64,000 nt of DNA from an uncultured Chlamydiales bacterium (GTDB lineage: Bacteria > Chlamydiota > Chlamydiia > Chlamydiales > JAAKFR01). Below, piece by piece: positions 1-64,000 of this stretch; within the stretch, counting starts at the first letter, position 1, and every line of letters begins with the position of its first letter. The DNA is taken from NCBI GenBank assembly GCA_963699155.1, contig OY969414.1, positions 1,355,757 to 1,419,756 on the forward strand, written 5' to 3'. The translations under genes and the position numbers were made by a program. The notes below the pieces were generated by a model. That model had not been told where the DNA came from. It saw only the letters and a program-made list of their open reading frames with translations, and did no database searches.

Positions 1-497
1 TGATGAAGCCAGAACCGGCTGTCAGCGCAATCAGGCAGGTTCGCAGAGCTGATTCGCATGTGGTTTACCTCTCTCCACAAGGGAGTTTACTCACAGCCGA
101 CAAATGTCGGGAGCTTAGCCAGAAGAGCCATCTGATACTTCTCTGTGGTCACTACGAAGGCATCGATGAGCGGATCGTGGAGTTGGAGGTTGATGAAGAG
201 ATCAGCATCGGAAATTATGTTCTCACGAATGGGGCTCTGGCGGCCATTGTGTTGATCGATGCGACGGCGCGATTTATCCCTGGCGTTTTAGGACACCCTG
301 AGGCAGCGAGCTCAGATTCGTTTGAAGAGGGTTTGTTGGATTTTCCCCACTATACGCGGCCAGAAAATTTCGAAGGAAAAAGGGTCCCAGAAGTACTTCT
401 GAATGGAAACCACCAAGAGATCGCCACATGGAGAAAGGGGCAGGCGCAAGAGAAGACGGAGCGGAAGCGGCCTGAGCTACTAAAAAGTTACGAATAA
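1..497 (+). CDS. trmD: tRNA (guanine-N1)-methyltransferase, 5'-truncated by window edge
   Basis: Motifs [41 protein letters not shown]; immediately upstream of rplS. Confidence 0.97.
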
Positions 498-518
498 CAA
501 TTAAGAAGGAAAATAGCG

Positions 519-965
519 ATGGATGTCATCATTGAAGACTACGATCAAGACCAGATGAAAGCCAATATTCCTCAGTTTGATATTGGCGATACAGTCAAGA
601 TTTCGACAAAGATTATCGAAGGAGAAAAGGAGCGGGTCCAAGTCTTCCAAGGAACGGTGATCGCCAGAACCGGTCGCGGTTTATCGGAAACGCTCTCTCT
701 GCATCGCGTCTCTTATGGTGAGGGGATGGAGAGGGTCTTTTATCTCCATAGCCCACGTATCGTCAATATTCAGGTGGTGAAAAAGGGAGCTGTGCGCCGC
801 TCGAAACTCTACTATCTCCGTGGACGCACAGGTAAGAGCGCGAAAATCCGCGAAAAAATTGGCGGAAAAAAGGCGATTAACACTTCTATTAATTCTGGGA
901 CCGACACCGAACTAGCAGCGAGCGCAAGTGGCACAACGGACATGGAAAACTCTCCCCAGAAGTGA
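519..965 (+). CDS. rplS: 50S ribosomal protein L19 with a short low-complexity C-terminal extension
   Basis: FDIGDTVKI, KERVQVFQGTVIAR, GAVRRSKLYYLRGRTGKSAKI. Confidence 0.97.
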   Translation: MDVIIEDYDQDQMKANIPQFDIGDTVKISTKIIEGEKERVQVFQGTVIARTGRGLSETLSLHRVSYGEGMERVFYLHSPRIVNIQVVKKGAVRRSKLYYLRGRTGKSAKIREKIGGKKAINTSINSGTDTELAASASGTTDMENSPQK

Positions 966-1599
966 ACGTAAACGCCTCAGGAATTTAGTTGTGCCCGAGT
1001 CGCAAGCCCGCCAAAAAGGCTTCCGATCTGTTGCAGGGGTGGATGAGGCTGGCAGAGGGCCGCTTGCTGGCCCGGTTGTCGCCGCCGCTTGTGTGATAGC
1101 AGAAGGGCTCTTTTTCCCTGGTATCAACGATAGCAAGAAGCTTCCGCCCCACAGACGAAAGCTGCTCTTCGAGCAGATCACCCACCACCCGAAGGTTTTT
1201 TTTGCAGTGGGCTGTGTCGATCACCTGACGATCGATCGGATCAATATCTACCAGGCTTCGCTGCAAGCGATGCGAGAGGCGGTCTATCAGTTGAAGGAAA
1301 GGCCCGACTATCTGCTTGTCGATGGTGTTCATCTGAAGTTGACAGATATAGTCTGTGAACGGATTGTAGGAGGGGATGGGCTCTCGCAAATGATCGCCGC
1401 CGCTTCGATCATTGCCAAAGAGAGTCGGGATCAGATGATGATGGAGTATCATGAAGAGTATCCCCAATACCATTTTAATGAAAATAAGGGATATGGCACA
1501 CCTGCACACCAAGCTGCCCTATCTGAATATGGGCCTTGTCCGATCCATCGGAGAAGCTTTGCACCTGTGTCACAATTAGAGTTATCCTATGGCAGATGA
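928..1599 (+). CDS. rnhB: Ribonuclease HII (GTG start uncertain; overlaps rplS end)
   Basis: VAGVDEAGRGPLAGPVVAAA, DSKKL, IAAASIIAK, NKGYGT, IHRRSF. Confidence 0.96.
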   Translation: MAQRTWKTLPRSERKRLRNLVVPESQARQKGFRSVAGVDEAGRGPLAGPVVAAACVIAEGLFFPGINDSKKLPPHRRKLLFEQITHHPKVFFAVGCVDHLTIDRINIYQASLQAMREAVYQLKERPDYLLVDGVHLKLTDIVCERIVGGDGLSQMIAAASIIAKESRDQMMMEYHEEYPQYHFNENKGYGTPAHQAALSEYGPCPIHRRSFAPVSQLELSYGR

Positions 1600-2500
1600 T
1601 TTTCTCCAAATGAAGAGCATGACGGCCTATGGGCGAGCTGTTGTAGATTTCGAATGGGGGCGCATCACCGTCGATATTCAGAGCGTCAACCGCAGATTTC
1701 TGGAGATGAATGTGAGTCTCCCCAAGCTCTTTTCTCGCTTTGAGATGGAGATACGTAAGACGGTGACGGCGCTCGTCGGCAGAGGGATGGTGAATGTTTC
1801 AGTAGCCTATAAAAGCGAATCAAAACAAGCGCTCACTGTTACACCCAATCTCCCTTTAGCGCATGCACTGAAAGAGGCGTGGGAGAAGCTAGCTAGGGAA
1901 TTGAGACTTAACGATGCACTGCCATTGGCACTCCTGGCTCAAGAACAGGAGCTTTTCATCTACGATGAGGAGATCAAAGAGGAGGCGCTCTTCCAAAAAG
2001 CGCTCTCTGCTGCAGTCGATAGCGCTCTAAAAGCGCTCCTTCAGATGAAACGGGATGAGGGAAAGGTTTTAGAGCAGGATCTCAGGAAGAGAAAAGAGCT
2101 TCTCGAGGAAGAGATAGGAAAGATCGAAGCAGTATCGGAAGGCGCCACCGAGAAATTTCGGCAAAAATTAGTTGCAAGGCTTGAGGAGCTCTTCCCAGCG
2201 AGGGGGGAAAATGAGGAGCGTGTTTTAAGAGAGGTGGCCGTCTTTGCTGAGAAGGTCGACATTACCGAAGAGATTACCCGTTTTAAAAGTCATCTGGCAC
2301 AGCTCGATCAGACGATTGATAAACCGATGGCGCAAACGACGGATAGCCGAGGTAAATTGATCGATTTTCTGCTACAGGAGCTACTCAGAGAGATCAATAC
2401 GATCGGATCGAAGAGTTCCGATTTAACAGTGAGTCAACGGGTTGTGAAAATCAAAAGCGAGCTGGAAAAAATCCGCGAGCAGGTCCAGAATATCGAATAG
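1589..2500 (+). CDS. yicC: YicC/YloC family endoribonuclease
   Basis: SMTAYGR, SVNRRFLE, DITEEITRFKSH, QELLREINTIGSK, EKIREQVQNIE. Confidence 0.93.
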   Translation: MADDFLQMKSMTAYGRAVVDFEWGRITVDIQSVNRRFLEMNVSLPKLFSRFEMEIRKTVTALVGRGMVNVSVAYKSESKQALTVTPNLPLAHALKEAWEKLARELRLNDALPLALLAQEQELFIYDEEIKEEALFQKALSAAVDSALKALLQMKRDEGKVLEQDLRKRKELLEEEIGKIEAVSEGATEKFRQKLVARLEELFPARGENEERVLREVAVFAEKVDITEEITRFKSHLAQLDQTIDKPMAQTTDSRGKLIDFLLQELLREINTIGSKSSDLTVSQRVVKIKSELEKIREQVQNIE

Positions 2501-2505
2501 GTCTG

Positions 2506-3099
2506 ATGAGTCAAAAATTATTGGGAAACCAGAAACGAGGACTTCTTTTTGTCATCAGCGCACCTGCTGGGACAGGGAAATCGACTCTTGTCGATATGCT
2601 TCTCGCTGAGTTTCCTGATGCCATCGCAGAGAGCGTCTCCTGCACAACGCGCAAACCGCGACCCGGAGAGATCTCTGAAAGGCATTATGAGTTTCTGTCG
2701 ATTGAAAAATTTGAAGAGAAGATCGCCGCAGAGGACTTTCTGGAATATGCCAAAGTCTTCGGGAATTACTATGGTACCCGTAGAGAAGAGGTCGAGCGTA
2801 TTCTGGCTTCAGGAAAGCATGCGGTACTCGTCATCGACACACATGGGGCTTTAAGGGTGAAACATCTGAGAGATGCGATCCTCATTTTCATCAGCCCTCC
2901 TAGTTTCGAAGAGTTGAGAAACAGGCTCTTTAAAAGACGCACAGAGGATGAGGAAAAGATCCAGGAGAGACTTCTCTGGGCGAAAAAGGAGATCATGATG
3001 GTGGGACACTATGACTACCACATCGTGAACGACCATTTAAACATTACCTACCAACTCCTTCGCAGTATCTTTATTGCAGAGGAACACAAAAGGAGATAA
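2506..3099 (+). CDS. gmk: Guanylate kinase
   Basis: SAPAGTGKST P-loop, SCTTRKPRPGE, GNYYGT, IFISPPSFEEL. Confidence 0.97.
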   Translation: MSQKLLGNQKRGLLFVISAPAGTGKSTLVDMLLAEFPDAIAESVSCTTRKPRPGEISERHYEFLSIEKFEEKIAAEDFLEYAKVFGNYYGTRREEVERILASGKHAVLVIDTHGALRVKHLRDAILIFISPPSFEELRNRLFKRRTEDEEKIQERLLWAKKEIMMVGHYDYHIVNDHLNITYQLLRSIFIAEEHKRR

Positions 3100-3103
3100 C
3101 GAC

Positions 3104-3361
<258 letters not shown>

Positions 3362-3364
3362 TCT

Positions 3365-5407
3365 ATGAAAAAAATCCTGATCACCTCTGCACTGCCCTAT
3401 GCCAATGGCCAATTGCATTTTGGCCATATCGCTGGGGCTTATTTGCCTGCTGATGCCTATGCCCGCTTTGAAAGGCTCCGCGGTAACGATGTCCTCTATA
3501 TCTGCGGCTCGGATGAATATGGAGTCGCCATCACTTTGAGTGCCGATTTGGCAAAAAGGAGCCCTCAAGAGCATGTCGACCATTATCATCAGGTGATCAA
3601 ACAGCTCTTCAACAATCTGGCGATTCAGTTCGACCACTATTCGCGTACGACCTGTCGTGAGCACAAACCCTTGGTGCAGCAATTCTTCTCTGATCTCTTA
3701 GCCAATGGTTATGTCGAAGCGCGCAAAACGGAGCAGCTCTATTCCATCGCCGACAACCGCTTCTTAGCGGACCGCTATGTGATGGGCACCTGCCCCCGCT
3801 GTAGCTTCGAGGAGGCGAGGGGAGATGAGTGCCAAAAGTGTGGGGCTGCCTATGAGGCCACCGATTTAAAAAATCCTCGCTCCAAGATCTCAGGAGCCCC
3901 TTTAACCTTGAAAAAGACCACTCACTGGTTTCTGCTGAGTGACAAATTTAAAGATCGGCTGGAGCCCTTTCTGGCATCGAGGCCTTGGAAGTCCAATGTG
4001 ACCCATTTTGCGAAATCCTACATGGATGACCTGCGTCCCCGTTCGATCACGCGCGATCTCGAATGGGGCGTTCCTGTACCTCTTCCTGAGGCGCATGGCA
4101 AGGTCTTTTATGTCTGGTTCGATGCTCCTATCGGCTACATCAGCGCCACCCAAGAATGGGCCAACAAAAGCGGGAAGCCAGAAGCTTGGAAAAATTACTG
4201 GACTGACCCCAAAACCCACTATGTGCAGTTCATGGGAAAGGATAACATTCCTTTCCACGCACTCTTCTTTCCAGCCATGATTTTTGGGCAGAATCAGCCC
4301 TTTAAAATGGTCGACGATCTGGTGGCCAATGAATTTTACAACCTCGAGGGGCGAAAATTTAGCAAGTCAGAAGGCTGGTATATCGATCTTGACGACTTCT
4401 TCAAGCGTTACCATGCAGATCAGATCCGCTACGCCATAGCCTCAAATGCTCCTGAAACAGGTGATTCCGAATTTACCTGGAAAGATTTCCAAAACCGCAA
4501 CAATAGCGATCTCGTCGGCAAATTTGGCAATCTAGCCAACCGCGTGCTTGTCTTTGTCCAAAATCAATGTGGAGGGCGCATTCCGGCCTTTCATAGTTTC
4601 GATGAGGAAGACCATCGCTTTCTGAATGAGATCAGCCGCCTGACAAAAGAGATCGAAGAGGCCTATGCCTCTTATCGCTTGCGTCGAGCCAGTCAGCTAG
4701 TGATGGAGTTAGCGCAAACGGGCAACGTCTATTTTGATAAAAAGGCGCCCTGGAAAGATGCCAAAGAGAGCCAGACACGTCCCCAGATGGAGACCACGAT
4801 TTCTCTATGCCTCTACTGCTTAAAGGCGCTCGCCTGCACCTCTTTCCCTATCATTCCTGATGCCACTGCGAAACTCTGGCAACTGCTCGGCTTTTCGGGG
4901 GTGCTTTCAGAAGCACGCTGGGACAAGATCTTAGATGTTTATCTCGAACCTGGCAGACAGCTGCCCAAACCTTTTATTCTATTCCAAAAAATCGAGGACG
5001 ATGTGATCGATCAAGAGATTGCCAAATTGCAAGAAAGACACCAAGTGGCCACTCAGAAACAGCTGCCGCCATTCCCCGCAGTGAAAGAGAGCATCACCAT
5101 CGATGACTTTAGCAAGATCGATCTGCGAGTGGGGCTAGTCCTCAAGGCTGAGAAGCTGCCCAAAAGCAAAAAGCTGCTCAAACTCGAGGTTGATATCGGC
5201 GTCGAAAAACGGACCGTTCTCTCGGGCATCAGCCTCCACTATACTCCCGAACAGCTAGTCGGTAAAAAGGTGATCGTGGTGGCCAACCTGAAGCCAGCGA
5301 CGATCATGGGTGTAGAAAGTTATGGCATGGTCTTAGCCGGGAGCATCGACAGCAGCCTCGAGCTGGTGACTCTCCAAGATCTGCCTGCCGGAGCGATCGT
5401 TTCTTAG
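3365..5407 (+). CDS. metG: Methionine--tRNA ligase with C-terminal tRNA-binding domain
   Basis: LPYANGQLHFGH (HIGH-like), Zn knuckles, YVWFDAPIGY, KFSKS, C-terminal OB fold. Confidence 0.98.
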   Translation: MKKILITSALPYANGQLHFGHIAGAYLPADAYARFERLRGNDVLYICGSDEYGVAITLSADLAKRSPQEHVDHYHQVIKQLFNNLAIQFDHYSRTTCREHKPLVQQFFSDLLANGYVEARKTEQLYSIADNRFLADRYVMGTCPRCSFEEARGDECQKCGAAYEATDLKNPRSKISGAPLTLKKTTHWFLLSDKFKDRLEPFLASRPWKSNVTHFAKSYMDDLRPRSITRDLEWGVPVPLPEAHGKVFYVWFDAPIGYISATQEWANKSGKPEAWKNYWTDPKTHYVQFMGKDNIPFHALFFPAMIFGQNQPFKMVDDLVANEFYNLEGRKFSKSEGWYIDLDDFFKRYHADQIRYAIASNAPETGDSEFTWKDFQNRNNSDLVGKFGNLANRVLVFVQNQCGGRIPAFHSFDEEDHRFLNEISRLTKEIEEAYASYRLRRASQLVMELAQTGNVYFDKKAPWKDAKESQTRPQMETTISLCLYCLKALACTSFPIIPDATAKLWQLLGFSGVLSEARWDKILDVYLEPGRQLPKPFILFQKIEDDVIDQEIAKLQERHQVATQKQLPPFPAVKESITIDDFSKIDLRVGLVLKAEKLPKSKKLLKLEVDIGVEKRTVLSGISLHYTPEQLVGKKVIVVANLKPATIMGVESYGMVLAGSIDSSLELVTLQDLPAGAIVS

Positions 5408-7519
5408 GAATTTTAAAAGTCCCGTATGCCGTTTTTTAACATCGTCATTGGAGACGGCAATCGCGATCGCTTTTCCTGTTCCGACAAGCACAACCAATCT
5501 TTTTCCGCGCGTCACTGCTGTGTAGAGCAAGTTACGGTGGAGCATCATGTAGTGCGTCGTGTGGACCGGGATGACCACACAGCGACATTCGCTCCCCTGA
5601 TATTTATGGACGGAGGTGGCATAGGCCAGAACGAGCGCATCGAGCTCAAAGAAGGGATATTCGACCGGCCTTCCATCAAAGGTGACTGTCAGAATTTGCT
5701 CTTCACGGTCGATCTTGCTGACCCGTCCGATATCGCCATTGTAGACCTCTTTATTGTAGTCATTGCGCGTCTGCATCACTTTATCGGAGAGGCCAAAGCG
5801 CTGCGCTCCGTGGATGACCACATCCTCTTGGGGATTGAGCACCTTCTGAAGCACTATGTTGAGATTTTCAATCCCAATGGCGCCCCGTTTCATGGGAGCG
5901 AGAACCTGAATATCTTCGATCGGATCGAGGCGATAGCTTTTTGGCAGACGCTCGGAAACGAGGGAGACAATCTGCGTCAGCGCCTCCTCGGGCTCTTCCG
6001 CTTTTAAAAAGAAGAAATCGCCCCGAGGCTCTACGGTGAGGTCAGGGAATTCGCCGCGATTAATTTTATGGGCGTTGGTAATGATCTTTGAGCCTGCTGC
6101 TTGGCGAAAGATCTCTGTCAGTTCGGTGACGGGGAGGATTTCACTTCCGATCAGATCCCTCAACACAGTCCCAGGCCCGACGCTGGGCAGCTGGTTGATA
6201 TCCCCCACCAGCAAGACCCGCGCATGGCTTGGAATCGCTTTGAGGAGATGGTACATCAAGCTGGTATCGATCATGCTCGCTTCATCGATCACGATGAGGT
6301 CGCACTGGATCGGGTTTTCCTTATTGTGCCTGAACCCTTTTTCGGTGAAATCATATTTGAGAAGGCTATGGATCGTGAGAGCTTCCCTATGCGTGATCTC
6401 ACTCATCCGTTTGGCTGCCCGGCCTGTAGGGGCTGCCAGAACAATCTGGCGGCTCAACTTCTCAGTGATGGCCAGAATCGCTTTAGTGATCGTGCTCTTC
6501 CCTGTCCCAGGCCCGCCCGTGATGATGTGTAATTTATCGCTCAACGCATGCTTCACAGCCTCTTTCTGCTGCTCAGCCAACTGGATATGAAGCTTCTCTT
6601 CCGACCAGGCGACAGCTCTTTCACAGTTGACCTCTCTTAAACGACAGCGGGCTCCCTTCAGCCGCTTCAGCTCCCTCACAATGCCCTGTTCGCATAGCCA
6701 GAGCCCCTTAATCCAGAGAAATCCCTCCTCCTTCACAATGCGCTGCTCAGTTGCCAAAGCATCGATGCGTCCTGTGACATCGACTCCCAACATCTCCTGA
6801 GCCTTTTTGCAAAATTCTTCCAGTGGATAACAGGTATGACCCTCTTCAGAGAGCTCTAGAAGCGCATGTTCGATCCCTGCATCGATCCGCTGCGTCGAAT
6901 CCTTCGGAATCCCTAGCTTCTCTGCAATCGTATCAGCGCTCTTAAAGCCGATCCCTCGAATCTCTCGAGCCAGCACATAGGGATTCTGCTGAATCGTTTC
7001 GACTGTCTCATTTCCATAAGCTTTATAGATCTTCTGCGCATAGGCAGGGCTCACCCCATACTTCTGCAGAAAGATCATCACCCCTCGGATCGCCTTCTGC
7101 TCCTGCCAGCACTTTTTGATCCTCTCTACCCGCTTTCCCCCGATCCCCTCCACATCCAAGAGCTGCTCCGGCGTCCCATCGATCACTTCGAGCGTCTTCT
7201 CCCCAAACATCTTGACGATCCGCTCGGCGTAGACAGGGCCGATCCCCTTGACCATCCCCGATTCCAGATACTTCTGGATCCCCACCACATCCTGCGGCTT
7301 CTCAACCGTGCACTCCTTCACCTCAAACTGCATCCCATGGGCCGGGCTCATCTTCCACCCCCCCAGCAGCCTCACACTCTCCCCCGGCTGCACCGCCGGC
7401 ATCACCCCCACCACCGTCACCAGATCATGCTTTTTCGGCATCTTCAGCCGTGCCACCGTAAACCCATTCTCCTGGTTATAGAAGGTGATCCGCTCGATGT
7501 AGCCAAAAATCTGCTCCAT
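5333..7519 (-). CDS. recD2: ATP-dependent RecD-like DNA helicase
   Basis: N-terminal FYNQENGFTVARL, HhH motifs (KGIGP, GIGFKSAD), GGPGTGKST, DEASM, AYATSVHKYQGSE, LLYTAVTRGK; likely ATG at 7519. Confidence 0.95.
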   Translation of the reverse strand: MEQIFGYIERITFYNQENGFTVARLKMPKKHDLVTVVGVMPAVQPGESVRLLGGWKMSPAHGMQFEVKECTVEKPQDVVGIQKYLESGMVKGIGPVYAERIVKMFGEKTLEVIDGTPEQLLDVEGIGGKRVERIKKCWQEQKAIRGVMIFLQKYGVSPAYAQKIYKAYGNETVETIQQNPYVLAREIRGIGFKSADTIAEKLGIPKDSTQRIDAGIEHALLELSEEGHTCYPLEEFCKKAQEMLGVDVTGRIDALATEQRIVKEEGFLWIKGLWLCEQGIVRELKRLKGARCRLREVNCERAVAWSEEKLHIQLAEQQKEAVKHALSDKLHIITGGPGTGKSTITKAILAITEKLSRQIVLAAPTGRAAKRMSEITHREALTIHSLLKYDFTEKGFRHNKENPIQCDLIVIDEASMIDTSLMYHLLKAIPSHARVLLVGDINQLPSVGPGTVLRDLIGSEILPVTELTEIFRQAAGSKIITNAHKINRGEFPDLTVEPRGDFFFLKAEEPEEALTQIVSLVSERLPKSYRLDPIEDIQVLAPMKRGAIGIENLNIVLQKVLNPQEDVVIHGAQRFGLSDKVMQTRNDYNKEVYNGDIGRVSKIDREEQILTVTFDGRPVEYPFFELDALVLAYATSVHKYQGSECRCVVIPVHTTHYMMLHRNLLYTAVTRGKRLVVLVGTGKAIAIAVSNDDVKKRHTGLLKFLRNDRSGRQILESHQLEAAVDAPG

Positions 7520-7604
7520 AGTGACCACTATATCTTCTTCACTGGTTAACCCAAAATATAAAAATGCTACCCTTAATAGCATTTTTCAATGTAAAATGCC
7601 ATTT

Positions 7605-8768
7605 ATGGTAGCAGATTTCAAATACCTTCCTCGGAAAATGAATCCTCCAAGAGGAAGCTACTTTCTTTTAGGTCCTCGGGGAACAGGAAAATCGACTTGG
7701 CTCCTCCATCAATACCCCCAGGCAACCCGGATCGATCTTCTTTTAGGAGAAGAAGAGAGACGTTTTAGCGCCTACCCTGAAAGAATTCGCGATATTGCGG
7801 CCAGTTTGTCAGAAGGTGAGACTCTCATTTTAGACGAGATCCAAAGGGTCCCTCAGCTTCTTCCCGAGATCCATGCTTTGATCGAGGAGAAAAGAGGCAT
7901 CCAATTCATTATGACGGGGAGCAGCAGTCGTAAGCTGCGCAGATCGGTCAGTGACCTTTTAGGAGGGCGAGCCCTTCTCAGACAAATGGGCCCCTTTATG
8001 GCTTCTGAGCTTAAAGATCAATTTTCTTTAGAAAGAGCCCTTCAGACAGGGCTAGTTCCCTTAATATGGGAATCTTCCGAAGCTGCTGCTCGTCTCCGAG
8101 ATTATTTGCATCTCTACTTGAAGGAAGAGGTTCAAGCAGAAGGGTTGGTGCGTCAATTTGGCGACTTTTCCCGATTTCTAGAAGTGGCTAGTTTTTCACA
8201 CGCTTCTCTCTGGACCTCAACAGATATCAGCAGAGAATCTAGCGTCAAGCGGTCCACGGTCGATAATTACCTGGGGATTCTCGAGGACCTTTTGTTAGCC
8301 TTCACCCTTCCCGTTTTTACGCGTAGAGCCAAGCGTAGATTAGTGGCCCATTCGAAATTCTATTTCTTTGATACCGGTGTCTACCGGATGTTACGTCCAC
8401 AAGGAATCTTGGATAGTTCTCAAGAGATCGAGGGTTTAGCTCTTGAGGGATTGGTCGCTCAACACTTACGCGCTTGGGTTTCAGCGCAAGTTGAACCTCA
8501 TTCGCTCTCGTTTTGGAGAACTCAAACGAAGTTGGAGGTTGACTTTGTCATCTATGGACCTCGAGGTTTTTGGGCCATTGAGGTCAAGCGGAGCCCAAAT
8601 CTTGGCCCCGACGATCTCCGCTCCATGGCTGCTTTTAAGGAAGAGTATCCAGAAGCCAGCTGCTTTTTCGTAACCCCTGTCAAACGTAAAGAAATCTATA
8701 GGGGAGTTCCCGTTATCCCCATCGATCAATTTCTTCTCAGCGTTGACCCAGAAAACTCACTTTTCTGA
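7605..8768 (+). CDS. AAA_14 ATPase with DUF4143 / PD-(D/E)xK-like C-terminus (start 7596-7638 uncertain)
   Basis: GPRGTGKST, LDEIQ, TGSS, KFYFFDTG, EVDFV..AIEVK. Confidence 0.88.
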   Translation: MVADFKYLPRKMNPPRGSYFLLGPRGTGKSTWLLHQYPQATRIDLLLGEEERRFSAYPERIRDIAASLSEGETLILDEIQRVPQLLPEIHALIEEKRGIQFIMTGSSSRKLRRSVSDLLGGRALLRQMGPFMASELKDQFSLERALQTGLVPLIWESSEAAARLRDYLHLYLKEEVQAEGLVRQFGDFSRFLEVASFSHASLWTSTDISRESSVKRSTVDNYLGILEDLLLAFTLPVFTRRAKRRLVAHSKFYFFDTGVYRMLRPQGILDSSQEIEGLALEGLVAQHLRAWVSAQVEPHSLSFWRTQTKLEVDFVIYGPRGFWAIEVKRSPNLGPDDLRSMAAFKEEYPEASCFFVTPVKRKEIYRGVPVIPIDQFLLSVDPENSLF

Positions 8769-8820
8769 TAAGTTTGAGCCTACTCTATAAATCTTGGCTC
8801 TTTGGGCAGTTTCAACGATT

Positions 8821-10080
8821 AACTTCCCATCAGGTAGCTTGCTGAAATGGTCCCGAGTTGCCTCGATAGTGACAAGGCCGTTTGGAGAGCGATCGTTGCG
8901 TCTCAGTATGGCAGCTCCGTTGTTAATTCATTTTCCCCACTTGTCGATAGAGGCCTTCTGACCTGGAAGGAGGTGATGCGATTCGCAGAGATACCCCACT
9001 TTCTTCAGCGGATTGAGGCCCAGCTTCGAAACCACGATGTCAGTTTTATTCAAGAAAATAACCCTGAAATGGCAGCTCTGAGAGGGGGCTGCATTCGCTG
9101 AGTTTCCCCGTATATGGATGCCGCAGTTTAAAGTGGCTCGCAACGGCGTCACCTTCTCGATTCGCAATTGTTCTCATGTGCTGATGCAAGAAGGTGGCGT
9201 TCAACGATTGCTTCAAGGAGAGGAGGGTTCTTTTTTAACTCATCTATCCTACGATGGTCGGAATCTTTATGGTTTTCGCGACGATGGTTTTGTTGTGCAA
9301 TGGGATCCCGCAACTGGACTCTCTAGCAAATTGGAAACGTCTGTTACTCAAAATCACCCATTAATCACAAAATGGAGACAAAGCTTTAGAGCAGGTGCTC
9401 ATGGACCAGAACGGTTTTGCCAGCGATTAGAGGCTCAAGATGGCTTCCTTGTGATCAGTTACGGTTTATATCATTCATGTCCCATCTTCGAAGTGAGGGA
9501 TTTAGCAAAGAACACCTCTCAGATTTTTGAGGATAGCGATATAAAAATTCCGGAGAAATTGCTGATTCAAGATAAAAAACTCTATATGTTACAACGCGAT
9601 ACCATTCTTGTTTGGGATTTAGCCTCATCAACAAAGGAACGTCTGATTCCAATTGATATAGATCCTTCTGAATTGCTTTGGGATTTTGCAGTCAGCAAAG
9701 AGAGAATCTGTGCATACACTTTTGGAGGGAAGCTCTATGTCATGAATCGTGCGGATGGCAGCCAAACAAGCCAGTTCAATATGGGAGGTCCTTTTGCAAC
9801 AGGTACAATCATACTGGACCATTTATTGATCGTGTGCTCCCTCGCCACAATTACAAGTACACTCACCACAATTACAAGAGTAGAGCAAGGTATCTCCCTC
9901 TTTGATTTAAGAACCGGAAATCAGTTGACCCATCTTTCCCCAATTTATGACAAAAATGGCTATGTTCTGCCAACAACACTTGAAAACCTCCTCCTGCAAT
10001 GCAAGAAAGCTTTAAGTGAAGAAAATGGATTAGCGATTCTAGACCCCTTAAAAAGCTTTTTTCAAAGATTACTATCCTAG
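8821..10080 (+). pseudogene. Probable degraded F-box plus beta-propeller protein (ORFs 8847-9101 and 9118-10080)
   Basis: Removing one G from G5 at 9084-9088 joins the two ORFs; out-of-frame SLLKWSRV then DKAVWRAIV resembles an F-box tail; downstream VVQWD/ILVWDL/SLFDL blade-like motifs. Confidence 0.5.
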
Positions 10081-10389
10081 AAAGACATAGATCAGGGTTC
10101 CGCCAACTCCTCCGATGGCTCCGCCGGCCATAGCACTCAAAATGATCATAGGGGTTTCCTCCGCCTTCTGAATAGCGTAGGGAGCCACTCCGAAGCGGTC
10201 TAAAAAAGGAGTCACTTTAGCATTTTCATAAAGCAGTGCTTTCATAGCTGCTGCTCCTAGCACAATACCGATGAGAGCTCCACGCCCAATCGATGAGATG
10301 GGATGATCCTGAATGGCGGTATAGGTTAGTGTAGCCAGGGTAAGCCCTGCCGTTATCCCTGCTCCCCAAGTGATTGCTTGACTGGACAT
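10072..10389 (-). CDS. Small hydrophobic membrane protein, unknown function
   Basis: Three Gly-rich hydrophobic segments; AGGAG-like RBS upstream on minus strand. Confidence 0.65.
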   Translation of the reverse strand: MSSQAITWGAGITAGLTLATLTYTAIQDHPISSIGRGALIGIVLGAAAMKALLYENAKVTPFLDRFGVAPYAIQKAEETPMIILSAMAGGAIGGVGGTLIYVFLG

Positions 10390-10461
10390 CTCATTTCTCC
10401 TTCGTGGGTGGGGATGCAGTTAAAAGGTTAGAATTATAGTTACAGAAGGCAATTTCTGCAG

Positions 10462-13400
10462 CTATTTTTGGATGAGCTGGTTTGGGTCGATTTGGAGGCG
10501 GAGCTGTGGTTTGTCAAACCACTCGGCAGTGATGGTGCCGGCTTCGATTTTTTGAAGGGGTTTGGTGACTTTGAAGAGTTTTGGGGGATCGTCGTGAAAA
10601 AATTTGACGATCCAGAGGGAGTAGTTCTCTTTGGCTTGGTTCATGCGGGCGGCTTCATCTTCGGAGAGGGAGACGGTGGAGAGGAATTGGCTATCGGGTT
10701 CTTTAGATTTAGCATCGAGATATTTGGTTTTTACGAGGGTGTCGCCTTTGAAGTAATCGATTTGGAAGTCGTAATTGGCAAAAGATTCGGTAGGGAAATT
10801 GACCCAGCGGACTACTTTGCGGTCCCAGGGGGATGTATCGGGATAGCGCTTGGTCGCTGTTCCCTCTCCACTTTCTTGGTATTTCCGAACATAATAATTA
10901 AAAACTGCCTCCTCAGCTAAGCGAGAATAGTTAACTACAGATATTGGACGGGGTTTGTGATCGAAGCTTTCTGCTGCAAATTTTTTGTGGGGGCTGGCAC
11001 TACTCAAGGAGAAGGAGCCCTGGCGCTTTAGGGAAGAGGAGGTGGCTCTGATAGGTGAGGGTGGATTGGTGGGTTTGATTGGGGAGATGTTTGGGGTGGA
11101 TGGTAAGGGAGCAGGTGCAGGAGCCGCCATAGGGATTTTGAGCTGCTCTTCGACCTGTTGTGCCAGCACTTGCGCTGAGGAGTAGGTCTCTGTTTCGCCT
11201 TTGTAGCTGAAGTCGTCGGCGATCTGCTGATCTGCGGAGCTGAGGAGATGGGCCAGCTCGGCAGTGTGGCAGGGAAGTTGGAGAAGTTGGCAGAGAAGAT
11301 GGGCTGTCTGTCCGATGGTGCGCGAATTCTGAAAATTCTCTCGTCCATAAAGAACATCTCCCAACTGCCAAGCAAAGACAGCTTCTCTGAAAAGATGGCC
11401 TCTGAGTTCAGTGCGCAAGTTGATTTCAGAAGCTGTGACGAAGTGAAGTTGTTCTACCTTCCGTGCGCAAGCAACAAGCGCATCTAAGGGGGCCTGTGAG
11501 GCTGTGAAGGCAAAGGGCAGACGGCGGATCACCAACTCTTTAAAAGCAGGTTCTGGTCTCGCTTCGACCTCTTCGAGCATCAAGGAGGAGGGGAGTAGGG
11601 GCTCGATTCTAAAGATGCGGCAGAGGGCAAGGTGCTCATCGACACTAAATCCAGGGAGCCTTTTCAGCAAACAGGAGGCTTTGCCTTTGAAGGTGAGGCC
11701 TTCGATGCCGTTGCCAAAGAGCTCTTTGGGTTTTTTGAAGCTGCCCTCTTCGGTGAGGAGTTGGAGATCTTCAGGAGGCTCTACAGTGGCATCTGAGCTA
11801 AGTATGTGGTGGTAGATGGCAGCCACCCTATTCTCGTTATCGCCATTGATTGGCTGATCTTGGAGGGATCGGAGCAAGCGGAAACAATCTTCCAAAGAGA
11901 TCTGCATTCTGAAAGGAAAATAACTGAGCTGCTCTTCATTGAGAGGGAGATCTTCACTGACAGCGGGAAAAAGGGGAGAGACAAGCCATCTCAGACTTGG
12001 TGCATAGATATTGGGTGCACTCCATCTACTGCCTGATTCATCGGAAAAACCCTCTTGAGAATAAAAGTGGAGCATGGAGGGAATGCCCTGGTCGCGGAAA
12101 GAGCAGATCGTTTTGTACAATGAGCTGCTCTCACAGCGCTGTTTGATCGCTTCCCAGTGCTCCTTGACGATTTGCCAAAAAAGAGCACTTCCTTTGATCA
12201 GAAAGAAGTACTCGATCCAGATCACAGGGGAGAGCGTGTGTTGTGAGCGGTAACCATTTGTAGGGGCACATCCAACTGTCGAGAAAGGCACGGTATGCTG
12301 TCCTTTTGTTCCCAAGCAGGAGTTGGAGGGGGGATAATCTGTTTTTTGCCAGAGATATTCGATGTAATTGAAGTAAGGGTTACTCGCAGCGTGGGCTTGC
12401 CAACCTGTCTCTTGCAGCTCTTTTCTCAATTTGTCTTCAAAGTCGGTGACGCGCATGGAGTCGAAGAAGTGGATTTCTAGTTTTTCTCGGACGCCCAGAG
12501 CGAGGAAGAATTTTTTCCAACTGCTGAAAGTGGTTGGATCCTCCATATATTCTTCAGATAGAAAAGAGAGATGGTTTCGAGCTTGCACTGAGGCGGAAAA
12601 AAGATCCATCTGCGGCTGATAGGCTGTGGGCAAGAAGCATTCAGAGGGCCGCTTAAATTCTCCTCGATTTGTTTTGAAGAGAGGTTGATTATGCAGGATC
12701 TCCACGCATGCCTGAAAGGCTGTTTCCTGCCCCTCCACCAAGAAAAGCTGGTGGTAGAGCAGGCGCATAAGGAGGATTTTCTGTTTATCTGTTTCTAGGC
12801 TTTTGATGATACGGAGGATATTGTCATCCGTCACACGCTCATTCACCTCTAAAGCAAGAAAAAAGCTGCGTAAAAGGGGACGTTCTCCCTCAGGACATTC
12901 TTTATAGAGATTTTCAGAGAGAAAGAAGGGATAGCGAGGAGTTACCTCTCCTTGCAGAGCATGGAGAGGCTGGAGAGCGTCAGGGAGATAACATTCATGG
13001 GGAGCAGCAAACTGTCTCTCCTCTTTTTTCAGTTGGACGGGCAAGCGGAGCGATTTAAACTCTGGAGGAATCTGAGAAGCCGGAAAGTTGCGGTAAAGTA
13101 CCCGTAATACACGGAAGACCAACTCCTCTGACTTCGCCCTATTTACCTCTTCGACATAGATTGCTAAGGTCGCGCTTCTGACAAATAGGTCGGTTGTTAA
13201 CCATTTGCGCTCTTCTTCAGTGAGTTCTGCGCGCACTTGAGGATGGATGAGAGCAATTCTGACAAAGTCTAGCCCTTCTAAGTGGCTTTCATGAGGGAAA
13301 AAGATCGCTGTTGGCGTAAAAAGAAGCTCTTTTGATTCACTGGAAAAATGGGAGAGAAGAAAGGGAACTTCTTTGATCTCCTTTTGGAACTGCTTCCTCT

Positions 13401-15171
13401 CATAAAGAGCTTTAAAGTAGCGGATCAGAGCTAAACCCTGTTGCGGGTTTGCTGCGACCCATTTCACAAAGTCTCTATTCTTAATACGGGCCACAATTTT
13501 ATCCCAGGAGTAGCGAGAAACGCCGAATCGTTCTAATAATGCAAAAACTGCATTGGGACAGCTTCTGAGCACCGATTTTTTTTCAGTAACGCTTCCAAAC
13601 CGACTCACAAAGCTCCATTCATCGATCACCGCCTCGTGAGGCTTAAGAACTCCTTTGAGCTGAGCAGGGAGAAAAGCCAGGCTTGCCATAGCCCTTTCGG
13701 CTCCCTTTACGAAATGGGATCTATATTTTTCGACATTGGTATCAAAAGTGAGCTGCTGAGGGTGAGCCAGAATTGTGAAAAAATGGTCGGGATAGCGCTT
13801 GGCAATGTAGGCATAGAAATGAAATAAGGTTTCCCCAATGCATTCAAAGAGATATTCATTGAAGGGATTATCTTGCTGCAGCGATTTGCGGCTGATATCT
13901 AGAAAAAAATGGCCATTGAGAGGTACAGGGAGCCCTAAAGAGACCTCTGTCGGCAGGTAACAATAGATGCGCTCTCTTTTTGCAACCCCATTGTGATCGA
14001 GTGGGTGAATAAAAGCGATCGGGGTCGTTTTCATCTCCTTGTAGCGGGCAGGAATGCGACTCTCCTGTTTTAAACTTGCTTGAATTTCGGCAGTCAAAGT
14101 GAGAGTTCGCTTATAGCGCAGCCAGCGCCCTATCACCTCTCCATTTTTGGAAAGAGCGTAGCTTTCCGTCTCCACTTCGGGATCGCTCTCTTCTGATGGG
14201 GGATCGTCGGAGGAAGCCCCCACATAGATAGGTGCTTTTTCATAGCAGACCTTTGAGGGAGTCTGTGAAACCACTTCGAAAGTAAGTCTCTTCAACCGAT
14301 GGAGGAAGAAGAAGACCTCTGGCGCTTTCTGGCTGTAGAAGTCATTCAAATGGAGAGCGATTCGGTTCCCGGGTCGGTTGAGGGGGATCACAAAGTTCAC
14401 CCTTTCAGGATCTAAGCGATATTTCTCGATCAATGGCCCTGGAGGTGTATAAAGAGGGCAAAGTTCCCAGGGAAAGTCAGCTTTCCCATTCCACTCCTCT
14501 GCATGTTTGTCAAAACGGAAGGAGTATCGGGAGAGAATCATCACAGCATCAGAGTGATTAAAGACACTTTTGAAGCCAACCCCTTTGTAGCCTATACAGA
14601 GGGCATCAGCCCTTTTGGCGCTATCTTTGCGTTGGCTGGTGCTGATCGTTTTGATATCTTCTTCGTCAAAATGCCTACCTGAATGGGAAATCACGAGGGC
14701 ATCTTCATGCAAGACAAAAGAGACATCGACCTCCCTTTGATCACCTGAAGCCGCATCGCACGCGTTCTGAATGAATTCATAAATAAACTGGGGACCATTC
14801 TGGGCTTGGACAATTTCATCCAGAGAAGAGCTCGACGTCTCGAGCTCCTTCATTTTCTTTGCAGATAGCTCTTCGATAAACTGCCGCTGGGGATCAGATA
14901 AAGCGAGTTGAAACTCACCCATCCTCTCCTCGCTACAGTTACAGATAGCATGAGGGATAAATTGAGAAATTTGGCTGTAAGACCAGTCGTCAGGGATTCC
15001 CTGAATTTTTTCTCGAGCGACAGTATAGTGATTTTCACCCCGTTTCAGTGAGGCATAGAGCCGCCCACTCTCCGCATCAAAGTGAAAGAGCACCGAGAAA
15101 CCCGTTTGGCTGCCAGCAAAACGTATCTCTTTGGGCTGAAACCCTACTTGAGAAAGGGGAGAGAGAGCCAT
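10462..15171 (-). CDS. Sacsin/NO VEIN-like protein: GHKL ATPase N-terminus, DUF3883 (NOV-C)-like C-terminus
   Basis: EFIQNACDA, IGYKGVGFKSVF, LNGHFFLDISR; C-terminal AEEAVFNYY..RWVN..ES..NYDFQI..YLDAKS..LSEDE. Confidence 0.8.
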   Translation of the reverse strand: MALSPLSQVGFQPKEIRFAGSQTGFSVLFHFDAESGRLYASLKRGENHYTVAREKIQGIPDDWSYSQISQFIPHAICNCSEERMGEFQLALSDPQRQFIEELSAKKMKELETSSSSLDEIVQAQNGPQFIYEFIQNACDAASGDQREVDVSFVLHEDALVISHSGRHFDEEDIKTISTSQRKDSAKRADALCIGYKGVGFKSVFNHSDAVMILSRYSFRFDKHAEEWNGKADFPWELCPLYTPPGPLIEKYRLDPERVNFVIPLNRPGNRIALHLNDFYSQKAPEVFFFLHRLKRLTFEVVSQTPSKVCYEKAPIYVGASSDDPPSEESDPEVETESYALSKNGEVIGRWLRYKRTLTLTAEIQASLKQESRIPARYKEMKTTPIAFIHPLDHNGVAKRERIYCYLPTEVSLGLPVPLNGHFFLDISRKSLQQDNPFNEYLFECIGETLFHFYAYIAKRYPDHFFTILAHPQQLTFDTNVEKYRSHFVKGAERAMASLAFLPAQLKGVLKPHEAVIDEWSFVSRFGSVTEKKSVLRSCPNAVFALLERFGVSRYSWDKIVARIKNRDFVKWVAANPQQGLALIRYFKALYERKQFQKEIKEVPFLLSHFSSESKELLFTPTAIFFPHESHLEGLDFVRIALIHPQVRAELTEEERKWLTTDLFVRSATLAIYVEEVNRAKSEELVFRVLRVLYRNFPASQIPPEFKSLRLPVQLKKEERQFAAPHECYLPDALQPLHALQGEVTPRYPFFLSENLYKECPEGERPLLRSFFLALEVNERVTDDNILRIIKSLETDKQKILLMRLLYHQLFLVEGQETAFQACVEILHNQPLFKTNRGEFKRPSECFLPTAYQPQMDLFSASVQARNHLSFLSEEYMEDPTTFSSWKKFFLALGVREKLEIHFFDSMRVTDFEDKLRKELQETGWQAHAASNPYFNYIEYLWQKTDYPPSNSCLGTKGQHTVPFSTVGCAPTNGYRSQHTLSPVIWIEYFFLIKGSALFWQIVKEHWEAIKQRCESSSLYKTICSFRDQGIPSMLHFYSQEGFSDESGSRWSAPNIYAPSLRWLVSPLFPAVSEDLPLNEEQLSYFPFRMQISLEDCFRLLRSLQDQPINGDNENRVAAIYHHILSSDATVEPPEDLQLLTEEGSFKKPKELFGNGIEGLTFKGKASCLLKRLPGFSVDEHLALCRIFRIEPLLPSSLMLEEVEARPEPAFKELVIRRLPFAFTASQAPLDALVACARKVEQLHFVTASEINLRTELRGHLFREAVFAWQLGDVLYGRENFQNSRTIGQTAHLLCQLLQLPCHTAELAHLLSSADQQIADDFSYKGETETYSSAQVLAQQVEEQLKIPMAAPAPAPLPSTPNISPIKPTNPPSPIRATSSSLKRQGSFSLSSASPHKKFAAESFDHKPRPISVVNYSRLAEEAVFNYYVRKYQESGEGTATKRYPDTSPWDRKVVRWVNFPTESFANYDFQIDYFKGDTLVKTKYLDAKSKEPDSQFLSTVSLSEDEAARMNQAKENYSLWIVKFFHDDPPKLFKVTKPLQKIEAGTITAEWFDKPQLRLQIDPNQLIQK

Positions 15172-15313
15172 AAGCTTAAAAAATTATCACTGTCGAAAAA
15201 TTAGTTCAAGCTCATCTCCATTTGATAGCATCAAAGCTCTCAAAATGAGAAAAATGAATGCATTAAAGCTTTCAAATTTGCATTTTTTATGGCTTTTTTG
15301 CTATCATAAATTT

Positions 15314-15781
15314 ATGAAACAATTACCCATCGAGGATAGTATCATTCAAAGTCTCCTTGAAAAGGGAGTCGCCCTCAGTAAAGAGCAGGAGGCCCTCTCT
15401 TCTGGATCGGTTATTCAGCTGATGAGAAGGTATTTAGGGATGACACAAAGGCAGTTGGCCAAGCGAGCTCAAATTCCTCAATCTACCGTAGCAAGGATTG
15501 AAAAAGGAGTTACTCAACCAAATGTGACATCCTTGCGAAAGATTTTTGCTGCTATGGAGTGTGATATCGCCATTTTACCTCTCCCTCGATTTAAAAATGT
15601 GCATGAATTACTAAAAAAACGGGCAGAAAGGATCGCAAAAAAACGAATCAAGTATCTTGAGGGGACTATGGCTCTTGAAGAACAAAAACCTGAAAAAAAA
15701 TGGAGAGAACAATTGTTAAAAAGCGAAATCGAACAATTGCTCAAAACTCCATCAATTTTGTGGGAAGATGAAGGCAACTGA
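15314..15781 (+). CDS. Mobile mystery protein A-like XRE HTH protein
   Basis: GMTQRQLAKRAQIPQSTVARIEKG HTH; TMALEEQ and terminal LWED; overlaps following Fic gene. Confidence 0.85.
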   Translation: MKQLPIEDSIIQSLLEKGVALSKEQEALSSGSVIQLMRRYLGMTQRQLAKRAQIPQSTVARIEKGVTQPNVTSLRKIFAAMECDIAILPLPRFKNVHELLKKRAERIAKKRIKYLEGTMALEEQKPEKKWREQLLKSEIEQLLKTPSILWEDEGN

Positions 15782-16364
15782 TTTATCAAGCCCCGTAGAA
15801 GGCGCGACTCCTCTAGATGACATCTCTGGTTTAAAGCTTTCTTGGGTTAACACCCAACGGCAATTAGACGGAGTTGAGGCAGAGAATATTCGTTTAGCTC
15901 AGAATCTTTATCTAGGAAAAAAGAGATCTCCCATGCCTCAATGGTTTACCAAAAAACACATTGATTTGATTCATAAAGCGATGTTTGGAAAAGTCTGGAG
16001 TTGGGCCGGCAAGTACCGCAAAACAGAAAAAAGTGTGGGTGTCCAGGCTTATAAAATTCCCTTCGAAATGGCCATGCTAGAGAATGATATCCGATTCTGG
16101 TGTGAAGGGTCTTTTACTCCCATAGAGATCTCAGCAAGGGTGCACCATCGATTAGTTTGGATTCATCCCTATGAAAATGGAAACGGACGCCACGCTAGGT
16201 TCATAGGTGATATGGTTCTCAAATCTTTGGACGAAAGAATAGTTCTTTGGCCTTCGCTAAATGATCATGGTCAGGAACGCCAACTCTACATTCAGGCTTT
16301 GAAAGAGGCAGATCATGGCGATTTTGCACCTCTCATTTTGCTCCTTAGTAACCACCAGCGCTAA
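15768..16364 (+). CDS. Mobile mystery protein B (Fic family)
   Basis: GATPLDD..GL, EAENI, VWSWAGKYR, Fic motif IHPYENGNGRHAR. Confidence 0.9.
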   Translation: MKATDLSSPVEGATPLDDISGLKLSWVNTQRQLDGVEAENIRLAQNLYLGKKRSPMPQWFTKKHIDLIHKAMFGKVWSWAGKYRKTEKSVGVQAYKIPFEMAMLENDIRFWCEGSFTPIEISARVHHRLVWIHPYENGNGRHARFIGDMVLKSLDERIVLWPSLNDHGQERQLYIQALKEADHGDFAPLILLLSNHQR

Positions 16365-16712
16365 AAAAAAGCCATAACTCCTTGAGAAGCAGGATAAAGT
16401 CACAAAACAGACTAGTCTTATCTGAGAAAACGGGTGATATCAGCCAGCAATGTGGCGCTGCCATTTGCTGTCGCCTGGATGTGTAAAAAACCGTTGTGGC
16501 CAAATTGAGGAGCAGCCATCTCGCTGGTTTTATCAAGCGTGTAATCTGATTGAGTTTGATAGGCATTTTCAAAATGGTCGATCAATCTAATGGTTTGATC
16601 GCCTGCTCCAATGATCCACCCCATCGCCGCGCACTTCCCGTAGCGATAGTATCTTGAACAAATGAGCTTTAGCATATTTTGTCAAATAGCGTGTCGCTGT
16701 TGCTGCCCCCAG

Positions 16713-17265
16713 AGGCTGTGAAAAAATCGATCAATTAGGCCCGTCGCTGAGACCCTCGGTTGGCACCTCGGTCTCAGGCGCGGGTGGGGGCGCCGAAGGT
16801 CGCTCGCGGCCCTCAATGGGCCGCTGCCACTCTCAACGGCGCCAATTGCTGAGCCTCTGATATCTTCACAGGTAAAAGCTTTCCTGGAGCTATTATGGAG
16901 CCCCAACAACCCTATTCAGGAATCTTCTCTTCATGTGCAAAGCCTCATCTGAGAAGCCCCAGAAGGACTCAGATAGAAATAAGATGATCAGCATTAGATG
17001 ATCTTCTGCCGAGTGACCACAAAGCACGTTTTGTTTGGGGTTTTGTAGGACAACTCATATCTTGGCACTGTTTTAGGTAACATAAAGTCAGCAGAAGGCA
17101 AAGCAGGTCATCTAAGGAGTGGCTCGGCAATTGGCGCCGTTGGGAGTGGCAGCGGCCCATTGAGGGCCGCGAGCGACCTTCGGCGCCTTTCCCCCGCGCC
17201 TGTGACCGAGGTGCCAACCGAGTGTCGCAGCGGCGGGCCTAATTGATCGATTTTTTTCACAGTCT
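16713..17265. mobile_element. Internally deleted IS1182-like element (MITE-like) with ~140-bp terminal inverted repeats
   Basis: Ends AGGCTGTGAAAAAATCGATCAATTAGGCCCG / CGGGCCTAATTGATCGATTTTTTTCACAGTCT; CCCAG direct repeat at 16708-16712 and 17266-17270; transposase remnant inside. Confidence 0.8.
16895..17113 (+). pseudogene. IS1182-family transposase 5' fragment
   Basis: Reads ..KPHLRSPRRTQIEIR*SALDDLLPSDHKARFVWGFVGQL then, shifted, NIKSAEGKAGH, like the LDDLLPxDHxAR N-terminus of IS1182 transposases. Confidence 0.75.
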
Positions 17266-17372
17266 CCCAGCGCACTAATACCAGCTGATATAGCCATAAA
17301 TTCTCACCTTGGTTTGCGATTGAATATTAATGCAAAAATTTTAATTATCTCATCTTTAAAGACAAGATCATT

Positions 17373-18727
17373 TTAAAAAAAGTTGCCGTGGAGGCCTGGA
17401 GGGATGGTTTGGGGGACTGCGGCGCGGGCGATGGGGGAAAAGGTTTGCGCATCGAGAATCAGGAGGGAGGAGGGGTGGCCGTGGAGCACTGCCAAAAGGA
17501 GGCCTTCGTTTTCTGAGGTGGAGTTGGGGGAGGAGACGAAGATGGGCTCTCCTGGGTGGCTTCCAGGCTCAGACCAGCATTTTTTTTCGCGGGTTTGAGT
17601 ATCTAATTGATAGAGCGTGCTGCCTTCGAGATCGGTCAGATAGAGGTAGCGATAGGGGCGGCCATCGAAGGCGCTGTTGATGCGAGGAAATTCGACAGAG
17701 GCTTGAAGGAGCGTTTGAGAGGAGATGGTCTCGTTTTCAAGTGTGAACCGTTCAACCTGCGTCTGTGGCTCCTTTTGGGGGGTGGCTTGGCGGCCATAGG
17801 TGGCAAGGTCAAAGACAATGGAAGGGTCGTCATAACGGACGAGATCGATCACTATCTGCCATTTTCTTCGTAGCCATTGGCATGGTGGAAGGCAAAGAAG
17901 GGCTTTGTGGTAGGTGCAGAAACAACTTTTCCTGATTTACGGTCGATCACCAGAAAGCGGGTACCGCGCTCCGGCTTCCACTGGAAATTATGGATAAAGG
18001 CTCTCCCCTTGACGAGAAGATCGAGGGGTTTGACCACAAGGGGAAATTCCACCAGAATGACAAAATTTTCTGTGAGGGCGAAGCTGTGCATGTATGCCGG
18101 CTCTTCAACAGGAATTTTTGCGAAGAGGTGCTGTTCCGCTTTTTGTCCAACTGTATAAATGTTGTAGCTGCTTTTGTGGCCATAATCGATCAGGTAGTTG
18201 ATGGCCATGTTCCCCTCAACATGGGGGTGGGCCGATTCCCAACAGTTGCCATGGGGAAGCTGATCTTGAAAATCGACCACTCCCAATGTCTCTAGAGTTT
18301 TCGGGTCAAAGCGGACTGACAGGGGGATTTCAGTAAGCGCCACATAGTGTTCCGCCAACTTCGCGACGTTGACATTGGCATTTGGCAGAGAATGTTTTCT
18401 TGGAAAAAAGTGGGTGAAGAAACGTTTGAAGAGCGAACGGCACGGGTCAGAAGCGAAGCCATTGTAATCCATCTTCCCCCGCTCAAAAACTTCCCTATAG
18501 GCATCTGTCCGCAAAAAACGATTGCTATAGCTCACCCTACCGCGATCAAACGAAAAGGCATGAAGCATCGCCAGCCCATCGAACCAATGCGTAGGTCTTT
18601 GGCCATTCAACTCAAAGTCAACTGGCCCATTTCGAATCAAAGTCCCATGCAGCCACTCAGGCACCCTCCCCTCAACTTTGAGAGGCACTCCATTCAGCTC
18701 TTTGGTGACATCAGGAACAAGTTTCAT
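17373..18727 (-). pseudogene. Carotenoid oxygenase (RPE65/CCD family) split by a 1-nt frameshift near 17856
   Basis: GTLIRNGP, HWFDGLAMLH, SAHPH, YMHSF, AFHHANGYE | IDLVRY, EPIFV, GLHGNF. Confidence 0.88.
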
Positions 18728-19425
18728 CAGCTCAGACGATACTTGACAGTGACATTTTTGTCCTTCGCGTTGATGGAGAGGTCAAAGGCTTCGACAGAGC
18801 CAATTTCGATAAGATGGTTGACGTGAGTGCCTCCACAGGCCATGACAAACCTGTCCCATTGAATGCCTCTCAAGCCGGAGGAAAGTTCAGTGATTTGAAT
18901 AGCACAATCGTGCGCAATCCATCTGTTTAGTTCAGGCTGAATGGTTTTGAGGAATTCTTCTTTGCAGGCTTCGAGGTCGCCGACGAACTTGAAGCGGACA
19001 TAGCCATTTTCGGGATCATGGTTTCCTTGGAATGGCTCTAACCCTGAGAAAGCCATATGAACCACTTCTGCAAGCAGATGTCCTGCGGTGTGCATCCGCG
19101 AATAAAGGGATCGAACTTGGGGATTAACTTCGAGATTCACTCGATCGCCTACTCTGAAAGGAAGCAATTGTTTTTCTTCAAAGCAGTGGAGAATTGAAAA
19201 CTGGTCGAGCCGATTTTTGTCCAGAATCTCTTTATGTATATAGCTGACATCGATTCCATTAATTTTGCCCTGATCAGATAATTGTCCACCACCTTTTGGA
19301 TGAAATATGGTTTCATCGACTTGAATCCATTGGTAGTTTTTCTTGTTGATTTCGCTCGCCCCGATTTTTGTGACGACCGCTTTGTGATTTAACGGTGGTT
19401 GAGGTTCCATATAAAGCGCTTTCAT
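18727..19425 (-). CDS. Free-standing alanyl-tRNA editing protein (AlaX-like)
   Basis: TIFHPKGGGQLSDQG, RMHTAGHLL (HxxxH), ACGGTHV (CxxxH). Confidence 0.85.
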   Translation of the reverse strand: MKALYMEPQPPLNHKAVVTKIGASEINKKNYQWIQVDETIFHPKGGGQLSDQGKINGIDVSYIHKEILDKNRLDQFSILHCFEEKQLLPFRVGDRVNLEVNPQVRSLYSRMHTAGHLLAEVVHMAFSGLEPFQGNHDPENGYVRFKFVGDLEACKEEFLKTIQPELNRWIAHDCAIQITELSSGLRGIQWDRFVMACGGTHVNHLIEIGSVEAFDLSINAKDKNVTVKYRLS

Positions 19426-19433
19426 GACTTCTC

Positions 19434-20063
19434 CTAGCTGAAGATAAGTTTTAAACTGAGAATCATGAGGAGAGCCCCCATGATCCGGTCAATAGAGGTG
19501 CGGAATTTGCCGATCCGGTCCATCAATAGTTTCCCTGTCAATAAATAGGCGAGGAAGAGAAACCAAATCAAAGAAAGTGACCAGTTGATGATGGCATAGC
19601 CGAACTTTATGGCTGTTGTGGTGTCAGGGGTAATAAACTGTGAGAAGAGGCTGACAAAAAAGAGAGCACACTTTGGATTCAACAGATTGGTGAGAAAACC
19701 CTGTTTAAATGCTGTGGAGGTGGTGAGGAGGGTGGAATTACCTGCATAACAGAGTTCGAGGTTTGCCTGCTTTTTAAAAGAAGAGATGAACCCCTTGGCA
19801 CCGATATAAAAAAGATAACCAGCTCCTGCATATTTGAGTAGGTGATAAACAAAGGATCCCTCCTGAATGAGTAAAGCAATTCCGAGAAAGGTATAGGTCA
19901 AATGAATCACAAGGGCAGTCGCGATGCCGATAGCAGTCAAAAACCCAGCCTTTCTAGAATGGGATAGGCTATTCTTGACGACGATAAAAAAATCTGGTCC
20001 TGGACTGATAGCAGCCAAGAGTGAGACAAGCGCCACGGCTGTAAAATTCGACACCATATCCAT
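19434..20063 (-). CDS. LysE/RhtB family amino-acid exporter
   Basis: SPGPDF, GAGYLFYIG, GFLTNLLNPK. Confidence 0.92.
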   Translation of the reverse strand: MDMVSNFTAVALVSLLAAISPGPDFFIVVKNSLSHSRKAGFLTAIGIATALVIHLTYTFLGIALLIQEGSFVYHLLKYAGAGYLFYIGAKGFISSFKKQANLELCYAGNSTLLTTSTAFKQGFLTNLLNPKCALFFVSLFSQFITPDTTTAIKFGYAIINWSLSLIWFLFLAYLLTGKLLMDRIGKFRTSIDRIMGALLMILSLKLIFS

Positions 20064-20708
20064 CTATTTGCTCCCTTTCTCTAAGTAATTGTAGATCGAT
20101 TGTCTGGTCAATTGGAGGGCTTTTGCGATTGAAGAGATGGCCCCCTTTTTTTTGAAAAAGCCATTTCGGTAAAGATGCTTCACTAAAGCTTGCTTATCTT
20201 TGTAGGTCAGCTGGGCTGCATAGAGTCCTTGTTGAACGATCCAGCCATCGATCTCGCGTTTGATCTCATCATCATGTGGCAGGGTGGCCCCAAAATCATT
20301 GATGCCGATGACTGAATCGATATTGGAGTGGACGAAGAATTGCAGAAACTTTTGAAAATGTTCAAATTGTGAGATATCGAAATGCAGACAGCAAGCGCCA
20401 ATAATTTTACCCTCTTCATCTCGAACAGCTACAGAGCTCGATTTGAGGTTTTGTCCACGGAAATTACAGCTGGTGTAGTTAACTAGCTCATCGGGAAGCG
20501 ACTCTTCATCCAATAGGCGACGCATGTTGATCTCACTTGCAGATCCTCCTACAGAACGTCCTGAAATCTGTCCGTTGACAATATGGATGATGGCTCGATC
20601 CAGATCGGCAAAGTCGTGAATCACGATTTCCAGGACACCCGGAAACATCTCGCCTAAGACGTTGGCAATCTGGATATATCTCTCAAAAATAGCTCTATTG
20701 TCTCTCAT
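20064..20708 (-). CDS. YheO-like PAS/HTH transcriptional regulator
   Basis: EIVIHD, NGQISGRSVG, LKSSS, C-terminal LYRNGFFKKKGAISSIAKALQLTRQSIYNYL. Confidence 0.88.
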   Translation of the reverse strand: MRDNRAIFERYIQIANVLGEMFPGVLEIVIHDFADLDRAIIHIVNGQISGRSVGGSASEINMRRLLDEESLPDELVNYTSCNFRGQNLKSSSVAVRDEEGKIIGACCLHFDISQFEHFQKFLQFFVHSNIDSVIGINDFGATLPHDDEIKREIDGWIVQQGLYAAQLTYKDKQALVKHLYRNGFFKKKGAISSIAKALQLTRQSIYNYLEKGSK

Positions 20709-20721
20709 AGAATTAACATTT

Positions 20722-20757
20722 TGTCAAAACTTTGACATTTTGTCAACGTTTTTGACA
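20722..20757. promoter_or_regulatory. Tandem palindromic operator candidates in a divergent promoter
   Basis: TGTCAA-AACT-TTGACA (20722-20737) and TGTCAA-CGTTT-TTGACA (20741-20757). Confidence 0.65.
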
Positions 20758-20786
20758 AAAAGAAGAACTCGCTTATAAAGCGAAAT

Positions 20787-21929
20787 GTGAGAAAAGCTTT
20801 TCGTTTTATTCTCCTTCTGGGAATTGTCAGCCTCTTTGCCGATATCACTTATGAGGGGGCGAGGAGTATCACTGGGCCCTACTTGGCGCTGCTGGGGGCT
20901 ACTGGTGCGGCAGTGGGCACTGTGGTCGGTTTTGGCGAATTTGTCGGCTATGGCTTGAGAGTAGTTTCGGGCTATATCAGCGACAGAACCCGATGGTACT
21001 GGACCCTGACCTTCGTCGGCTTTTTCATCAATCTCGCTGCTGTTCCGCTGCTGGCTTTGGTGGGCAGCTGGCAAGGGGCTGCGGCGCTCATTATTTTAGA
21101 GCGTTTGGGCAAGGCGATCCGTGTACCATCAAGAGACACCCTTCTCTCCTATGCCACTCGGCAAGCGGGGAGGGGCTGGGGATTTGGGATCCATGAGGCG
21201 CTTGATCAGGTGGGGGCAATTGTAGGCCCTCTTCTCATGGCGGCTATGCTCTTCTTCCAGCAAAGCTACCGAGTTGCTTTTGCCACACTCGGAATCCCTG
21301 CAGTCATTGCCTTTGTTTTTCTCATCCTCACGAAAGTGAACTTCCCCAGACCGCAGGAGATGGAGCCCACCCCTAGGGTGCATGTCAAAGGCTTTTCTCC
21401 TCAGTACTGGATCTATCTCATCGCGATCAGTTTTGTGGCTGCTGGCTATGTCGACTTTGCCTTGATCGCCTTTCATTTTAAAAAGAGTGCGACCGTCGAA
21501 TCGACCTGGATCCCCTTCTTCTATGCCATTGCCATGGCAGTTGCCGGCCTCTCCGCCTTGATAATGGGTCGGCTTTTCGATCGGAAGGGAATATCGGTTC
21601 TCGCCATCGTGACAGCCATCTCAGCTTTTTTCTCTCCCTTCCTCTTCTGGGGTCATTTCTATGGAGCCCTTTTTGGAATGGTTCTCTGGGGAATCGGAAT
21701 GGGATCGCAGGAATCGATCCTCAGAGCCTATGTCGCAGAACTCACCCCACCCGAAAAGCGCGGCTCTGCCTATGGCATCATGAACTTTTTCTTCGGCCTC
21801 TTCTGGGCTCTCGGCAGCGCCCTGATGGGCTTTTTCTACGACATCTCTCTTCCCGCGCTCGTCACTTTCTCAGTCGCTGCCCAGCTGATCGCCATCCCCC
21901 TGTTCTTATCATTTAAAAAGAATCTGTAA
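20787..21929 (+). CDS. MFS transporter
   Basis: Multiple TM segments; SLFADITYEGARS, GYISDRT, GRLFDRKG, KRGSAYG. Confidence 0.9.
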   Translation: MRKAFRFILLLGIVSLFADITYEGARSITGPYLALLGATGAAVGTVVGFGEFVGYGLRVVSGYISDRTRWYWTLTFVGFFINLAAVPLLALVGSWQGAAALIILERLGKAIRVPSRDTLLSYATRQAGRGWGFGIHEALDQVGAIVGPLLMAAMLFFQQSYRVAFATLGIPAVIAFVFLILTKVNFPRPQEMEPTPRVHVKGFSPQYWIYLIAISFVAAGYVDFALIAFHFKKSATVESTWIPFFYAIAMAVAGLSALIMGRLFDRKGISVLAIVTAISAFFSPFLFWGHFYGALFGMVLWGIGMGSQESILRAYVAELTPPEKRGSAYGIMNFFFGLFWALGSALMGFFYDISLPALVTFSVAAQLIAIPLFLSFKKNL

Positions 21930-23232
21930 TGACCTGAGCCAAGTAAAACAGAGCAGCTAAACGGGCACGAAAGCGTGTTATCTCTTTAGCTGTGGCGAGG
22001 GAGGCTTCGGGGTTGATATGTGCTTCGGTTTGTACGATGGCGTAGAGCATCCACGCCTCAGCTGGGGTAAAGAGGGCTTTTGCCCGAGCAAGGTTTTCAG
22101 ATGCGCTGGGTAAACCCCTTTTAGCGATAGTTAATGAGGCTACAAATTGCATGATTGGATCCTCAAAGTGGCTTTGTAATTCTGCACTGCTCATCCTTTC
22201 CGCCACTGCTGCCATAGCATCGCATTGAAACCACGGCTCACGGATATGAATGAGAAGAGAGCGTGCTTTTGGCAAGTCGACAGGCACAAGTAGTCGGATA
22301 AGATCAATCATCAACCCTTCGCGTAGACTGTCTGCCCACATAGACAACAAAATGGTTTCGCACAATGTCAAAGTATCTCTCAACCCATTGTATTGCAACT
22401 CTGCTTCTTTTCGGGCAATCGCAAAGAGGCCCAGGACTCGTTGTGCAGGAAGCTCTTCTGGCAACCATTCTTTTATTTTTTGCAATCCTGCTTCACTGGA
22501 ATCGATCTGAAGGCTGAGATCCACTGTTCTTGCAATGTCTCTTCTATCTTTACTTTCTAAAGCTAATTGAAAAAATTGGACCACCTCTTGAGGAGAGAGC
22601 AGATCTCTGGCGATTTCGAGCAAGCCCAGTAGTTGAAGAGGATGTTTCTCAGAGAGAGCTTTTGCCTTTTCTTGCTGTAAAATATCCTCTATCTTTTGGG
22701 GATCCCCCTCCAATATTTTCCAATTTAGTAGGGCAAGACCTTCTAACTTAAAGCAAGCTCCACTTTCTCGATCCACTTCAAACAAGATAGGAAAAAATTG
22801 TTGGTCAAAAGTCAGTTGTTCACCACGTGACAAGTTGCAGGGTAACCTCTTCAAAAATTTAAATGCCCGCTTTGCCTCCTTCTGATCGATCTCAAAAGAC
22901 AACTTAAGAAAGGGCACAACAAATGGAGCCACGTTTTCAACCATCTCAAGTGATACTTTCATCTCCCTTAAAATGTCGATGAGCAGCTTGAATTTGGGAT
23001 ATTTCTGAGGGAGGGCAACTACTAGTCGATTCCATGAAGTCGATACTAACAGACAGCGGAAAAGTTTGGTGAGGGGCAATAATTCAAAAACATGACTCCA
23101 TAGCTCATTGGGAAACTCTTGGGGGGCGAACTTGCTGGTAGCCATAGCGGTTGTCGGATCGGCAGCTGGTGCCGCTCCTTCCCCACTTGCAGCTTCCTGT
23201 GTCGGGAGTGATCTAATCTTTTCAATCGCCAT
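21913..23232 (-). CDS. F-box protein with helical C-terminus (putative effector)
   Basis: EFPNELWSHVFELLPLTKLFRCLLVSTSWNRLV. Confidence 0.8.
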   Translation of the reverse strand: MAIEKIRSLPTQEAASGEGAAPAADPTTAMATSKFAPQEFPNELWSHVFELLPLTKLFRCLLVSTSWNRLVVALPQKYPKFKLLIDILREMKVSLEMVENVAPFVVPFLKLSFEIDQKEAKRAFKFLKRLPCNLSRGEQLTFDQQFFPILFEVDRESGACFKLEGLALLNWKILEGDPQKIEDILQQEKAKALSEKHPLQLLGLLEIARDLLSPQEVVQFFQLALESKDRRDIARTVDLSLQIDSSEAGLQKIKEWLPEELPAQRVLGLFAIARKEAELQYNGLRDTLTLCETILLSMWADSLREGLMIDLIRLLVPVDLPKARSLLIHIREPWFQCDAMAAVAERMSSAELQSHFEDPIMQFVASLTIAKRGLPSASENLARAKALFTPAEAWMLYAIVQTEAHINPEASLATAKEITRFRARLAALFYLAQVITDSF

Positions 23233-24670
23233 GGGTAGTCAATTCAGCAATCGCCTTAGCTACCGGGAACATGGCGTCCATTCTTTCATTAGGTCTAGAT
23301 ACCCATTTGGCAGCCTCATAGGAGAGCTCGATATCGATTGGCAGAGCGACTTCTGAGAGTTGATGAAAGAGCCTCTCTATGCGTTCGCTGCTAAAGGGCC
23401 GATTAATCAATTTGGCGCGCTCAAATGCTTCTCGAACTCTTTTTTGAGCAGATTGTCGATCAGAATGAGCTTCTTTTCTAGATAAAATAATCAAACGCAC
23501 AACATGAGTCAAACGCGCCGCATAAGTCAATGGATCGCTTGGAGATTCAACCTCATTCATCGATGCAGTTTCGACAGCGTCCTTCGCTAAAACAAGAGAG
23601 TCTGCACAGTGTGGTTCTATAAGCCCCAACAGAGATTTTGCCTTTTCCAGATCGATCTCTGCCAGAATGCGGACCAATTGCGCTACGTCGCATGCATCGC
23701 GTTGATTTTTCTCCATTGCACGCAGAACTTCTTCAACTTTGCCTAAAGTAGCACCAAACCATATGCTTTTGGCCTCTTTCTCCTTCCGAGCAACTCGGAG
23801 CAACTCTTTGACTTGGAGTCTTGGCTCAGGCTCAAGTTCCAGGAGGGCTTTGACTTTTCTAAAACCCTCTTCGCTGGAATTGATCAGCAGGCATACTTCG
23901 ATCACTCTGAGAAGGTAAGGAAATCTGTCGAATTCATCTTTCACTCTTCTCATGGCATCTACAGCTTTTTGAAGGAGCTGCTCCCTCTCTTCAGGGGTTA
24001 GGCGCTCTCTGGCAGTTTCCAGTAAACCGAGAAGTCGATGGGGATCGGGAGATTCTGTAGTGAGAGCATATTCTTTTTCTTTTAGCACAGCCGCAGCTCT
24101 CCGTCGTGGATGGCCAACTAAGAGTGTCCAGCAGAACCGATCAAAATCATCTAAGCGTAGCTTTTGCTCTAATTCAGGATCGATTTCATAGACAACCGAA
24201 AGAAACGGATAACCCCCTAACTCACGAATCGTGTAATTCTGATTAGCTAGCAGGATAACCTTCTTAGCTTGATCCCGATCGATAGTGCCAGCCAGTTTGA
24301 GGAAGGGTACAGGCCATGGAGTTTCGCCATAATGATCTGAAGAATAGGTTTCAAATACCCAACTCCAGTATGTGGAAAGGTAGTTTCGCATCTTTAGTAG
24401 AATTGCCCGCAGTGTTTGGAAGTGCTCTTTCTTTCCGGGAAGAGAAAGTATGAGTGTGCGCCATTGAGTTGATACTGTGATGCAGCGGATGAGCTGACCC
24501 TCCGGCACGAATGAAAAAATCCGCTTTTCAATAGGCCCATTATGCTCAGAAAAATTGAGTTGAGGCAGAGCCACCGGAGTCACCGCAGCGGCATTCTTAG
24601 CAGCTGGTATGTCCGGTTGGGAGGTTCTTGGACCTACCATAGTATTATAGAGCGAACCTAAAAAAGCCAT
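23222..24670 (-). CDS. Divergent F-box paralog
   Basis: RIFSFVPEGQLIRCITVSTQWRTLI; shares PFLKL, LLGLLExAR, ARKE blocks with neighbours. Confidence 0.72.
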   Translation of the reverse strand: MAFLGSLYNTMVGPRTSQPDIPAAKNAAAVTPVALPQLNFSEHNGPIEKRIFSFVPEGQLIRCITVSTQWRTLILSLPGKKEHFQTLRAILLKMRNYLSTYWSWVFETYSSDHYGETPWPVPFLKLAGTIDRDQAKKVILLANQNYTIRELGGYPFLSVVYEIDPELEQKLRLDDFDRFCWTLLVGHPRRRAAAVLKEKEYALTTESPDPHRLLGLLETARERLTPEEREQLLQKAVDAMRRVKDEFDRFPYLLRVIEVCLLINSSEEGFRKVKALLELEPEPRLQVKELLRVARKEKEAKSIWFGATLGKVEEVLRAMEKNQRDACDVAQLVRILAEIDLEKAKSLLGLIEPHCADSLVLAKDAVETASMNEVESPSDPLTYAARLTHVVRLIILSRKEAHSDRQSAQKRVREAFERAKLINRPFSSERIERLFHQLSEVALPIDIELSYEAAKWVSRPNERMDAMFPVAKAIAELTTHGD

Positions 24671-24732
24671 AGCACTCTCACATTGTTAATTTTAATAAAG
24701 GAAGTCTACTAACTTTTCTTTAAAAGTCAATG

Positions 24733-25922
24733 TCAAGCGAGAACCTGCGCGAGATAGAGAAGGGCATGTAGACGTAAGTCTGTGTCACCGATTCTTGCTG
24801 TTCTGGTATGGGAAGCTTCGCTATTGAGATGGGCTTCAACTAAAGCGATTACATGGTGAAGATTATCATGAACATGCGGTGGGGCTTGATCGACAAGCGC
24901 AATGGCTTTCGAGAGTGTCTCTTGAGCCGTAGGCAAGCCGAGTTTTGCTTCTCTTTGGGCGCTTGCGCAAAGTCCCAAAAAAAGAGAGGGTAAGGGCAAG
25001 TTTTCTTGCTGTAGCTCTGCTTTTAACTCCTCATGCTGCTCTTCGGCAAATCTAAGAGTATCCCTTACACTTTCTCGCTTCAATTTGGCTTCTTTCCGTG
25101 CAAGAAAAAGTAATCCTCCAACAATATAGTTCTCATAATTTCTATTTGATAAGATCATGCGTCTTGTATTTCTCACGCCTTCACAGGAATCGATGAGAAG
25201 ACTTACCAGGAGCGCTTTTAAAAAATATGTCTTTCGATCTTTAAATCTCGGCAATGAGATAGCCATCTGGAATAGTCTCTCAACTTCGTCAGGTGGCATA
25301 TAAGGGTGTCCAATTTCTATAAAGCTCAGGAGTTGGAAAGGGTCAATCGGCTTTTCAGCGAGGAGCTTTTCCTTTTCTTTCAGGAGAATCATCGCTATTT
25401 TTGCAGGGTCTCCTTCCAAGATGGTCCACTGGAGCAATGGCAAACCCTTGTCGTACTGAGTTCTCCCTTTTTCACGATCCCTCTCAAATGTCAAAGAAAT
25501 TAACCGGCATTGCAATGTAAATTCTTCGATGGGCTTGATATTGGCCCGTTTTATTAGAAACTCAAAGCCACTTTTAGCCTGAACATGATCAACTTGGACT
25601 GCCAATTCGTAGAATGGGAGGATCCATGGGGTAGTAGTCCAGTTTCGGTTTAATAACCCATTTGTCTCCTTCAGAATCTTGAACAGCAGTGCGCTCTTTT
25701 TTCTATTTGGAAGAGTGATCATCAAATGGCACCAATGAGTCGAGACCAGCATGCAGCGGAAATGTTCAGTGATGGGTAAAAATAGAAAGATATGGCTCCA
25801 TATTTCAGGAGGAGATGTGGGCGCCATCTTGTTGGTAGCAAGCAGGGTGATTGGGTCAGCTACTGGATCAGCTCTTTCTCTCGTTGAAGCTGATAGTAAA
25901 TGGAGGATGAAACAGGTGCCAT
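24733..25922 (-). pseudogene. F-box paralog with probable 5' frameshift (intact ORF 24733-25827)
   Basis: PPEIWSHIFLFLPITEHFRCMLVSTHW; in-frame upstream ADPVADPITLLATNK matches paralog AAPAADPTTAMATSK; ATG at 25922 is 95 nt upstream, one base out of frame. Confidence 0.6.
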
Positions 25923-26065
25923 AGAGGGAGCAATTTTATTCCAAAAGAGCTTTTTTATAATTGGAATTTTCCTCTTCTCTTTTTGATTGTCTTTTCAGGC
26001 TATTTTGGAGTAGACTACAAAATAGACGCGTCTATTTTTTACTAGGATCCCAAGTAGCCGAGAGA

Positions 26066-27205
26066 ATGAGAAGGTATTGCCAGACAAATATTTTAGAAGA
26101 CCTTCGAAAAAAGATGGTCTTCATTGGTGGTCCGAGAGAGGTCGGAAAAACCACTCTAGCTAAACAGCTTCTCGATGAGTGGCCTAGGGGTGAGTATTTT
26201 AACTGGGAAGTCGATGAGGATCGAAGAGCTCTACTCCAAAAGGAGTGGAAAAGCCAAAGTCCTCTCATTGTCTTTGATGAAATTCATAAATATCCTTATT
26301 GGAAAAGATGGGTGAAGGGGGTTTGGGATTCGAGGCCGAAGGGACAAACCTATCTCGTCACAGGGTCGGCTAGGCTTGATATCCATAGAAGAGGGGGCGA
26401 CTCATTGATGGGTCGCTATCACTATTGGCGCCTCCATCCGCTCACCTTGGATGAGCTGCCTGAAGGGATGACGAGCGAAGAGGGCTACTCTAGGTTATTG
26501 AAATTTGGTGGTTTTCCGGAACCCTTCTTCGCGGCAGATGAGCGGGAAGCGCGGCGATGGCGGAGAGAGCGGTTCGATCGCATCATTAAAGAGGACATCC
26601 GCGATCTAGAATCGATCCGAAACTTAGGTCTACTCGAGCTTTTTGTCGATTCCTTACGTGCCCGAACAGGTGGATTGATCACCCTCTCTAATATTGCCTC
26701 AGACTTACAAATTTCTCCCAAGACAGCCTCCGCATGGTTAAAGGCTATCGAAAAAATGTATCTCTGCTTTGCCATTTATCCTTATACAAAAAACCTTCCA
26801 CGAAGCATCCAGAAGCCTCCCAAAGTCTACTTTTTTGATAATGGCGATTGTCTAGGGGAACGTTTAGAAAATCTCGTGGCTACCCATCTCTTAAAAAGGC
26901 TTCATTATATCGAAGATTACTATGGCCATCGTTGCCAGCTCTGTTACATCAGAGATAAGGATGGTCGAGAGGTCGACTTTGTGACGGTGATCGATGGTAA
27001 AGTCTGCGATCTGATCGAGGTTAAAGCTGCCGACGGCAACATCTCGACCAGCTTAAGATACTACACTAAACTGCTCAAACCAAAGCGTGCCATCCAAATT
27101 GTAGGCCAACTCGATCGTACCTTTGATCACGACAACATCCAAGTCACAACTCCCATTGAATTCTTCACTGACCCCCCTTGGAAGTCAACCCCTTCTCCTC
27201 AATGA
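26066..27205 (+). CDS. AAA_14 ATPase with DUF4143 C-terminus
   Basis: GPREVGKTT, FDEIHK, TGSARL, GGFPEPF, KVYFFDNG, EVDF..IEVK. Confidence 0.9.
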   Translation: MRRYCQTNILEDLRKKMVFIGGPREVGKTTLAKQLLDEWPRGEYFNWEVDEDRRALLQKEWKSQSPLIVFDEIHKYPYWKRWVKGVWDSRPKGQTYLVTGSARLDIHRRGGDSLMGRYHYWRLHPLTLDELPEGMTSEEGYSRLLKFGGFPEPFFAADEREARRWRRERFDRIIKEDIRDLESIRNLGLLELFVDSLRARTGGLITLSNIASDLQISPKTASAWLKAIEKMYLCFAIYPYTKNLPRSIQKPPKVYFFDNGDCLGERLENLVATHLLKRLHYIEDYYGHRCQLCYIRDKDGREVDFVTVIDGKVCDLIEVKAADGNISTSLRYYTKLLKPKRAIQIVGQLDRTFDHDNIQVTTPIEFFTDPPWKSTPSPQ

Positions 27206-28997
27206 ATGGCGGGTAGCCTCCCTCAGTGAGGATCTGGTGTGTGAGGGTTTTACATTCCCCAATGAACGCTTGCTGAGCTGCTATTGGATCTGGGGAAGTA
27301 TCGCGTCTTTCCATCATTTGTTGGTAATCTACACGATTGACAAGAGCCTTTTGCCAGGTAGCGTCTTGGGCGAGATAGTCGCAGTAGGCATCAAGGTTGG
27401 AAAGGCCTTCTCTGACAATTCCTTCTGCTCTTTGCAAATCAGCCTCTGAGACTGAGCTACATCTAAAGTAAAGCATCGTATCGAGAGCAATAGGGAGCTG
27501 CAGTTTTGCTTTCAGCATGATCGGATAAGCCAGATAGACCTCGATCTCATCAACGAAACGAAGTGTCTTAGCTTTGTTTCCTGCAATTTTTTCTAGCTCA
27601 CTGAGTGCCCAGCTGCCATGTCCCAGTAAATAGGCCAGTCGTTTTAAATCTTGAGCTTTCAGAGCTTTTGAAATTTCATAGAGCAAATCAACATAGAGAA
27701 GAGAAAGCGCCATCCTGTCGCCACAGGTCTCTGTCGCCCCCTGAATACAGCTGAGAAAGGCCTCTCTATATTCTGCATCATTCTCCGCATAAGCAATGGC
27801 CTCATAGATCTTTGTAGCCAACTCTTTCCGTTTATTTTTGTAATCGCCAATTGCAGAAAGCCTAGAGAGCCATAGGCGAACACTTTCAAGTTTCAATTGG
27901 GTCAAACGGAGAGGCTCTTTCCCAACAGCTTGAGACAACTCTCGAAGTAGCTCATCCAAAGAACGCTCAACAGTCGCTCGCTCTTCGAACACCGAATAGT
28001 GAATAGTAGGACCTTGATATCCAGGTGCGCTTGTGATCTCTCGAAGATTATCGATAATACGTTGTGAGAGAGGATTATTTTCTAGATGAATGATTGCTTC
28101 TCTTGGAAGAGACAGAATCTCCTCTGGCAAAGAGGTGAGTCGATTTTCTTCAAGGGTTAACGATCGTAATTTTTGGAGTTGTCCAATTTGAGGTGGCAAA
28201 GAGGTGAGTCGATTGCTAGTAAGAGATAACGTTCGTAATCGTTGGAGTTGTCCAATTTCAGATGGCAAAGAGGTGAGTCGATTTTCAAACAGCGCTAACG
28301 TTTCTAACTGTTGTAGTTGTCCAATTTGAGGTGGCAAAGAGGTGAGCAGAAGAAAATGAAGGTCTAACACTTCTAATTGCTTTAGTTGCCATATTTGAGA
28401 TGGAAAAGGGGGCGGCCTGAGATTAGCCAATTTTTCTAAGGTATTAGTATCTTCAAAGCATTGTCGAATTTCCTCGGCAACCTTTTTCCGAGCTTCCTTG
28501 ACCCATGCTTCTAGGCCTGATTTCTGCCGATCATACTCTGATTGGGATTCTGTGGGATGTGGCTGCGGGGGAGAGGTTGGCGAAGGTTCAGGAGCTGCCT
28601 TAGGGGTTGATAGAGGGAGGGAGGCGGGAGCCTCTCGCACTTCCGTGGGTGCGGCATGGGCTTCTGTTTGTCTTGGTTCTGATTGTGGGGGAGGAATTGG
28701 AGGAGGCTCTGGCTTGGGCTGAGTGGTGGTGGGGCGTTTGATGATAGCGGTGGTAAGGCAGGCGGCGGAAGTGGTACCACCGGCTACGAACAGGATGATA
28801 GAGGGGATTTTAGTGAGGGATGAAAGGAGCGGGAAAGACCACCAGTGATGATTGATCCCTAAGCCACCGAGGCCGGCTCCAGCGGTGACAAAGCCACCCA
28901 CTGTGAGAATGATCAAGATGGCAAAGAGCCATCTGTTTTGATGGAGGGTTGAGGGGAGATTTTGTTCAGATCTTATTGATGAAACAGGGTTTAACAT
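27165..28997 (-). CDS. LRR + NEL-type E3 ubiquitin ligase (IpaH/SspH-like) with N-terminal bilobed hydrophobic domain
   Basis: 23-aa LRRs; catalytic ETCGDR (CxD); DEIEVYLAY..LQLP..MLY; two N-terminal hydrophobic helices and Pro-rich linker. Confidence 0.88.
   Translation of the reverse strand: MLNPVSSIRSEQNLPSTLHQNRWLFAILIILTVGGFVTAGAGLGGLGINHHWWSFPLLSSLTKIPSIILFVAGGTTSAACLTTAIIKRPTTTQPKPEPPPIPPPQSEPRQTEAHAAPTEVREAPASLPLSTPKAAPEPSPTSPPQPHPTESQSEYDRQKSGLEAWVKEARKKVAEEIRQCFEDTNTLEKLANLRPPPFPSQIWQLKQLEVLDLHFLLLTSLPPQIGQLQQLETLALFENRLTSLPSEIGQLQRLRTLSLTSNRLTSLPPQIGQLQKLRSLTLEENRLTSLPEEILSLPREAIIHLENNPLSQRIIDNLREITSAPGYQGPTIHYSVFEERATVERSLDELLRELSQAVGKEPLRLTQLKLESVRLWLSRLSAIGDYKNKRKELATKIYEAIAYAENDAEYREAFLSCIQGATETCGDRMALSLLYVDLLYEISKALKAQDLKRLAYLLGHGSWALSELEKIAGNKAKTLRFVDEIEVYLAYPIMLKAKLQLPIALDTMLYFRCSSVSEADLQRAEGIVREGLSNLDAYCDYLAQDATWQKALVNRVDYQQMMERRDTSPDPIAAQQAFIGECKTLTHQILTEGGYPPFIEEKGLTSKGGQ
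28125..28410 (-). repeat. 69-bp tandem repeats encoding LRR units
   Basis: GGCAAAGAGGTGAG recurs every 69 bp, in frame with LRRs. Confidence 0.9.
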
Positions 28998-29032
28998 GGA
29001 AATTAGTATACCAGAAAAATGTAAAAAAATTA

Positions 29033-30283
29033 TTAATTTTTGATGGTGAGGAGGTCGGACCAGCGGGTGGTGAAGCAGGCGGAGCGCATGTTGCTCTTCT
29101 TCTTCCAGGGGCGGGTGGTGCCTTCGGAGGCGAACTGGAGGACCTCGTAGCCGAAGGTCTGGTTGGCGCGGTCGAGGAGGGCCATGGCGGTTTTTCGTTT
29201 GGTAGCGAGGGTGGTGTTCTGGGGGATGAAGAGGTCGGGCTGGTAGGTGTGGGCGGGGACGAGGCCGCCGAGGAGGATGCCAGCCTTCTTGTAGGTGGCG
29301 TTTTCGCGGTAGATGGAGCGAAGGCCCTGAGTGGCATAGTCGAGGAGGGTGGGGGTGTAGTCGGTGGGCTCGGGGAGGACGCTGTGGGCATAGTTTCCGG
29401 GCTCGTGGACACCTGTATAGGTGAAGACTTGGAGCCAGCTGGCGAGTTGCTCCTCTTCACGGAGCTTCTCACCACCGCGAGCAGCGTAGGTGCAGACGGC
29501 TTCGATCAGTTCGTCGAGAGAGGTGACGGGGCGGCCGAAGGAGCGGGAGGTCATGATGGACTGCTTCGCCGGAGCGACCTCTTCGAGATCTAGACAGGGT
29601 TTTCCCTGAAGCTCCCAGACGGTGCGGAGGGCGACAACGTTGAGCTGCTGTCTGACCCAATGGTCGGGGAGATCGCGCAGCTGTCCGGCAGTGTGGATGC
29701 CCTTTTTGGCTAAGAAGGTGGCAAGTCTGCGTCCAATGCCCCAGATCTCACTCGTCTCCAGTTTGTCTAAAAGCGCGTTGAGCTCACCGGTCGTAGGAAA
29801 GAAGACGCCGTTGTACATGGGATTTTTTTTAGCCGTATGGTTGGCCACTTTGGCGAGCGTTTTGGTGGTGGCGATGCCGATCGAAACGGGGATGCCAGTC
29901 CATTTGAGAACAGTTTCTCTGAGATGGCGGCAATGGGAGAGAGGATCGCCCTCTGAGACATGCAGGAAGGCCTCATCGATCGAATAGATCTCCATGTCGG
30001 GGTTGAAATGGGAGAGGGTCTGCATGACGCGGTGAGAGAGGTCGCCATAGAGGGCAAAGTTGGAGGAGCAGACGGCGACATCGTGCGCCTTGAAAAAGTC
30101 GGCCCACTGGAAGTAGGGCGCTCCCATCGGCACTCCCATCGCTTTCACCTCGGCCGACCTGGCCACGATGCATCCATCGTTATTGGAAAGGACCACGGTG
30201 GGACGGCCGATCAATTTGGGGTTGAAGAGCCGCTCACAAGAGACAAAAAAGTTATTACAATCCACTAAGGCGATGTATGGCAT
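29033..30283 (-). CDS. umuC: Y-family DNA polymerase V catalytic subunit
   Basis: ALVDCNNFFVSCERLF, VLSNNDGC, YSIDEAF, TKTLAKVAN, FTTRW. Confidence 0.95.
   Translation of the reverse strand: MPYIALVDCNNFFVSCERLFNPKLIGRPTVVLSNNDGCIVARSAEVKAMGVPMGAPYFQWADFFKAHDVAVCSSNFALYGDLSHRVMQTLSHFNPDMEIYSIDEAFLHVSEGDPLSHCRHLRETVLKWTGIPVSIGIATTKTLAKVANHTAKKNPMYNGVFFPTTGELNALLDKLETSEIWGIGRRLATFLAKKGIHTAGQLRDLPDHWVRQQLNVVALRTVWELQGKPCLDLEEVAPAKQSIMTSRSFGRPVTSLDELIEAVCTYAARGGEKLREEEQLASWLQVFTYTGVHEPGNYAHSVLPEPTDYTPTLLDYATQGLRSIYRENATYKKAGILLGGLVPAHTYQPDLFIPQNTTLATKRKTAMALLDRANQTFGYEVLQFASEGTTRPWKKKSNMRSACFTTRWSDLLTIKN
30255..30283 (-). repeat. 29-bp direct repeat copy A (umuD-tail/umuC-head junction)
   Basis: Minus strand ATGCCATACATCGCCTTAGTGGATTGTAA. 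Confidence 0.9.
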
Positions 30284-33200
30284 TGAGAGGCTGAGAAGTT
30301 GCTATGTAGTGTTCTTTATCATCCCATTCACTCGCTTCCAGATGCATATAGCCTATGGCTGCAGCAGATGTTCCACCTGGCTGATCATCATTGGCATAAT
30401 AGATCCAGTTGTCCTCTACTTGAATCGCAATCCCTCCTTTACGGTGGAGAAAGTCCTCAGTGAGATCTGAAGCATGCAAAGCAGAGAGGGGCTGATGGGT
30501 GAAGGGGATGGGGAATCCGAGGAATGTCTTGGGATTTTGTTCCACTTTTAGAATGCGGACTGCGAGGCAGGCACTTTTTACAAGATCATCCTTATCTCGG
30601 AAATAGCCATTCAACAAAGCAGCCACGATGCGGAGGACAGAGCATTGAGCAAACATCTCAGCCCCCTCAGGAGTCAAAAGAGCAACCTGCTCTTCATACA
30701 TGCGAGAGAGGCGTTCTACAATGTCTCGAGCGATCATCGTTAAGGAGATGGGATCGAGCCCTCGAAAAGCCGCTTTGGTATTGTGGATTTTTTTCTCATC
30801 AACATGTTCTTGAATGAGCTCAATCCCTCCTTTGAGAATCGCTTTAATTACGGGGAGAGGGATCAGTTCGAAAGCCTCCTTAAACAGCTCGACAATCTTA
30901 GAATGAGGAATCTTTTCTGCAATATGAGAAATTACTTCTGAAATAGGTTCCAGAGCGGGTTCAAGAAGGCCCATCATCTCTACAGCTCGATCGCCGACAC
31001 CTTTTTCACCTCTATTGGCAGCGCGTGTCGCCTCTCCGCGAGATCTTTGGAGTAGTTTGAGGGGGCTTTGTTGTAAAAAGAGGACAACTAGGGCGCTCGA
31101 GAGTTGGGTGAGCAACGTGTCGTGGTATACCTGTTGACTGATTTGCCCACTGCCGTCGCTGGAAAGGACCCTCTCTATTTTGGGAAATTTTTCCAGTACT
31201 TCGCGAAATGAGGAGGGAAAATGGTCGACTTCTGCCCAAAAGGCGCCTTCCACTCCATGAAAGAGGGCGGCTATTTCAAAGGGGTTATCGCAGAAAGAGG
31301 CCCACTGCTTGAGATCTTGATGCAGTTCTTTATCTTTCCATTCATAAGTGAAGACTTTTTGTCCAAAGAGCTCAAACATCTCTCTCGATTGATCTCGCTC
31401 TCTCAACTGATCGGCTGTTTGGAATCCGAGATCTTGGACAAAGGGATCGGGAGTATCTTGTACCAACAAGGAATGGGTGGATTCTTCCCATCGATAGGTC
31501 GCTGACCAGTGAAGGGGAAGTCTGCCCCAACCATCAGGTTGATCGACAGGGTAGCCTGCGGCTCTCAAGTCATATACTAGAGCTGTCTTGTTATGGCGAC
31601 AGGCCACATTCAGTAGCGCTGAGGATTGAAGGAAAGCAGGTTTTTTTTCTAGAGGTTTAATCTCGGCTTCATAAAATTCGACGGCTCTCTTTTCCCGAAA
31701 GGCTTGTGTAAAAAGAGGAGAGGGGTCAGCAAGTTCTTGTGCTTTGATCACCCTTTCGCTCCATAAAAAGCGTAAGAAAGGCCATAGCTTTAGCTCCTCT
31801 GCCAACTTAATCGCTGTTTTACCATTCCCATCAGGGAGGCGCACATTGGCTCCATGCCGTACAAGTAACAAAGCGCAAGGGATCGATAGCGCCTCAAGAG
31901 CTAAGTGAAGAGGGGCTTTTTGATCTGTTCGCTGTGCATTGACTGCCTTTTTGAATGTCCAGGAATATAATTTTTGAGAGAAATGGCCCAGCAGGCTTCT
32001 GAGAAGAAGATAATGACCCGAATCGGCAGCAAAATGTAATGCAGACTGCCTCTCAGGATTGGAGGGTTCTAAATCATCGGCAGGTCTCAATACTTTTCGA
32101 AGGATACGATGCTTTTCTATCTCTGGCGCTTCTTCCTCTGCGCTGCAGATATATTCTATAAAGAGACGTAGAGATCGTGCAGGCCTTCCTTCCCATAAAG
32201 GAGGAAGGTAGTCAGGAGAACAGTTCCCTAAGAGAAAAAAAGCAATAGGATAAGCCCCTCTCGTCAGAGCAAATTCAATATGCTTTTGGGAAACACGACC
32301 CTTCTGTTCTGCAAAGTGGCGAATGATGGCAAGGTGACCTCCGGCAATGGCGATAAGAAAGGGGTCTTCGTCAGAATTTAGAGGTCTCTCTTTAGCATCA
32401 GATCTATTCAGCATCTCTTTAACAAACGACTTAGCTAGGCATCTCGTTTCAAGATGCTCTAAGAGCTGAAGATGGCCATGTCTTATGGACAAGAGATAGA
32501 GTTGCCGATAGTCATTGAAATTCCCAGCCAGATGGGCGGGATCGATGAGTTTAAACCACTCCGCTGACCGAGCAAGAAGCTCCACATCCTGGATATGGAG
32601 TCTTATTTTTTGAAGTAAGAGTCGCAGAGTTTCCTGGCTGACAGGATACTGAGAGGCCAATTCTAAATAAGGATGCACTTCTTTTCTATCGTACTTATAG
32701 TCTAAATTACCCTGCACCAGGGGCAGAAGGTATTGGGCAACCACATCACCCCCATAATTCCCCATTTTCAATGCGTTTTCCAGCAAGGCCAACCAGATAT
32801 CGAAAGCCTTTTCTGAGTTTTGTGCATACATCAGTGGATAAAGAGTCGAAATCACCCTCTCCTTCCCTGGACTATCCATCTGCTCTAGGGCAGTTCTCTC
32901 AAGTCCAGTCGTTAAAAATAGATCACAACCGCCGTGAGCAAGTTGACGGATGGTTTCCACATAGGATTTTCTGCAGGCATTGTAAAGGGCGAATCTACCC
33001 CTGTGATTCTTCAAATCACGCACTGTGCTGACCTCTTGCCTCTCAAATAAGAGCTCCACAAGGCGTTTTCCTTCTGCGTCTCCCACTCTATTTTTTGCAG
33101 CATGATGGAGTGGGGTATTCCCCACAGAATCTGGCGTGGAGGCGCTCACTTCTGCTTTTTTCAGTAATTCCGCAGCAATTTCTGTTAAACCAAAGTGGCA

Positions 33201-33653
33201 GGCGAGATGTAGCTGCGTCCAACTTTTCTTCTTGCCATGCTTACTTACCTTTGTGAAAGGGGTTGTCAGAAACAGCCCTCTCCCAATCGCAGCTTGGAGA
33301 AACCGAGTTGCACGGCAGGGGTATGCCGATTGGACATGTTGCTCTCTGATCGGTATTTGAGCGGAAAGAGTGGTGGCAAGGGCATCGTGCTCTTTGATCA
33401 ATTGGAGCAAAACCGTGTCTAAGAGATTTTCTCCCTGGGGGCATTTTTGAATGGCGCGAACTACACCATCAGGCTTGAGCTGCTCAGGGTTAGGTTGTGC
33501 TCTATGCCATGCCACGAAAGAAATTTTCAGATCTTGAAAAAAGGTGCCAGTATGCTTTGCAACCCGTTCTGCGAGAGCGGAGCCGTTGATAATCCCCTCC
33601 CAGTATGATTTGTAATCCTCTGGGTTGGTAGTTGAAGGAATCGGACGCGCCAT
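30255..33653 (-). CDS. Large ankyrin-repeat protein (putative effector)
   Basis: TQLHLACHFG, GNTPLHHAA, SALHFAADSGH, APLHLAL, GANVRLPDGNGKTAI, GRLPLHWSA. Confidence 0.88.
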   Translation of the reverse strand: MARPIPSTTNPEDYKSYWEGIINGSALAERVAKHTGTFFQDLKISFVAWHRAQPNPEQLKPDGVVRAIQKCPQGENLLDTVLLQLIKEHDALATTLSAQIPIREQHVQSAYPCRATRFLQAAIGRGLFLTTPFTKVSKHGKKKSWTQLHLACHFGLTEIAAELLKKAEVSASTPDSVGNTPLHHAAKNRVGDAEGKRLVELLFERQEVSTVRDLKNHRGRFALYNACRKSYVETIRQLAHGGCDLFLTTGLERTALEQMDSPGKERVISTLYPLMYAQNSEKAFDIWLALLENALKMGNYGGDVVAQYLLPLVQGNLDYKYDRKEVHPYLELASQYPVSQETLRLLLQKIRLHIQDVELLARSAEWFKLIDPAHLAGNFNDYRQLYLLSIRHGHLQLLEHLETRCLAKSFVKEMLNRSDAKERPLNSDEDPFLIAIAGGHLAIIRHFAEQKGRVSQKHIEFALTRGAYPIAFFLLGNCSPDYLPPLWEGRPARSLRLFIEYICSAEEEAPEIEKHRILRKVLRPADDLEPSNPERQSALHFAADSGHYLLLRSLLGHFSQKLYSWTFKKAVNAQRTDQKAPLHLALEALSIPCALLLVRHGANVRLPDGNGKTAIKLAEELKLWPFLRFLWSERVIKAQELADPSPLFTQAFREKRAVEFYEAEIKPLEKKPAFLQSSALLNVACRHNKTALVYDLRAAGYPVDQPDGWGRLPLHWSATYRWEESTHSLLVQDTPDPFVQDLGFQTADQLRERDQSREMFELFGQKVFTYEWKDKELHQDLKQWASFCDNPFEIAALFHGVEGAFWAEVDHFPSSFREVLEKFPKIERVLSSDGSGQISQQVYHDTLLTQLSSALVVLFLQQSPLKLLQRSRGEATRAANRGEKGVGDRAVEMMGLLEPALEPISEVISHIAEKIPHSKIVELFKEAFELIPLPVIKAILKGGIELIQEHVDEKKIHNTKAAFRGLDPISLTMIARDIVERLSRMYEEQVALLTPEGAEMFAQCSVLRIVAALLNGYFRDKDDLVKSACLAVRILKVEQNPKTFLGFPIPFTHQPLSALHASDLTEDFLHRKGGIAIQVEDNWIYYANDDQPGGTSAAAIGYMHLEASEWDDKEHYIATSQPLNAIHRLSGL

Positions 33654-33658
33654 ACTGT

Positions 33659-33687
33659 TTACACTCCACTCAGGCGATGTATGGCAT
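33659..33687 (-). repeat. 29-bp direct repeat copy B
   Basis: Minus strand ATGCCATACATCGCCTGAGTGGAGTGTAA; 27/29 identical to copy A. Confidence 0.9.
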
Positions 33688-34057
33688 AGGTGACAACCCC
33701 CCAGACCTGGAAGTCAGAGCCCTCGCTCACCTCGATGACTGGATAGCGGGAATTCTCTGGTGCAAGGAAAATTTTTCCTCCCTCGATTTTGAGTCGCTTC
33801 ACAGTGAACTCTCCATTCAGAAGGGCCACCACGATTTTGCCATGGTGGGCCGTGAGCGCGCGGTCGACAACTAAAACATCTCCTGAATGAAGTCCGGCAT
33901 CCTTCATCGAATCGCCCTCTACCCTTACAAAAAAGGTCGCGGCTGGGTGTTCGATGAGCAGCTCATGGAGATCGAGAGGGCGCTCGATATAATCTTCGGC
34001 AGGGGAGGGGAAACCGGCGGGGACTCCCACTTCATAATAAGGTAGAGTTTTTTGCAT
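33659..34057 (-). CDS. umuD: DNA polymerase V autoproteolytic subunit (S24 peptidase)
   Basis: VPAGFPSPAEDY, RVEGDSM, EFTVKRL, WGVV. Confidence 0.95.
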   Translation of the reverse strand: MQKTLPYYEVGVPAGFPSPAEDYIERPLDLHELLIEHPAATFFVRVEGDSMKDAGLHSGDVLVVDRALTAHHGKIVVALLNGEFTVKRLKIEGGKIFLAPENSRYPVIEVSEGSDFQVWGVVTYAIHRLSGV

Positions 34058-34102
34058 TTTTACCTGATAATGATTTAATCAAAAGGATGATATTTTTCCT
34101 AT

Positions 34103-35047
34103 ATGTTTCTTGGTCTGTTATTTGCAATCAGCGCCTGCTTAATCTGGGGATTGGTCTTTGTCATTCCAATCTACCTTCCCGACTTTTCGGCCATCGAAGT
34201 GGTTTTGGGCCGCTATTTTGTTTATGGGATTTTTTCACTCGTCTTGGCCTCTCGTATCACCCGTCTGCGGAAGTACACAGGGAGGACCTGGATGGTCGCC
34301 TTCCTCTTTGCTCTGGTCTCGAATCTGGTCTACTATCTGGGGCTGGTTGCCGGCCTTAGATTCGCAACACCTACGCTGACGGTGCTGATTGTAGGGATGG
34401 CTCCGATCGTGATTGCTTTCTATGGAAATTGGAAAGAGCGAGAGATCGCCTTTCGCTCACTCGTGCTCCCCTGCCTCCTAATTGGAGTGGGACTGGTTCT
34501 TATCAATGTGATCGGGATCGATTGGAGCTTTCAGGAAAGTAGTTTTGGCAAGTATCTCTTGGGGATGTTAGGCGTCGGTGTGGCGCTCCTCTCTTGGAGC
34601 TGGTATGCGGTCCATAATGCCCGGTTTCTCAAACGCCATCCCCACATTCCTGCCAATGAATGGTCGACCATCTTAGGGGTTGCGACACTGGTTTGGACGC
34701 TGCTTTTTGCCCTTATCTTTTGCACAACAAGCAGCCGTTTCTACGAGATCGATCTTGCGAAACTCTTTACCCTCTCTTCTGCCTCCTTACGCTATTGGGG
34801 AGGCGTCGGCATATTAGGAGCCCTCTGCTCATGGGTCGGCTGCTTCCTCTGGAGCCGCGCGAGCCTCTACCTCCCTGTCTCACTGATGGGGCCTCTGCTT
34901 ATGTTTGAGACACTTTTTGGTCTACTCTTTGTCTTTTTATGCGAAAGGAACACGCTCTCCTTATTGGAAAATAGTGGCATCGTAGCGATTGTGGCAGGTG
35001 TATTGATGTCAGTTTTGGCTTTCCGCAGACAGCGGCTTCAAACGTAG
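34103..35047 (+). CDS. DMT/EamA family transporter
   Basis: About ten TM segments; LIWGLVF..P, GRY, FETLFGL. Confidence 0.85.
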   Translation: MFLGLLFAISACLIWGLVFVIPIYLPDFSAIEVVLGRYFVYGIFSLVLASRITRLRKYTGRTWMVAFLFALVSNLVYYLGLVAGLRFATPTLTVLIVGMAPIVIAFYGNWKEREIAFRSLVLPCLLIGVGLVLINVIGIDWSFQESSFGKYLLGMLGVGVALLSWSWYAVHNARFLKRHPHIPANEWSTILGVATLVWTLLFALIFCTTSSRFYEIDLAKLFTLSSASLRYWGGVGILGALCSWVGCFLWSRASLYLPVSLMGPLLMFETLFGLLFVFLCERNTLSLLENSGIVAIVAGVLMSVLAFRRQRLQT

Positions 35048-35859
35048 TTAAAATCGCTCCACTGACCCAAACTAAAGCGCCTGGGGCCATCTAAGTGGTC
35101 GAGGATCTCTCGATTGTCACCATCCAAAGAAAAGCTGAAGAGATCGAGATTTTCAGCGAGGTGCTCTTTGGAGACAGCTTTGGGGATCACAGAAATATTC
35201 TGCTCGATCAGCCAGCGCAGCAACACTTGGGCTGCAGTTTTGCCCTGTTTCTTTCCAATTTTTTCGAAGAGAGGATCGGTGGTCAAGGCTCCTTTACCGA
35301 GCGAGCGGAAGGCGATCACATGGAGATGGTGCTCTTGACAGAAGTGGAGGAGCTCCTGCTGATTCAGATAGGGATGAAATTCGATCTGGTTGGCAGCGGG
35401 GAAGATCTTTTTCTCAAAGAGATCTTTTAAATGGCGGACCGTGAAGTTGCTCACGCCGACAGCGCGGATCTTTTTGCGATCGATGAGACGAAAAGCCTGT
35501 TCCATGGCTGCAGCAATGTCGTAAGAGCGATCGGGGTAGTGGAGAAGGTAGAGATCGAGATAATCGCTTCCTAGCTCGCGTAAAGTCTGGTCACAGGCTT
35601 GCTCGAGGGTTTGCTCCTGGATCTGAGGCAAGTTGAATTTCGACGTGATAAAGAGCTTTTCTCGATCAAATCCCTTGATCCCTTTTCCGATCTCGGCATG
35701 GTTCTCGTAGATGGTGGCTGTGTCGATATGGCGATAGCCCATTTCAAGAGCGGTGCGGACCACTTCGGTACACTCTTCACCGCGTAAGAGCCAAGTCCCC
35801 AGACCTACCATGGGAAGAAATATTGAAGGGGCGATTTCAATTTCTGGAATTTTTTTCAT
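35038..35859 (-). CDS. Aldo/keto reductase
   Basis: GLGTW, GYRHIDTATIY, YLDLYLLHYP, GVSNF, NQIEFHPY, VIPK. Confidence 0.95.
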   Translation of the reverse strand: MKKIPEIEIAPSIFLPMVGLGTWLLRGEECTEVVRTALEMGYRHIDTATIYENHAEIGKGIKGFDREKLFITSKFNLPQIQEQTLEQACDQTLRELGSDYLDLYLLHYPDRSYDIAAAMEQAFRLIDRKKIRAVGVSNFTVRHLKDLFEKKIFPAANQIEFHPYLNQQELLHFCQEHHLHVIAFRSLGKGALTTDPLFEKIGKKQGKTAAQVLLRWLIEQNISVIPKAVSKEHLAENLDLFSFSLDGDNREILDHLDGPRRFSLGQWSDFNYV

Positions 35860-35870
35860 TGCGAGTAGTA

Positions 35871-37364
35871 TTACCGAAAAGCTCTTTTATAGAAAGGGAC
35901 AAGAGAGGCTAACCCCAGAAAAATCCAGGCGAAAAGATAGTAGATGTCGGCCAGAGCAAGTGTCGATGCATGGTTGACGAGGGTTTGATAGGTTAAAGCA
36001 AAGCTTTCAGATTCCCCACCAGTTAATCCATAAAAGGGGGCCACAAGTTGTTGGAAGAGGGGATTGTTCTCTGCTGTGCGCGCTGTAATTCGTGATTGGT
36101 AGAACGTTTCACGGAAAATCCAGAGCGTGATCGATAGCGAGACTCCATAGCCTACGAAGAGCGTACGGATAAAAGAAAAAACAGAGATATTGGTTGTCAA
36201 ACGCTCGGGAGCCACTCCCTGTACGGTCAGAAGGGAGTTGGGTACAGTAAAGAAGGCAAAGCCGATCCCTTGGATGAGGCGGGGAAATGCTAAATGCCAA
36301 TAAGAGGTGTAGACAGTGAGATGGGAGAGCCAAAAGAAGGTGCAGGCATAGAGCAGAAAACTAAAAAAGACCCAGATGCGTAGGTCGAGAAGGCCGACAA
36401 AGCGGCCCATCAAAGGGTAAAGGATGAGTGGAAAAATGCCCACAGGAGTGAGTGTCAGCCCTGCCCAAGCCGGTGTGTAGCCCAAAATATCTTGCACCCA
36501 CAACGAGTCGAGCACAAAGCTAGAGAAAAGTAGCCCCAGTGCAATGCCAGTCGTGAAAGAGGGAAGAGCAAAATTGCGATTTTTTAAAAGTCTGAGGTCG
36601 ATGAAAGGCTCAGGGTGGTAGAGCTCCCAGATCAAAAAGAGAAGCAGGCAGATGGCGGCGATGATAAAGAGGGTGGTGATGAAGGGAGAGCGAAACCAAT
36701 CGTCGATATTCCATCGGTTCATAGCTATCTGTGGGGCGCCCACCCAGACGGAGAGCAACGCCATGCCGATGAGATCGAGGCGTTGCGTTGTAGGAACCTT
36801 TTTTTCTTCCTTCAAGAGCGCCCAGACTGTAGTGAGGCTGAAGAGGCAGAAGGGAATGTTCAGGAAGAACATCCAGGGCCAATGGTTGTTCGAGAGCCAT
36901 CCGCCCACCATAGGACCCATGGCAGGGCCGACCAAGACAAAGAATCCCCAGAAGCCGACCGCCATGCTCCGTTTTTCCGGGGGAAAGTTGCGGATGATGA
37001 GGGTGAGAGAGACAGGGGTGAGAAAGCCCGAGCCCATACCCTGAACTATGCGCCAGATGAGAAGAACTTCAAACTCTTTTGAGAGACCCACACCAAGTGA
37101 GGCGCACATGAAAGTGAACAGTGCCGCCATAAAGATGCGGTAATCGCTAATACGTCTGGAAAGGTAGCCTGAAATGGCAATGCAGACAGTGCTCGCAGTC
37201 GAGAAGAGGGTGATCATCCAGGTGCCGACGTCTTCGGGTATACCCAGCTCTCCAGAAATCGAGGTAATCGCTACATTGACGATGAATCCATCCAAAGAGG
37301 TCAGAAAGGCAGATATTGCGATGGCAGTCAAGAGAAGATAGAGCTGAAAACCCGTAAGCCTCAT
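35871..37364 (-). CDS. DHA2 family (EmrB-like) MFS efflux permease
   Basis: LDGFIVNVA, RIVQGMGSG, GPAMGPMVGGWL, WMFFLNIP, PFIDLRLLKNRNF. Confidence 0.9.
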   Translation of the reverse strand: MRLTGFQLYLLLTAIAISAFLTSLDGFIVNVAITSISGELGIPEDVGTWMITLFSTASTVCIAISGYLSRRISDYRIFMAALFTFMCASLGVGLSKEFEVLLIWRIVQGMGSGFLTPVSLTLIIRNFPPEKRSMAVGFWGFFVLVGPAMGPMVGGWLSNNHWPWMFFLNIPFCLFSLTTVWALLKEEKKVPTTQRLDLIGMALLSVWVGAPQIAMNRWNIDDWFRSPFITTLFIIAAICLLLFLIWELYHPEPFIDLRLLKNRNFALPSFTTGIALGLLFSSFVLDSLWVQDILGYTPAWAGLTLTPVGIFPLILYPLMGRFVGLLDLRIWVFFSFLLYACTFFWLSHLTVYTSYWHLAFPRLIQGIGFAFFTVPNSLLTVQGVAPERLTTNISVFSFIRTLFVGYGVSLSITLWIFRETFYQSRITARTAENNPLFQQLVAPFYGLTGGESESFALTYQTLVNHASTLALADIYYLFAWIFLGLASLVPFYKRAFR

Positions 37365-37397
37365 CAGATCTCTAACATAACGGAGTATTACATGGCT

Positions 37398-38654
37398 TTA
37401 TATAGAAATCACTAAAGGAGCTGAGAAATTCCCATTGATATCTACGGCGACGATGTAATAGATGTTATGTTTCTTCTTAGAACAAATCTCAAAGATAAGG
37501 GGACCAGAAGCAGGAACTCTCTCCAATTCTTGTGTTAAACCAGCGTCAGCAAACACAATATAGAATGCCGGTGTTGTACCAAACGTTGGGGGGCTCCAGG
37601 TCAATGTATTCTCGTAGCAGACCTGAGTTAGGAATTCATCTACCTTTTGGGATGCACTGCCGTTCGTGGGAGATTGAATCGCAATGAAGAAAGCTATTCC
37701 AAAAGGGTTCGAACCTACAGGAATTGTGGCCACAACATCATTGGTGGCCGTATTGACTGCACTGACCGTGTTGCTGCCCCTATTGGGAAAATAGACAAAT
37801 GGATCAGGAGTAATAGCGATTCCCGCAGGTCCAAAGCCAACATTTGTAGTAATCGTATCGGTAACCATGTTTGTAGAGGTATTGATGACTGAAATGGAGC
37901 CGATGCCGATATTATTATAATTAGTCACATAAGCAAACTGTCCATCCGGAGTAATGGCAACAGCTACTGGAGAGGTACCGACAGGAATAGCTGTACCCAC
38001 AACCATATTGGTAGTTGTGTCGATCACAGAGACGGTACCACTGCCGCCGCCGTTGTAGTTGGGTACATAAGCAAATTGACCATTGGGAGTAATGGCTAAC
38101 TCAAAGGGTGTAGAGAATTGTGTAGATGAAATTGTATCTACCACCATATTGCTTGCTGTACTGATCACAGAAACTGAATTGGCACCGGAGTTAGTCACAT
38201 AGACAAATTGTCCATTGGGGGTAATAGCAACACCAACGGGGTTGGTACTGACAGGAATGGTGTTGACAAAGTTGTTAGAAAGATTGATCACGGAAACAGT
38301 GGCACTATTGTAATTGGCTACATAGGCATATTGATTGTTTGGGGTAAAAGCAATTCCCCATGGCCCGCTTCCAACCCCTATGGAGCCCACAACTTGATTT
38401 GTAGCTGTCTGGATTACAGAAAGCGTGTTTCCACCAAGGTTAGACACAAAAGCATACTGTCCATTGGGTGAAACCGCTACATATACAGGGTCAGAACCTA
38501 TACCTGTGGTAATTGTGTCGGTGACTGTATTGGTGGTCATATCAATCACAGACACCGACGACGCACCAAAATTGGTCACATAAGCATAATTGGTTGCGAA
38601 AGCTTGTGAGAAGCAAAAGGTAAGCAGAAGAACAGTCATCCATATTCTTTTCAT
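37398..38654 (-). CDS. Secreted YVTN/YncE beta-propeller protein
   Basis: Signal peptide; repeated AYVTN..SVSVIDT / P..VAITP.GQ blades. Confidence 0.9.
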   Translation of the reverse strand: MKRIWMTVLLLTFCFSQAFATNYAYVTNFGASSVSVIDMTTNTVTDTITTGIGSDPVYVAVSPNGQYAFVSNLGGNTLSVIQTATNQVVGSIGVGSGPWGIAFTPNNQYAYVANYNSATVSVINLSNNFVNTIPVSTNPVGVAITPNGQFVYVTNSGANSVSVISTASNMVVDTISSTQFSTPFELAITPNGQFAYVPNYNGGGSGTVSVIDTTTNMVVGTAIPVGTSPVAVAITPDGQFAYVTNYNNIGIGSISVINTSTNMVTDTITTNVGFGPAGIAITPDPFVYFPNRGSNTVSAVNTATNDVVATIPVGSNPFGIAFFIAIQSPTNGSASQKVDEFLTQVCYENTLTWSPPTFGTTPAFYIVFADAGLTQELERVPASGPLIFEICSKKKHNIYYIVAVDINGNFSAPLVISI

Positions 38655-38742
38655 TGCTAGGGTTCCTTATTTTAAGAAAAGGTAAATAGTAAATTTTTTT
38701 GGACCAACTCTCAAGAAAAATCTCTATTTAAGGTTGCACAAA

Positions 38743-39864
38743 CTAGAGATATAGAGATTTTAGGAAGTTTTCTGCTCGGAGCAAGTGGATATGAGCCTCG
38801 ACTCTTTCTCTCTTTAACTCCTTCACAACTTGGCATGCGGGGAGCTGATATTTCTCATGAAAGTAGCATAGGTGGGGACTGATGTGGTTATCTGAGACTT
38901 TCGCTTCGATGATCTGCTTGATCTGTTGGTTAGAAACTATGGCGAAGTCGACCTCATGTTTATCTTTGGTGGCGAGATAGTGGAGAGAACACTCTTCTGC
39001 TTCATAATCAGTTTTCGCGAATAGATGTTTGAGAAGGCAGAGGGCCATGAGGTTTTCAAATTGAGCTCCCGTATCCCCCTTCACAAGTCCCACATCGAAG
39101 AAATAGATTTTTGGTTCTTTAAGTAGACTTCGCGCAATATTATGGCCGAAAGGTGTGATGCGAAAAACAATATAGAGCGCTTCGAGTATTTGGATATACT
39201 TTTTAACAGTATTGGGTGAAATGGCAGCATCTTCTGCGATGGAAGTGTAGGAAATAGGCGATCCTATTCTCGAACGGAGCAGTTCAAATACGATGCGTAT
39301 CGCATTTAAGTTTTGGATCTTGTCAAAATCGAGCACATCCTCTCTCAATAAACTATCGATATATTGCAACCGCCAGCGGTTGGCATCGATCAGCTCTTCG
39401 GCCAGGAAGGGTTCTGGAAAGCCACCCCTCTCAATAAAACGATCTAGGGGATAATGGAGATTTAACTTTTCGCATTCTGCAGGTGAGAGTGGCATGAGAC
39501 GATGGAGGAAATAGCGGCCTGCTAATGAATCTCCCACGCGATTAAAAATTTCGAGTCGAGCACTTCCCGTTACCAAGATTTTCTGGTGGGTCGGTTTAGT
39601 ATCATAGATGCCTTTCAGGAAATTCTTCCATCTGGGCATCTTGTGAATCTCATCAAGGATCAGCAATTCGGTCGAAGGGATCCAAGCCTCCTTCAAAAGA
39701 ATCTTCCTATCTTCAGCCCGGTCATAATTGAGATAGAGGGATGATTTAAACTCCTCAGCGATCTGCTTGGCCAAAGTGGTCTTACCTGCCTGTCTCGGCC
39801 CTGCCAAAAGCACCATTTTCTTTCGAAGGTCTTTGACGATCGCCTGCTTCTGATACCGTTCCAT
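38743..39864 (-). CDS. AAA_14 ATPase with DUF4143 C-terminus
   Basis: GPRQAGKTT, LDEIHK, TGSARL, GGFPEPF, KIYFFDVG, EVDF..IEAK; likely ATG 39864. Confidence 0.9.
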   Translation of the reverse strand: MERYQKQAIVKDLRKKMVLLAGPRQAGKTTLAKQIAEEFKSSLYLNYDRAEDRKILLKEAWIPSTELLILDEIHKMPRWKNFLKGIYDTKPTHQKILVTGSARLEIFNRVGDSLAGRYFLHRLMPLSPAECEKLNLHYPLDRFIERGGFPEPFLAEELIDANRWRLQYIDSLLREDVLDFDKIQNLNAIRIVFELLRSRIGSPISYTSIAEDAAISPNTVKKYIQILEALYIVFRITPFGHNIARSLLKEPKIYFFDVGLVKGDTGAQFENLMALCLLKHLFAKTDYEAEECSLHYLATKDKHEVDFAIVSNQQIKQIIEAKVSDNHISPHLCYFHEKYQLPACQVVKELKRERVEAHIHLLRAENFLKSLYL

Positions 39865-40010
39865 ACTGACTATTTTGCATGCCATTGCGGAAAAATCAAG
39901 ACTTTTTCGCAACAGCTTGCAGAAAAGTCAATCGCCTCTCAGTGTTCTCTGCCGCCCTTTCGAAAAACCATCAAATGTTTTTATGAAGCCCACTCGGTGT
40001 AGCGGGGGGG

Positions 40011-41255
40011 CTATATAGAAATCACTAAAGGGGCTGTGAAATTTCCATTGATATCCACAGCAACGATATAATAGGTGTTATGTTTCTTCTTAGAACAAAT
40101 CTCAAAGATAAGGGGGCCGGAAGCAGGAACTCTCCCCAATTCTTGAGTTAGACCAGCGTCAGCAAACACAATATAGAATGCCGGTGTGGTACCAAATGTA
40201 GGGGGATTCCAGGTCAATGTATTCTGATAACAGACCTGAGTTAGGAATTCATCTACCTTTTGGGATGCACTACCGTTCGTGGGAGGTTGAATCCCAATGA
40301 GTAACCCTATTCCAAAAGGGCCCGTACCTACGGTAATGGAAGTAGTAACAGTATTGCTGGTTGTATCAATCACACCGGCCGTGTTTGTTCCCCGATCGGC
40401 AAAATAAGCAAATAATGAATCAGGAGTAATCGCGATCCCGGCAGGAGCTCCACCTGTAAGAATTGTGTCGGTAACTGTATTATTAGCTGTATTGATGACT
40501 GTAATGGAGCTATCGCTATTATTAGTCACATAAGCAAATTGACCACTAGCGGTAGTGGCAAAAGCAACAGCTACAGGACCGAGACCTGCAAGAATAGCTG
40601 GACCTGGAACCGTATTGTTAGCTGTATCGATCACCGAGACAGTGCCATTGCTATTGTTGGGTACATAAATATGCGAACCATCAGGGGTAAAGGCTAACTC
40701 AAAAGGACCAGAGAATTGTGAAGATGTAATTGTGTCAGTCACTGTATTGCTAGCTGTGCTAATTACAGAAACTGAATTGCTGACAAGGTTAGAAACATAG
40801 ACAGATTGTCCATTGGGGGAAATAGCAACACCGACAGGGTCACTACCGACAGTAATGGTACTGATGACAAGATTGTTAGAAAGATTGATCACGGAAACTG
40901 TGCCACTACCGAAATTGGCCACATAGGCAAACTGGCCGTTTGGGGTAATTGCGATTCCAAAGGGCCGACTACCTACAGCTATACTACCTATAACTGTATT
41001 AGTAGATGTCTGGATGACTGAAACTGTGGTTCCACCATTGTTAGTCACATAAGCAAACTGTCCATTGAGTGAGAATGCAACATCGACAGGCTGCAAACCG
41101 ATGCCTGTCATAATGGTTGTGACGACTGTATTGGTGGTCGTATCGATCACTGAGACAGTGGGTGGACTCGCATCGTAATTAGTCACATAAGCAAAATTGG
41201 TTGCGAAGGCTTGTGTGAAGCAAAAGGCCAGAACGAACATCCATACTCTCTTCAT
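40011..41255 (-). CDS. Secreted YVTN/YncE beta-propeller protein, paralog of 37398-38654
   Basis: Same architecture; near-identical C-terminal domain. Confidence 0.9.
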   Translation of the reverse strand: MKRVWMFVLAFCFTQAFATNFAYVTNYDASPPTVSVIDTTTNTVVTTIMTGIGLQPVDVAFSLNGQFAYVTNNGGTTVSVIQTSTNTVIGSIAVGSRPFGIAITPNGQFAYVANFGSGTVSVINLSNNLVISTITVGSDPVGVAISPNGQSVYVSNLVSNSVSVISTASNTVTDTITSSQFSGPFELAFTPDGSHIYVPNNSNGTVSVIDTANNTVPGPAILAGLGPVAVAFATTASGQFAYVTNNSDSSITVINTANNTVTDTILTGGAPAGIAITPDSLFAYFADRGTNTAGVIDTTSNTVTTSITVGTGPFGIGLLIGIQPPTNGSASQKVDEFLTQVCYQNTLTWNPPTFGTTPAFYIVFADAGLTQELGRVPASGPLIFEICSKKKHNTYYIVAVDINGNFTAPLVISI

Positions 41256-41352
41256 GGCTAGGGCTCCTATTTTAAGAAAACGTAAATATTAAATTTTTTT
41301 AATCATAATCTCAAGAAAAATCTGGCTAGAGATTTTTAGAGAGGCCTGTTGG

Positions 41353-42576
41353 TTAGGCTTCCTTTTGGGAGAGAGCGCGAGCGTTCAGGAGGAAGTAGGT
41401 GGAGGCGGCGAGGCAGAGGGTGGCGCCGAGGAGCATGAGGCCGAGGGGGTGGAGGTAGGGGAGGATGAAAGCACCGAGGGTGGGGATGATGCAGCCGCGG
41501 AGGCCAACTGTGAGAATGTTGGTGCTGCTGAAGGTAGTGCTCTCCTGGTTTTGGGCGAAGACGAGACCTGACATGTGCCAGCTCATCTCACTGCCTGCTT
41601 GCATGATGCCGTAGAGGCCATAGGCGAGGTAGAGAAGGGCGACATGCCAAGAGGTGGAGAGGAGGAGGAAGGGAAAGAGGGCGGCGAAGAAGGTGACGAG
41701 GGCGCTGAAGTGGAAGATGGTGGTTTTGCGGAAGAGTTTTGACCAGAGGGAGGTGGTGCAGGCAACGCCGATGCCTTTACAGAGAGAGATGGCGAGTCCC
41801 ATTTCGACGAATGAGAGGTTGAGGGTATCGACAAAGAATTGGGGGAGGGCGGGCTGCATGATCATGAGGCCGCCACCGCCGAGCATAAAGCCGATCTGGA
41901 AGATGGTGAAATCTTTTCTTTTGCGGAGGAGCTCAGCGACTTGTCTCCAGGGCTTGGAAAGGTGCTCCTGAAGTTTGAGGGGAGCAGACTTCGTGATAGG
42001 AACATTCCGAGGAGCAATCGAGGCGAGCAAGAGCGTAGAGAGCATCCCTAATGCCGCTGTCAGCGAGAAGAACCAGCCCCAACCCTCGGGATAGTGGTCG
42101 AGGAGGATTCCTGCCACAACAGCAATGAGGGCACTCCCCAGATAATCGATGATCGTGCCATGACCGATGAGCTGGCCCCGCTTTTCCTCAGGCAAATTGT
42201 ACTTGAGAAGCTCCATCCAACTCGGGATGGTGGCTCGGCTGAGCATCATGTAGAGGCCAAAGGCGAGGATGATCAGCCAGGCCGAGTGGATCCAGGGCAT
42301 AAAGAGAAAGGGGAGGTAGCGGAAAAAATTAGCGCCGACTAAATTGGCTACGATCTGGTCGGGCCGACCATGGATGCGGCTACTCCAGTAAGGGGAGAGC
42401 AGCGAGGTGGCCGGCTTGAGAGCGACGATGGCCGCCACCTGAAGCGGTGTCAGGCCAAGATTTTTATAGAGAATGAAGGCGAGCATGCTCAATAGGCACC
42501 AGCAGGGGGTGCCTAAAAGGCGAATGCCTATAAAAGCGATTTGAGTCCGCCTAGCTAACATAAGCGGTATAATCAT
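41353..42576 (-). CDS. MFS transporter
   Basis: About twelve hydrophobic segments; EKRG inter-helix motif. Confidence 0.8.
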   Translation of the reverse strand: MIIPLMLARRTQIAFIGIRLLGTPCWCLLSMLAFILYKNLGLTPLQVAAIVALKPATSLLSPYWSSRIHGRPDQIVANLVGANFFRYLPFLFMPWIHSAWLIILAFGLYMMLSRATIPSWMELLKYNLPEEKRGQLIGHGTIIDYLGSALIAVVAGILLDHYPEGWGWFFSLTAALGMLSTLLLASIAPRNVPITKSAPLKLQEHLSKPWRQVAELLRKRKDFTIFQIGFMLGGGGLMIMQPALPQFFVDTLNLSFVEMGLAISLCKGIGVACTTSLWSKLFRKTTIFHFSALVTFFAALFPFLLLSTSWHVALLYLAYGLYGIMQAGSEMSWHMSGLVFAQNQESTTFSSTNILTVGLRGCIIPTLGAFILPYLHPLGLMLLGATLCLAASTYFLLNARALSQKEA

Positions 42577-43806
42577 AGACCCTTCGGAGCCGCTCTGTCA
42601 ATTAAAATAATTGATATCTATGTAGGCAAGGGGCCGAGGTCGACGCCGAACTGATCCTTCCTATCTTCTGTATCCTTCTGCGTCCATTTGGTATGGCGTT
42701 GGTCTGCTCTTCTAAGTTCCTCTTCATTGACATAGCATCTGATCCTGTCACATCCTTCATTATAAAGTTCGCGCAAGCCAGCCAATTCACCACCTTCTGC
42801 ATAAAAAAGAGCGGCGTGACTCTCTGGGATCGGCTTAGGGTATTCAAGATCCTCCAGATTCCATTGATTTTTGCCCCAAAAAGCGCCCCCACGGATTGTA
42901 TAGTAGGCTTGTGTAAACAGAAAGAAGGTGCGGTACTGGTAGGAATCTTGTTGGGTGAGAGCTTCAGCAAAAGTACGTTTGAGACCGCCACCTTCATACC
43001 ATTTCTTGAATGGTTCAAGATCTTCTAAAGTTAAGCAGAGGAGGGTAAAGCTCATCCGCATCCATGCCTTAGCGGCCGCAATCACTTCGATTTTAGACCA
43101 GGTATTAGTGGGATGTTTTTTTAAAGCTGCGACAAAATCTTTTCCGTAACACTCATTGAGCCAGGCATAGATTCCAATATTAGGATTGTTAGGCTGATGT
43201 GTACGATCGGGAGGAAGTCGACCAGCATGGAAATTGATGCGCATAAGATCGGGACGCTCGAGCTGGCCTTTAGCGAAATCTAAAGCTTCATTGGCCAAAG
43301 GAGAATAGGGTGGAATTGTAGGCAGCGCAGGCTTGTCAACCTTTACTTCTTTTACAGTTTTCTGTTCTGCTGGTTTCGGCTCAGTTTCAATTTCTGGCAG
43401 TTTTTCAACTGCATTTTTCCGCAACCGATAAGCGCCAAAACCAATAAGCGCTCCACCGCCCAGAATACCTCCTGCAGCCATGGCCCAAAGACCACTATTC
43501 CCAATCGTGTTGATGGGAGATAAGATCCACTGGGGAAGGGAAAGGTATGATTTTAAAAGCCCATCCCACCAAAACCTCCCACTCCGAGAACGACCAACGA
43601 TCCCACGATGATGGCAACGATGTACCAGCGTTGGGATTTATCTTCTTGAGCTTTAGATTGACTGCAAAAAAGTTGATCCCAACAATTAGCTTCTCGCTGT
43701 ACTGATGAGGGGTCCAATTCACCCACATGGGTAACACTTTGATTCACCCACATAGGTAACACTTTCTAAAAAAAAATCGCTATCATGCCTGGCTCAGGAG
43801 GTTCTG

Positions 43807-44976
43807 ATGGCGTGGAGGTGTTGTAAAGTGGAAGAGCAAAGACAACTGTTTATCCAGGAGTTTATCAAAGGCGAAGATTCAGTATCAAAGCTTTGTAAAA
43901 AATATCACATCAGTCGTAAGACTGCATACAAATGGTATCTGCGATTTCAGTTAATGGGAGAGGAAGGTCTTAAGGATCTGTCTAGAGCTCGTCATGCTCC
44001 TAGTATACTCTATTCAGATGCACAAATTGATCTTGCAATTGATTATAAACGGCAGCATCTGACGTGGGGACCTAAAAAGATCTTAGTCAAGCTAAGAGAA
44101 AAATATCCAGATCAAGAGTGGCCATCTGCAACAAGGTTGTATGAGATCTTTAAAGACTACCATCTTGTGACCAAGAAGAGAATAAAAGGACGTATGCCAG
44201 CTACAGCACCACTGGGAGATGTAAAGAGCTGTAATGACACGTGGGCCGTTGATTTGAAAGGATGGTTTTTGACAGCAGATGGGGATAAATGTGAGCCACT
44301 AACGATCACTGATTGCTTCTCAAGATATCTTATACGTTGTACGCACCTCAGAAAGCATACCGTAGACTACGTATGGCCAATTTTGGATAGTGCATTTCGA
44401 GAATATGGCCTTCCCAATCGATTGCGATCGGATAATGGACCACCCTTTGGATGTATAGGGGCAGGGAGGCTGACACGCCTTTCAGTAAATTTGATAAAAG
44501 CTGGGGTAATTCCAGAATGGATAAGACCGGGACATCCTGAAGAAAATGGTCAGCATGAGCGATTTCATTTGACCCTTCAACAAGAAGTGGCAAGCCCACC
44601 TAAAATGACTTTGGCTTTGCAGCTCCAATCGATCAATCAATTTCATGAAGAGTATAATTTTGAAAGACCTCACGAAGCATTGAATATGAAAACCCCAGCT
44701 AGTTGTTATCAGCCTTCTCTTAAAGCTTGGGATGGGATATTGCGATCACCTGAATATGATACACAAAAAACAAAGGTGAGAAAAGTATGTCAAAGTGGTT
44801 GCATATGGTTGAACCAAAAAGAGTTTTATATTGGGCAAGCCTTAATTGGTGAATATGTAGGGCTGAAAAAAAATGCCGAAGAAGTAACAGAGGTCTATTA
44901 TGGACCCATTTATCTAGGAACACTTGACCTTAGGCAAGGCTTAAAGAAACCAAAGATGAAAAAAAGAAGGTCTTAG
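43807..44976 (+). CDS. IS481-family DDE transposase
   Basis: ISRKTAYKW HTH, WGPKKI, WAVDLKG, LRSDNGPPF, ENGQHERFH, RPHEAL. Confidence 0.93.
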   Translation: MAWRCCKVEEQRQLFIQEFIKGEDSVSKLCKKYHISRKTAYKWYLRFQLMGEEGLKDLSRARHAPSILYSDAQIDLAIDYKRQHLTWGPKKILVKLREKYPDQEWPSATRLYEIFKDYHLVTKKRIKGRMPATAPLGDVKSCNDTWAVDLKGWFLTADGDKCEPLTITDCFSRYLIRCTHLRKHTVDYVWPILDSAFREYGLPNRLRSDNGPPFGCIGAGRLTRLSVNLIKAGVIPEWIRPGHPEENGQHERFHLTLQQEVASPPKMTLALQLQSINQFHEEYNFERPHEALNMKTPASCYQPSLKAWDGILRSPEYDTQKTKVRKVCQSGCIWLNQKEFYIGQALIGEYVGLKKNAEEVTEVYYGPIYLGTLDLRQGLKKPKMKKRRS

Positions 44977-44996
44977 GGGGAATAACTTCCGCCCTC

Positions 44997-45020
44997 GGCA
45001 GTGGGCTAAAGCCCACTGCC
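44997..45020. terminator. Perfect 10-bp hairpin downstream of transposase
   Basis: GGCAGTGGGC-TAAA-GCCCACTGCC; no strong U-tract. Confidence 0.45.
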
Positions 45021-45238
45021 TTAGTTGGACTTTGAAGCTTGTTATTTAAAATTGATATGAGGGGGAGGCCCCCTCAAACTTCCCCCCTGGGTAGGTGGAA
45101 TAATTAACCAAAAGTGTTACCTATGTGGGTGAATCATTTGTTACCTATGTGACCGATTGAACCGAGGGAGACTTCATTTTTTCACCAAATTTTAATTTTC
45201 TATATAATAATAGCAGAGTTTCGTTAATTTTTTATTAA

Positions 45239-45400
45239 CCTGAGTTTTGGGTTGATTTCCCTCGCAATCAGAGGAGTTTTTCGAGATGAGCTTGGGTTTT
45301 TTTGCGAAGTTCATAGCCGAAGGCGCTATTAACGAGCAAAAAAACACAAGATCAGCCGAAAAACTCCCTGAGTGTGAGGGAAATCAACCCAAAACTCAGG
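45239..45400. repeat. Palindromic element, intergenic copy
   Basis: Long imperfect arms CCTGAGTTTTGGGTTGATTTCCCTC / GAGGGAAATCAACCCAAAACTCAGG; core TTCATAGCCGAAGGCGCTATTAA; flanked on both sides by TTATTAA. Confidence 0.9.
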
Positions 45401-45458
45401 TTATTAAGAACAGCAGAGGGAGTTGGTAACACCTGGGAAAAGCTGGGAAAAGTCTCGA

Positions 45459-45929
45459 CTAAGATTTTGTCAGGTAGTCGAGGAGTAAGTGGATTGCTTT
45501 GGCCTGAACAATGGCCATTTCAGAAAGAGTCATCGACTTATTTACCGGAGGCACTGGGCTTAAGTGAAGTTTTAATTTTTCGTCATCGATCTTTTGATCG
45601 ACCCATGCCGTGAATAGCGTATAAAAAGAGCTTAGGTTTTCTTTGAGATAGAGGTCCAGTTTTTGGAAAGGGGTTCTCTCGCTCTTCGGCAGAGCAAAGT
45701 AAGATTGCATAAGAATCTCGTAGAGCGCCATTTTACTTCTCAAACTGGGGCTCCAAGGGATCGCTGCCTTGGCCTTGAGATAGAGAGCATAATCCCTCAC
45801 AATCTCGCCAGCAATCCGATGAAGAGTATGGCAAGTTTTGCTCAACCTGACGAGCGACATCACATCTTGGGGACAAACAGTTATGATAAGTTCTTCCGGA
45901 AGAGTCAGTAGACTTGGAATTGAAGACAT
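45459..45929 (-). CDS. Short F-box-like protein (possibly truncated)
   Basis: LLTLPEELII..SLVRLSKTCHTLHRIA. Confidence 0.7.
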   Translation of the reverse strand: MSSIPSLLTLPEELIITVCPQDVMSLVRLSKTCHTLHRIAGEIVRDYALYLKAKAAIPWSPSLRSKMALYEILMQSYFALPKSERTPFQKLDLYLKENLSSFYTLFTAWVDQKIDDEKLKLHLSPVPPVNKSMTLSEMAIVQAKAIHLLLDYLTKS

Positions 45930-45960
45930 AAAAAAAGTTTATCAAATATCTCATTATAAG

Positions 45961-46905
45961 TCAATGATTATCAAAGCGCCAGCAGCGGTGGATCTTTTGC
46001 TGATGGAAGTCGAGGGGGATGGTTTTGGTGGTGATGTCGCGGCTGGAATAGTGGGGGAAGAGGGTGGGATCGAAGCGAAAATGGCGGGAGTTGGTGCTAA
46101 AGAAGAGGGTGCCACCTGGAGAGAGGAGGCGGAGGGTTTGGGAGAGGAGCTCGGGGTAGTCAGTTTGGAGGTCGAAGAGAGTCTCCATCTTTTTGGAGCG
46201 GGAGAGGGTGGGGGGATCGATGACGATGAGATCATATCGGTCGTGGGCACTTTTAAGAAATTCGAGGCAATCGGCGCGGATGATGCGGTTTTGATCGAGA
46301 TTGAGGTTATTGAGGAGGAAGTTCTCTTTTCCCCATTGGGTATAGGTGTTGGACATGTCGACACTCGTTGTGGTGGTGGCGCCTGCCAAAGCGGAGTGGA
46401 CGCTGAAGGAGCAGGTGTAGGCAAAGAGATTGAGAAGGTTTTTGCCTGAGGCAAGAGAGGCGACGAGTTGACGTGTTTCGCGATGGTCGAGAAAGAGGCC
46501 GGTGTCGAGATAGTCAGAGAGGTTGACCAGAAAGCGGACCCCATATTCTTGCACGGTGAAAAACTCTTTCTCGTCGCTGATCTTTTCATACTGCTCTGTG
46601 CGGGCTCTGCGGATGCGTGTGCGCCAATAAATAGGCACTTCTCCAAAGAGGGAGAAGAGGGTCTCTTTGGCTTGCTTCTCGCGTTCTAGATGGGGATCCT
46701 CGTCGTAAGAAAAGGTGTGAATGAGAAAGCGGCCGTCGTAGAAATCGATGGCGAGAGGATACTCTTTGATGTCGCGATCATAGATGCGAAAGCAGTTTGT
46801 AGAGCTCCTTTTGGCCCATTTGCGGATGTGGCGGTAATTTTTACGCAGGCGATTTTTGAAAGGGGAGCTTTTATCCTCCCCATCATCGATTTCTGGTAGG
46901 AACAT
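45961..46905 (-). CDS. RlmK/RlmI-like class I SAM-dependent rRNA methyltransferase
   Basis: FKNRLRKN, RIYDRDI, YLDTGLFLDHR, LNLFAYT, VDMSNTY, IDPPT. Confidence 0.88.
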   Translation of the reverse strand: MFLPEIDDGEDKSSPFKNRLRKNYRHIRKWAKRSSTNCFRIYDRDIKEYPLAIDFYDGRFLIHTFSYDEDPHLEREKQAKETLFSLFGEVPIYWRTRIRRARTEQYEKISDEKEFFTVQEYGVRFLVNLSDYLDTGLFLDHRETRQLVASLASGKNLLNLFAYTCSFSVHSALAGATTTTSVDMSNTYTQWGKENFLLNNLNLDQNRIIRADCLEFLKSAHDRYDLIVIDPPTLSRSKKMETLFDLQTDYPELLSQTLRLLSPGGTLFFSTNSRHFRFDPTLFPHYSSRDITTKTIPLDFHQQKIHRCWRFDNH

Positions 46906-46944
46906 GCCTTGTAGTATATCTGAAGTTGCCCTATTTTGAGCTTC

Positions 46945-48324
46945 ATGAAAAGAATTCTTACATTCATTCTCCTTGCAATTGTTGCCACCTCTACTGCTCA
47001 AGAAAAGAGGGTGGTGGTTGTCGGAGCCGGTTTAGCTGGGCTCACGGCAGCCTACCGTTTACAGCAGCAAGGCTATCCTGTAGAGGTCTATGAGGCACGC
47101 GGCAGGCCAGGTGGCCGCGTCAATACAGCCTACTTTGGCGATTCCTATGAAGAATTGGGGGGCAAGAATCTGCTCGATGGGAGTGATGGGCTCGCCATTA
47201 AAGGGTTGATGAAAGATTTTGGTCTTTCCTCGGAGGAGAAACAGTTCAGTGTAGGAGATGGCATCTTCTATTTTCAGAATAAGGGTTATCTGATCAAAGA
47301 GCTCACGTCGACAGGCCCTGAGCCCACCGAAGCTCTCTATCAAAAACTCAAAACACATGCCGCTTCTGCCAAAAACCTCTCAGAATTGGTTCTGCCTATC
47401 TTTCATGACAATTTTCCCCTACAAAGTTTTATCATCTTTTGTCTGACCAATTATATCGGATCGGCTCCAGAGAGGTTAGCGGTCGATCTCCCTCTTTTTT
47501 GGTACATCTATACCTTTTTCTACCATGCCCCGGGCCAAGAGGCGAAAATGACCACCTTCGAATCAGTCAAAGGGGGAAATAGTCAGCTCATTTGGCTCCT
47601 CGCTCGCAGTTTACCTATCCACTACAATAGCCCTTTAACGTCGATCGACTATAGGGAGGGAAAGATCCATCTGGTTTTTGGATGTGAGAAGAAGGTCGAA
47701 GCCGATTGTCTGGTTCTCGCTCTTCCTGCTTCGACGCTTCGGGATGTCACTATTGAGGGGGAGTGGTTTCCCTGCGATCAGCTGGAGGCGATGCACACTC
47801 AGCAATATGGGACCAATGCCAAAATCTTACAGCCCATCTCAAATCTGGACCGCTCCCTTTTCAGCTGCACCGACAGGGTAGGCACGTGGACCAATATCCC
47901 AAGAGATGTGATGACCTGGTATTATGGGGGAGAAGCGGGAATCTTTCGCCCCACATCCCTTTCCAAGGTTTGTTGTCATGATCTCCCTACTATTCAGAAA
48001 ATTTATCCTGAAATCCAATTCAGCGAAAACCCGCCGACCTATATGCAAGAGGGCTTCATGGTCTCTTATGAGGGTCCTGTGGGTGTCAGTTGGGTTGAAG
48101 AGCCCTATTCCAAGGGAAGTTATTCCAATGTCTCCCCAACTCAATTTGAGATCTATAACCAACTCGTAGAAATAGACGGAGAAAAAGTCAGGCAGGCCTA
48201 TCGCCCTTTCAAAGAGCTTATCTATTTCGTAGGGGAACATACCGATATTCCCTATCCAGGGACAATGGAAGGGGCAGTCCGATCAGGTGAAATGGCGGCC
48301 CGCTTAATCTCTTTAAGTCATTGA
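46945..48324 (+). CDS. Flavin monoamine oxidase family protein with signal peptide
   Basis: VVVVGAGLAGLTAA, EARGRPGGR, FVGEHT..GTMEGAVRSG. Confidence 0.88.
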   Translation: MKRILTFILLAIVATSTAQEKRVVVVGAGLAGLTAAYRLQQQGYPVEVYEARGRPGGRVNTAYFGDSYEELGGKNLLDGSDGLAIKGLMKDFGLSSEEKQFSVGDGIFYFQNKGYLIKELTSTGPEPTEALYQKLKTHAASAKNLSELVLPIFHDNFPLQSFIIFCLTNYIGSAPERLAVDLPLFWYIYTFFYHAPGQEAKMTTFESVKGGNSQLIWLLARSLPIHYNSPLTSIDYREGKIHLVFGCEKKVEADCLVLALPASTLRDVTIEGEWFPCDQLEAMHTQQYGTNAKILQPISNLDRSLFSCTDRVGTWTNIPRDVMTWYYGGEAGIFRPTSLSKVCCHDLPTIQKIYPEIQFSENPPTYMQEGFMVSYEGPVGVSWVEEPYSKGSYSNVSPTQFEIYNQLVEIDGEKVRQAYRPFKELIYFVGEHTDIPYPGTMEGAVRSGEMAARLISLSH

Positions 48325-48357
48325 AAATGATTCTTTATTGTGTATAATTGATCGGAT

Positions 48358-49950
48358 ATGGACTCAAATCTTCAAGAGGAGATCGCTAAGCGACGCACCT
48401 TTGCCATCATCAGCCACCCCGACGCAGGGAAGACAACTTTAACTGAGAAGCTGCTGCTCTACTCAGGCATGATCCATACGGCAGGGATGGTGAAAGGGAG
48501 AAAGGGGAGGAAGGCAGCCACCTCTGACTGGATGGCTATGGAACAGGAGAGGGGCATTTCGATCACCTCCTCTGCGATGCAATTCACCTATAAAGAGACC
48601 ATCATCAATATTCTAGATACTCCTGGTCACGAAGACTTTTCAGAGGATACCTACCGCTCCTTAACAGCTGCCGACTGCGCAATCATGGTGATCGATGCCT
48701 CAAAAGGGGTCGAGAAGCAGACCAGGAAGCTCTTTGAGATTTGCCGTTTGCGGGGAATTCCGGTTCTCACCTTCATCAATAAGATGGATATGCCAGGTCG
48801 TGACCCCTTTGAACTGATGGAGGAGGTCGAAAATGTCTTGCAGATCCACTCCTATGCTATGAACTGGCCGATCGGTATGGCTAAAGATTTTCAGGGGGTG
48901 GTCGATCGCTCAACTGGTGAGATACTCTTCTTTTCCAAAACCTCGGTAGGAGGTGCACAAAAAGCAGAGATTACACGCTACCCATTAGATAGTGGCGTTG
49001 TTGAGGAGAAGTTGGGGAGTGAGTCCGCACTCAAATTGCGGCACGATTTAGAACTTTTAGAGATCGCTGGAAATGTTTTTTCGCAGAAAGATTTCTTAGC
49101 CGGAAAAGTCACGCCGGTCTTTTTTGCCTCTGCTTTGACCAATTTTGGAATCGAACCCTTCTTTGATGCTTTCATCCACCTGGCTCCCTCTCCCCATAGC
49201 CGTTTGGCCAATAGGAAAGATGGGAGTGAGGTCGAAATCGATCCTGTGCAGGAGCCCTTCAGCGGCTATGTCTTTAAACTCCAAGCCAACATGGATCGGC
49301 GCCATCGAGATAGCATGGCCTTTATCCGCATCTGCTCGGGCCGTTTCGAGAGGGATTTAGTGGTGAAGCATCACCGCTTAGGGAAAGAGATCCGCCTTTC
49401 GAGGCCGCACGGTATGGTAGCAGGGGAGCGCACCACCTTAGATGATGCCTATCCTGGAGACATTATCGGCGTGATCAACCCCTCTCTCTTTGCCATCGGG
49501 GATACTGTTTCTGTCAGAGGAGATTTTACCTACAAGCCGCTGCCCCAATTTCAGCCCGAAATTTTTGCCCGCATCCTACCCAAAGAGATTGGAAAGCGCA
49601 AATCGTTCGATAAGGGGATCGTGCAGCTTGGGTGTGAGGGGGCTGTTCAGATGCTCAAGACAATGGATGATACCAATGAATACATCTTTGCTGCTATTGG
49701 GCAACTCCAATTTGAAGTGATGCAATACCGCCTCAAAGATGAGTATGGAGTGGAAACCTCCTTGATGCCGCTTCCTTATCAGTGCAGTGCCTGGATTCAA
49801 GGGGATCTCAAATCATTCTCGAAGCCGACGAACGCGATTCTTGTTTCGGATCGCCAAGGGCGCCCCATGGTTCTCTTTACCAGCCCATGGGAGAAGCAGT
49901 ACTGCATCAAACAGAATCCTCATCATCAACTGATTGATGTAGTTGTTTAA
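48358..49950 (+). CDS. prfC: Peptide chain release factor 3
   Basis: RRTFAIISHPDAGKTTLTEKLLL, SDWMAMEQERGISIT, DTPGHEDFSEDTYR. Confidence 0.97.
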   Translation: MDSNLQEEIAKRRTFAIISHPDAGKTTLTEKLLLYSGMIHTAGMVKGRKGRKAATSDWMAMEQERGISITSSAMQFTYKETIINILDTPGHEDFSEDTYRSLTAADCAIMVIDASKGVEKQTRKLFEICRLRGIPVLTFINKMDMPGRDPFELMEEVENVLQIHSYAMNWPIGMAKDFQGVVDRSTGEILFFSKTSVGGAQKAEITRYPLDSGVVEEKLGSESALKLRHDLELLEIAGNVFSQKDFLAGKVTPVFFASALTNFGIEPFFDAFIHLAPSPHSRLANRKDGSEVEIDPVQEPFSGYVFKLQANMDRRHRDSMAFIRICSGRFERDLVVKHHRLGKEIRLSRPHGMVAGERTTLDDAYPGDIIGVINPSLFAIGDTVSVRGDFTYKPLPQFQPEIFARILPKEIGKRKSFDKGIVQLGCEGAVQMLKTMDDTNEYIFAAIGQLQFEVMQYRLKDEYGVETSLMPLPYQCSAWIQGDLKSFSKPTNAILVSDRQGRPMVLFTSPWEKQYCIKQNPHHQLIDVVV

Positions 49951-49981
49951 AAAAACTACCCATTTAAATTATTTCTTAGCC

Positions 49982-50485
49982 ATGAAATCGAAGCTCTGTC
50001 GCATCGCCTCTTTGGCTTTTTTATTTTTCTTGACCGTCGGCTTTCTCACTCCTCCAAAACCGTGTCGACCCTTGATCAACTTTGCTGCCGGCCATTTTGA
50101 TGCGGGATGTCACCACTCAGGAGGTGGCATGGAGATCGAATATTATAGCGAAAAGAGGCTCTGCCGCTTCTTTCGCCCCCAGGCAAGCCTCGTTCTACCC
50201 GAGTTTAAAGGCGCTTTTATTGGGGCTGGCTTTGGATTCGAATTGTATATCTTCCCCTGGCTCGTCTTTACACCCAGTTTTGAGCCAGGATATTACTTTC
50301 AAGGTCATAGCCGGAACCTCGGCTCTCCCATCGAATTCCGTTCTTGTGTGCAGCTTGCGTTAGAAAAGCCGAATGGAGTCCGTTTGGGTGTGCAATTTTA
50401 TCATCTTTCAAATGCCCGTTTAGGGGGCCATAATCCGGGAATGAATGCTCTGATGGTGGGGCTTTCTATCCCATTAACACGTTAG
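49982..50485 (+). CDS. PagL-like lipid A 3-O-deacylase (outer-membrane beta-barrel)
   Basis: LGSPIEFRS, HLSNA..NPGMN motif, N-terminal signal. Confidence 0.78.
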   Translation: MKSKLCRIASLAFLFFLTVGFLTPPKPCRPLINFAAGHFDAGCHHSGGGMEIEYYSEKRLCRFFRPQASLVLPEFKGAFIGAGFGFELYIFPWLVFTPSFEPGYYFQGHSRNLGSPIEFRSCVQLALEKPNGVRLGVQFYHLSNARLGGHNPGMNALMVGLSIPLTR

Positions 50486-50493
50486 GATATTCT

Positions 50494-51252
50494 ATGAAAA
50501 CCTTTCCTCGACTTCGTACAATTTTTGGCGGCATCTCCGAGAGAACCGCGGGTCGTTTTTTATTTTTTTCGCTCATTAATAGCGCCTTCGGCTATGAATT
50601 TCGCGAAAAAATTAAAAAACGACCTCGCGTTTCCTCTGATCTGCTCGCCAAAAAATGTACAAAGTCGAGGATGCTTCTTTTCGCAATCCTTGCTTCAGCT
50701 CCACAAGAGACCCAAGATGCTGATAAGCTTTTAAAAGAGGGCTATCAACTCACCCTTTCTTTGCCGGTCAACTGGGCCACTTCTCCCAAGTATTCACTCA
50801 ATGTCACCCTGCCCAAGGGGGTGAACGCACTACAGTCGATTCAAGAGTGGGGCGAAAAAAACGGCACCCTGATCGAATTTGTCCCTGAGGGTCAAAATGG
50901 GGATAATTGGAAGGAGATCATCACCCTCAATAAATTTATCGATTACAAAATCCCTGCAGACACCTTCGTCGATGCTCTCACCAAACGGATGATTTCCCAA
51001 GTGGTCGAGCATGGGAAGGTCTTGGCTGAAGAAAAAGAGAGCACTCCTGCCTACTCCCATGCCACCAGTTTTATCAGTTACGATGATCATGGAAAGCATG
51101 AAGTGTTAGGGATGGACTATTTTTCTGGCCCCTATGATTTAGTTGGAGTCCAGTACACCATCCGCACGAATGAAAGCAATCTCACGGATGAAGAGGCACT
51201 TCAGAAGATCAAACAATACTTCAAAGACTCCCTTAAAGTCGTCTCAGAGTGA
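50494..51252 (+). CDS. Putative secreted protein with an in-frame palindromic insertion in its signal peptide
   Basis: Removing 50506-50670 gives MKTFMLLFAILASAPQE; mature part contains IEFVPEGQNGDNWKEIIT. Confidence 0.75.
   Translation: MKTFPRLRTIFGGISERTAGRFLFFSLINSAFGYEFREKIKKRPRVSSDLLAKKCTKSRMLLFAILASAPQETQDADKLLKEGYQLTLSLPVNWATSPKYSLNVTLPKGVNALQSIQEWGEKNGTLIEFVPEGQNGDNWKEIITLNKFIDYKIPADTFVDALTKRMISQVVEHGKVLAEEKESTPAYSHATSFISYDDHGKHEVLGMDYFSGPYDLVGVQYTIRTNESNLTDEEALQKIKQYFKDSLKVVSE
50506..50670. repeat. Palindromic element, intragenic in-frame copy (165 bp, 55 codons)
   Basis: Arms CCTCGACTTCGTACAATTTTTGGCG / CGCCAAAAAATGTACAAAGTCGAGG; core TTAATAGCGCCTTCGGCTATGAA is the reverse complement of the 45.3-kb core. 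Confidence 0.9.
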
Positions 51253-51724
51253 AAACGCGCCCTCCAATGGCAGCCAAAAGAGTTCCTAGAATGAATCCGA
51301 TAGAGGCATAGGTGGCTCCCTCAATGGTTAGAGGGATACCCGGCTGAAAGCTGCGCGCTGTTGACCAAGCAATCTCGCGATCGAGATGGGTTACAAAAAG
51401 CAGCGGTCTCATAAAAATATCGGCTTTCTGCAAAGCCTCCAGCGCTGTTCGGAAGCTTTTCGCGCGGCTCACCATCGTCCGCATCGCCACACCCTGCCGC
51501 GCAAAATCCTCATCACCGTTCTCGACAAACTTTCTAATATACTGATCGAGATTTTTCCCCGACGAAGAGGCTGTCTCCCGCATCCGGCCCACATGCCACT
51601 CCACCTCCTCCTTATGCCCCATCAATTGCAGCTCATACGACTTCATAAAGAGCGGAAACTGCATCAAGACCAGCGTCCCCACCACTACAACCAGATTCCT
51701 CAACAGACTCCCAAATACTTTCAT
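51233..51724 (-). CDS. DUF2937-like membrane protein
   Basis: QFPLFM..Y..QL.GH..E, N- and C-terminal TM, F.PG.PLT.EG motif. Confidence 0.7.
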   Translation of the reverse strand: MKVFGSLLRNLVVVVGTLVLMQFPLFMKSYELQLMGHKEEVEWHVGRMRETASSSGKNLDQYIRKFVENGDEDFARQGVAMRTMVSRAKSFRTALEALQKADIFMRPLLFVTHLDREIAWSTARSFQPGIPLTIEGATYASIGFILGTLLAAIGGRVFTLRRL

Positions 51725-51791
51725 GCAATTCAGTATTCACTTTTCTATTTTTGTCTTGAAGGGGAAAATAGAAACGCGCATCTACAGAAAA

Positions 51792-52691
51792 TTATTTTTT
51801 TGCTGCTTCTTGCATACCTCTTAAGAACTTTATTTTGGTACTCTTTGCCTCTTCGGGCAGAGTAATTTCTCCTCCGAATTTATCAGGATCTTTTCTAACA
51901 TCTAGTGTAAAGCTTTCCCCTCGTTGCACAAAAATCGGTGCAGGGATAGATGTAAACAAGTTTTTCTGAAGGTTTAGCTCTTTCAGTTTCGGGAGTGTGG
52001 TGGAAAGGTTAAATATTTCTGGAAATTGGGTGAGAAAGTTCTTCGTAAGATCGAGCTCTGTTAAGTTCGGGATCCTAGCAATGCGTTGAAGAAGTGAGGG
52101 GAAGCTGTCTGTGATTTCTTGACCTCTGTCTTTAGCCGGATTGACCATTTCATCACAAACGAGCTTTGTACGGTTCGTGAGTTTTTCTACCTCTTCGGGC
52201 AGGCTTGTTAAAGGATTCTCGCCGAGGTGCAAATATCTTAAGGCAGTGAGTTGGCCAATTTCTGGAGGAAGAGTTGAGAGTTGATTTTCCTTAAGGAGCA
52301 AAACTTCTAGATTAACCAGCTTTCCAATGGTCGATGGCAAGCTGCTAATTCCTGTGGTTCGAAGATCCAATTGCCTCAGTTCAATAAGAGTTCCAATTTC
52401 GCCAGGAATCTCTCTGATCCCGTTCTTAAAAAGAGAAAGCTTTCTTAATTGAGTCAGATTCAGAACAGCACGAGGGAAGGCTGTAAATTTATTCTTTTGC
52501 AAAATGAGCTCTTGCACACTTTGAAGGAGCGACAGCGACTCGGGTAAGCTGTACAGCCCACGCATTTGGAGGTCAAGTCTTGTGATTTTTGCAATCCATG
52601 CTTGATCCGTTTCACCCTCTTTTGGTCCTTCGATCCGAATCTCTCTTGCCAGCTCCTTACAGCAGCCGCTAATTTGTAAATCCGATGCCAT
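51792..52691 (-). CDS. Leucine-rich repeat protein (putative effector)
   Basis: Repeated LxxLxLxxNxLxxLPxEIGxL units. Confidence 0.9.
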   Translation of the reverse strand: MASDLQISGCCKELAREIRIEGPKEGETDQAWIAKITRLDLQMRGLYSLPESLSLLQSVQELILQKNKFTAFPRAVLNLTQLRKLSLFKNGIREIPGEIGTLIELRQLDLRTTGISSLPSTIGKLVNLEVLLLKENQLSTLPPEIGQLTALRYLHLGENPLTSLPEEVEKLTNRTKLVCDEMVNPAKDRGQEITDSFPSLLQRIARIPNLTELDLTKNFLTQFPEIFNLSTTLPKLKELNLQKNLFTSIPAPIFVQRGESFTLDVRKDPDKFGGEITLPEEAKSTKIKFLRGMQEAAKK

Positions 52692-52859
52692 AAAGTATTC
52701 TCTTTGTTAGATTTGCGATAATTTAACAGAAATGTTTAATAAAAGCCAATAGGAATATCTTTATGGAAAAAGAGGATGGTGTCCAAAGCAGAGGCGGTGA
52801 CTCGCTATACAAATAGAACCCAATTTACATAAATGGGTGCCTTTAGTAATATTATCAGT

Positions 52860-53450
52860 ATGAACCCCTCTCCCTTCTCTAAGATTCGTCCTCTACTGAG
52901 CCGGCCATTTTTTACAATAGCCGATGCTTCTAAGGAGGGTATAACTCGGCAAGCGCTTGCGAGCTTAGCTAAGAAAGGGGTATTGGAAAGGTTAGGTCCA
53001 GGCCTTTATCGTTCAACTCAATATGAGCCTAAAGTGGATTTCGAATGGGAGCAGCTAGCTTTGATGGCAGCTAGTCTGCCTGAAGGAATCATCTGCCTCA
53101 CTTCAGCTCTCTGCTATTATGGCCTGACCGACCAAATCATGCGTGAAGTCTGGATTGCTATCCCGCATCGGCTCAAAGCTCCTAAAAGACGAGGGGTTCG
53201 GGTAGTCCGTATGCGCAATATTAAGCTTGGCCGTAACGAGATTGAAATGGGAGAATTTACAGTACGGATCTTTGATAGAGAACGCTGCGTTGTTGATGCC
53301 TTTCGTTACCTTGATAGAGAGACTGCCATTAAAGCCTTAAGGAATTATCTCTATAGTGAAGATTATAAACCTCAGCTCAAAAAATTGTCCGAATATGCCA
53401 AAACATTGCGAGTCGATTTGAAACCCTATATATTAGCTTTAACAACATGA
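52860..53450 (+). CDS. Type IV TA system AbiEi-family antitoxin (no toxin downstream)
   Basis: wHTH LERLGPGLYR, ICLTSALCYYGLTD, ERCVVDAFRY. Confidence 0.87.
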   Translation: MNPSPFSKIRPLLSRPFFTIADASKEGITRQALASLAKKGVLERLGPGLYRSTQYEPKVDFEWEQLALMAASLPEGIICLTSALCYYGLTDQIMREVWIAIPHRLKAPKRRGVRVVRMRNIKLGRNEIEMGEFTVRIFDRERCVVDAFRYLDRETAIKALRNYLYSEDYKPQLKKLSEYAKTLRVDLKPYILALTT

Positions 53451-53468
53451 TAGCTAAGCCAATAGTCA

Positions 53469-54147
53469 GCAGACCTTTTGGACATGGGTCTAAGTGGGTA
53501 TGCAAAGGGGCGTGCCCCTTTGCCGCGGTGAGAGGGGTAAAGGGGAGAGAGGCGGCGTTAGCCTCTCTCCCCGGTATCGCGTAAGCCGAGGCAAAGCCGA
53601 GGCAGAAGCGATAAGGATATGAAAGATCGCATCGGCAAGATAGACAGGATATCCTCTACACCCTGCCGTGAACGATCCTGCTTATCCTTGTTTTTATCTT
53701 TCCTTCCCCCCGCTGAGACACTCGGCTGCTAGCGCGCCTACGGCGCGGTCCCGCACTGCCTGGGGCTGGATAACACCTGAGGTAGCGAAGCTCTTTCTGT
53801 TTTCATTCTTTGTTGACTAATGCCTCGTTCATCTTGCCTGCGAACGGGAGCCTCGGTCTCAGGCGAGGGTGGGGGCACCAAAGCTTCGCAATGGCGCGGT
53901 CATGGAACAGAATCGACTCCGAAGCGATAAGATCTTTTGCTGCGCGCCGCGAGTTTTTCCTTAAATTGACAGTACTGGGCTATAGGCAATGCTGTCAAAT
54001 TAAGAAAAACGGTTTTCAGTTCAGCCTTCTTCGCTTCAGCCTCGGCCTTGCCTCGGCTTACGCGATATCTGGGGGAGAGAGGCTCTCACCGCGGCAAAGG
54101 GTCTTGACCCTTTGCATTCCCAATTTGAAATTGGGCAAATAGTCTGC
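53469..54147. mobile_element. Non-coding element bounded by long imperfect inverted repeats with nested hairpins
   Basis: Arm 53469-53616 is the reverse complement of 54025-54147 (TGCAAAGGG..CCCTTTGCCGCGGTGAGAG..TATCGCGTAAGCCGAGGCA..). Confidence 0.65.
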
Positions 54148-54312
54148 CATGAGCCTATGGTGAGGTCAAGGGCTGGCTTCGGTGATGACGAGATCGACAG
54201 TGCCAATGAGGGGATAGTGATGAGAAGGTCGTCATTGACAAGGATCCCGCTATGCTTGGAGTGGTAGGGGAGAGATTCTGGAATCTCTCCCCGTATGCCT
54301 AAGAGGTGCATG

Positions 54313-57300
54313 TTATGGTTTTGTATTGCGTTTGCATTGGTAGATGGCAAAGGCGATGAGGCCGACCAGCATCAGAGCTCCCCCGCCTAAAACTGCTCCA
54401 GAGATGATGACAGAAGATTTGAAGAAGTGGTAGATGGTAACGGTGAATTGGGGCGCCTGTGTCCAGTAGCCACCCATGAGGGCGAAAGCTCCGGCAGTGA
54501 GAAGAGCTGCGGCTACAAGGAAGCCGAGTACTGTGAGCACGATCTGCACGATCGATCTACGTTCGGGTGGAGGAGCGTCTGCGGGAGCTTCCTCAGTTAG
54601 AGGAGTGGCAGCGGGAGGTTTTGGTAGGGGCACTTGCAATTGTGCTGGCGTTTTCAACCAGAGGGCTTGCGCAGGTGTGAGCTCTTCGATGATCTGCTGG
54701 TGTTTAGCAGGGTCGAGGGTCTCGATTTGTGTCTTGGAAAGATGCTGCTCGCGGACCTTTTTGTCCACATAGTGGAGCCAATCATTGGGGAAGGCTTGAA
54801 CCATTGCCCAATGGATGTAAAGTTTTGGGACAAATTCTTCAGGGACAAGACCGGCTTTGACTTGTTCGGCGGTAATCGATTCGATGGCTTTGGGGTTGAT
54901 CTTGGCAAAGCGGATCAAAAGCTCTCTCTCATCGATAGCACCTATATAATTGGGGTATACCCAAGCCATTTGGGCATCTGTCAATTCGCGAAAGAGCTGG
55001 GGATATTCTCGGTAGGTGATCTGTTGGACTTGAGTTTTGGAGAGAGCTTGCTGACGCAATGCTACCCCAACACGAGGAAGCCATGCGACAGGCAGAGCTC
55101 CAATTGTCGCAGCGTTGCGTAAGTGGGGAACCATTTCCTCGGTAACAAGCTTGTCGATGACCTGTTTTTGGGTGACAGAGGCCATTAGAGGAGTGGCAGC
55201 GGGAGGTTTTGGTAGGGGCACTTGCAATTGTGCTGGCGTTTTCAACCAGAGGGCTTGCGCAGGTGTGAGCTCTTCGATGATCTGCTGGTGTTTAGCAGGG
55301 TCGAGGGTCTCGATTTGTGTCTTGGAAAGATGCTGCTCGCGGACCTTTTTGTCCACATAGTGGAGCCAATCATTGGGGAAGGCTTGAACCATTGCCCAAT
55401 GGATGTAAAGTTTTGGGACAAATTCTTCAGGGACAAGACCGGCTTTGACTTGTTCGGCGGTAATCGATTCGATGGCTTTGGGGTTGATCTTGGCAAAGCG
55501 GATCAAAAGCTCTCTCTCATCGATAGCACCTATATAATTGGGGTATACCCAAGCCATTTGGGCATCTGTCAATTCGCGAAAGAGCTGGGGATATTCTCGG
55601 TAGGTGATCTGTTGGACTTGAGTTTTGGAGAGAGCTTGCTGACGCAATGCTACCCCAACACGAGGAAGCCATGCGACAGGCAGAGCTCCAATTGTCGCAG
55701 CGTTGCGTAAGTGGGGAACCATTTCCTCGGTAACAAGCTTGTCGATGACCTGTTTTTGGGTGACAGAGGCCAGCAGCTCGGGCCTCGATTTTCCAATGCG
55801 AGCCAAGAGATCTTTATCGGTAATTCCGGGGATATGATCGGGTTGTACTTCACGCAGCTGAGCCTCTGTTTGTAACCAGCCTACTTGTTGAGAGGTGAGT
55901 TCATGGATCAGCGGTCGCTGTGTCTCAGGGTCGAGTTGCTCCACCTGTGTAGAGGTGAGGAACCGTTTTCTCAAGGCAGGGGGGATGTGATGGAGAGAGC
56001 TAACGGGAACAGACTCGATCGCCTCTTTTCTGATCAGGTATTTGAAGCATTTTTCGTCGACGATTCCCTCTGCCACCTGTTCGCCTGTGAGATTACCTAA
56101 AAGCGAGGTATCGACAGCAGCCAGACGGTCGATTAAAGCGGGATCAACGATTTCTGCAACCTGCCTTGAGCTGATTCTGGCAAGCTGAACGTCGGTCATC
56201 ATTGTAAGGAAACGGGAGGGGATTTTCTGGATTTGCGCCAGCTCCTGAAACCAAGTGACCTGCTCCTCTTTGATGAACTCCATTTGGAAGGGCTTCATCT
56301 TTGAGGCAAATTTTTGCGGGATAGCTTGGATCAGATCGGCTCTTTTGAGATAGGGGATCTGTCCAAGGTTTAGCAGGGGAACTTGCTCCACCGTCAGCAT
56401 ATTCAATTGCTTAGGGGGATAGCGGCGGAGTTGGAGAGGATCCCTTTGCGCTTGAATCTGTGCGGGAGTTAAGGCATCCATCTCTGCAGCGATCAGATTC
56501 CATCGATGCTGGCGCTGATTTTCTTTCACGCTGGAATCGACAAAGAGATCACTCTTGAAGAAGAGCCGCTTCTGGAAGGGCTGATTAGCGATTTTTAGCT
56601 TGATAAAATGGATTTTGATTTCCATCGCCTTTTGGTCCTGATGGAGCCATGCCAGGGCAGCCTCTTCGTGGGCCTCCAAATAATCGATACGGCCATTGAA
56701 AACATTGGCCTCCACTAAAGCGCTTTCGATCTCCCCATTTTTGGGAAGCGGTGCTAAAGGATTGTCGTGTAAGAGCCTTCCATCCGCATGGACAAGCCAG
56801 ACACCCTGCTGAGGATGGGCTGAGAGGTAACGTTTAAACTGGGAAGCTTCGTACTGTGAGAGTGCGATCGATTGATACCCATCTGCCCTTTTCACGACCA
56901 GAAGTTGATCCAGAGGTCGCTGCATGTGATGGAAAGCGGGAAGAGGAGTGTCTGTCGAATAGGCCCAGGAATCGGTGACCAGGACTTTAGAAGTAAAAAC
57001 AGAGGAATAATCTCGGCGATAGAGGTAGTGGTGCGGACCCAAGTAACGTGAGAGCGGATGGAGGTCGTCTACGTTTCCTTGGAATAGCGCTTCTATCTGT
57101 GCATCGGACCACGATCTTTCAAGGGCAATATTCTGATAACGGACCTGGTCATACTCCTTCGCCTCTGAAAGGATCTCCTCTTCGACATTCTGGTCGACAT
57201 TTTGTCTCACTTCAGAAGCCACGTCGACAAGCACATCGACATGGATTCCGACCGCCGACTCCTTTTCCAAGACCTGTCCAACGAGATAGGGAGATTTTTG

Positions 57301-60300
57301 TGCGGCAAGCACCACTTGCCAGGATTTGTTGACGACCCCGTCCACCCCTTTTCTCTTCTCATGCTCTTTGGGAAATTGGTCGGCTTTTCTCTTTTGATAG
57401 CTGTCTAAACTCTTCGCCGCGTCCACAGGTACTTCTAGTGAACCAAATTGGTCATAGGGGAGATCTTCTTGCTCGATCACAAGCGTCTTTTCGTGTGCAG
57501 GGAATCGCTGGCGAATATAATCGTGGCTTAGTCTCCCTTCGATCAAGAATTCCTGCCAAAAGAGCTCTCTAAATACCTCATCGACCTCATGTTTGGAGGC
57601 TCTGTAAAAATAGTCGGGGAGGAGAAGCGCCTGGTTTTTAATCGTGAGCACCAGCGAAGCGCGAAGTCGTTTCAGCTCTTCATCCTTCTCTGGTTGGCTG
57701 ACCAGTCTGTCTAAGATGGGCAGCAGGTAGTCGGGAAGAATCGTTTCGACATTTTGCTGTAAAAAGTATTCTCTGGCTCGGCCATCAGCCTGGAAGGAGA
57801 CATCGCGGAGGAGCTCCTCATCTGCAGTCTTGAGGAAGATCGCATCCGAAGGAAGGGGAATGTCGGTTCCAAGGGTGTGCCTTTCATCATAAAAGACAAA
57901 ATATTCGCCCAGATCAATCCCCATCTTCTGGATATCTTCAAGGCGAGTGCCTCCAATGGTTTCAAGATTGTCTGAGTCAGCGCGAAGAAGCGTCAGCGTA
58001 TCGGGTGTCTTTTCCTGCTTCTGCGGGTTGCGCATGAAGAAGAGAACGTGAAGATTGAGCTCCGCACGGATCGCTTGAGCCACCTGCAAGTTGGTAGAGT
58101 TTTTAAAGCGAGCACCTGGGTCGAGAAGAGCTCTGACGCGCCCTTTTTCAGGGTGGTCGGTCAAGACCTCCTTCAGGATTTGATCGACCTCTTCAGAATG
58201 GGTCACATGGACATAGCTTTTGCCTTTTTCACGTGTAGCGACTCGTGTCAGAGCCCTTTCCGCATATTTCCCCTCTGTACCCAGAGCCGATTCGCAATTT
58301 TCTCGCAAAGCCTTCGGATAGCAGGGAAGATTGGGGAGGGTACCGCCCATAGCTCGTACAGTAGAGAGAAGGCCCATCAACGCACTTCGAGGGGCAGAAA
58401 TACGTTTGGGGTAGTAGCCGACATACTCTGCCGCGGTATCCGCTTCCATCTGGAGAAGGGCATCGACATTGCTTTTGAGGTGTCGGAGAGCCTGCTCCAC
58501 CTTTAAGGGATCGTCGAGCTCATGTAGGCCAATTCCCGTCATCTCCTTAAACTCGGTCGCCTGTAAGGTCTCTTCAAAAGCAACTTTCACCTGCAGCTTC
58601 GCATGTGCCTCATAAATTTTGGCAACGTGGCGGAACTGTTCCTCACTGACGCCGCACTGGAGCGCGGTGAGGAAGTGGATGCCGAGCCACTCCCACTGGT
58701 AGCCATAGAGGTTCTCAGAAGGGGTATCGACAGCCAGATAGGGGCGCACTTCACCTGGTAGCGCTCCTCCACGGCCATAATCTCTTTTGCCGATCTGTTT
58801 CAAATTGGAGGGAAGAACGACCTGTAGCATATGCTTGATCAGGGCGATCTGATGGGTAGCTTCCTGCTCAGCTGGAATAGCGGAATTGCGCAGCTGCCGG
58901 AGATACTTTAAAAACTCAAAATCACGCCGGTCGACAGCATTGAGACTCGCAAGTCGAGCGGCGTCAGGCTTATCCAAGAGACGCTGGCACTCCAGATTCA
59001 TCGTGCCGTTGAGATAGCGCTCAAAACTGGCTTGCCACTCTACTGAGAGCTTGAGCGAGACCATTGTCCGTACAAAGTTATAGGCAACCACCTTGGGAAT
59101 CGTTGTTTTCAAGAGTTGCGGTGACATGAGATTTTGTCGGTTTTGTCGGATGCCGATCTCTTTAGCTAGATTGATCGTCGTATGCTCATCGAGAGCCACT
59201 TTTTCACTGATCAAGAGGAGAAAAAGCTCTCGGCCCACTTCGATACGCTCAGGCGAGAGATATTTTTTATCACCCATAGGGAAATTCATCTCAAAAAGAA
59301 CATGGAGGAGAAGATCGACCTCATCGAAAATCGCATCCCCTTTTTTGCGATGGGTAAAGAGGATCTCCTTGATCAGGTTGATCTTCTCCATCAACGCTTG
59401 GGGCTCCTTCACTTCTTGAGCAGCTTCAGAGATCAGGACGATAAAGGTCATCGCAATCGTCAACAGGCTCTCCCCTTTCTCTAGAACGATATCGCCGGCA
59501 TGCATGCATTTCTGCAGGCGCCCCATAATATCATGGCAGGTGGCTGGGGAGCGAGTGAGCTGTTCGCGTGAGACATCAAATTCTTCCAATTCGACCTCAA
59601 AGCAGTCACGCAACATCTTTCTCAAGTTGTAGCTGACGCTCGAATATTGGGAGGCGAGGGTAATAAAGAGGGCGAGGCGCCCTTTGCTCGCAGCATATTT
59701 GAGTAAGATGGTGGCCAGAAGGGTGGTCTTTCCAAAGCCCAGATAGGCCTGCACGACGCGGCTGATGTAATGGCCACCCTTATCTTTTTCCAACATTTTT
59801 TGGATAAGGGGTGCCTGCTCTGATCGGATCGAAAGCCCACTGAGATACTCGTAAACGAGAAAAAGCGGACTCTCTTGCAGTGGATAAACATCGCGGACAG
59901 GCTGCAGCTCAGCTGCCAATTTTTGCACCTGCGCCTCTCTTGCTGCGCCTTGCAAACTGGTACCTTCCAGCTGCTGAGAATACTTCAGGGCTCTTTCGAG
60001 ACGCGCTTTCTGAACGGTGAGCGCCATGAAGAGACCCATCTGATTGTAGAGATATTCGATCACGAGGTTGGGATATGCCCCTAGACCATAAGCTTGTGCC
60101 AATTCTTGAATGAGAGCCTCATTGCGTAAATAGGGATTGGCTTTTGCAAAAGCGTCGGCATCTCCTCGCAAGAAAAGATCGGTCAATCGCTTTAGTGAAA
60201 GCTCTTGACGCAGTTTCGCCTCTATCAAAAGTCCTTTTTGCACATCTGTGGGATCATGCTTGTTGACCAGTTCAAGAAGGGAAACTTCGAGGTCGACCCG

Positions 60301-63300
60301 CTGTTTCTCCACCAGTTCGACTTCGGCTCGAAGGCCTCCACTGAGCCCTTCTACATCCTTTACCCGATAGACTCTGCGCTCTGCATTCAGCTCTGCCCCT
60401 TTTTGGAAGTCCTTATCAAACTTGGCAAATTCCTGTTGTAGATAGTCAAAAAAGGGCTTCTCATCCTCTTCTAGAGAGTCTTTGTCGGGGCATGCGGGGG
60501 GAGCTACAGGTGGGTTTTTGCTTTTCTCGGCCTCTTCAAAGTGTCTGCTAAACCATCCTGCTGTAGCTCCCTGATCGATCGCTTCCATAGAGAGGGGAAG
60601 CAGCTTTAAAGGAAGTGTGGAATCCTCCAATTTTTTGGCCGGAATCGCCGGCGACAAAATGGCTCTCACTGGCGTAGAGAGCTTATCATCGGAGTATTCA
60701 GGGCGAGGCACACTCCGCTTACCAGGGTAATCAAAACCTTGGAAGTAATGTGCAAAGGTGAGTTTGGCTAGATCATCTTTGGCAGGGGGAAGTTCCGGAA
60801 CATGACGTGTTTGTAAAGCGAGTTGTAAATATCTCCAGCTTGGTGGCATCTTTTCCCCATCCAAGACTGAGCTATCTTTATCGAGTGCGACCAGCTGTAG
60901 GCGGAAGGCGAGCCTTTTTCGCTCTAACTCACTCCCACTTTTGGCTACCGTATAGGCAGTACGGAAGAATCTTCTCTCAAACTCTTTATCCCAATCCTTC
61001 AGCAGTGGAATCGGATCATCTAGCGACAAGGGCCCGCTTTTTGGCTCCTCTAAAAAAGGTAGAGAGTAGGCGATGTTATCTTTGATGACCTGTTTCAACT
61101 CTTCGTCGCGGCCCTGTAAACTCTTTCGCGCATTGTCGTAAGAGGTGCCGCCCACTTCGGGAAATTCGCTATAGGGCTGTTCTGGAAAGGGGCGGAAGCT
61201 GCCCAAGTCCGGGTAGCGCATCTTCATGCGCTTCCCACTCTCTTTGATGCCTGCGAGGGAGCGGTCGGCACCGTTGAGAAGGAGCTCTTCAGGCAAATGG
61301 TGCTCATAACGACGATAAGTGGCTCTGATCTCGTTCAACTTAGAAAGTTCATCAACTGCTTTACCGACCCGCTGATTCGCTTTGATTACAAAGAGTGCTG
61401 CATGGAGAGCCACTGCAGCGGCTTCTGGGGAAGTATCTTTGGTTTGAATGAGCCAGGTTATCACTTTGCGACTCGTTGGGGAGAGGGGTTCCCTGAAATC
61501 GATCTGTTTGAGAGCTCTCAATGCTTCAATATATTGTCTTTGACTCAGGTAGAGATAGCTTAAGTGAAGAGTGGCCTCTTGATTCGCTGGAACCAGCTTG
61601 CCCCCTTTGAGATCATACTCCACAAATTCCAAATGGTTCTCACCTGTCAGATCAAATGGAGGGAGATCAAAGGCGTGCTGGCTGGAAAGAGGAGCTTGTC
61701 CTGCCAGTGGGCGCAGCTGGACGATCACTTTTTTCGCGCCGCTCTCTCTATGGACGAGAAGAAGCGCTCCATTCTTCGTGCCTATAAGAGCTGGCCGCTG
61801 CTCTGCAGAAAGCTGAAACTTCCGGTTCATCGTATAGACGAGAGCATCCCCTTCCAGATCAAAAGAGAGAGGGGTGCCCGCTTGGGAGTGGTAGCGCCAC
61901 AAATGGAGTCTCCGTTTGCCATCTTCAGCTACTGTCCAGTGAATCTGTTCGGCACTCTCAAAACTGTCTAGAGCAGTTCCAGAGGCAAAGGGTAAAAATC
62001 GCTGACCACTTTTTCCAAGGATGATGCCTTTATCGAAAATAGCTGTGATGGCCCCCGATTTGCGGTCACAGATGAGCAGTTCAGAGTTCTTAGTAATCCA
62101 ATGGGTCATATCCTGACAGAGAAAGGAGGGCAGTGATTTCAGAGCGCGCTCTCGGGGAACAAGAGTGCACCACTCCCCATCGATCGATCTCTCGAGTTTG
62201 AGATTGCTGTAACTTCCCGTCTTTCTAAGAGTGCCCAATTGGGGATGAGAAAAATAGGTAAAGGTGGAAGCTTCAAAGAAGGTCGGGGCAAAATCTGGCC
62301 CGAAAATATAGCTCCAACCTACTTTATCTGAAGTGTAGGAGCTGGAAACATAGCGGAGAGGGCCATCAGTCGTTTGGACGGCGCCTGTGATCAGATTGAC
62401 TAACCAGAAATCATCTCCATGCCTACCTTCGATCAAATGGGGTTCTTTGAGTGTGACGGTATAAGTGTCAGAAAGCTGTATGCCCAGCTGCAGGAGTGTG
62501 CTGCGCAATAGCTCACGATGGAGAGTCTCATTTTGCTCTTCGGGCAGGGAGAGACTCGCTTCATAGATGAGAGACTCGGCTTCTAATTCGAGGAGAGGAT
62601 TTTTCGAGGCAGCAGGAAGAGGACTATTTTTATAGAAAACCCAGGCAGAAAAAACCTTTTCCACCTCTGTTTGACTCAATTCCCGTCCCAGTTTTCGATA
62701 GGCGAGCACCAGGTGAAGGGAAATCAGGCTGCGCTCCTCTTGTGTGAGTGTGGGCATTGCCAACATCCTTTCGATCGCATCGATTCCGAGATCGCGATGG
62801 TCGCCTCCAGGGAAGTCTGCCAAACGGGCTGCGAGTCTGAGGAAGAAGGTGACAGCTAAGACTTTCGGTTTCTGATTGGGTTGCCGATAGTAAAAACGGT
62901 CGATCCCCTCCTGGATAAAGAGGGCCATCTGTTCCTGAAAACTCTTCTGTCTGAGCTCTTCGGCTAGAGGGAAGGTGAGGATATAGTCCATTTCTTGGCT
63001 CTTTTTTGACTTATCGAGAGGGGTAGGAATAATTTGCAAGGGGCGGAAGAGAGCCACTTCAAAAAGAGTTTGTTCCACCAGGTTCTCAAAAAGGTCAAGC
63101 CGGCTGCTATAATGGGCAAGAAGTTTATAGGGAAAGAGAGAAGGTTCTGATGAAGCAGAGAAAAGATGGGGGAGCTTCGCACTTTCTACAGAGGATTTCA
63201 ATTCGTTGGTTGGATGGAACTTGCTGAGAGCTTCCGCCTCTTTCTTTGCAGAATCTTCTGCACGCAACCGAGTCGCGGAAGGGTGCTCAAAAAAGCTTCT

Positions 63301-64000
63301 CGAATAGTGTTGACCTGTCCCCGAAAGGCCACTAGGATGGAGTGCAGAGGAATCTTCAGTCTCCAGTCGATCTGAATAAGATGAATATGGCTTCTCCCTT
63401 TTGAAATTGAAGTAGAAAGAACACTCCTGAAAAACGCCCCCTTTCTCTCCCTGAAGTGAAATTTCAGCTTTTAAACCTGTATCGTGAAATCCAGAGGCGT
63501 GATGAGCTCTGACAGCAGCACGGAATAGATAGGCAAGAGGTAAGAGTGGTGAGGAATCCTCTTTTTCGTTCCCAAAACGTCTGACTAAATCGGTCGCTAA
63601 GATCGCTTTCTTAACACCTTCTGGGAGTTTTTCGACCTTTTCTTCAGTTAGGCTTGTTTCGTAGTTTTTTTTATTTGCGTTAAAAAGGTAATTTAACTTT
63701 TTAGCGGTGAGCTCATCGCGATAAGAGCTATCGATCAACTCCATCATATAGGCGATCAAAGAATATTCCCTTGTGCGGCTAGAATTTCCATAGATAAGTC
63801 TGTTCAAATTAAAAAGAGGGTCGCTATCTTCAGCACCCTGATACTTTTTAAAATAGGCTCTCAGCTCTTCAAACCTTTGATATTCGGCGTAGGAAGTATA
63901 AATCTGATAATTATCATGGGTCTCGTAGATGGCCGGGAAGAAAAGGGGATATTTCTTGAGCTTTGGCTCTACTTCGACAACGAGCCTATGAATCGCTGCA
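54313..64000 (-). CDS. Giant (>3200 aa, 5' end outside window) DUF3638-like P-loop protein with C-terminal repeats and two terminal TM helices
   Basis: Frame is open to the window edge; QAYLGFGKTT Walker A-like, IFDEVD Walker B-like, YDERHTLGTDI, QADGRAR. Confidence 0.75.
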   Translation of the reverse strand, partial: AAIHRLVVEVEPKLKKYPLFFPAIYETHDNYQIYTSYAEYQRFEELRAYFKKYQGAEDSDPLFNLNRLIYGNSSRTREYSLIAYMMELIDSSYRDELTAKKLNYLFNANKKNYETSLTEEKVEKLPEGVKKAILATDLVRRFGNEKEDSSPLLPLAYLFRAAVRAHHASGFHDTGLKAEISLQGEKGGVFQECSFYFNFKREKPYSSYSDRLETEDSSALHPSGLSGTGQHYSRSFFEHPSATRLRAEDSAKKEAEALSKFHPTNELKSSVESAKLPHLFSASSEPSLFPYKLLAHYSSRLDLFENLVEQTLFEVALFRPLQIIPTPLDKSKKSQEMDYILTFPLAEELRQKSFQEQMALFIQEGIDRFYYRQPNQKPKVLAVTFFLRLAARLADFPGGDHRDLGIDAIERMLAMPTLTQEERSLISLHLVLAYRKLGRELSQTEVEKVFSAWVFYKNSPLPAASKNPLLELEAESLIYEASLSLPEEQNETLHRELLRSTLLQLGIQLSDTYTVTLKEPHLIEGRHGDDFWLVNLITGAVQTTDGPLRYVSSSYTSDKVGWSYIFGPDFAPTFFEASTFTYFSHPQLGTLRKTGSYSNLKLERSIDGEWCTLVPRERALKSLPSFLCQDMTHWITKNSELLICDRKSGAITAIFDKGIILGKSGQRFLPFASGTALDSFESAEQIHWTVAEDGKRRLHLWRYHSQAGTPLSFDLEGDALVYTMNRKFQLSAEQRPALIGTKNGALLLVHRESGAKKVIVQLRPLAGQAPLSSQHAFDLPPFDLTGENHLEFVEYDLKGGKLVPANQEATLHLSYLYLSQRQYIEALRALKQIDFREPLSPTSRKVITWLIQTKDTSPEAAAVALHAALFVIKANQRVGKAVDELSKLNEIRATYRRYEHHLPEELLLNGADRSLAGIKESGKRMKMRYPDLGSFRPFPEQPYSEFPEVGGTSYDNARKSLQGRDEELKQVIKDNIAYSLPFLEEPKSGPLSLDDPIPLLKDWDKEFERRFFRTAYTVAKSGSELERKRLAFRLQLVALDKDSSVLDGEKMPPSWRYLQLALQTRHVPELPPAKDDLAKLTFAHYFQGFDYPGKRSVPRPEYSDDKLSTPVRAILSPAIPAKKLEDSTLPLKLLPLSMEAIDQGATAGWFSRHFEEAEKSKNPPVAPPACPDKDSLEEDEKPFFDYLQQEFAKFDKDFQKGAELNAERRVYRVKDVEGLSGGLRAEVELVEKQRVDLEVSLLELVNKHDPTDVQKGLLIEAKLRQELSLKRLTDLFLRGDADAFAKANPYLRNEALIQELAQAYGLGAYPNLVIEYLYNQMGLFMALTVQKARLERALKYSQQLEGTSLQGAAREAQVQKLAAELQPVRDVYPLQESPLFLVYEYLSGLSIRSEQAPLIQKMLEKDKGGHYISRVVQAYLGFGKTTLLATILLKYAASKGRLALFITLASQYSSVSYNLRKMLRDCFEVELEEFDVSREQLTRSPATCHDIMGRLQKCMHAGDIVLEKGESLLTIAMTFIVLISEAAQEVKEPQALMEKINLIKEILFTHRKKGDAIFDEVDLLLHVLFEMNFPMGDKKYLSPERIEVGRELFLLLISEKVALDEHTTINLAKEIGIRQNRQNLMSPQLLKTTIPKVVAYNFVRTMVSLKLSVEWQASFERYLNGTMNLECQRLLDKPDAARLASLNAVDRRDFEFLKYLRQLRNSAIPAEQEATHQIALIKHMLQVVLPSNLKQIGKRDYGRGGALPGEVRPYLAVDTPSENLYGYQWEWLGIHFLTALQCGVSEEQFRHVAKIYEAHAKLQVKVAFEETLQATEFKEMTGIGLHELDDPLKVEQALRHLKSNVDALLQMEADTAAEYVGYYPKRISAPRSALMGLLSTVRAMGGTLPNLPCYPKALRENCESALGTEGKYAERALTRVATREKGKSYVHVTHSEEVDQILKEVLTDHPEKGRVRALLDPGARFKNSTNLQVAQAIRAELNLHVLFFMRNPQKQEKTPDTLTLLRADSDNLETIGGTRLEDIQKMGIDLGEYFVFYDERHTLGTDIPLPSDAIFLKTADEELLRDVSFQADGRAREYFLQQNVETILPDYLLPILDRLVSQPEKDEELKRLRASLVLTIKNQALLLPDYFYRASKHEVDEVFRELFWQEFLIEGRLSHDYIRQRFPAHEKTLVIEQEDLPYDQFGSLEVPVDAAKSLDSYQKRKADQFPKEHEKRKGVDGVVNKSWQVVLAAQKSPYLVGQVLEKESAVGIHVDVLVDVASEVRQNVDQNVEEEILSEAKEYDQVRYQNIALERSWSDAQIEALFQGNVDDLHPLSRYLGPHHYLYRRDYSSVFTSKVLVTDSWAYSTDTPLPAFHHMQRPLDQLLVVKRADGYQSIALSQYEASQFKRYLSAHPQQGVWLVHADGRLLHDNPLAPLPKNGEIESALVEANVFNGRIDYLEAHEEAALAWLHQDQKAMEIKIHFIKLKIANQPFQKRLFFKSDLFVDSSVKENQRQHRWNLIAAEMDALTPAQIQAQRDPLQLRRYPPKQLNMLTVEQVPLLNLGQIPYLKRADLIQAIPQKFASKMKPFQMEFIKEEQVTWFQELAQIQKIPSRFLTMMTDVQLARISSRQVAEIVDPALIDRLAAVDTSLLGNLTGEQVAEGIVDEKCFKYLIRKEAIESVPVSSLHHIPPALRKRFLTSTQVEQLDPETQRPLIHELTSQQVGWLQTEAQLREVQPDHIPGITDKDLLARIGKSRPELLASVTQKQVIDKLVTEEMVPHLRNAATIGALPVAWLPRVGVALRQQALSKTQVQQITYREYPQLFRELTDAQMAWVYPNYIGAIDERELLIRFAKINPKAIESITAEQVKAGLVPEEFVPKLYIHWAMVQAFPNDWLHYVDKKVREQHLSKTQIETLDPAKHQQIIEELTPAQALWLKTPAQLQVPLPKPPAATPLMASVTQKQVIDKLVTEEMVPHLRNAATIGALPVAWLPRVGVALRQQALSKTQVQQITYREYPQLFRELTDAQMAWVYPNYIGAIDERELLIRFAKINPKAIESITAEQVKAGLVPEEFVPKLYIHWAMVQAFPNDWLHYVDKKVREQHLSKTQIETLDPAKHQQIIEELTPAQALWLKTPAQLQVPLPKPPAATPLTEEAPADAPPPERRSIVQIVLTVLGFLVAAALLTAGAFALMGGYWTQAPQFTVTIYHFFKSSVIISGAVLGGGALMLVGLIAFAIYQCKRNTKP
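54597..55772. repeat. Apparently exact 588-bp in-frame tandem duplication (54597-55184; 55185-55772)
   Basis: Identical shadow ORFs offset by 588 bp; 196-aa block repeated in the protein. Confidence 0.95.

Follow-up and report, generated by a model that had tools for sequence, protein, structure and literature searches.

Junctions at which the start of one gene overlaps the stop of another are usually regarded as barriers to the insertion of genes into operons. The umuDC locus of an uncultured Chlamydiales bacterium, an environmental chlamydia-like organism whose whole genome is a single contig of 2.40 Mb, raises the question of how an unrelated gene could come to lie between umuD and umuC at such a junction while both remain whole. 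The locus was analysed in a window of 64,000 nucleotides (the whole stretch of DNA under study), to which all coordinates refer.

The three genes and the dual-coding repeat

On the minus strand the order is head-to-tail umuD, the ankyrin-repeat gene and umuC, and all three ORFs are intact (Table 1). This order, claimed in the initial annotation, is borne out by the ORF coordinates and the Pfam domains. UmuD is assigned to the S24 peptidase fold by its Peptidase_S24 match and by the motifs GDSM and TVKRL in its translation, whose Ser and Lys we take to be the catalytic residues, these labels being carried over from E. coli UmuD. It is 46-78% identical to the umuC-adjoining umuD of 18 relatives' loci. 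UmuC is a full-length Y-family polymerase with residues 1-414 aligned to relatives and with the motifs LVDCNNFF and SIDEAF. It is 74% identical to its counterpart in the same-genus relative G002, and the GC3 of its gene, 75.5%, lies at the 99.9th percentile among the long ORFs of the genome.

Table 1. Features of the umuD-ankyrin-umuC locus and its surroundings (window coordinates)
Feature	Position	Strand	Description
LRR + NEL (novel E3 ligase) gene	27165-28997	-	35 nt downstream of umuC; NEL E 2.2e-30, LRR models
umuC	29033-30283	-	416 aa, intact; IMS, IMS_C, DUF4113
Repeat copy 2	30255-30283	-	umuC start; in the other frame ankyrin tail and stop; ancestral states retained
Ankyrin-repeat gene	30255-33653	-	1132 aa; lineage-specific insert; Ank_2 E 6.8e-27
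Pfam-less C-terminal domain, residues ~842-1122	30288-31130	-	HMMER E down to 5e-37; alignment
Second ankyrin-repeat cluster, residues ~536-618	31800-32048	-	Ank_3 536-557, Ank_5 571-618
Ankyrin repeats, residues 148-245	32919-33212	-	Ank_2 best stretch
Spacer ACAGT, umuD TAA to ankyrin ATG	33654-33658	-	5 nt, read from junction
Repeat copy 1	33659-33687	-	umuD end; vestigial umuC start shut by TTA to TGA
umuD	33659-34057	-	132 aa, intact; Peptidase_S24 E 2.8e-31, profile positions 5-115 of 116
Divergent intergenic region 5' of umuD	34058-34102	-	45 nt; presumed operon promoter region, the sole non-coding space upstream of the three genes; EamA starts at 34103 (+)

The insert is bracketed by a direct repeat of 29 bp with a spacing of 3404, the two copies being identical at 27/29 positions. 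umuD does not abut or overlap umuC here, with 3375 bp between the repeat copies. On the minus strand the repeat spans exactly from the umuC ATG to the umuD TAA. Its umuD frame reads AIHRLSGV* at the end of umuD and AIHRLSGL* at the end of the ankyrin gene, whose final 8 codons, together with the stop, derive from umuD. In the umuC frame it reads MPYIALVDC at umuC and MPYIA* in the upstream copy, where TTA has become TGA. The other change in copy 1, GAT to GAG, gives rise to GGAG, 10 nt ahead of the ankyrin ATG, and at both of these sites copy 2 and the relatives retain T. Beyond the 29 bp, identity between the flanks is at the random level (16/60 and 18/60), and the copies now share an unbroken run of at most 16 bp. 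When the 2.40-Mb genome was searched for the 29-mer with up to 3 mismatches, just these two sites were returned, and the reversed control pattern returned zero in the same search.

Repeat family detection and reading of the sequences therefore agree with the initial annotation on the make-up of the junctions: a dual-coding repeat at the two ends, an end peptide shared by UmuD and the ankyrin protein with the ankyrin stop taken from the duplicate, a killed umuC frame upstream, an ankyrin ATG placed 5 nt past the umuD stop, and three genes left intact by the duplication. It also holds, as stated there, that loss of the DNA between the repeats would take out 3404 bp and leave an ordinary umuDC. 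As read from the junctions, the upstream copy provides a normal umuD end and the downstream copy a normal umuC start, and the captured gene runs on in frame, as a fusion, into the final 8 codons and stop of umuD. The upstream copy would no longer need to encode UmuC, and it is there that the two point changes accumulated afterwards, one shutting the umuC start after 5 codons and the other making the GGAG.

A chimeric join in the assembly, placing an unrelated gene between umuD and umuC, is very improbable. The genome is apparently metagenome-derived, the contigs for checking are short and of low depth, and junction 1 is without coverage. However, a misjoin would not yield a 27/29 duplicate with both frames kept, an in-frame fusion and a 5-nt start spacing, and the genome is one 2.40-Mb contig. 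Junction 2, the umuC-proximal repeat, is crossed by a 177-nt contig from a soil metagenome run that is identical over 30120-30296, enters ankyrin-specific sequence by 13 nt only and possibly comes from the same sample as the assembly.

The site in relatives and the source of the duplicate

The comparison of umuDC loci for empty or filled sites, proposed in the initial annotation, finds the site empty in the relatives. umuD abuts or overlaps umuC with nothing between them in 18/19 relatives' loci, and the junction of a 20th genome (G001, of the same genus) reads likewise. The gene order MFS - aldo-keto reductase - EamA - umuD - umuC is kept in G003, G024 and G005. Because umuD adjoins umuC in 18 of the 19 loci, the insertion is derived on this comparison. 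The reverse polarity, in which the ankyrin gene originally lay within umuDC and was lost in all relatives, is extremely improbable; deletion between the repeats is possible in principle, but it would have to account for the 18 uninterrupted loci and for a C-terminal domain that, in the 399 other genomes of the phylum that were scored, matched only once and marginally.

The two repeat copies differ from one another at 2 positions, while copy 2 differs at 4, 4 and 6 positions from the junctions of G002, G003 and G001, the three same-genus relatives counted. The change turning the relatives' umuD TGA into GGA is common to both copies. Since both later changes lie in copy 1 and copy 2 has the relatives' states, the duplicate would derive from the lineage's own junction and not from a foreign circle. 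By these shared bases, the repeat was copied in place. It should be mentioned that gene conversion between the copies could mimic a recent common origin.

This bears directly on the Campbell-type integration favored in the initial annotation, in which a circular single-gene cassette carrying its own 29-bp junction copy would enter by one crossover at the overlap and could be excised again. The closeness of the copies to each other speaks against that claim, which we regard as quite improbable. The repeat has the derived bases of this lineage, so that a cassette copy would need a same-lineage source. The gene ends in umuD sequence, tail and stop codon alike, and its family homology is cut at the junction. 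An unbroken identity of 16 bp is less than homologous recombination generally needs. The nearest ~9.7 kb contain no recombinase gene, and the genome has no other such case. What the model does explain is that the insert is bracketed by direct repeats, deletion between which gives a normal junction. Islands are moreover known that restore the end of the gene they enter, an example, in the available part of one source, being the island in recA of Vibrio cholerae (PMC4405046).

The Pfam scan of the neighbourhood covered ORFs of at least 180 aa from ~17.8 to 45 kb. No transposase or integrase was found in it within ~9.7 kb, the nearest transposase-like gene being an rve gene at 43807-44976, in agreement with the earlier statement that the insert has no integrase or IS next to it. 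Among the 14 inverted-repeat pairs listed, none lies at the ends of the insert. The insert codes for the ankyrin ORF alone, having neither the terminal inverted repeats nor the transposase of a transposon or IS. The suggested genome search for other genes flanked by junction duplications gave no second case: there are 24 same-tail ORF pairs genome-wide, and only 1/24, this locus, has unrelated flanks. The event is a one-off within its own genome and a single case of gene capture into an operon.

Several candidate classes were also rejected. The insert is not a self-contained cassette, being a single gene without a promoter, in which the family homology gives out ~2 residues ahead of the junction; nor is it an element with its own attachment copy, as both copies carry the lineage's derived bases; nor is it a recurring element, with the 29-mer present twice in the genome, a single such same-tail pair and empty sites in relatives.

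The ankyrin protein and the proposed capture of its gene

In the ankyrin ORF the Ank_2 match is accompanied by four more models, Ank, Ank_3, Ank_4 and Ank_5, giving the protein the ankyrin repeats expected of an effector of that type. Its C-terminal domain is modelled as mostly helical with a small beta-rich end (pLDDT 74.8). No PDB match to this model was found, and no Pfam model falls on the domain in the 17 homologs scanned. The domain occurs in ~40 large unnamed metagenome proteins with Ank, pentapeptide, WD40 or UCH modules. It was not found in 40 relatives, and the phylum search returned 2/400 scored genomes, the own genome and the one marginal match (E 3.9e-4). An unnamed domain of ~270 aa is thereby brought to light, common to very large modular proteins with ubiquitin-hydrolase, WD40, pentapeptide or ankyrin modules. 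The ankyrin gene has one match in its own genome (no paralog) and matches at repeat level only (E ~1e-5) in 40 relatives, and no full-length relative was found among 5.8 billion clustered proteins. One collinear homolog, P0083, is 32% identical over residues 338-801 (E 7e-56). Because there is no paralog and the C-terminal domain was not found in the 40 relatives yet is present in metagenome proteins, the gene is judged to be foreign and horizontally acquired. Its composition is not foreign-looking, with a GC of 47.2% vs 47.5% for the genome and a GC3 at the 20th percentile.

The conserved end motif of the family aligns with ankyrin residues ~1103-1122, and family homology ends ~2 residues short of the junction, which falls at N1124. 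As 34/40 aligned homologs run on for at least 76 residues, the 3' end of the gene appears to be cut; some family members are short, P0083 ending 15 residues beyond the aligned part, so truncation is not certain. At the other end, the 5' break is only 5 nt before the ankyrin start, which by its alignment offset is within ~30 residues of the start of its closest homolog; the alignment of the N-termini themselves is not significant (score 39 vs shuffles 27.4 +/- 4.7, maximum 48).

Ank effectors are present in Legionella, Coxiella and Anaplasma. The protein described here is like them in its eukaryote-like repeats, its intracellular-type genome and its F-box/NEL neighbours, but it has no sequence relationship to them beyond the repeats and its C-terminal domain belongs to an unnamed family. 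Based on the Ank repeats, the domain common to deubiquitinase-type modular proteins and the nearby F-box/NEL genes, the label of predicted effector is plausible, and the protein is probably a host-directed, eukaryote-like factor.

We propose, as a reading with a fair balance of probability on its side, that a promoterless foreign ankyrin gene was recombined illegitimately exactly into the 29-nt umuD/umuC overlap with duplication of the recipient's overlap, and was then read in one transcript from the umuD promoter. The horizontally acquired gene, with its own 3' end lost judging by relatives, would have entered by non-homologous recombination; the insert ends lack homology to the target, which carries the 29-bp duplication. 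The duplication could have arisen in one step, by fill-in of a staggered break or by a replication template switch, or in several steps, by a larger local duplication later trimmed to the functional limits. Counting against the proposal is that the repeat limits are exactly ATG and TAA, seldom expected of a random staggered break, and such sharp boundaries need microhomology, later trimming or strong selection.

The machinery for end joining is present in the genome as a Ku gene (E 2.2e-55) followed by LigD with ligase and primase-polymerase (Prim-Pol) domains. In bacterial NHEJ, the LigD polymerase can fill gaps and ends are processed, according to the part of a review that was available (PMC1378119). 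The locus resembles Ku/LigD end joining as outlined there in its joints without homology, and gap filling could duplicate a staggered end. It differs in that the source passages describe gap filling and end processing, whereas a whole-gene capture with a 29-bp duplication is what we infer here.

The history may instead have begun with a larger local duplication, covering the umuDC junction or the entire operon, with foreign DNA then entering between the copies and a deletion bias sparing 29 bp. Such a history would explain why similarity stops exactly at the functional limits, ATG and TAA, and why the spacers are minimal (5 nt), and it suits a compact genome and the decay of umuDC in some relatives, G001 having a split umuC and 12/41 genomes searched giving no umuC at E <= 0.001. 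It is nonetheless unlikely. Nothing remains of a further umuD or umuC, the flanks are at random identity, and with ankyrin-family homology reaching to ~2 residues from the ATG the deletions would still need to stop precisely at the limits. More events are also required than in the one-step model.

Expression and relation to known systems

Since the 5-nt spacer is too short for a promoter and neither junction showed a promoter-like or terminator-like site, co-transcription is plausible, and we consider it likely that the three genes are transcribed from the umuD promoter. Inside the ankyrin gene there are two promoter-like sites, minus-strand 9/12 matches at 33007-32979 and 32688-32660, which could drive umuC separately. 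A LexA homolog is encoded in the genome; inspection by eye only recognised no operator common to the umuD upstream region, lexA or the relatives' umuD. SOS control of the locus is putative. The 3' end of the 16S rRNA has CCTCC, and a Shine-Dalgarno-like word occurs at -18 to -5 in 263/987 long ORFs vs 82/987 in a control window. Translation of the ankyrin gene would most likely proceed by re-initiation or from the new Shine-Dalgarno-like site, and that of umuC, formerly coupled to umuD termination, would now depend in the same way on ribosomes that finish the ankyrin ORF. Should the gene be expressed upon umuDC induction, a chlamydia-like symbiont would have a host-directed protein linked to its DNA-damage response. 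A stronger version we consider unlikely: the ankyrin protein would be made only on umuDC induction, its translation would be coupled at its two ends, genotoxic stress would set off host manipulation, and duplication of a dual-coding overlap would in general be a scarless route for overlapping gene pairs to take in a new gene.

The locus is like umuDC, mucAB and rumAB (DNA polymerase V) in its intact UmuD S24 peptidase and UmuC Y-family polymerase, whose genes overlap in relatives, and unlike them in that a third, unrelated gene of 3.4 kb separates umuD and umuC. No such arrangement was found in the accessible portions of the best-ranked matching papers of the literature searched. As in transposon target-site duplications, the insert has a short, directly repeated piece of its target on either side. 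Those duplications are usually 2-14 bp, much shorter than the 29 bp found here, where there are no terminal inverted repeats and no transposase and the case is unique in the genome. The locus is also like those integrative islands and prophages which restore their target gene at its 3' end, such as tRNA-gene islands and, in the part of PMC4405046 available, the recA island of Vibrio cholerae, with flanking direct repeats and a target kept whole by a doubled end; the recA island also shares a DNA-damage gene as target (PMC4405046). In contrast to such islands, there is no integrase and no att-like structure here, a single promoterless gene is inserted and the duplicate comes from the recipient's own lineage. 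Being dual-coding, this duplicate repairs two genes and also terminates the incoming one.

Insertion with target duplication is itself known; here the duplicate is a dual-coding overlap. The locus is a clean natural example in which duplication of a short dual-coding overlap removes the barrier to insertion and preserves both old genes. From the duplication a promoterless, apparently 3'-truncated newcomer obtains its stop codon and is accommodated in the transcript, and footprints of later tuning are visible in the closed vestigial start and the created GGAG.

The NEL gene downstream of umuC was not found beside umuC in the 10-20-kb stretches of 5 relatives. It is possibly a fourth gene of the transcript or has its own promoter, and an extended -10-like string, TGGTATACT, was read for it. 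It is noted that F-box and NEL ubiquitin-ligase-like genes lie near the ankyrin gene.

The umuDC locus and its empty site in relatives

The umuDC locus of this genome carries a 1132-aa ankyrin-repeat ORF between umuD and umuC, with all three genes intact (see the table below). Pfam places the ankyrin repeats at about residues 148–245 and 536–618 of this ORF. A 29-nt direct repeat, identical at 27 of its 29 positions and with a spacing of 3404 nt, was located with a repeat finder, and direct reading of the sequence shows that each copy, on the coding strand, starts with an ATG and ends with a TAA. The upstream copy (copy 1) ends umuD with AIHRLSGV and a stop, its other frame reading MPYIA and a stop; the downstream copy (copy 2) ends the ankyrin ORF with AIHRLSGL and a stop and opens umuC with MPYIALVDC. 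The umuD TAA and the ankyrin ATG are 5 nt apart. The 29-nt sequence is present at exactly two sites in the 2.40-Mb genome when up to 3 mismatches are allowed (a reversed control pattern has 0 sites), and the sequences flanking the two copies are unrelated (16/60 and 18/60 identical), so the repeat is not due to chance. All coordinates and readings of the three genes and the repeat in the initial annotation were correct on re-reading and by Pfam and the repeat finder.

Features of the umuDC region and its neighbourhood in the window
Feature	Position	Strand	Remarks
F-box protein 1	21913-23232	minus	Pfam
482-aa ORF	23222-24670		no Pfam match; between the two F-box genes
F-box protein 2	24733-25827	minus	Pfam
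AAA_14/DUF4143 ATPase paralog	25961-27205	plus	one each side of umuDC region
LRR + NEL (IpaH/SspH-type novel E3 ligase)	27165-28997	minus	35 nt downstream of umuC
umuC	29033-30283	minus	intact, 416 aa; IMS + IMS_C + DUF4113 (Pfam)
Repeat copy 2	30255-30283		umuC start
Ankyrin ORF	30255-33653	minus	intact, 1132 aa; five ankyrin Pfam models, Ank_2 E 6.8e-27
Repeat copy 1	33659-33687		umuD end
umuD	33659-34057	minus	intact, 132 aa; Peptidase_S24, E 2.8e-31 (Pfam)
Beta-propeller (lactonase/YNCE-like) paralog	37398-38654	minus	upstream of MFS-AKR-EamA block
AAA_14/DUF4143 ATPase paralog	38743-39912	minus	one each side of umuDC region
Beta-propeller (lactonase/YNCE-like) paralog	40011-41255	minus	upstream of MFS-AKR-EamA block
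rve-type transposase gene	43807-44976	plus	9.7 kb from umuD

The initial annotation had suggested comparing the umuDC loci of related chlamydiae, and this comparison reveals the empty site. Among the 41 genomes of the same order that were searched (own genome counted), umuC is present in 29, and the loci of 19 relatives were fetched. In 18 of these 19, umuD lies directly against umuC by tblastn, and the printed junctions have the same type of dual-coding overlap. In the remaining locus (G015), whose umuC is short at its C-terminus, the contig stops 341 nt upstream of this gene, and neither umuD-like sequence nor an ORF of at least 40 aa was found in that stretch. A relative of the same genus, G001, has a direct umuD-umuC overlap as well; the empty-site evidence rests on the 19 loci and G001. 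The gene order MFS transporter, aldo-keto reductase, EamA and umuD is conserved in three relatives (G003, G024 and G005), indicating that umuDC is at its inherited position. The insertion is derived: among the loci compared, umuDC has something inside it in this genome only.

For 12 of the 41 genomes the search gave no umuC at E ≤ 0.001. In G001 the gene (C15:63042-64287, L037) is in two frames with an internal TGA and the umuD/umuC junction intact, a sign of Pol V decay in the group. In a phylum-wide search, umuC is absent from a 25-genome genus of the same order with genomes of 1.0–1.2 Mb, a result consistent with the chlamydia-like label of the organism. Considering that umuC was not found in 12 of 41 genomes and is split in G001, umuDC seems dispensable in the group, and the insertion site may therefore be permissive rather than adaptive. 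As for composition, umuC has a GC content of 58.4% and a GC3 of 75.5%, which places it at the 99.9th percentile among 987 long ORFs; GC3 is 54.9% in umuD, 43.9% in the insert and 44–66% in the umuC of nine relatives. The high GC of umuC opens long antisense ORFs at 28949–29593 (plus) and 28966–29475 (minus).

Public sequence matching the locus was found only in three low-depth soil-metagenome DNA contig sets from one study, with no RNA set listed. Identical short contigs in them cover umuC, the ankyrin gene and the flanks in part. One contig (30120–30296) crosses copy 2 but passes it by 13 nt only, and the junction on the umuD side is uncovered. These contigs may represent the source sample of the assembly, their support being weak and not independent. 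That the locus is a misjoin of the assembly is very unlikely, because the 27/29 duplicate, the two preserved frames and the in-frame fusion follow a coherent locus logic.

Origin of the repeat and limits of the insert

In the nearest relatives within the family, G002 and G003 included, umuD ends at a TGA two codons earlier. In both copies of the repeat a T-to-G change has turned this TGA into GGA, shifting the stop to the TAA. Over the 29 positions, copy 2 differs from the same-genus junctions at 4 (G002), 4 (G003) and 6 (G001) positions, and from copy 1 at 2 positions only. At both of the latter, copy 2 has the relatives' base, which is constrained there by the umuC frame (L and D), and copy 1 has a new base. 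Since the copies are nearer to each other than to the relatives and copy 2 keeps the relatives' bases, the simplest history would be that the lineage's own junction was copied and that copy 1 changed later. One of the changes in copy 1, TTA to TGA, shuts off the vestigial umuC start after five codons while leaving the umuD amino acid unaltered (CTT to CTG); the other, GAT to GAG, replaces Leu by Val in umuD and creates GGAG 10 nt ahead of the ankyrin ATG. The 16S rRNA of the genome ends in CCTCC, and SD-like words precede 263 of 987 long ORFs versus 82 of 987 in a control window. Both changes have a non-random look, although two sites make this no more than suggestive. They have also left the copies with at most 16 bp of uninterrupted identity, which is short relative to the length threshold for homologous recombination, so that loss of the insert by this route should be rare.

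A close examination of the 3' limit of the insert places the terminal motif of the ankyrin protein's C-terminal family (consensus GYMxVSxEE..YF..V) at IGYMHLEASEWDDKEHYIATSQP, and the umuD-derived 29-mer starts at N1124, two residues past this motif. Most of the aligned homologs (34/40) run on for at least 76 residues past the motif, with linkers, coiled-coil-like tails or enzyme domains; the remaining six, the closest homolog P0083 among them, end within 38 residues, and some of the six may be cut by contig ends. The position of the motif and the greater length of most homologs make it most likely that the captured gene lost its own 3' part and that the final eight codons of umuD were fused to it in frame. 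At the 5' limit, the ankyrin ATG 5 nt past the umuD stop is the first possible start in frame. It falls within about 30 residues of the P0083 N-terminus when the offset is taken from collinearity; the alignment of the two N-termini alone is not significant. The insert came without a promoter or ribosome-binding site of its own.

Mechanism of insertion

No inverted repeats were found at the insert ends, and a Pfam scan of the neighbouring ORFs gave the rve gene as the nearest transposase-like gene, with no integrase any closer, in agreement with the initial observation that no integrase or IS adjoins the insert. The whole genome was searched for a second case as same-strand ORF pairs no more than 15 kb apart whose last 27 nt differ at no more than 4 positions, an ORF-tail test used in place of a repeat scan in which paralog arrays and REP-like repeats dominated. 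It gave 24 pairs, of which 23 have related upstream 60 nt (at least 35/60) and are paralogs or repeats. The sole pair with random flanks is umuD/ankyrin, and the search for other genes flanked by such junction duplications, as had been proposed, thus added none. The lack of inverted repeats, of a nearby recombinase and of a second case points to a single illegitimate recombination event rather than to the work of a mobile element or cassette system.

It was proposed earlier that a circular gene cassette had entered by one Campbell-type crossover at the umuD/umuC overlap. We now consider this improbable, since both copies have the lineage's own derived base, as expected if the junction was copied in place, and there is no recombinase near the locus and no recurrence in the genome. 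Duplication of the recipient junction in place, in one step or several, is instead very probable, and we favor, with less confidence, its occurrence in a single step. A 29-nt target duplication could result from a staggered double-strand break that was filled in, or from replication that switched its template to a donor molecule and then returned. A Ku gene is present in the genome and is followed by one for LigD, which has ligase and primase-polymerase domains; the two genes overlap by 4 nt (G000:C1:1146162-1148228, L041), and gap-filling activities are among those described for LigD (PMC1378119). The one-step models leave unexplained the exact start of the duplicate at the ATG and its exact end at the TAA. 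These limits could reflect microhomology at generic start and stop triplets, or selection, among many events, of those that kept umuD, umuC and translational coupling. An initially bigger duplication, trimmed later to its functional limits, would account for both exact ends; such a multi-step history is rather unlikely.

The locus shares a duplicated target end with islands that restore the gene end into which they insert, and a duplicated target with transposon insertions, but it has none of the parts that define these: a recombinase or transposase, terminal repeats, and recurrence. It is best classed as a gene capture by illegitimate recombination, with a target duplication that is unusually long and functionally exact, and it is a single event in a single genome. 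In the open-access literature we found no description of a gene inside umuDC or of operon insertion by way of overlap duplication, and the phrase 'between umuD and umuC' is absent from the best-ranked papers examined there.

The ankyrin protein, its expression and its neighbours

No paralog of the ankyrin gene was found in its own genome and no orthologue in 40 relatives, where matches are at the ankyrin-repeat level only (E ~1e-5). A word-indexed search of 5.8 billion proteins also gave repeat-level matches only, mainly to eukaryotic ankyrin proteins; with the C-terminal region, the sole match was the ankyrin protein itself. A full HMMER scan with residues 641–1132 yielded 73 proteins at E ≤ 0.001, of which 33 reach E ≤ 1e-10, own protein counted, and it alone, not the word-index search, recovered homologs at about 35% identity. 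By BLASTP, 40 of the best 44 HMMER matches (P0083–P0126) align at E ≤ 1e-5 over a common region of about 270 aa, ankyrin residues ~842–1122. These metagenome proteins are large, mostly 800–2266 aa, and all ten whose source was checked come from metagenome assemblies. The closest, P0083 (2186 aa), aligns collinearly with the ankyrin protein in three blocks: 84–192 with 111–217, 338–801 with 331–842 (32% identity, E 7e-56) and 836–1072 with 1915–2171.

A Pfam scan of 17 homologs placed a model on the shared region in none. Elsewhere they have ankyrin (2), pentapeptide (5), WD40 (2) and UCH ubiquitin hydrolase (3) modules, with no Pfam match anywhere in 8; two further homologs have a GDGNCAFNA string C-terminal to the domain, putatively OTU-protease-like. 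An AlphaFold model of residues 842–1132 from 17 aligned sequences (mean pLDDT 74.8) is mainly helical with a small beta-rich end. Foldseek of the model against the PDB gave 0 matches at E ≤ 0.001, the best Z from VIA-align over 48,161 chains was 4.8, under the meaningful level for helical models, and a protein-atlas feature search returned ankyrin clusters only. The unnamed domain family (30288–31130, minus), without a Pfam model or PDB fold match and partnered by UCH, the OTU-like string, WD40, pentapeptide and ankyrin, is a candidate new host-interaction domain.

The C-terminal domain was not found in the 40 relatives, and a phylum search of 400 scored genomes (G044 not among them) matched the own genome and one other marginally (E 3.9e-4). 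In species-representative genomes, one alignment had 0 matches and the sole match of another, in a gammaproteobacterial MAG, is to pentapeptide repeats. This lack of matches in relatives and near-absence in the phylum indicate that the ankyrin gene is foreign to the lineage, as judged from the sequences compared. Its GC of 47.2% against 47.5% for the genome, with GC3 at the 20th percentile, fits an old event or a donor of like composition. The initial label of effector stays putative, with indirect support from the ankyrin repeats, from a C-terminal domain common to giant modular proteins with ubiquitin-system, WD40 and pentapeptide modules, and from a neighbourhood with two F-box proteins and an LRR-NEL E3-ligase-like protein.

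The sole non-coding space upstream of the three genes is a 45-nt divergent region (34058–34102). Consensus scans found no promoter-like site within umuD on the minus strand and no terminator-like site at either insert junction, which makes a umuD-ank-umuC transcript the default reading. Two weak promoter-like matches lie within the ankyrin gene (33007–32979 and 32688–32660), and the whole region has 12 promoter-like sites versus 6.8 ± 2.4 expected. In relatives, a G-rich stretch precedes the umuC ATG inside umuD. It is not part of the duplicated sequence here. Initiation of umuC now probably depends on ribosomes that finish the ankyrin ORF 26 nt past the umuC ATG, with the same stop/start geometry as formerly with umuD. 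The genome has a LexA homolog (G000:C1:983794-983985, L040), but by eye no operator shared by umuD, lexA and the relatives' umuD was seen, and damage-inducible control of the locus is thus only an assumption.

The LRR-NEL gene may be in the same transcript, or may use the extended -10-like string TGGTATACT. Its product is predicted to have an N-terminal membrane segment and also has a proline-rich linker, and no such gene was found beside umuC in the stretches of five relatives examined. With the F-box pair, it makes up a small group of ubiquitin-system mimics on the downstream side of umuDC. Both AAA_14/DUF4143 paralogs have a match at the edge of the G002 stretch. Several identical repeated ORF tails, probably IS copies, lie just past the window end (genome 1430563–1443447).
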